Shown here: in pieces, positions 1 through 16,794 of the stretch
Numbering within the stretch: the first letter of the stretch is position 1
Layout of the letters: every line of letters begins with the position of its first letter
Assembly: GCA_043803685.1 (NCBI GenBank)
Contig: JAZDJU010000039.1
Coordinates: 1 to 16,794, forward strand
DNA length: 16,794 nt
Direction: 5' to 3'
Source: Candidatus Omnitrophota bacterium
GTDB lineage: Bacteria; Omnitrophota; Omnitrophia; Omnitrophales; Aquincolibacteriaceae
Position numbers and translations under genes: made by a program
Notes under the pieces: generated by a model
Databases searched by the model: none
The model's input: the letters and a program-made list of their open reading frames with translations, nothing else
Told to the model about the DNA's origin: nothing

Positions 1-2436
1 GGTCCCCCCGCTCATTTGTTTTGATTCTTCAGCCAGATCCACGGGGTCCGTCGTCGCGATCCAATACTCAAGCGCCGTCGGTTCAAGCTTCACGATCACG
101 GGCTGCTCGTCAAACTTGATGAACACTTCGGAATAATGACCGGGCCTTACCTCAAGCTCACGAACGGCCTGGATCTCATTGGGATTAAGACCGAAACGAC
201 CGAGCTGATCATGGCCTTTATGAAGCCTCAGCAGGTATTTCACGGGAGAGTTATTGATGATGACGCTCGCGATCTTCGCCTCAAGAAAATCCTCGGGATT
301 TTGGGAGATGGAAAGAACCCCGGCGTTCATCTTCCTTGCCGTGCGGTAGAACACCTCGACGAGGTCACTCCCCTGTGATTCTTTTAAAAGAAGCCAGCAT
401 TCATCCAGAACGAGCATCTTTTTGATCGCAAGATTCTCGAATTTTCTTTTTAAAGCGAAAGGAATAATGTAAAGAAGGATCTCCTGAAGCTCCGGATATT
501 GCGATATTTTCCGGAGATCAAAGACCGTAAACCGTGAATCGAAATCAAAGACACCCTCCCGGTTCAGGAGTCTTCCGTACTCGCCTTTCGTGAAAAGACA
601 GAGTTCCTTCGCAAATTGATACGCTTTCCGCTTGTCATCCTCATCGCCCGCCACAAAATGAAAAAGAATCTTTTCAACGTCCCCAAGAAGCGGGGCACGA
701 TCCTGAGGAATCGCGTCGTAAACTTCACGGATGGCGCGCTCAAGGATCATTTTTTCGCTGGCCGCCCATTTCCTTTCCGGGCCGATCATTTTCTGGAGCA
801 GTTCTTTCAAGAACTGGAGGAAAGTCGCGTCAGGATCCCCGCCTTCAGGGAAAAGAACCCTTTTCCTGGGAAAGGGATTAAGGGCGTACGCCTCAGAGCA
901 TTCCACCTCGAGATACGACCCTCCCAAAAGATTCGCGAGTTTCCGGTAACTGCCGCCCACATCGATCACGATGACTTCATGCGTTTTCGACGCGATAAAG
1001 AAATGAAGCAGCAGATGGGTCGTAAAAAAAGATTTTCCGGAGCCGGTCGTTCCGAGCATGAACGCGTGTTTTGCCTGAAGTCTGGCGTCAAAAAGATCGA
1101 GATTGAGCGGTTCATCCCTCCAGGTCTTAAGAAGGATCCCGGTTTTCTCGGTCCCACGCCAACTCGCCTGAAGAGGCAATAGATGGGTCAGAACCTCGGA
1201 CCTGACGAGAAACACGAGCGGATTCTCATGCCCCTGAAGCGGAAGAAAGGACAAAAACAAACGGTCATGGTTCATGTGATCGCGAATTCCTTGAGCGTCC
1301 CCAAGACGCGGGAACACACGAAGCATCTCTTCAGCGCGTTTTTCGAGATCAACCCTTGTTTTTTCGCGGAGCATGACCGCCATCGAACAATTCAGGAGCT
1401 TATCTCCGGTTTGGGCGAGTTCCGCCAAAAGCGCCTCTGATTCACCGGCCCGGGCCCCCGCCTCATGATCCCGTGTCCTCGCGAAAAATTCCTGCGCTTT
1501 CGCGAAATTCCCCTGTTTTTTCAAGGAAGCCCGCTCACGATCCTGATCCGGAACCTCAAGTGTGATGGACATAAGGTAATTGCGGCCGAGTGCGCGCTCA
1601 AAATCTCGCATGGCTTTAAGGTTGGTGTGATCCGGAAGCAGCCTGAGATTTAGAATTTCGTGGAAATTCCGGTCCAGGTAAAAGAACCGATCCTCGACAA
1701 CGGGTGGAGTAAGAAGCAGCCGGGACCGGAGCGTCTCTTCACTGCGCCACGCACCCTTTTCAACGATCCCGCTCTTTTCAAACGGCACGATCTCTTTTGA
1801 ATACGAGGGGTTGAAAAGCTCGTAAAGATAACGGAGAAGTTCCGGCTCCTTGATTTTCCCCAAGTGATATCCGATATCGGAAAATCCGGCCAGAATCCGG
1901 GCGGATATGTTTTGTAGCTCTTTCTTCGAAGCCTCGTAATCTGACCGAGCGGCTACTCTGGACTTTTTGCCAAACACCGAGAAAAGATCCGGTAGAAAAG
2001 ACCGAATATCCCGCTTTGCCGCAGGCCGCACTACGATAAAAAGGAACACCTGACGACTGAGAAAAGGATGCTCCCGGTAAGCAGCCGATTTTGCCCCGGC
2101 GATTTTCTTAGCGAAATCGCCCTGCCCGGCAAGGGATTCTTCAAACGCCTTCAGAGCCTCTTCATCCCCTTCCTCGGATTTAACAATGAAGTGAAGCGAT
2201 GTTCCTGTCGGAAGCGAGTTCCAGAGTTTCCGGGCCCTGTTTTCGAAATGCTCAAGCGCCCCATCACTTTCGAGAAGCAGGTCGCGACCATAAACCCTGA
2301 AGCCGCACCCGATCGTCCCTGACACCCCGATCAAAACATCGTCCTCGATGGAGTAAAGATCCGCCTGTTTGTAAAAAGGTATCCGTGATTCGCAACGGAT
2401 GAGGTCCCGTATCCGGAGAAGCTTAGTGCTCTTCAT
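1..2436 (-). CDS. virB4: VirB4/TraC-family type IV secretion ATPase (3' end runs off the window; not in ORF track)
   Basis: Manual translation from ATG at 2436 (MKSTKLLRIRDLIRCESRIPFYKQADLYSIEDDVLIG...). The same frame contains Walker A HAFMLGTTGSGKSFF (~1021-1080), VIVIDVGGSY, Walker B MLVLDECW (from 417), RTARKMNAGVLSISQ and C-terminal YSEVF...LEYWIATTDP. Overlaps the stop of the VirB3-like gene. Confidence 0.93.
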   Translation of the reverse strand, partial: MKSTKLLRIRDLIRCESRIPFYKQADLYSIEDDVLIGVSGTIGCGFRVYGRDLLLESDGALEHFENRARKLWNSLPTGTSLHFIVKSEEGDEEALKAFEESLAGQGDFAKKIAGAKSAAYREHPFLSRQVFLFIVVRPAAKRDIRSFLPDLFSVFGKKSRVAARSDYEASKKELQNISARILAGFSDIGYHLGKIKEPELLRYLYELFNPSYSKEIVPFEKSGIVEKGAWRSEETLRSRLLLTPPVVEDRFFYLDRNFHEILNLRLLPDHTNLKAMRDFERALGRNYLMSITLEVPDQDRERASLKKQGNFAKAQEFFARTRDHEAGARAGESEALLAELAQTGDKLLNCSMAVMLREKTRVDLEKRAEEMLRVFPRLGDAQGIRDHMNHDRLFLSFLPLQGHENPLVFLVRSEVLTHLLPLQASWRGTEKTGILLKTWRDEPLNLDLFDARLQAKHAFMLGTTGSGKSFFTTHLLLHFFIASKTHEVIVIDVGGSYRKLANLLGGSYLEVECSEAYALNPFPRKRVLFPEGGDPDATFLQFLKELLQKMIGPERKWAASEKMILERAIREVYDAIPQDRAPLLGDVEKILFHFVAGDEDDKRKAYQFAKELCLFTKGEYGRLLNREGVFDFDSRFTVFDLRKISQYPELQEILLYIIPFALKRKFENLAIKKMLVLDECWLLLKESQGSDLVEVFYRTARKMNAGVLSISQNPEDFLEAKIASVIINNSPVKYLLRLHKGHDQLGRFGLNPNEIQAVRELEVRPGHYSEVFIKFDEQPVIVKLEPTALEYWIATTDPVDLAEESKQMSGGT

Positions 2437-2710
2437 GATCCAACTCCTTGGGGTGTTCCCGTTTTTGACCGTAATACCGGGTTTTGAAAAGAAAACGGAA
2501 GACACTCGCGGTCCAGTGCGAGGGTTTCCCCTTTTTGTAAAGACGAAGAAAGAAATAGGCAATGCCGACCACAAGGAGATTCAGGAGCAGGTTTTTGGAG
2601 AAAAGAAACACACCAAGATAGATCAGAACCAAAAGCAGCAGATCCGGGAATTCAAGCCCCAGGATCTTATTGCGTTCGTGAATCTTTCGGTAAACCTTAA
2701 GCTGTTTCAT
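2423..2710 (-). CDS. VirB3/TraL-like small membrane protein of the T4SS
   Basis: 95 aa, two hydrophobic segments after KILGLEFPD, basic C-terminus, located between pilin and VirB4, GGAGG RBS. Confidence 0.7.
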   Translation of the reverse strand: MKQLKVYRKIHERNKILGLEFPDLLLLVLIYLGVFLFSKNLLLNLLVVGIAYFFLRLYKKGKPSHWTASVFRFLFKTRYYGQKREHPKELDHEEH

Positions 2711-2720
2711 CGATGTCCTC

Positions 2721-3032
2721 CTAAAAATGAGCCGCGTTCTGAATTAAATCGAGGATCGCCCTCGAAAGCATGATGAGAGCCCCGCCCCCCGCAGCAAGCG
2801 CTCCCCGGCGCATTCCCTGCTCATCGCCGAGCGCCATGGATACACCGGCGATAGCGACCCCGATCACGCAAACTCCGGGACCGATCGAACGGATCATGAA
2901 ATCCCCGATCTGCTGCAAAAAGGACTGGAGATCCGCCTCAGAACCCGCTTCCGCGTAACAAAGACGGGCCTGAATGAGCAGGAATCCGATCCCCACAAGA
3001 ACACGCCACAGTTTTGAAAATTGCACTTTCAT
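2721..3032 (-). CDS. VirB2/TrbC-family conjugative pilin
   Basis: Start reassigned to ATG 3032 (GGAGGAAACA-ATG). 103 aa, signal-peptide-like N-terminus ending LCYA, then two Gly/Ala-rich hydrophobic helices. First gene of the VirB2-B3-B4 order. Confidence 0.8.
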   Translation of the reverse strand: MKVQFSKLWRVLVGIGFLLIQARLCYAEAGSEADLQSFLQQIGDFMIRSIGPGVCVIGVAIAGVSMALGDEQGMRRGALAAGGGALIMLSRAILDLIQNAAHF

Positions 3033-3124
3033 TGTTTCCTCCGTAGTTGAGGGGAAGGAGGCTCTGGAACCCCTTTGGGAGGCATTACCTCGAGCCTGTT
3101 TTGATGGGTCGGCCTCACTTCCCC

Positions 3125-3202
3125 CTATAGTATTGGGCAATAACAGGGGGGGCTGTTCACAAGTTTTCCACATTTCCCCTTAGGAAAATATTTTTCTAGT
3201 CC
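3125..3202 (-). repeat. 78-bp direct repeat copy 1; putative regulated promoter of the pilin/T4SS operon
   Basis: 71/78 ungapped identity with 16418-16495. On the minus strand it ends in a TACTAT -10-like hexamer with no good -35. Overlaps the last codons of the sigma-4 gene. Confidence 0.9.
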
Positions 3203-3782
3203 GTTCGAGAACATAGTAAACAGCGCTGGGACGCCTTCCAAGAGTCCGCGCAATTTGAGCCACCGTGAGCCCGTTCCGATATCGGAGCCTGAAAATTAGT
3301 TTCTGTTTTTTTGTTAACACTGCTAATTTAGAAGACCGCAGCATTCGCCGGATAGAGTCTTTTTCCGAAACAAACTTCCGCAGTCTCAGATAAATTTCCT
3401 GACGGAAACGGCGGACAGTGATCCGGGAAACGCCAAGACGCGTGGCGATCTCTTTGTCCGAAAGACATTCGACGTAAAAGAGGTCGAAAAAAACTTGTCT
3501 TCTTTCCGTAAGCATTCCTTCCCTCGCAAGACGAACCAATCGGGCATGATTTGCCGTAATTTTCCTGCGACCAGAAATTCGGTTCTCCTTCGCAGCCAGG
3601 TCATTAAAGGAACTAGCCGAACCGGCCAGCTTCTCTCTAACCTCCAGCTCGAAAGGATGGAGGGGATCTTCGGGCTGCGTCCCTTCCACTCGCGAAAAAT
3701 CGGTCTCCCGCACTCTCGTCCTTCGTTTATTGCTAGATCCTGAAACATCCGGTTCTTCATTTTTGGATTTTGAATTTGACAC
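3180..3782 (-). CDS. Transcriptional regulator with two tandem sigma70 region-4 HTH domains
   Basis: LTERRQVFFDLFYVECLSDKEIATRLGVSRITVR and LTKKQKLIFRLRYRNGLTVAQIARTLGRRPSAVY both fit the region-4 pattern. Start more likely GTG 3782 (GGGGA 7 nt upstream) than GTG 3827, which abuts a terminator U-tract. Confidence 0.8.
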   Translation of the reverse strand: MSNSKSKNEEPDVSGSSNKRRTRVRETDFSRVEGTQPEDPLHPFELEVREKLAGSASSFNDLAAKENRISGRRKITANHARLVRLAREGMLTERRQVFFDLFYVECLSDKEIATRLGVSRITVRRFRQEIYLRLRKFVSEKDSIRRMLRSSKLAVLTKKQKLIFRLRYRNGLTVAQIARTLGRRPSAVYYVLERTRKIFS

Positions 3783-3827
3783 TGTTGTGTCCCCGCTTTC
3801 CGCCGTGCGGAACCGGAGTGAGGACAC

Positions 3828-3861
3828 AAAAAAAGCGAGCAGCCCGGAGGGTTACCCGCTT
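3828..3861 (-). terminator. Intrinsic terminator/attenuator at the end of the leader, upstream of the sigma-4 gene
   Basis: Minus strand AGCGGGUA-A-CCC-UCC-GGG-C-UGCUCGCU with G-U pairs, running into a 7-U tract. Confidence 0.7.
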
Positions 3862-3971
3862 GTTGACTACGTAAAAATGCAGAAAAAATTTTTAGGAGAA
3901 GATACTAAGGAAGATAAAAAGAGGGATGGTGATGGAGCCAGCCTGGAAGTGAAAAAGTGATGCTAAAGGAA

Positions 3972-4249
3972 GGGGAACCTCCGCGCTGCCGTATCCGAAC
4001 CCGGAACCACACGGCATAATGGTGGTTCCAGATTACCGGAGATCCTCAAAGGAGCTTACGCAAAGCTCCGCTCTGTGGTTTGTCTGAAACAGTTATGTGA
4101 CGCATCAGGACCTTAAAACGGTCTCGGGCGAACAATTGGGGAAGACTATGCTTCCCGCTCATTCAGGCAGCCAAACCGTGGAAAAGAGACCTCCTTGGGT
4201 TGAGGTCTTCTATTTGCCAACGGCCCGATCCCGAAGGATCCGGCTTTTT
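3972..4249. ncRNA. Candidate structured RNA (multi-stem, pseudoknot); family not recognised, strand uncertain
   Basis: About ten complementary segment pairs in 280 nt with no credible ORF; details in findings. Confidence 0.6.
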
Positions 4250-4308
4250 AAAAATCTCCGTATTCGTGAGCTTGATTCGCTCTTGATCGAACCTGGATAA
4301 GTAACAAA

Positions 4309-4337
4309 ATACTACCCAATACGTCCTATAATGTCAA
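4309..4337 (-). promoter_or_regulatory. Sigma70-type promoter TTGACA-N17-TAGTAT
   Basis: Minus strand TTGACA (4337-4332), 17-nt spacer, TAGTAT (4314-4309), just downstream of the cargo-block terminator and pointing at the structured leader and regulator gene. Confidence 0.8.
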
Positions 4338-4379
4338 GGAGTGAATGGATGACTCAGAAACGCAAAAAAAATTCTGGAA

Positions 4380-4405
4380 CGGCGGGAGAAGTATTTCCCC
4401 CGCCG
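4380..4405 (-). terminator. Hairpin closing the cargo block
   Basis: CGGCGGGGGAA-AUAC-UUCUCCCGCCG 11-bp stem just after the stop at 4414; U-rich tract slightly displaced. Confidence 0.65.
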
Positions 4406-4413
4406 CTTTTCGA

Positions 4414-4728
4414 TCATTTTTTCCAGAATCTGCTCTCCTGAATCAGATATCCGGCAGAACGAAGCATACCGGCCACATCAAATGTCTTAAATCCCCCGCC
4501 GCTGCGAACTGGCACGGAATACTGACCGCTTGACAGGTTGACCGCCGAAGTAAAATCGTTCGCAAACGACATGATTCTGCTCACGACAAGCCAGCCCATA
4601 AATATCAGTGGCAGTAGCCAGAAGGCAAGATTCACAAAAATAATGAATAGTGCCTTCAAGATCGTCACGATACTCCGCTTGAGTCTCGCGAATGCCTTTC
4701 GAATTTGATCCAAAACGAATTCTTTCAT
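4414..4728 (-). CDS. Hypothetical membrane protein (104 aa)
   Basis: GAGGAGGT RBS; basic N-terminus followed by a long hydrophobic segment. Confidence 0.75.
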   Translation of the reverse strand: MKEFVLDQIRKAFARLKRSIVTILKALFIIFVNLAFWLLPLIFMGWLVVSRIMSFANDFTSAVNLSSGQYSVPVRSGGGFKTFDVAGMLRSAGYLIQESRFWKK

Positions 4729-4799
4729 GGTTACCTCCTCACATTTTTATTTCTCCGGACCGAATCACATGACCGCCAATTCCTTGTTGATAACGCGTT

Positions 4800-5012
4800 C
4801 TACAATTCCGTCACTTCATGGACCGATGACGGATAGAAAACAATTTTATTTTTTTCAACGCCGATGCTGATTCTTGAATCATCAAGCAACGGGCTGAAGC
4901 TGTTCCCTTCTTCATCCGAAGAAAGCCACACTTCAAATTCTTTTTTGATTGTCCCTTGTTTGCATAATGCGCCAAGGACTTGGACAAGACCCACCACGCT
5001 AAGTGTTTTCAT
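4800..5012 (-). CDS. Hypothetical protein (70 aa)
   Basis: AAAAAGGAGG RBS, co-oriented with neighbours, globular-looking sequence (VWLSSDEEGNSFSPL). Confidence 0.75.
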   Translation of the reverse strand: MKTLSVVGLVQVLGALCKQGTIKKEFEVWLSSDEEGNSFSPLLDDSRISIGVEKNKIVFYPSSVHEVTEL

Positions 5013-5030
5013 TGAATCTTCCTCCTTTTT

Positions 5031-5071
5031 AAAAATGCGAAAGACAGGAGATATTCTTCCCGCCCCTCGCA
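5031..5071 (-). terminator. Terminator-like hairpin abutting the next RBS
   Basis: UGCGAGGGGCGGGA/UCCUGUCUUUCGCA 14-bp stem with four G-U pairs, then UUUUU, then AAAAAGGAGG. Confidence 0.7.
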
Positions 5072-5093
5072 GTGATTTGATTTATAGAATTTC

Positions 5094-6179
5094 TTATTTC
5101 TCCTGAGGTAGCTTCACCACTTTCCCGAACGATCCCGAAAAAGCGCCGTCCGGAGTAAGACACCAGAGCGTCGAGCATCTCGATCGTTCCGGATAATCGC
5201 CATATCCGTCGGTGAGATAGACCAGAGCGTCAGGCCGGAGCTTTTCGGCAAGGTCAAAGATGGGCTTAAAGCTCGTTCCCCCTCGTCCCGATACGGCTTT
5301 GGGCCGGGATTTGTAGCGATAGACATTGCCGACTTTCGCGTCGCATTCCGCCACCGTGATCTCCATGCCGAGGGCCTTGATCTTTTCAATCTCCGCGAAG
5401 AAAAGAGAGAGATCCCGGTCACTGACGCTGCCGCTCGTATCAAGCCCGACCAATAGCTTGAGTTTTTGCTCGATCCTCTGGCCGGGAAATTCCTCAAACC
5501 TCCGGTTCGGTCGTTTTCTTGAGAAAACCGAGCGCACGAGTGTCGCCCGGATCAGGAACCTTTCGAGAATGCTCTTCCAGTTGACGCCCGGACCTTTCAG
5601 GAATTCCTTCAGCTGTTCGCGCATGTCCCCGGGAAGAGAACCGTAATCCTGCGTCTCATCAAGCGAGATTTTGACGGCTCTTCTCAGGAACTCCTGCTGA
5701 TACTGCGGATCTTCTACCGGGTCCCCCCAAAGGCTATGATCGTCAAGCATAGAGCCATCTGCTTTCGCGATCTTGGCCTGAAGTTTTTCAGTGTTCTCGA
5801 TGAGCTTCTTGTAATACCACTCCGCTGTTTGCCCATCTTCAAACCCGAAAAGCTTTGGCATCAGAGCTATTCTCGGAAGATTTCTGATGAATGTGTTGAT
5901 GGCAAGATCACAGGCGATATTAAAAATCCCGTGATTCTTTCCATCTCCTCGAAAGAGATGAAGGTGCAACAAATGAAGCACCTCATGCTCGAGACACGCG
6001 ACACGCTCGTCAAACTTGAGACCTTCCAGGAATTTCGGATTGAAATAGAGATTGATACGCCCCGTGATATTCACTCCCAGAGTCGGAACCTTCTCCGTCT
6101 CGATCCTGTTCATTTGCTGAACGAAATGCGCGTAAAACGGCTTGGTTTGCACAAGTGATACGACCATTTCCTCAATCAT
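5094..6179 (-). CDS. HExxH metallopeptidase-like + VWA domain protein (DUF2201-type), MoxR partner
   Basis: LEHEVLHLL motif, FNIACDLAIN, DDHSLW, MIDAS elements DTSGS / GGTSF / YLTDG. Start reassigned to ATG 6179 (AAAGGAGG RBS, overlapping the end of the upstream gene). Confidence 0.88.
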   Translation of the reverse strand: MIEEMVVSLVQTKPFYAHFVQQMNRIETEKVPTLGVNITGRINLYFNPKFLEGLKFDERVACLEHEVLHLLHLHLFRGDGKNHGIFNIACDLAINTFIRNLPRIALMPKLFGFEDGQTAEWYYKKLIENTEKLQAKIAKADGSMLDDHSLWGDPVEDPQYQQEFLRRAVKISLDETQDYGSLPGDMREQLKEFLKGPGVNWKSILERFLIRATLVRSVFSRKRPNRRFEEFPGQRIEQKLKLLVGLDTSGSVSDRDLSLFFAEIEKIKALGMEITVAECDAKVGNVYRYKSRPKAVSGRGGTSFKPIFDLAEKLRPDALVYLTDGYGDYPERSRCSTLWCLTPDGAFSGSFGKVVKLPQEK

Positions 6180-6555
6180 GATGTCTCCCTCCTTTGGCAT
6201 CAAAGAAGACCGTTGTATCTTTGATGACCTGTTCATAAGTTATAAACATGACCTTCCCTTTGCTGATCTCAAGAGCCCAGTTATCGTCCCGCTCTTCGCC
6301 GCTGGCATTGATCCATCCCGTCGCGCTTTTGGGAAACGCCCGGACGATCGCCATCACGAACCTCTGGAATTCCTCGTGGTAGTTTTTCCAGTTGGCAAAG
6401 ATTTCGAGATGGTATCCGTCCTTGTTCTTTTCAACGCGGCTCTCATTGGAAAAGTCCGGGAAGCGCCTGCGCAGGATATTTTCGAGGCGTTTTCCTTCCT
6501 TCCCGGAGAGACCCGGAAGATCGATGCTCCCTGTGAAATCCGTGTAGTACCCCAT
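6172..6555 (-). CDS. Hypothetical protein (127 aa) between MoxR and VWA genes
   Basis: GGGGAGG RBS; 3' end overlaps the VWA gene start. Confidence 0.8.
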   Translation of the reverse strand: MGYYTDFTGSIDLPGLSGKEGKRLENILRRRFPDFSNESRVEKNKDGYHLEIFANWKNYHEEFQRFVMAIVRAFPKSATGWINASGEERDDNWALEISKGKVMFITYEQVIKDTTVFFDAKGGRHHD

Positions 6556-6587
6556 GGTTAGAACCTCCCCGTAACGGGTTTAGACGG

Positions 6588-6620
6588 AAAAAAAGCGGGG
6601 AAAACCGAAGTTCTCCCCGC
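6588..6620 (-). terminator. Intrinsic terminator with cUUCGg tetraloop
   Basis: GCGGGGAGAAC-UUCG-GUUUUCCCCGC-UUUUUUU. Confidence 0.85.
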
Positions 6621-6643
6621 CTTTATCCCTGTGAGATGTACGT

Positions 6644-7690
6644 TTAAACCGCGCGTGCCGCTTGAGCGAGCTTCTCCGTGAATTTTTCCTCTTTGCGCAG
6701 AAAAGCGCTCACCTCCGGGATCTTCACCAGTTCCTTCACGAGCGCGAACGCGAGATCCACCGGAAGATCATCCAGAAAATCCACGAGGTTCGATTTCTGC
6801 TGGTTGCTTAACGCTTTCGTTTTTTCTTCTTTCGCCAGAATCCTCAAGATCTCGTCTCCGGTGATTCTCAGAAGATCAAGCCGGGCCTTTTTCCCGCTTG
6901 AATGTTTTTTGACGCGGGCTTTAACCTTCCCGTAATCCGAAAGGATCTCCTCCGCTTTGATGGGGACCTCCTGATCTTTTTTCAGGCTTTCGATGAACGC
7001 GATAGCGGCCTCCTTGCCGACGAGGCCCATGGCGCATTGCAGCCAAAGCCGGTCTTCAAGACCGTTCAACATTCTTGAAAGCATCTCCCAGGATCTCGGC
7101 GAGGGCAGCACTTCGAGGGGGAGATCGTTTGACGGGTTTCCGAGCAGATGATGGTAACGCGCGATCAAATCCAGAATCTCCTCCCGGATCTTTCCCGTAT
7201 CCTTTCCCCATCCGATCCACTCGTTCGGCTCCGGACGGAACTGAATGTGAAGAAACCGGTCGAGCAACGCCGGATCAAGCTCGTTTACGAAATAATCGCT
7301 CCCGGACGGGTTCGAGGCGCATACGACCCTCCAGCCTTCCGGAAGATGATGGGTGTGCAATTTTTTCTCCAACACGAGCTGAAAGATCGCCTGAAGCACA
7401 TCAAGACGCGCACGGTTCAACTCATCGAGAAAGAGTATCCCGACACTTCCTTCCTTGGGAAACCAGGACGGCTTGAGCCATACGGTTCTTCCGTCTTCTT
7501 TGGAAGGAAGCCCGATCAAATCCCCGACTTCCATCTGCCCCAGCCGCAGATCCACGCATTCGTACTTCATTTCCTCCGCAAGAGTCTGCACGATCTGGCT
7601 TTTTCCGATCCCATGCTGGCCCCAGACGAGCGGCGTTACATTCGCTTTGAAACATTGTTGAAGCACTTTGACTAAATCGACGGTATTCAT
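6644..7690 (-). CDS. MoxR/dynein-related AAA+ ATPase (AAA_5-like)
   Basis: Walker A WGQHGIGKS, Walker B ILFLDELNRA, sensor-1 ASNP, arginine finger LDPALLDRF, SPRSW motif. Confidence 0.92.
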   Translation of the reverse strand: MNTVDLVKVLQQCFKANVTPLVWGQHGIGKSQIVQTLAEEMKYECVDLRLGQMEVGDLIGLPSKEDGRTVWLKPSWFPKEGSVGILFLDELNRARLDVLQAIFQLVLEKKLHTHHLPEGWRVVCASNPSGSDYFVNELDPALLDRFLHIQFRPEPNEWIGWGKDTGKIREEILDLIARYHHLLGNPSNDLPLEVLPSPRSWEMLSRMLNGLEDRLWLQCAMGLVGKEAAIAFIESLKKDQEVPIKAEEILSDYGKVKARVKKHSSGKKARLDLLRITGDEILRILAKEEKTKALSNQQKSNLVDFLDDLPVDLAFALVKELVKIPEVSAFLRKEEKFTEKLAQAARAV

Positions 7691-7749
7691 GGACGGTTCT
7701 CTCCCTTGGTTTTTGGTTACGGTTTTGGAATTAAAAGCGGGTGGCAGGA

Positions 7750-8811
7750 CTAACGGTTGAAGAAGTAATAGATCTCGTTGAAGGAAGTAAAAGTCTCGGC
7801 GCGGAAAAAACGGTATAGCCCGTGCACGCGATGCGTGACTTTTATTCCTTCCGGTCTAAGCGAAATCCACAGCAGAGGAACGTGGAAACGGGAGTCCGCG
7901 TAATACCACGCGAGGGCCGCGATTTTCTCGCGGTTCGCTTTAGGTATCACGTGGGGCGTTACCTGACGTTCAACGATATTCCTCGCGATCTTTGTTTTGC
8001 TGTAGGAGTTAAAAGGCTTCAGAATCTCATAGTGTGTTTTGCTTAACGGCTGTGAAACCCTCCATTCCGATTCCTGAACATAACTCCGGGGCTTGCACAT
8101 CAATTTGCCGCCCCCGTAGGCAAGCATATTCAAATATTCATCGATACTTCCGTACCGTCTTCGGATATTCCCAAGACATCGTTTGACCATCTCTTCCTTA
8201 GTCACCATACAATGCTCCTCGATTTCCCGGCTCCTGAGGTAGCACGTCCCTTGATAAATACAACGGGAACAGTATTTTTCGATCTTCTCCTCCTGATATT
8301 GCGGCAAATGCCGTGCAATACGCCGGGTTTTTTTGTTTCGTTTTATGACTTTGGGATCAAACACGATTTGAGTGAAAGTCGGCTTGAAAAATGCCGTATC
8401 CGGGTTCAGATCCACCGGCCGAAGCTTCTCCCATCCATCCAGGTCAATATCAAATCCGTTCAATTCATCGACCGGCTGGAAAGAACAGCCTGTGGGTTTA
8501 ATATCCTTATTCATGCAGTTCCCCGTAATGCCGCTCAATCGGTCTTTACAAAAATCACAAAACTTTGAGCGTTTCTTCTGGCCATTGATGAGGATGTAAG
8601 GTTTGTTTTTATCGCTCTGATAACCCCACACCGAAGAATAATCGTCCCGCCCTCCATTCTCCACTTGCTGCCCTTGAAGTTCTTTTAACGGGATAACACA
8701 CGGCTTCTTATCAATGATCTTCACAGTACACGACTCAGGTTTTAAGGATCTGAGATTTGCGCTGTCCGGGAAAACATAAGTCTTGTCGATCTTGGTATAG
8801 ACTTTTTTCAT
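7750..8811 (-). CDS. Cys-rich hypothetical protein, paralogue A
   Basis: 353 aa, AAAGGAG RBS; CDFC and CSRC motifs shared with 8838-9944. Confidence 0.85.
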   Translation of the reverse strand: MKKVYTKIDKTYVFPDSANLRSLKPESCTVKIIDKKPCVIPLKELQGQQVENGGRDDYSSVWGYQSDKNKPYILINGQKKRSKFCDFCKDRLSGITGNCMNKDIKPTGCSFQPVDELNGFDIDLDGWEKLRPVDLNPDTAFFKPTFTQIVFDPKVIKRNKKTRRIARHLPQYQEEKIEKYCSRCIYQGTCYLRSREIEEHCMVTKEEMVKRCLGNIRRRYGSIDEYLNMLAYGGGKLMCKPRSYVQESEWRVSQPLSKTHYEILKPFNSYSKTKIARNIVERQVTPHVIPKANREKIAALAWYYADSRFHVPLLWISLRPEGIKVTHRVHGLYRFFRAETFTSFNEIYYFFNR

Positions 8812-8837
8812 GCTTCTCTCCTTTGTCTGAATATGAG

Positions 8838-9944
8838 TTAACGATCGAAGCTGGAAACGTCATTGAACGATTCCATTCGCTTTTCCATGGGCCGTGGTGC
8901 CCCCCAGCCATACGGGAAATAACTGACCTCAATTCCGCTCGGGATGGCAGTAACGGACAAGGTTCGAATGGTCCGTCCACGGTAACCCCGATAAGCCTCC
9001 TGATCTCCGGCGCAGTATTTCTCCAAAAAATACCAGGCCAGTACCGCTATTTTTTCACGGTCCATCAATGGCAATGCTTCAGGTGCCGCATTTTTTTCTA
9101 CCCTCTTTCTTGAAATAATGGCCGTCTTCCAAGGCCGCAACCGTTTACGGATCAGGAATTTATTCCGCCCCACCGGTTTTGTGATGAGCCACCGGCTTTT
9201 CCGTTTTCCACCTTTAGGACGGCAAGTGATCTCTTTCCCGCTGTAGGCCAACCGGCTCAAGAACCCGTCAACGCCGCCGAACATTTTCTGAATGCCTTGC
9301 ATACAGCCTTTTTGAGTTTCCTCGTCGGTCACCATGCATCGCTCCACGATCCTGGCGCTATTCATACGGCAGCGGCCGTTAAGGACGCAGCGGGAGCAAT
9401 ATTTTCCCTCCTTTTTCTTAAGCTGGTTCCAGAAATCATTTCGAACGGCAACGACCCTTTTGTTCCGGTTAATCAGCGTTGTATCAAGGCTGATATAGCC
9501 CGCGCTCCAGGGCTTTTTGAAGGGAGAGTATTTATTAACCCGGGACGGCTTAAGATACCGCCACCCGCCCAGGGAAACATTGAATCTTCCAAGCGGTTTT
9601 GAGGGACTGAAGGAACACCCGCCTCGTTTGATACTGTGATTGAAGCAATTCCCCGTGATTCCGTTTAAACGGTCCTTGCAGAAATCACAAAACTTTCCGT
9701 TCTTCCGTTCGCCGTTAATGATGAGAAACTTTTCGCATTTCTTATCATCGAAACCAAAAACTGGCTCAGAAAATCCGGAGTTGTTGTAGCCCTCGACTCT
9801 TTTCTCGTTCAAACTGTCAAGCGGGCATACGTAAACCTGCCCGCTTTTTCTTGCGACTGCGCAGGAATCAAGCTTAAGATCCGTAAGATCTCCGATGTCT
9901 GAAAGCACATGGACACTTTCTAGTTTCGTATAGATTTTCTTCAT
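8838..9944 (-). CDS. Cys-rich hypothetical protein, paralogue B
   Basis: 368 aa, GAGGAGG RBS; colinear similarity to 7750-8811. Confidence 0.85.
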   Translation of the reverse strand: MKKIYTKLESVHVLSDIGDLTDLKLDSCAVARKSGQVYVCPLDSLNEKRVEGYNNSGFSEPVFGFDDKKCEKFLIINGERKNGKFCDFCKDRLNGITGNCFNHSIKRGGCSFSPSKPLGRFNVSLGGWRYLKPSRVNKYSPFKKPWSAGYISLDTTLINRNKRVVAVRNDFWNQLKKKEGKYCSRCVLNGRCRMNSARIVERCMVTDEETQKGCMQGIQKMFGGVDGFLSRLAYSGKEITCRPKGGKRKSRWLITKPVGRNKFLIRKRLRPWKTAIISRKRVEKNAAPEALPLMDREKIAVLAWYFLEKYCAGDQEAYRGYRGRTIRTLSVTAIPSGIEVSYFPYGWGAPRPMEKRMESFNDVSSFDR

Positions 9945-9977
9945 GGAATTGCCTCCTCTTTTGGATGGGGTTCAAGA

Positions 9978-10478
9978 TTATTTTTCTTTGGCGTAGCGAA
10001 TCCCTTCAACAAAATATTGATTGAGACGGTCTCGCATCCGGTAAAAAAGGTCCGCCATCTCCTTCTGCAGTTCGGCAACGCTTGACCATACAAAGTTCCA
10101 GGCCTTCGCGTCATATTCGCAGAGCACGACGTTTTGAAATAAAACGACGACGGTCGTGACATCTTCGTAGGAAGGATCAATGGAGATTGAAACGGCGGGA
10201 TAGCTGATTTGCTTTTTCGCTAAATACTCAGCCTGGACTTTGTCCCGGATGACGCTGAAAAATCCGTAGAATTTGGACTTAACGGCGTAAAGAAGCTCTT
10301 CACCGATGAACTCATCCGGAACACAGCCCTCCTGAGGATCGAGATAGAGTTTCTTAACAAGGAGATCCCCCTCATCCTCCTTTTTCGAATCAAAGAGCCC
10401 TTGGTGATATTCGAGAAGCGTTTTCTTCAAACCTTCGAAAAGCTCTAATTGAAGTGTTTCGCGTTTCGGGTATTCCAT
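9978..10478 (-). CDS. Hypothetical protein (166 aa)
   Basis: AAGGAG RBS, co-oriented, no recognised motif. Confidence 0.78.
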   Translation of the reverse strand: MEYPKRETLQLELFEGLKKTLLEYHQGLFDSKKEDEGDLLVKKLYLDPQEGCVPDEFIGEELLYAVKSKFYGFFSVIRDKVQAEYLAKKQISYPAVSISIDPSYEDVTTVVVLFQNVVLCEYDAKAWNFVWSSVAELQKEMADLFYRMRDRLNQYFVEGIRYAKEK

Positions 10479-10492
10479 GGAATTTTCTCCTT

Positions 10493-10522
10493 AAGGCAGA
10501 GGTGCGGGAACACCCCTGCCTT
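10493..10522 (-). promoter_or_regulatory. 12-bp hairpin abutting RBS (no U-tract)
   Basis: AAGGCAGGGGUG-UUCCCG-CACCUCUGCCUU immediately followed by AAGGAG. Confidence 0.6.
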
Positions 10523-10572
10523 TGATTTGAGTTCGTAACTTTGTGAGCGAGTTTTTGAGGCGGGGGTGTACG

Positions 10573-11046
10573 TCAGACCAGAACCGATTCGACGAGGGGT
10601 CCCTTTATTTTCCCGGCTGTTTCTTTCCGCTTTCGGATCCGTTTGTACCCGCAGGAATCCAAGGGCGCGCAATTCCGGGTAAGTCTCCCGAGATAATTGA
10701 CACAATGCGTACACCGGACCTCGAGCTTTGCCCTTCGCTCCTCTGCCTTTTCTTTCTCGCGGCGCTTGTGATGATCCAGCAGCTCGAATTCCTCGAAAAC
10801 ATCCCCGCGAGTTTTGCAATCCGTCACATTCAAATTCACCGTGTAACCCCCATTGAAATTGATCCGGCCGACGTTCCGACCCTGGCAAAAATGAAGCAAC
10901 AGCTCCTGGCCGTTCTCGTGATCTTTGTAGATAGAACCCCCGATAAACCACTGATCCCGGTAACCACTGATAGAGCCAACCTGGCGACCGGCATTCTGAC
11001 TGTTTAAATCATTCACTGTTTCCAGTAATTCTTCTCTCGAAAGCAT
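10573..11046 (-). CDS. Hypothetical protein (157 aa) with a C-terminal four-Cys cluster
   Basis: AAAAGGGGGT RBS; RCTHCVNY...RNCAPLDSCGY. Confidence 0.75.
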   Translation of the reverse strand: MLSREELLETVNDLNSQNAGRQVGSISGYRDQWFIGGSIYKDHENGQELLLHFCQGRNVGRINFNGGYTVNLNVTDCKTRGDVFEEFELLDHHKRREKEKAEERRAKLEVRCTHCVNYLGRLTRNCAPLDSCGYKRIRKRKETAGKIKGPLVESVLV

Positions 11047-11070
11047 CGCAACACCCCCTTTTCTGGCGGT

Positions 11071-11112
11071 AAAAAGGGGCGGTATCCCTATGCAGGGACA
11101 CCACCCCTTTTT
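11071..11112 (-). terminator. Terminator-like hairpin upstream of the 157-aa gene
   Basis: AAAAAGGGGUGGUGUCCCU-GCAU-AGGGAUACCGCCCCUUUUU with G-U pairs on the minus strand. Confidence 0.75.
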
Positions 11113-11137
11113 CCTTTTTCAGATTACTAAAAGCGAA

Positions 11138-11308
11138 CTATCTTTTCTTCTCCCATGAACCTCGCTGGGTCAAAAGCTCATGCATGGCCTCCAGAATTTC
11201 CAGAGCCCTTCCGTAGCCAAACCTGCTTCGCCAGCAGATCTCTTTTTCTAGAGCACGGTGCATATTGAGAAGCTTTTTGTGACATTTTTTTGTCAAAGTT
11301 TTACGCAT
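11138..11308 (-). CDS. Small hypothetical protein (56 aa; not in ORF track)
   Basis: GGGAGG RBS; MRKTLTKKCHKKLLNMHRALEKEICWRSRFGYGRALEILEAMHELLTQRGSWEKKR; fills the gap and overlaps the upstream small ORF. Confidence 0.6.
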   Translation of the reverse strand: MRKTLTKKCHKKLLNMHRALEKEICWRSRFGYGRALEILEAMHELLTQRGSWEKKR

Positions 11309-11466
11309 AGATCCCTCCCTGAAATCAGCGCTTCCCGTTTCCGTTCAAGACGCAGAAGTTCGTTTTCCTCTTCAGCCATCAGGCATTCTTCTCCACTAGC
11401 GACAATACGCTCACGCAGATTCTGGATCCGCGCGGAAAGACCTCTCATGCATTCAATGCGTGTCAT
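11293..11466 (-). CDS. Small coiled-coil-like protein (57 aa)
   Basis: AAAGGAG RBS right after the radC stop; MTRIECMRGLSARIQNLRERIVASGEE... is the C-terminal part of the 150-aa track ORF. Confidence 0.65.
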   Translation of the reverse strand: MTRIECMRGLSARIQNLRERIVASGEECLMAEEENELLRLERKREALISGRDLCVKL

Positions 11467-11482
11467 CTTGCGATCTCCTTTT

Positions 11483-12145
11483 CTAAAGTTGGCTGCGCTC
11501 CGAGAAACTGAAATACTGGTTCTCCCCGATGATGATGTGGTCGAGAACCCTGATCGAGACCGTCTGGCAGGCGGCCTTGATCTTCTGCGTGATCTCGTAA
11601 TCCTCGCGGCTGGGTTCGACCTTTCCGGAGGGATGGTTGTGCACGAGGGCAATACTTGAAGCGGAAAACTCCAAAGCAGCGCGCACAATTTCACGAGGAT
11701 GCACCGCAGCTTCGTCGATCGTTCCGAAGAAAAGGTCCCGCTCACCGATAATGCGGAGCCCCTTATCGAGGAATATCACCTTAAAGACCTCGCGCTTCAG
11801 GTCCCGGAGACTGGCCGAGAGGTAATCCGTGACTGCTTGGGGACTGCGAACGAAGTTCTGACCGATCATTCCCTGTCTTAAGACTCGTTTTCCGATCTCA
11901 CGGACCGCCTGAAGTTCAGCCCATTGAGATTCACTCAGATCCTTCAGATCAAAGACCTGGCGAAGCCCTCCGGCCCTGCTCAAAAGATCCATCGCAACAC
12001 CGACTTCCGTTTGCTCATACGTGGCCCTCTTAAGGATCAGAGACAGAAGCTCCGCATCAGAAAGCGCCTCGATCCCTTTCTCCTTCGCCCTTACCGCAGG
12101 CCGCTCGGTCTCCGGCCAATCCCGGACCGATAATTTTCTTCTCAT
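11483..12145 (-). CDS. radC: RadC-family JAB/MPN domain protein
   Basis: WPETERP...LSDAELL N-terminus, GTIDEAAVHPREI, HNHPSG-x3-PS-x2-D JAMM motif, VLDHIIIG. Confidence 0.95.
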   Translation of the reverse strand: MRRKLSVRDWPETERPAVRAKEKGIEALSDAELLSLILKRATYEQTEVGVAMDLLSRAGGLRQVFDLKDLSESQWAELQAVREIGKRVLRQGMIGQNFVRSPQAVTDYLSASLRDLKREVFKVIFLDKGLRIIGERDLFFGTIDEAAVHPREIVRAALEFSASSIALVHNHPSGKVEPSREDYEITQKIKAACQTVSIRVLDHIIIGENQYFSFSERSQL

Positions 12146-12168
12146 GGTGGGACCCCCCTTTTAGACGC

Positions 12169-12210
12169 AAAAAGAGGCGGACTCCCTTTAACGGGAATAC
12201 CACCTCTCTT
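12169..12210 (-). terminator. Terminator-like hairpin upstream of radC
   Basis: AGAGGUGG(U)AUUCCC-GUUAAA-GGGAGUCCGCCUCU-UUUU. Confidence 0.72.
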
Positions 12211-12239
12211 GCGTGTTTGATGTATTTGTTACTTTCGTT

Positions 12240-12332
12240 TCAGCGAACCACGATCTCCCAGCCGTTTCTTTGAAACCTCCCGATCAAACCAGCGTGTTTT
12301 TCGAGATCACTTTTTCGAACGATCAACCTCAT
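12240..12332 (-). CDS. Small protein (30 aa; not in ORF track)
   Basis: Full AAAGGAGGTGA Shine-Dalgarno, ATG at 12332; MRLIVRKSDLEKHAGLIGRFQRNGWEIVVR. Confidence 0.65.
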   Translation of the reverse strand: MRLIVRKSDLEKHAGLIGRFQRNGWEIVVR

Positions 12333-12349
12333 GACATTCACCTCCTTTC

Positions 12350-12387
12350 AAAAAATAGGGGGACGGCACCGGAAAGCACCGTCCCCC
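12350..12387 (-). terminator. Terminator-like hairpin abutting the RBS of the 30-aa ORF
   Basis: GGGGGACGGUGC-UUUCCG-GUGCCGUCCCCC-UAUUUUUU-GAAAGGAGG. Confidence 0.78.
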
Positions 12388-12415
12388 GTTTGGTTTTTTA
12401 AACCGCACTGCCCGT

Positions 12416-12916
12416 CTAGGCTGCGCGCGCGGCGTGAGAGGGCATGAGCCCTAAGATCACGTCTTCAAGCGCGGACTCCGGGATCGAAACTCCCTTTCTT
12501 TTGGACGGGAAATACGAGCCGTCCTTGGAATAGAACCGCCGGATATCCACGAAGGTGGCCTTTCGCCCGCATCCTTTGGAGATCCGGAAGATCTCGGTTC
12601 CCGAAACCGGAATATCGCAGACCGTGACGCTTGCGACACTCACCCCCTCGGGTCTTACGGCCTGAGGAACGGTCCGGGCCTTGATGAGCCCCGCGATGAT
12701 AGGTTCACGGAATTTCTCCGCGAAACACACGCCCTTCGAGCTCGGCACGAGTTTGCTCTTGTCATCCTTGGCCCTGAAAAAGATCCTCAGGTCCAGATAA
12801 CGGTTCCCTTTGTAGTCCTTTTGCGAGATCCGGTAGATGTCATTCTCGGATCTCGGAACATCCGCGAGGACCACGATTTCTTGTTTCACGTCTTGAACTG
12901 CATTTTGAGTTTCCAT
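12416..12916 (-). CDS. Tandem PC4 (p15/YdbC-like) ssDNA-binding domain protein
   Basis: Two repeats: YKGNRYLDLRIFF...PSSKGVCF and RKATFVDIRRFY...PSKRKGVSI, matching the PC4 DIR.f/y...P.kKG motif. Confidence 0.85.
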   Translation of the reverse strand: METQNAVQDVKQEIVVLADVPRSENDIYRISQKDYKGNRYLDLRIFFRAKDDKSKLVPSSKGVCFAEKFREPIIAGLIKARTVPQAVRPEGVSVASVTVCDIPVSGTEIFRISKGCGRKATFVDIRRFYSKDGSYFPSKRKGVSIPESALEDVILGLMPSHAARAA

Positions 12917-13011
12917 GTGGCTTTCTCCTTTTTGATTTTGAAATGAACTTCGTTAAAAACTCCTTTTCTTTCTGTCCGTCTAATCACCTCCTTTTTGAAC
13001 CTCTTGAAAAT

Positions 13012-13051
13012 AAAAAAGGGAAGGCGCGGGACAATGCCCCGGACCTTCCCT
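13012..13051 (-). terminator. Intrinsic terminator after the coupling-protein gene
   Basis: AGGGAAGGU-C-CGGGGC-AUU-GUCCCG-C-GCCUUCCCU followed by UUUUUAUUUU. Confidence 0.75.
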
Positions 13052-13076
13052 AATGGCTTAAAATTCCTAATTCTGC

Positions 13077-15062
13077 TTACGGTTGTTTAACGCCTGTTTT
13101 CTCCTCCTGAATTATTTTGACCCATTCAGAGGGACTCTTCTTCGGGGCCTCCTCTTTAGCTGCCGGAGGTGTTTTGGTCTCACGACTAGCCGACACGGCA
13201 GGTTTTAAAGTTTTTTCTATGGGCTTCGCCGCCTGTGCGTCTTTGGGAGGTTCTTCTTTGTTTGCGGGCTGAGCAAACGGGTGCTGGGCCCTAAAATCAC
13301 CCACGAACGACGGGTACCCGAAGAAATCCAGTTTCACGTGCCCCGTGTAAAGCTCCGGACTCTTCAAGATCAAAACCGCTTCCCCCCTTTGAAGCCCACG
13401 GATCAGGTCCGGCTCAATGCGGAATTCCTGACCCTCACGGATCGAACCGACCCCGGTAAAATCCTTGCCGGTGAATTTCTGCTCCGTCTGATAGGTGGAG
13501 ATCAACGTCTTCTTCGTCCCTCCGATCTTCGTGAGTTTCTCCACGGAATCGGGGTCATCCTGGCGCAGGATGATCTTGATATTGGTGTTTTCGATCACCT
13601 GCTGCTGGAACGATGCATCGCGGCGCACGACGAGATCCCCGAGAGATTGGTGGAGCAGCATGATCCCGAACCCTGCGGCGCGGGCCTTGTTCAGAAAATC
13701 GATGAAATTTATGTCAAGAAAGCTGGAGGCGTCGTCCACGAACACGGGAAAAAAATGACGCTCGTTAGTCAACATCTCAGACTGGATATAACCCGAAACG
13801 GTCCTGATATCTTGCAGAATCATCCGTCCCATGCGCTTTGCCGTTTCCCCGTACCCCTGCAAATTGAGCTGGAAGTAAACGATCTTATTCCCCTTGTAAA
13901 TCTTAAGGAGATCGATCTCCGGCGTCGCTATATCCACAAGCTTTGAGAATTCGCTGCGGGACGTAAGATAAAGGTCCGCGATAAGCCCGGACAGAAACTT
14001 ATGGTTTTGATCGAACCGACTAAGCATCTTCCCGAGATCTCCTTTAATCTCGAGATCTGCGGTCGCGTTAGCGAGTTCTTGTAACGCGCTAAAATCCGTC
14101 AGATACCGGTAAACCTCACTAAAAAGGATCGTCGGAGGCTCACTTGAGCCTTTCTCGCAAGGGCGCTGTCTCAGGGCCTTTAAAAGCGTAAGCGTGGCCT
14201 GTTCTGCCATCTTCCGGTAGAATTCCTCGTTCCAGATCATGCTTCCGATGATCTTGTCCTTTAGTTCCGTGGCGTTTCCCCTTAGAAGCGGGTTGTAGGA
14301 GTTCGAGTTATCAGGTTTTGCGAGTGAGAAAAAGTAAAAGTCCTTCAACCGACCCGCCCTAACAACAATGGAATGGATCCGGTCCAGAAGCTCGCGGTCG
14401 CCTTTCCCATCGATCACGATCGCCCCGCGCCCATTTCTGATGTCATGAGCCAGGAGCGGAAGCAGCACGGACTCGCTTTTTCCGGTCCCGGTCGAGCCCA
14501 CAACCTGAGCGTGCATCGAGCGTTGATCGGACGTGAGATAGACCGCTCCCCCGCCGCTCAAACTCTCCCCGAGATAGGACCGCGACTTGTCAGAACGCAG
14601 GCGGTTTCTTCGCATCACGAGAAGCTCAGGCTCCCGCTTTTTGCCGGCGTCTTTTAAAAATCGTTCCTTCTCAGCGGACGAAAAATACGCCGCCGGAATA
14701 AAGAAAGGCATCAGAGCCGCCAGATAAAAGAGGTAATAGAGCGCCCCTTTTAAAAGGATCCACCGCCCTGAAAGCGACCTTCGGAGTTCCGGAATGTTTC
14801 CCGCCCGGTGGTGCGTCCACACCCAAACCACGGGCGCTGTTATCAAGATCACCGCGCCCAGGATCAGACAAACGATTTTCCAGCGCGGAAAACCCTTCAC
14901 CTTCTCAAAATGCTTCTTACCAGACTCCCAAACGCTTTTACCCGCGCGAGAACTTCTCAACTTGAGCAAAAGACCCGCGACTGTGAGCGGGACATTAATC
15001 AATATCCCGGTAACGATTCGCACCAGAAGCGACTGTCTTGAGTCCCCCTCAGGCTTTCCCAT
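13077..15062 (-). CDS. virD4: Type IV coupling protein (VirD4/TraD family)
   Basis: N-terminal TM segments, Walker A VVGSTGTGKS, IVIDGKGD, SYNPL, NKARAAG...HQSLGDL, NTNIKIILRQ, low-complexity C-terminal tail; adjacent to the relaxase. Confidence 0.92.
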   Translation of the reverse strand: MGKPEGDSRQSLLVRIVTGILINVPLTVAGLLLKLRSSRAGKSVWESGKKHFEKVKGFPRWKIVCLILGAVILITAPVVWVWTHHRAGNIPELRRSLSGRWILLKGALYYLFYLAALMPFFIPAAYFSSAEKERFLKDAGKKREPELLVMRRNRLRSDKSRSYLGESLSGGGAVYLTSDQRSMHAQVVGSTGTGKSESVLLPLLAHDIRNGRGAIVIDGKGDRELLDRIHSIVVRAGRLKDFYFFSLAKPDNSNSYNPLLRGNATELKDKIIGSMIWNEEFYRKMAEQATLTLLKALRQRPCEKGSSEPPTILFSEVYRYLTDFSALQELANATADLEIKGDLGKMLSRFDQNHKFLSGLIADLYLTSRSEFSKLVDIATPEIDLLKIYKGNKIVYFQLNLQGYGETAKRMGRMILQDIRTVSGYIQSEMLTNERHFFPVFVDDASSFLDINFIDFLNKARAAGFGIMLLHQSLGDLVVRRDASFQQQVIENTNIKIILRQDDPDSVEKLTKIGGTKKTLISTYQTEQKFTGKDFTGVGSIREGQEFRIEPDLIRGLQRGEAVLILKSPELYTGHVKLDFFGYPSFVGDFRAQHPFAQPANKEEPPKDAQAAKPIEKTLKPAVSASRETKTPPAAKEEAPKKSPSEWVKIIQEEKTGVKQP

Positions 15063-15068
15063 GAAACG

Positions 15069-15833
15069 TCATAGGATCTGGGAAAACATGAAGGTGTCCG
15101 CTTTGTTCTTGAAGACGGCCTTATCACCCCCCTTGAAAAGAGTCTTATACTCCACAAACCAGATCTTCTCAGGATCGTATTCAAGATCAATGACCCAATC
15201 CATGATCTCGGTATTCAGGATCATGAAAACGCGGCTGTATTCCTTCGATCCCTGGTAGTTCTTGAAAAGCGCCTCATAACGCTTCCGCCCCTTCGTCGAA
15301 TTCTCCAGCTCGATCGCGATCTTCTCCGAGTACACCGTTAAAAGCCCGTCCGGAACGTGGAGGTAGTAATTATCCCGCCTTCTCAAAACGCGCTCACTCG
15401 TCCATCCGGCAAGCCCGTGCTTCCGGAAAAAGATGCGAAGATTCGTGACTTTTAAATCATGATCCATGTTCGCCCGGTGATAACCGTTCAGCTTGAAAAG
15501 GGACATGCTGTTATGCAATCCTCGCCGCAAAAGCTCGCAGTATCCTTTCTCCCTCAAACGATACACCGAAAGTTTTTTCTTCACGCCGGTCTCTTTAGCC
15601 AAATATCCCGCCGCGACCAGCTTATCAATCCGGTGATGACACGCTCCGGCTTCTTCCGAACAGCTCGCCCAAAACGCGGACTTGAGATGACTATGCGCCA
15701 GATACCCCTGCTCGTGCATGAACTTGAACATCTCAATGTCCCTTGCCTGAAGTTCCACAGGTTCCGAACCCCCAACCCGTTCCGTCGCCTTTCCCTCTTC
15801 TGTTTCGTTCCTCGCAATATCTTCCATGCTCAT
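15069..15833 (-). CDS. Replication-relaxation (Replic_Relax)/MOBC-type relaxase
   Basis: N-terminal wHTH-like LQARDIEMFKFMHEQGYL, HDL motif, and PDGLL-x-IAIELENSTKGRKRY fitting the MOBC D-xn-ExE-x3-K-x3-RY signature. Start likely ATG 15833 or 15827, not 16262. Confidence 0.82.
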   Translation of the reverse strand: MSMEDIARNETEEGKATERVGGSEPVELQARDIEMFKFMHEQGYLAHSHLKSAFWASCSEEAGACHHRIDKLVAAGYLAKETGVKKKLSVYRLREKGYCELLRRGLHNSMSLFKLNGYHRANMDHDLKVTNLRIFFRKHGLAGWTSERVLRRRDNYYLHVPDGLLTVYSEKIAIELENSTKGRKRYEALFKNYQGSKEYSRVFMILNTEIMDWVIDLEYDPEKIWFVEYKTLFKGGDKAVFKNKADTFMFSQIL

Positions 15834-15928
15834 CCATCCCTTCAAAGTTCCTTCCGGGAAATACCGTCCGAAGGAGCATGATCCCGCTACACACAGGACC
15901 ATCACCCCTTCAGACGCCGGAAGACCCG

Positions 15929-16345
15929 TTACCGTCCGAAACGCGCAAGTGTCCTGGCAAACGACTCCAGTTCGTTCACCAGATACCCCGACTCCCTGAG
16001 CGTATCCCGGGTATTTTTCGGACTGTAGGCTTCCGGAATAACCGCAGGCCGGTAAACACGACCCGAAACTTGACCGACAACTGCCTGTCTCACGTTCACA
16101 TTGCCCCGCGAGAACGACGGCACGGCCGCTTCGGACTGCTTCACAACCACTGGCTTTACCAAAGAAGCTTTCAGATACCCTGCGCCCTGATTCAGAAAAG
16201 AAAGAGTGGTGAACGCAAGAAAAAGCATCACGCCAAGACTCAATCCCTTTCTGATCCAGCACGCAAACTCAAAAAACATTCCCTTCAAAACACTACCAAA
16301 CGACTTCCCACAACCGCGAGGCTCACTCGTGTCAATCAGCTTCAT
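15929..16345 (-). CDS. Hypothetical single-pass membrane protein (138 aa)
   Basis: GGAG RBS, one hydrophobic segment (LSLGVMLFLAFTTLSFL), first gene after repeat copy 2. Confidence 0.7.
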   Translation of the reverse strand: MKLIDTSEPRGCGKSFGSVLKGMFFEFACWIRKGLSLGVMLFLAFTTLSFLNQGAGYLKASLVKPVVVKQSEAAVPSFSRGNVNVRQAVVGQVSGRVYRPAVIPEAYSPKNTRDTLRESGYLVNELESFARTLARFGR

Positions 16346-16417
16346 GTTTTTATCTCCAGTCTAGTTTCTTGGAATCGTCCCAGGTTGATTGGCTGGGCTT
16401 GTTACTTCAATATTCTT

Positions 16418-16495
16418 CTATAGTATTGGGCAAAAACAGGGGGGTCTGTTCATCACTTTTCCACATTTCCCCATAGTAAAATATTTTTCTAGTCC
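16418..16495 (-). repeat. 78-bp direct repeat copy 2; putative regulated promoter of the relaxase/T4CP operon
   Basis: 71/78 identity with 3125-3202, same orientation, 72 nt upstream of the ATG at 16345. Confidence 0.9.
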
Positions 16496-16510
16496 AAAAA
16501 AAACACGCTA

Positions 16511-16689
16511 TAAACACAAATCCAGGTCTTTCCCGACCCGGAACACACCCTCCAAAAACAACACTTCAAAATAATCCAAATAACCAATATCCACACCATG
16601 CAACCGTAAACCCAAATCCAAGCCATTCCTGACCAAGAACACAAATTCCAAAGACAACACTTCAAACTTCAAAAACAACACTTCAAAAT
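16511..16689. repeat. Iteron-like direct repeats in a G-poor tract (candidate oriT/origin region)
   Basis: caaaaacaacacttcaaaat exact at 16553-16572 and 16670-16689, variant at 16649-16668; ~60-bp degenerate repeat starting at 16511 and 16607. Confidence 0.75.
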
Positions 16690-16794
16690 CAATCAAAACA
16701 ACTGCTACCTACCCCTTTCAACCGCAAACCCAAGTCCTTCCCGAACCCTTGCCTCCCGACCACCGTCTCGAAACTTCCCTAAGAAGAGAGACGG

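Follow-up and report, generated by a model that had tools for sequence, protein, structure and literature searches.

The window (the whole stretch of DNA that was analysed, 16,794 nt) represents an entire 16.8-kb contig of a 2.9-Mb genome of an uncultured Omnitrophota bacterium, which is 91% complete and 6.6% contaminated. All large genes of the window are located on the minus strand (Table 1), and the contig is a conjugative element in which a leader precedes the mating-pore (T4SS) genes. The leader lies in a 630-nt gap between the 104-aa ORF and the gene for a 200-aa regulator. The pilin gene starts 6 nt past the regulator stop codon and is followed by the gene for the VirB4 ATPase; the regulator, pilin, and VirB4 are probably co-transcribed as one operon, in which the genes downstream of the regulator occupy positions 1..3173.

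The regulator has a basic N-terminal patch, the motif DF-RVE...PFELE (DFSRVE in the window, DFMRVE in most relatives), and two sigma-70 region-4 helix-turn-helix units. The Pfam scan of this protein returned 20 families, every one of the helix-turn-helix or sigma region-4 type. The preliminary description had named it the master regulator, which is a presumed role; the sequence shows a protein with two region-4 domains and, behind its gene, the pilin and VirB4 genes. The N-terminus (window 3782-3600), with its arginine/lysine-rich patch and the DF-RVE...PFELE motif common to the homologues, is a module without a family assignment.

Several other properties of the element were recorded. A terminator-like hairpin within the 3' end of the pilin gene (window 2749-2765, minus strand) might reduce the expression of the genes beyond the pilin. 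Metatranscriptome contigs from two runs span the junction of the regulator stop and the pilin start (window 3124-3201) and diverge upstream of 3201; therefore, relatives have a common pilin 5' region behind a different regulator. Regions 5094-7690 and 11483-12916 encode a MoxR-type AAA ATPase together with its DUF2201 metallopeptidase/VWA partner, as well as RadC and a single-strand-binding protein resembling PC4. Four ORFs of the element, 157-368 aa in length, had no match in Pfam or NCBIfam.

Table 1. Genes and predicted regulatory features of the window, from the upstream genes to the end of the contig
Feature	Position	Strand	Evidence
Relaxase-like, coupling protein, PC4-like, RadC, MoxR ATPase, VWA/DUF2201, and 104-aa ORF genes		minus	ORF list, Pfam
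Terminator-like hairpin (stem 4405-4396 with 4389-4380), 8 nt, T8 run (4371-4364)	4364..4405	minus	Sequence, fold
Predicted sigma-70-type promoter: -35 TTGACA (4337-4332), 17-nt spacer, -10 TAGTAT (4314-4309)	4309..4337	minus	Promoter scan, 10/12 matches
Structured 5' domain of several hairpins, type-specific	4031..4301	minus	Alignment, covariation
Hairpin S1 (4029-4022 with 4010-4003), loop with conserved GCCGUG (4015-4010)	4003..4029	minus	Covariation, fold
Predicted antiterminator strand	3972..3993	minus	Covariation, duplex energies, strand motif
Pyrimidine-rich, G-poor spacer, 114 nt (overlaps the strand entry at 3974-3972)	3861..3974	minus	Composition
Predicted intrinsic terminator: stem of 11 bp including one mismatch (3859-3849 with 3845-3835), UCC loop, U7 (3834-3828)	3828..3859	minus	Fold, covariation
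Hairpin 3' of the terminator, burying Shine-Dalgarno GGGGA (3794-3790)	3787..3827	minus	Fold, covariation
Regulator gene, 200 aa, GTG start	3180..3782	minus	Pfam, homologue comparison
TrbC/VirB2 pilin gene	3173-2721	minus	Pfam
VirB4/TraC ATPase gene, cut by the contig end	2574-1	minus	Pfam

The promoter TTGACA-N17-TAGTAT, named in the preliminary description, was recovered at 4337-4309 of the minus strand and is kept in relatives. The -35 element and the spacing are identical in all 11 aligned type-A relatives, and TTGAC-N16-18-TAnnnT precedes 18 of the 25 related leaders, one of these being a false match inside a hairpin. The frequency of promoter-like sites is itself at chance level (2 found in 2.8 kb versus 2.0 ± 1.3 in shuffles). 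Conservation of the leader starts 7-8 nt past the -10 element, and this onset together with the promoter spacing predicts transcription start near 4302. The scan found no promoter-like site from 3861 to 3782, where the preliminary description had held that an independent promoter would speak against its reading.

Upstream of this promoter, the hairpin at 4364..4405 (-24.4 kcal/mol, z -4.3) probably insulates it from the preceding gene. BLAST homology among related elements begins abruptly at window 4416/4412, the stop codon of the 104-aa ORF. By this pattern of homology, positions 4412-4416 are the apparent module boundary at which the leader-regulator-T4SS block has been joined to differing upstream genes.

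Between the predicted start near 4302 and the last U of the U-tract at 3828, the minus-strand leader comprises about 475 nt and folds better than its shuffles (z = -3.1), in line with the leader of ~470 nt described earlier. Its 3' end is formed by the predicted terminator GCGGGUAACCC-UCC-GGGCUGCUCGC (3859-3835) with U7, which has a fold energy of -16 kcal/mol (z = -3.6) and was omitted by a simple terminator scan because the stem contains one mismatch. Across 30 leaders, nine pairs of this hairpin could be compared; 90.6% of cells were paired, and four pairs showed compensatory change. The U-tract ends 46 nt before GTG 3782, which is the conserved start codon of the regulator since it is aligned with ATG in the G188 group, while ATG 3759 is not conserved. 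The GC stem plus U7 noted previously about 45 nt ahead of the start was thus confirmed and found to covary. The hairpin between the terminator and the start codon (-23.1 kcal/mol, z -3.2) carries the conserved loop CACGGCGGAAAG; its stems covary, with 77-83% of cells paired as aligned.

The leader had also been called ORF-free. It contains no conserved ORF, but ORFs of 41 aa (sense) and of 67 and 76 aa (antisense) are present; none of the three had a Pfam match, and their position and frame are not kept in relatives. The 41-aa ORF (4017-3892) spans the antiterminator strand and was considered as a leader peptide. Its ATG is located in a hairpin loop and has no ribosome-binding site, and in the G188 group this ATG is TAG, so that the leader-peptide reading was rejected. 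The two antisense ORFs were likewise rejected for want of a Pfam match and of conservation.

Known RNA families were not recognized in this region. Rfam gave no match over the whole window at E<=1 and six matches over the leader alone at E<=10, all far below the gathering threshold; these (CRISPR-DR27, trpB, PYLIS_2, sroE, and two snoRNAs) were judged to be due to chance. A T-box-like reading of GUGGUUCC was dropped since no Rfam T-box match was obtained. Blastn of the leader against a plasmid collection found no match.

Relatives of the leader were found in several data sets. A second copy, 85% identical, is present on another contig of the same genome (C113), and copies 95% and 78% identical occur in two other genomes of the 401 Omnitrophota genomes searched (400 and the window's own); 10 metagenome contigs were found by an exact 22-mer. 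Homologues of the regulator, 26-81% identical, are encoded in 21 of the 401 genomes, all within the order of the window, and five of them belong to the window's own genome. Up to 1100 nt upstream of each of 29 regulator homologues were taken for comparison. An nhmmer profile of the type-A leader matched 23 of these 29 regions, only by its 3' third, and the motif of the G-rich strand (the predicted antiterminator strand) was present exactly once, in the same orientation as the regulator, in 26 of them; in the other three only 123 or 333 nt were available or the protein matches were marginal. Therefore, a 3' switch module is common to the family, while the 5' 200-300 nt are entirely different between leader types.

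The alignment used for pairing statistics (A4) included 30 leaders, 25 genomic and 5 metagenomic. These leaders are related (roughly 8-10 lineages, with type B over-represented), so shuffle controls overstate significance and the counts given below are not probabilities. Since the rows were chosen by the strand motif, conservation of the strand is biased, but its covariation with the terminator is not.

The genome of the window contains five regulator and leader loci, on contigs C39 (the window), C113, C73, C35, and C23 (L044, L065, L068, L070, and L072), of which two are of type A and three of type B. They represent either several related T4SS elements in one cell or strains mixed in a bin with 6.6% contamination.

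The terminator's 3' arm, loop, and 5' arm all have their complement in the sequence GGCAGC-G-CGGAGG-UU-CCCC (3990-3972). In 11 type-A leaders, RNAalifold paired 3990-3978 with the loop and the 3' arm of the terminator, and the CCC with the 5' arm; for 13 type-B leaders alone it predicted the same long-range helix, about 22 bp in length, which unzips the entire terminator. In the first part of the helix (GGCAGC with GCUGCU), 179 of 180 cells pair across the 30 leaders, and compensatory changes (16 cells) occur in three of its six pairs, with controls slid by 1-3 columns pairing at only 20-53%. The variants observed are GGCAGC/GCUGCC, GGCAAC/GUUGCC, GGCAAU/AUUGCC, and GGUAAC/GUUACC. The second part changes in step as well (CGGAGG/CCUCCG, CGGAAG/CUUCCG, and GGAGAG/CUCUCC); since loop gaps differ among the types, column counts were precluded, and duplex energies were calculated in their place. 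Each of the 29 distinct combinations of strand and terminator retains the full duplex, with a mean energy of -24.0 kcal/mol for cognate versus -19.5 kcal/mol for non-cognate pairs. Regulators with only 30-45% identity are preceded by this helix as well.

The two conformations are close in energy. In constrained folds, the terminator and antiterminator structures differ by a mean of 1.3 kcal/mol, the antiterminator being lower in 11 of 30 leaders; these energies are approximate, since for one leader (G154C69) the constrained fold lay below the unconstrained one, an artefact of the enforced pairs.

Taken as sequence evidence, the conservation of the leader and the covariation of a terminator and an exclusive long-range antiterminator support the attenuator architecture and RNA-controlled conjugation switch proposed in the preliminary description. 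We consider it probable that this leader of a conjugative element's mating-pore operon contains a transcription attenuator, and the leader most likely decides whether the DNA-transfer genes are switched on. Counting against attenuation is that the antiterminator has to close a loop of 106-254 nt without a long central stem like the one by which the pLS20 zipper is nucleated. Binding of CsrA to the conserved GGA motifs was also considered and dropped: in 2 of the 30 leaders AGA replaces the GGA that precedes the strand, and a CsrA gene was not found in the 91%-complete genome.

The pairing data also bear on whether the conserved block acts as DNA, that is, as an origin of transfer or an inverted-repeat operator whose helices would simply be DNA palindromes. 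It is the best-conserved non-coding block of the conjugative element, GCCGT...ACGGC forms a DNA inverted repeat, and the adjacent gene specifies a dimeric helix-turn-helix protein. However, many of the variants that keep the helices are G-U wobbles, which fit the transcribed strand only and as A-C on the other strand would break DNA symmetry. A single transcribed strand accommodates the promoter, U-tract, and ribosome-site hairpin, the relaxase-like gene is 11 kb away, and pairing over more than 100 nt has no rationale in DNA, which makes a DNA element highly improbable.

The structured 5' domain is 78% identical at the nucleotide level between the window and the G188 lineage, in which the regulator protein is 45% identical. 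The whole-leader structure of type A comprises 86 pairs, with 99.2% of cells paired in the same sequences from which it was derived, and nine pairs show compensatory change; here too, wobble variants fit the transcribed strand only. An anti-antiterminator within this domain was rejected: GCUGCC near 4170 could pair with GGCAGC, but the pairing does not covary in the G188 group. On the plus strand, window 4227-4250 holds a type-A leader hairpin (4227-4240) followed by TTTTT, which resembles a terminator of an antisense transcript.

Metatranscriptome contigs from four runs of four studies, whole short contigs with 95-99% identity, fall inside 3949-4274 and give a weak hint that the RNA exists in nature, as they reveal neither strand nor ends and may include DNA. 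The regulator coding sequence, spacer, and terminator were not covered by these contigs. We did not take this as a sign of termination, since the contigs derive from relatives and these parts are variable.

The better conservation of the 5' domain than of the regulator, the restriction of the metatranscriptome contigs to 3949-4274, and the complete difference of this domain among types that have the switch in common would suit a stand-alone trans-acting RNA directed at co-resident elements or host targets, with read-through into the regulator being incidental. These observations are compatible with an attenuator as well. A stand-alone RNA is unlikely, since in 26 of 29 cases the leader immediately precedes the regulator gene and has its orientation, the scan found no separate promoter for the regulator, and such an RNA has no known target. 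In addition, the covarying antiterminator would be purposeless in it.

The leader contains a candidate for holding back the G-rich strand. Hairpin S1 has a fold energy of -18 kcal/mol, and equivalent hairpins were seen in the other leader types of alignment A4. Its GCCGUG is complementary to UACGGC (3993-3988) at the 5' end of the antiterminator strand. Generalized as GCCGYG/YRCGGC, this complementarity holds in 100% of two-sided cells, with 13 of 30 rows gapped at pair 53:82; one position varies among U-A (14 leaders), C-G (12), and U-G (4). The pairing, which may be a pseudoknot with S1 or an alternative hairpin, involves only 6 bp and overlaps the strand by 3 nt, and therefore would alone be a weak switch that needs help. 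The element GCCGY complements the ribosome-site hairpin's loop as well (147 of 150 cells), with the same U-A/C-G change.

The spacer between the strand and the terminator is composed of 31% C, 42% U, and 8% G in the window, and its sequence is variable. Among the 30 leaders it ranges from 106 to 254 nt, with mean contents of 28% C, 38% U, and 15% G versus 28% G in the window minus strand. Its G content is 8-20%, and only small hairpins are predicted in it, both in the window and in type B. The spacer could hold the loop unstructured or act as a loading site for Rho.

With such a spacer, the operon might be controlled mainly in trans, either by a countertranscript as in pCF10 or by Rho loading on the C-rich RNA. 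The spacer has more C than G in 29 of 30 leaders and is largely unstructured, like a Rho loading site, and Rho is encoded in the genome. The plus-strand hairpin at 4227-4240 could terminate an antisense RNA, and in the pLS20 study (PMC13401043), both a protein and an antisense RNA are considered as candidate triggers. On the other side, no plus-strand promoter-like site was found by the scan inside the leader, the antisense terminator-like hairpin occurs in type A only, and the spacer is kept in composition, not in sequence. Moreover, the intrinsic terminator and the antiterminator covary and are thus under selection themselves, and we regard predominant control by a trans partner as improbable.

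For the attenuator, the following sequence of events can be proposed. Transcription would start near 4302 and produce a structured 5' domain of ~270 nt, then S1, and then the G-rich strand (3990-3972), after which the pyrimidine-rich spacer of ~114 nt and the terminator hairpin with its U7 would emerge. While being transcribed, the terminator would be zipped from its 5' arm outward by the G-rich strand into a long-range helix of 15-22 bp. This helix would block the terminator hairpin, and so the polymerase would go on to transcribe the genes for the regulator, pilin, and VirB4. With the G-rich strand held back, the terminator would form and a leader RNA of about 475 nt would be released. The best candidate for holding the strand is the pairing of the GCCGUG loop with UACGGC at the strand 5' end, which would probably require a stabilising factor or a certain state of the 5' domain.

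A second layer of control is likely to operate at translation: a strong hairpin encloses the ribosome-binding site, and the loop of this hairpin, too, complements GCCGY. In the read-through RNA, GCCGY would be freed and could therefore open this hairpin, as the complementarity suggests. The sequence features, their conservation, the covariation of both folds, and the similar energies are observed, whereas it is by inference that we assign a default state, let GCCGY act as an anti-antiterminator, couple the switch to translation, and consider what the signal may be. More tentatively, and with some doubt, the leader may be viewed as a modular riboregulator, in which GCCGY toggles between the strand and the ribosome-site loop, coupling read-through to translation start, and the type-specific 5' domains of 200-300 nt are plug-in sensors, so far undescribed, for a ligand, protein, or RNA.

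In riboswitch and T-box leaders, a structured sensor domain precedes terminator and antiterminator helices that exclude each other. The leader analysed here likewise places a structured domain ahead of such a pair of helices, but has no Rfam match, its putative sensor domain is not conserved between leader types, and its strand is 106-254 nt from the terminator, whereas in those leaders the two are adjacent. In plasmid pCF10 of Enterococcus faecalis, the antisense RNA Anti-Q drives terminator formation; in our leader, an antisense promoter was not found by the scan. The prgQ/Anti-Q system, to which the pLS20 study refers, is similar in that a leader terminator (IRS1) gates a conjugation operon and the outcome is determined by alternative RNA folds.

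Among known systems, the closest is cATTpLS20 (Gonzalez-Alvarez et al., Nucleic Acids Res 2026, PMC13401043), an attenuator of the zipper type that lies in the 456-nt leader of the conjugation operon on pLS20, a plasmid of Bacillus subtilis. In both systems, a conjugation operon opens with a long leader, of 456 nt in pLS20 and about 475 nt in the window, and an intrinsic terminator closely precedes the first gene. Both also have, ~100 nt or more upstream, a strand complementary to the terminator that could form a long-range antiterminator. The GCCGUG/UACGGC pairing may correspond to SL-2 of pLS20, a weak upstream stem-loop that is the best-conserved part and has the antiterminator strand as its 3' strand. 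In both cases, the conformations are close in energy. The likeness is one of architecture, and no sequence similarity is claimed.

The two systems also differ in several respects. The host of pLS20 belongs to Firmicutes, while ours is an uncultured Omnitrophota bacterium. In pLS20, a long imperfect stem-loop, ext-SL-3, nucleates the zipper, whereas here the strands are separated by a mostly unpaired pyrimidine-rich spacer; the folds of the window and type-B leaders and the spacer composition revealed no ext-SL-3-like stem-loop between the strands. Unlike in cATTpLS20, the strand pairs with the terminator loop and 3' arm in addition to the 5' arm. The first gene encodes two sigma region-4 domains instead of ConAn1. 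Present here beyond what is described for cATTpLS20 are the ribosome-site hairpin with its GCCGY-complementary loop and the large conserved type-specific 5' domain.

The preliminary description had cited conAn of pLS20 as the precedent. As described by Miguel-Arribas et al. (2021, PMC8191782), conAn exerts a processive effect on many terminators via the ConAn1 protein, with its pXO2-34 processivity domain (PF17362), and the conAn2 RNA downstream of conAn1, and shares with our leader RNA-based post-initiation control at the head of a conjugation operon. However, the evidence obtained here is for a single terminator/antiterminator switch, and PF17362 is absent from the 20 Pfam families of the regulator; because of this absence conAn is not a match, and cATTpLS20 is the better precedent. 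If the leader were nevertheless the RNA part of a processive antitermination system (conAn, EAR, or put RNA), the polymerase would ignore terminators along the operon. The like position of a long structured RNA heading a conjugation operon agrees with this, and a sigma region-4 fold could in principle contact the polymerase flap. On the other hand, no Rfam antitermination RNA was matched, no series of internal terminators is documented, and a covarying exclusive helix characterizes classical attenuation at a single terminator, which leaves processive antitermination very unlikely.

With attenuation as the preferred reading, the significance of these leaders can be considered in a wider context. 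Post-initiation control of conjugation is documented mainly in plasmids of Firmicutes, and a search of literature listings for conjugation control in Omnitrophota found no paper. The zipper-like logic of pLS20, published in 2026, would thus have a counterpart in T4SS elements of Omnitrophota without detectable sequence similarity, which suggests that attenuation in the leader has evolved repeatedly as a general checkpoint for costly transfer machinery. This family provides a natural series of compensatory variants for the question of how a long-range antiterminator beats a local hairpin. If the modular organization is true, the 5' domains would be under stronger constraint than the protein they control, and co-resident conjugative elements would be switched individually. 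The large conserved 5' RNA domain may be a new sensor.

Follow-up and report, generated by a model that had tools for sequence, protein, structure and literature searches.

Conserved terminator-like hairpins before the ribosome-binding sites of an accessory gene block in an Omnitrophota conjugative element

The minus-strand accessory block of a conjugative element from an Omnitrophota MAG is punctuated by hairpins of the intrinsic terminator type, most of them placed just ahead of the Shine-Dalgarno sequence (SD) of the next gene. The best explanation, held tentatively and at just short of an even chance, is that these are genuine, selected terminators and that the distal genes need regulated read-through by an antitermination device. 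From the sequence we infer that the hairpins end transcription in vivo and that read-through is regulated, beyond mere leakiness.

The window (the whole stretch of DNA that was analyzed, 16,794 nt) is an entire contig of a genome that is 91% complete. It carries the conjugative element genes for relaxase, coupling protein, PC4-like protein, RadC, cargo, a tandem sigma-4 protein, pilin and VirB4, and the first gene of the relaxase/coupling-protein operon encodes a small membrane protein. Features are listed in Table 1. The Cys-rich cargo proteins of 368 and 353 aa are paralogues, the 70-aa gene lies downstream of the DUF2201 (metallopeptidase/VWA) gene with H6 between the two, and the last cargo gene codes for a membrane protein. 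The cargo module is also present in the related elements L009, L023, L024 and L030 (64-89% protein identity between the window and L024 and L030), and amidoligase and GATase genes are found in its place in other relatives. For the s31 gene, 3-9 synonymous codon changes per pair separate the relatives from the window copy.

Table 1. Features of the window, including predicted terminators and the genes and elements around them
Feature	Coordinates	Strand	Details
D1 copy 2, upstream of first gene of relaxase/coupling-protein operon	16418..16495	-	
H1, terminator hairpin and U-tract after coupling-protein gene	13007..13051	-	stem-loop 13051-13017; -26.3 kcal/mol vs plus -22.8 (13012-13051)
Orphan extended SD-like sequence AAAGGAGGTGA, ~20 nt after H1	about 12985..12998	-	without usable start codon
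PC4-like (two-domain) ssDNA-binding-type protein, 166 aa	12416..12916	-	Pfam PF02229, E 1e-14
H2, terminator hairpin and U-tract, adjoins SD of 30-aa gene	12349..12387	-	hairpin 12387-12358; -26.7 vs plus -19.6 kcal/mol (12350-12387)
s31, 30-aa microprotein gene between H2 and H3	12240..12332	-	frame and stop kept in 16 distinct related sequences
H3, bulged terminator hairpin and U-tract directly before RadC	12165..12217	-	core 12207-12173; -32.8 vs plus -23.3 kcal/mol (12169-12210)
RadC (JAB domain) gene	11483..12145	-	Pfam PF04002, E 3.6e-45
H4, terminator hairpin with A-tract and U-tract before 157-aa gene	11071..11112	-	-36.5 vs plus -28.7 kcal/mol
Cargo genes: 157 aa, 166 aa, Cys-rich 368 and 353 aa, MoxR AAA_5 ATPase, 127 aa, DUF2201	5094..11046	-	
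H7, hairpin without U-tract before 166-aa gene	10493..10522	-	-22.6 vs plus -16.9 kcal/mol
H5, terminator hairpin and U-tract between MoxR-type ATPase gene and 127-aa gene	6588..6623	-	-23.9 vs plus -15.8 kcal/mol (6588-6620)
H6, terminator hairpin and U-tract after DUF2201 gene, adjoins SD of 70-aa gene	5031..5071	-	-22.0 vs plus -9.2 kcal/mol
H8, hairpin after last cargo gene (104 aa)	4364..4405	-	hairpin 4405-4380; T-run 8 nt downstream
Sigma-70-type promoter at head of sigma-4 gene leader	4309..4337	-	TTGACA-17-TAGTAT; 10/12 matches
Structured leader RNA, ends in H9 and SD-masking hairpin	3783..4303	-	MFE -177.7 kcal/mol, z -4.0 vs 100 shuffles
H9, terminator and T-run just ahead of sigma-4 gene	3861-3833	-	
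Tandem sigma-4-type HTH protein, about 200 aa from GTG 3782	3180..3782	-	Pfam Sigma70_r4_2 twice
D1 copy 1, 78-nt repeat over sigma-4 gene end, upstream of pilin gene	3125..3202	-	91% identity to copy 2

Seven of the hairpins (H1-H7) had been described in an earlier sequence-only reading of the window, and all seven fold in minus-sense RNA, at -22 to -36.5 kcal/mol, each more stably than in the plus sense. The G-U bias toward the minus-sense RNA, also described there, was found in 7/7, and H4 folds on the plus strand as well. A T-run directly follows the stem in six; at H7, correctly read as U-less, only TT precedes the SD. Scanned by energy over its full length, the minus strand of the window shows six T-tract hairpins at -20 kcal/mol or below, all intergenic and all within the block. 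Between 5000 and 13100, six hairpins of -20 kcal/mol or better compare with a mean of 0.083 and a maximum of 2 in 60 dinucleotide shuffles. As had been read, the hairpins are terminator-shaped; they are also strand-specific, conserved in relatives and far more frequent than chance would give. Two further hairpins of the same type (H8 and H9) lie beyond 5031..13051, and by reading of the sequence 9 of the 16 gene junctions from the coupling-protein stop codon to the sigma-4 start codon carry a hairpin.

The hairpins had been read as standing directly against ribosome-binding sites. This was correct for six of the seven, with the start codon 18-37 nt past the stem, but not for H1, next to which the SD has no usable start. 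The PC4-like gene starts about 100 nt past the H1 stem with an SD of its own, and a GGAGGTG-type motif occupies the place of the orphan SD in related junctions. The lower stem of H1 (GGGAAGG/CCTTCCC) is nearly invariant across the family, and in 17 related sequences 5 of the 15 predicted pairs show compensatory change. Minimal cargo-less relatives (L025 and L026) have a terminator at this junction too, and H1 seems to mark where the relaxase operon ended ancestrally.

The remaining hairpins were compared in the same family. Compensatory change affects 3 of 11 pairs in H2 and 2 of 20 pairs in H3 (13 sequences each); the sequence of H3 is nearly invariant and is found within this genome in sibling elements only. 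G-U/G-C exchanges and some compensatory pairs are seen in H1-H3. At the junctions that L009 has in common with the window (ahead of the 157-aa gene, where H4 lies, after MoxR and after DUF2201), a hairpin with a U-tract is kept with a stem of unrelated sequence, which argues for selection on shape. A hairpin is present at the H5 junction in four of the five independent elements sharing it and is absent in L023, and H6 has counterparts in L009, L024 and L030. The stem homologous to H7 in L024 and L030 (GGGCAGGG...CCCTGCC) is followed by T-rich tails; judged by this comparison, H7 is derived from a U-tract terminator still kept in relatives. Strong canonical terminators (about -25 to -30.5 kcal/mol) stand at the H8 position in relatives, and H8 is probably the end of the transcription unit.

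Hairpins are concentrated in the accessory block. In the 13 related elements having both markers, 90 strong hairpins of the terminator type were counted in the 98.1 kb from the coupling-protein gene to the sigma-4 gene (about 0.9 per kb), 56 of them adjoining a ribosome-binding site and start codon. The flanking transfer genes of the same elements hold 8 in 63.9 kb (relaxase/coupling protein) and 4 in 35.9 kb (sigma-4 gene to VirB4). In this genome, six contigs of sibling elements hold 37 such hairpins in 52.3 kb (0.71 per kb) versus 347 in the other 2.83 Mb (0.12 per kb), and an SD and start codon adjoin 17/37 versus 30/347 hairpins, respectively. Dense hairpins are not a host-wide habit.

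An absence of promoters from the block, and of room for one between hairpin and ribosome-binding site, had also been claimed, and both observations held. Family medians place the stop codon 25 nt ahead of the stem and the start codon 26 nt past it. A promoter tool scan of the minus strand of the window returned a single site (4337-4309) and no sigma-70-like promoter within the block. Across the family, promoter-like sites (8 or more of 12 matches) positioned to start just past hairpins were not in surplus (5 seen, 7.2 expected). In the flanks of 88 distinct family hairpins, T occupies positions 0-3 past the stem in 82-91%, followed by a purine-rich SD zone, and no -10-like signal was found after the stem. 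At the place of the sigma-4 leader promoter, relatives keep a TTGAC(A/G) -35 box and a TA-type -10 box, and the chromosomal radC gene (contig C61) has TTGACA-17-TATGAT upstream and no hairpin. Sigma-70-type promoters are recognisable in host and element where present, and there are none at the hairpins. With no promoter recognisable in the units themselves, transcription would have to come in from upstream.

The hairpins would then act as intrinsic (Rho-independent) terminators on the sense RNA. They would cut an accessory or establishment-type block into short units made of a stop codon, ~25 nt, a long GC stem, a U-tract, a strong SD and a start codon. The likely source of transcription would be the D1-bearing operon head ahead of the relaxase genes. 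The default state of the block would be off or steeply damped, and full expression of the distal genes would need antitermination, with RNA polymerase put into a read-through mode under certain conditions.

This layout is a variant of a known design, represented by pLS20 conAn and Tn916 canT. The pLS20 operon exceeds 30 kb and has more than 20 predicted intrinsic terminators, bypassed by conAn (PMC10325885, PMC8191782), a bipartite processive antitermination system (PMC8191782, PMC8955417, PMC10325885). Its ConAn1 protein has the pXO2-34 domain (PF17362) and is encoded near the operon start, and conAn2 is a structured RNA of 260-600 nt just after conAn1. pLS20 and this element are both conjugative, with co-directional genes, intrinsic terminators at similar density and a long leader with an attenuator ahead of a regulatory first gene. 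They differ in phylum (Firmicutes for pLS20), and the terminators, confined here to the accessory block, are spread through the transfer genes in pLS20. Tn916, an integrative conjugative element, has terminators T1-T3 that insulate genes and a cis-acting canT antiterminator, a processive device needed for expression (PMC11658703); its three terminators compare with seven to nine in 9 kb here.

Components of known antitermination systems were searched for. A genome search for ConAn1 (PF17362) with an E cut-off of 0.1 gave no match but was weak (control positive in 0/14 genomes), and PF17362 was also absent when 34 proteins of window and locus were compared with Pfam (E cut-off 0.01). One NusG-family gene and no second NusG were found in the genome, which is 91% complete. 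The ops consensus, with one mismatch allowed, gave 2 matches versus 2.27 expected, which is chance level. Rfam cmscan, run over the entire window with an E cut-off of 1, gave no match, so an analogy drawn earlier with the radC RNA motif (RF01754) fails; H3 is similarly a conserved structure directly upstream of a mobile-element radC gene, but it is a single bulged terminator hairpin. Unlike in pLS20, no large RNA was found at the operon head: the leader ahead of the first relaxase-operon gene has a conserved hairpin of only 5 bp, and the only large structured RNA (3783-4303) sits downstream of the block. The small membrane protein heading the operon is not plausible as an antitermination factor. 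Stems longer than 14 bp resisted conAn in B. subtilis (PMC10325885), and the 88 distinct hairpins have a median of 14 paired bases, with at least 14 in 61; by that published rule, a conAn-type bypass would be hard. A need for processive antitermination is a proposal, and the earlier interpretation as a whole is partly supported.

The main rival, possible but less likely than the reading above, is that the hairpins are leaky attenuators or insulators that halt part of the polymerases with no dedicated factor. The result would be a fixed, steep expression gradient (PC4-like > s31 > RadC > cargo), and transcription that is spurious or reads in from outside would be kept out of the block. Once the mRNA has been cut by an RNase E-type enzyme, the hairpins could also stabilise the 3' ends of its segments, and the U-tract could be a single-stranded landing zone ahead of the SD. 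The failure of any component sought (ConAn1, second NusG, ops, Rfam) to turn up speaks for this. Decay by cleavage in AU-rich spacers, with 3' hairpins protecting, fits the RNase set of the host, in which an RNase E/G-type enzyme was matched, RNase Y was not, and the RNase J-type match was weak, partial and below the family cut-off. Genes also persist despite loss of the U-tract (H7 compared with L024/L030) or of the hairpin: L023 has the same cargo genes but no hairpin at two of the shared junctions, so the hairpins are dispensable for the function of those genes. Against leakiness stand the six U-tract hairpins and one without, each of -22 kcal/mol or stronger, that polymerase would meet on the way from the operon head to the last cargo genes; even moderate efficiencies, when multiplied, would bring genes as well conserved as these to very low expression.

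Under a second and unlikely rival, every unit is transcribed from a promoter of its own that the scans could not see (for example one for the sigma-4 protein or a host alternative sigma) and that overlaps the hairpin or lies in the upstream gene, and the hairpins are ordinary gene-end terminators of many small transcription units. Long stems with perfect U-tracts do look like real stops, H1 is the operon end in minimal relatives, the s31 unit shifts position along with its hairpins, and the element encodes a sigma-4-type DNA-binding protein. The median spacings leave no free room, however, and the 88 flanks hold no position-specific signal other than U-tract and SD, with sigma-70-like sites not in excess. 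D1, which marks both operon heads, occurs just twice in each element, and a promoter upstream of a hairpin would still face read-through.

The hairpins had further been proposed as cassette boundaries, and this stood in part. The 30-aa gene travels with its flanking hairpins and modules are swapped between hairpin-bearing junctions, but exact homology breakpoints in related elements are as frequent within or beside genes as they are at hairpins, and neither L023 nor the search for attC fits. Phage morons and integron cassettes are likewise small accessory genes in series, delimited by hairpins, with modules that vary among relatives. Morons have their own promoter, and none was seen here; an integron cassette has an attC site with a conserved core at its end and depends on an integron integrase, neither of which was found (GTTRRRY: 9 sites versus 25.4 expected, 0 flanking hairpins; no integrase-type domain reported among the window and locus proteins scanned). 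F-type ssDNA promoters hold a -35/-10 pair, for which stems of 13-19 bp are too short. A role as inverted repeats in DNA (recombination or cassette sites, hairpins that serve the transferred strand in single-strand initiation or as promoters, or dispersed palindromic repeats) is very improbable: the cargo modules of relatives do differ at hairpin-bearing junctions and the lower stems of H1 and H3 are conserved beyond terminator needs, but the G-U pairs favour the sense strand in every case and become A-C mismatches on the complementary strand, and the nine window hairpins have no significant likeness to one another and each match, genome-wide, only themselves and orthologous sites in sibling elements, which also removes REP/MITE-like repeats.

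For regulated read-through of genuine terminators, a candidate device is the sigma-4 protein together with D1, of which relatives have an equivalent at both operon heads. The protein has no sigma-2 domain; its structure model comprises disordered residues 1-37, one long helix and two HTH units, and a structural search with the model gave sigma-4-type matches only and no whole-protein match. It presumably resembles Tn916 Orf7. Promoter-loaded antiterminators include lambdoid Q, with its binding element, and Pseudomonas AlpA. By analogy, a DNA-binding protein and an operon-head DNA element could in principle make polymerase terminator-resistant, although the sigma-4 protein has no likeness in sequence or fold to either. 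That the two form a new Q-/AlpA-like processive device, its own synthesis gated by the leader, is a long shot, as is the variant given below. D1 would load the sigma-4 protein onto RNA polymerase, which would then ignore the long-stem terminators of the accessory block. Synthesis of the protein would be gated by the ~500-nt riboregulatory leader as a terminator/antiterminator switch; in the MFE fold of the leader, 3989-3978 pairs with 3850-3839 in competition with H9. In the second, weaker variant, purine-rich, SD-like 5' arms would let ribosomes keep the hairpins open, and read-through of the block would be coupled to translation.

All seven hairpins that the sequence-only reading had assigned to the accessory block folded as claimed on the minus strand, and as minus-sense RNA each exceeded its complement in stability by 3.5-12.8 kcal/mol. 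A T-run was present directly 3' of the stem in six of the seven; H7, rightly described as U-less, has two T only ahead of its Shine-Dalgarno (SD) sequence. The proposed adjacency to ribosome-binding sites stood only in part at H1, which is followed by an SD-like sequence but by no usable start codon there; the PC4-like gene starts ~100 nt after the stem, with an SD of its own. The orphan, extended SD-like sequence (AAAGGAGGTGA), ~20 nt after H1 and without a start codon, is retained in the related junctions; it may bind ribosomes and so stabilise the mRNA, or act as a standby site.

All hairpin statistics were obtained with a home-made terminator finder and crude ORF logic, on related sequences. 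The finder required a T-rich tail and, after folding of the 48 nt upstream, a single 3'-terminal hairpin. Across the window's entire minus strand it returned six T-tract hairpins of -20 kcal/mol or better, all intergenic and all inside the block; sixty dinucleotide shuffles of positions 5000-13100 gave a mean of 0.083 such hairpins (maximum 2). A looser pattern scan of both strands gave 35 terminator-like sites (22.7 ± 4.6 expected). Beyond the range first proposed (5031-13051) there are two more of this type: H8, 3' of the last cargo gene and with its T-run 8 nt off, and H9, immediately 5' of the sigma-4 gene.

The window is a complete contig (16,794 bases) of a 2.89-Mb assembly in 133 contigs, and all of its long ORFs are on the minus strand. 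Omnitrophota are an uncultured, small-celled phylum. Fourteen related loci came from Candidatus Omnitrophota MAGs and one more from a MAG labelled Desulfobacterales, and their gene maps were made by tblastn with the proteins of the window. At E 1e-40 or better, the coupling-protein family was present in 41 of the 401 Omnitrophota genomes sampled; some of its contigs are 200-600 kb long, so that the elements are probably integrative. The same assembly has at least five more copies or fragments (contigs C113, C73, C23, C35 and C77). The proteins of C113 are 84-91% identical, and ~1.1 kb replaces the 6.9-kb cargo segment 11344-4416. No description of the family was found in literature outside subscription journals on Omnitrophota conjugative elements, terminators in ICE accessory genes or the radC RNA motif.

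The order of the backbone, found again in relatives, is small membrane protein, relaxase, coupling protein, PC4-like protein, the microprotein gene s31, RadC and small ORFs, followed by variable cargo, a 104-aa membrane protein, a leader, the sigma-4 protein, pilin and VirB4. The first of these genes (138 aa, with a membrane helix) is conserved in 11 relatives. It shares its sequence with the first third of the 397-aa 'relaxase' ORF, which is read in a different frame; an internal start, giving ~258 aa as in most relatives, is probable for the relaxase. The minimal relatives L025 and L026 have relaxase, coupling protein, a terminator and then pilin and VirB4. Given this terminator after the coupling protein, H1 seems to be the original end of the relaxase operon, behind which the accessory block would have been inserted.

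Positions of the features in the window
Feature	Position	Strand	Description
First relaxase-operon gene	15929-16345	minus	138-aa ORF
Relaxase	15069-16262	minus	MobC/Replic_Relax-type (Pfam); 397-aa ORF
Coupling protein		minus	type IV (Pfam)
PC4-like protein		minus	two-domain (Pfam)
s31	12240-12332		30-aa microprotein
RadC		minus	Pfam
Cys-rich pair	7750-9944		368 and 353 aa
MoxR ATPase		minus	MoxR-type AAA_5 (Pfam)
DUF2201 protein		minus	metallopeptidase/VWA (Pfam)
Sigma-4 protein		minus	two sigma-70 region-4 units (Pfam)
Pilin		minus	TrbC/VirB2 (Pfam); 150-aa ORF from 3173
VirB4		minus	ATPase (Pfam)
H1	13012-13051	minus	hairpin
Orphan SD-like sequence	12985-12998		after H1
H2	12350-12387	minus	hairpin
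H3	12169-12210	minus	hairpin
H4	11071-11112	minus	hairpin
H7	10493-10522	minus	hairpin, U-less
H5	6588-6620	minus	hairpin
H6	5031-5071	minus	hairpin
H8	4405-4380		hairpin
H9	3861-3833		hairpin
Leader region	3783-4337		ahead of sigma-4 gene
Leader promoter	4337-4309		TTGACA-17-TAGTAT
Leader pairing blocks	3989-3978, 3850-3839		second = loop and 3' arm of H9
D1 copy 1	3125-3202		upstream of pilin
D1 copy 2	16418-16495		upstream of first relaxase-operon gene
D1-to-pilin sequence	3030-3125		potential long-range stem
Probable pilin start	3032-3030		ATG

Genome-wide, 384 hairpins with a T-tract reached -18 kcal/mol or better (0.067 per kb per strand), a set that includes chance hairpins within genes. 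Abutment was scored, for the comparison with the host, as an SD, a start codon and an ORF of 28 or more codons within 45 nt of the hairpin. Six sibling element contigs (52.3 kb) had 37 strong hairpins (0.71 per kb), 17 of them so followed, and the remaining genome (2.83 Mb) had 347 (0.12 per kb), 30 of them so followed; the resulting odds ratio of 9.0 (Fisher p 5e-8) is overstated, the element copies being related. The hairpin-start layout is not a host habit. The distribution within the family was counted in the 13 elements having both coupling-protein and sigma-4 genes, with two duplicate or short loci left out. From the coupling-protein stop to the sigma-4 start (98.1 kb) there were 90 strong hairpins (0.92 per kb), 56 of which abut an SD-start; the relaxase and coupling-protein genes (63.9 kb) held 8 (0.125 per kb, one abutting) and the stretch from the sigma-4 gene to the VirB4 end (35.9 kb) held 4 (0.11 per kb, one abutting), a contrast due in part to the larger genes, hence fewer junctions, of the flanks. 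Strong terminator-like hairpins are a family trait restricted to the accessory block. The module of stop, hairpin, SD and start is standardised: the median distance is 25 nt (IQR 20-37.5) from the upstream stop codon to the stem and 26 nt (IQR 23-30) from the stem to the start codon.

Consensus folds of the H1, H2 and H3 junctions hold in 17, 13 and 13 sequences, with compensatory pair changes (5/15, 3/11 and 2/20, respectively) and common G-U/G-C exchanges; H1 and H3 have near-invariant lower stems, conserved beyond what a terminator requires. Homologous hairpins are retained in L024 and L030, whose cargo proteins are 64-89% identical to those of the window, and H7 is a derivative of a stem that retains its T-rich tail in both. 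The three cargo junctions shared with L009 (5' of a 157-aa gene, after MoxR and after DUF2201) retain a hairpin and U-tract there, with stem sequences unrelated to those of the window. L023 has the cargo genes and lacks the hairpin after MoxR and after DUF2201; hairpins have thus been gained and lost over time. These comparisons indicate that selection acts on the terminator shape. The hairpins appear to be genuine, selected elements of the terminator type on the sense RNA.

The 5' arms of the block hairpins across the family have a purine fraction of 0.72 and the 3' arms 0.28 (0.54 and 0.46 in other strong host hairpins), so that the terminators are one-directional and have SD-like 5' arms. 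Support for the 5' arms as SD mimics is mixed: SD-type 4-mers are commoner in them (49 of 88 family hairpins, which are related, vs 101 of 347 in the host), and SD-type 5-mers are not enriched (12/88 vs 31/347, p 0.23).

Our preferred reading, a tentative one, is that the hairpins would leave the accessory genes silent or damped, a regulated read-through state of transcription being needed to express them fully. Gram-positive conjugative elements pair internal terminators with dedicated antitermination, silencing costly genes until transfer. In pLS20, as described in two reports (PMC8191782, PMC10325885), the conAn RNA and protein, encoded at the operon start, bypass terminators; resistance to conAn is described for a terminator whose stem has 15 bp and is ascribed to stems over 14 bp as a class. 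PMC8955417 places antitermination genes near the operon start and gives suppression of spurious transcription and differential expression as reasons for such designs. For Tn916, PMC11658703 describes a terminator as insulator and the cis-acting canT for processive read-through. Establishment genes of the pLS20 family are variable and under separate regulatory sequences (PMC8708921). The Omnitrophota elements have the logic in common with pLS20 and Tn916, but none of the parts. Family stems have a median of 14 paired bases (61 of 88 have 14 or more) and by length would belong to the conAn-resistant class, under a rule from one system and one host; comparison with host stems is uninformative, as the energy cut-off picks long stems in both (median 14 vs 15).

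Known-type antitermination components were sought in the window, the genome and the relaxase-operon leader, and none was found. The ConAn1 domain had no match among the window and locus proteins or in the genome search, whose control was silent throughout and which therefore has little weight. The genome has one NusG gene, ops sites in the element were not above chance, and the relaxase-operon leader, examined as a put- or canT-like RNA, showed a 5-bp conserved hairpin only. The suggested analogy to the radC RNA motif fell away, the window having no Rfam match by cmscan at a permissive threshold. The first relaxase-operon gene was rejected as an antitermination factor, its product being a small membrane protein with a clear membrane helix. 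The main rival to regulated read-through is constitutive, leaky attenuation in which the hairpins would also serve mRNA-end functions; we consider it rather doubtful.

A candidate for a conditional element lies downstream of the block, in the ~520-nt leader of the sigma-4 gene. The leader follows a conserved sigma-70-type promoter, whose -35 box and position are retained across relatives; it has a fold z of -4.0 vs shuffles and no Rfam match. The MFE structure has the loop and 3' arm of H9 base-paired to a conserved leader block, in competition with this terminator, after which comes an SD-masking hairpin ahead of the gene. The pairing blocks covary (GGAGG/CCTCC in the window, GGAGAG/CTCTCC in L004), and the modelled fold makes a terminator/antiterminator switch plausible. 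In the model of the tandem sigma-4 protein the N-terminus is disordered, and the folded elements are one long helix and two HTH units; a sigma-2 domain is absent. Against the PDB it had no match at E 0.001, the weaker rows being sigma-4-type units, with no whole-protein relative.

The direct repeat D1 (78 nt, 91% identical) is present in two copies only, which mark both operon heads. An equivalent is found at both places in relatives, with conserved blocks that include the palindrome AAAATATTTT, and D1 may serve the tandem sigma-4 protein as promoter/operator or as loading site. The true pilin start is probably the ATG after GGAGGAAACA, and the longer pilin ORF is probably over-extended. The sequence from D1 copy 1 to this start can form a long-range stem, GGGGGAAG...CTTCCCC; the equivalent in relatives differs in sequence and has a like pairing pattern, GGGGGGTGC...GCACACCCCC.

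Next after leaky attenuation, and improbable in our judgement, is expression of the accessory genes from unrecognised promoters. A promoter scan showed no promoter-like site on the minus strand of the block. Canonical promoters are recognisable in the host: the chromosomal radC (contig C61) is preceded by TTGACA-17-TATGAT, without a hairpin. At the 90 family hairpins, with the -10 box ending from 12 nt before to 40 nt after the stem end, promoter-like sites with 8 or more of 12 matches numbered 5 (7.2 expected from local density), those with 9 or more numbered 2 (1.0 expected) and those with 10 or more 0 (0.1 expected). Tabulated by position, the flanks of 88 distinct hairpins showed only an A-rich approach, a U-tract and a purine-rich SD zone.

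Sixteen distinct related sequences conserve the product of s31 (MRLIVRK...GWEIVVR), and by eye we take it to resemble the N-terminal half of HicA-type proteins. The gene lies between two hairpins in every case, and in L009 and L003 it is found after RadC, not before. Two paralogous Cys-rich proteins travel with the MoxR ATPase and the DUF2201 protein and match no family in Pfam, NCBIfam, PHROG or PADLOC; no cargo protein matched a family from PADLOC or NCBIfam, and the MoxR and DUF2201 proteins also match phage families. Other relatives have an amidoligase and class-II glutamine amidotransferase pair at the site of the Cys-rich cargo. The idea that the hairpins are cassette boundaries held insofar as cargo swaps at hairpin-bearing junctions and s31 moves with its hairpins, but homology breakpoints against C113 and L001 are located within or next to genes no less often than at stems. 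DNA-level roles of the hairpins are very unlikely. Sequence comparison rejected the hairpins as copies of a single repeat, and attC features are absent.

The layout with internal terminators known from Gram-positive conjugative elements recurs in this family of Omnitrophota elements, with the terminators concentrated on variable accessory genes. No known antitermination part was found. An undescribed device must exist if read-through is regulated; if it is not, the family shows terminators alone setting how newly acquired genes are expressed. Both outcomes would help to predict at what point cargo for establishment or anti-defence is expressed by such elements.
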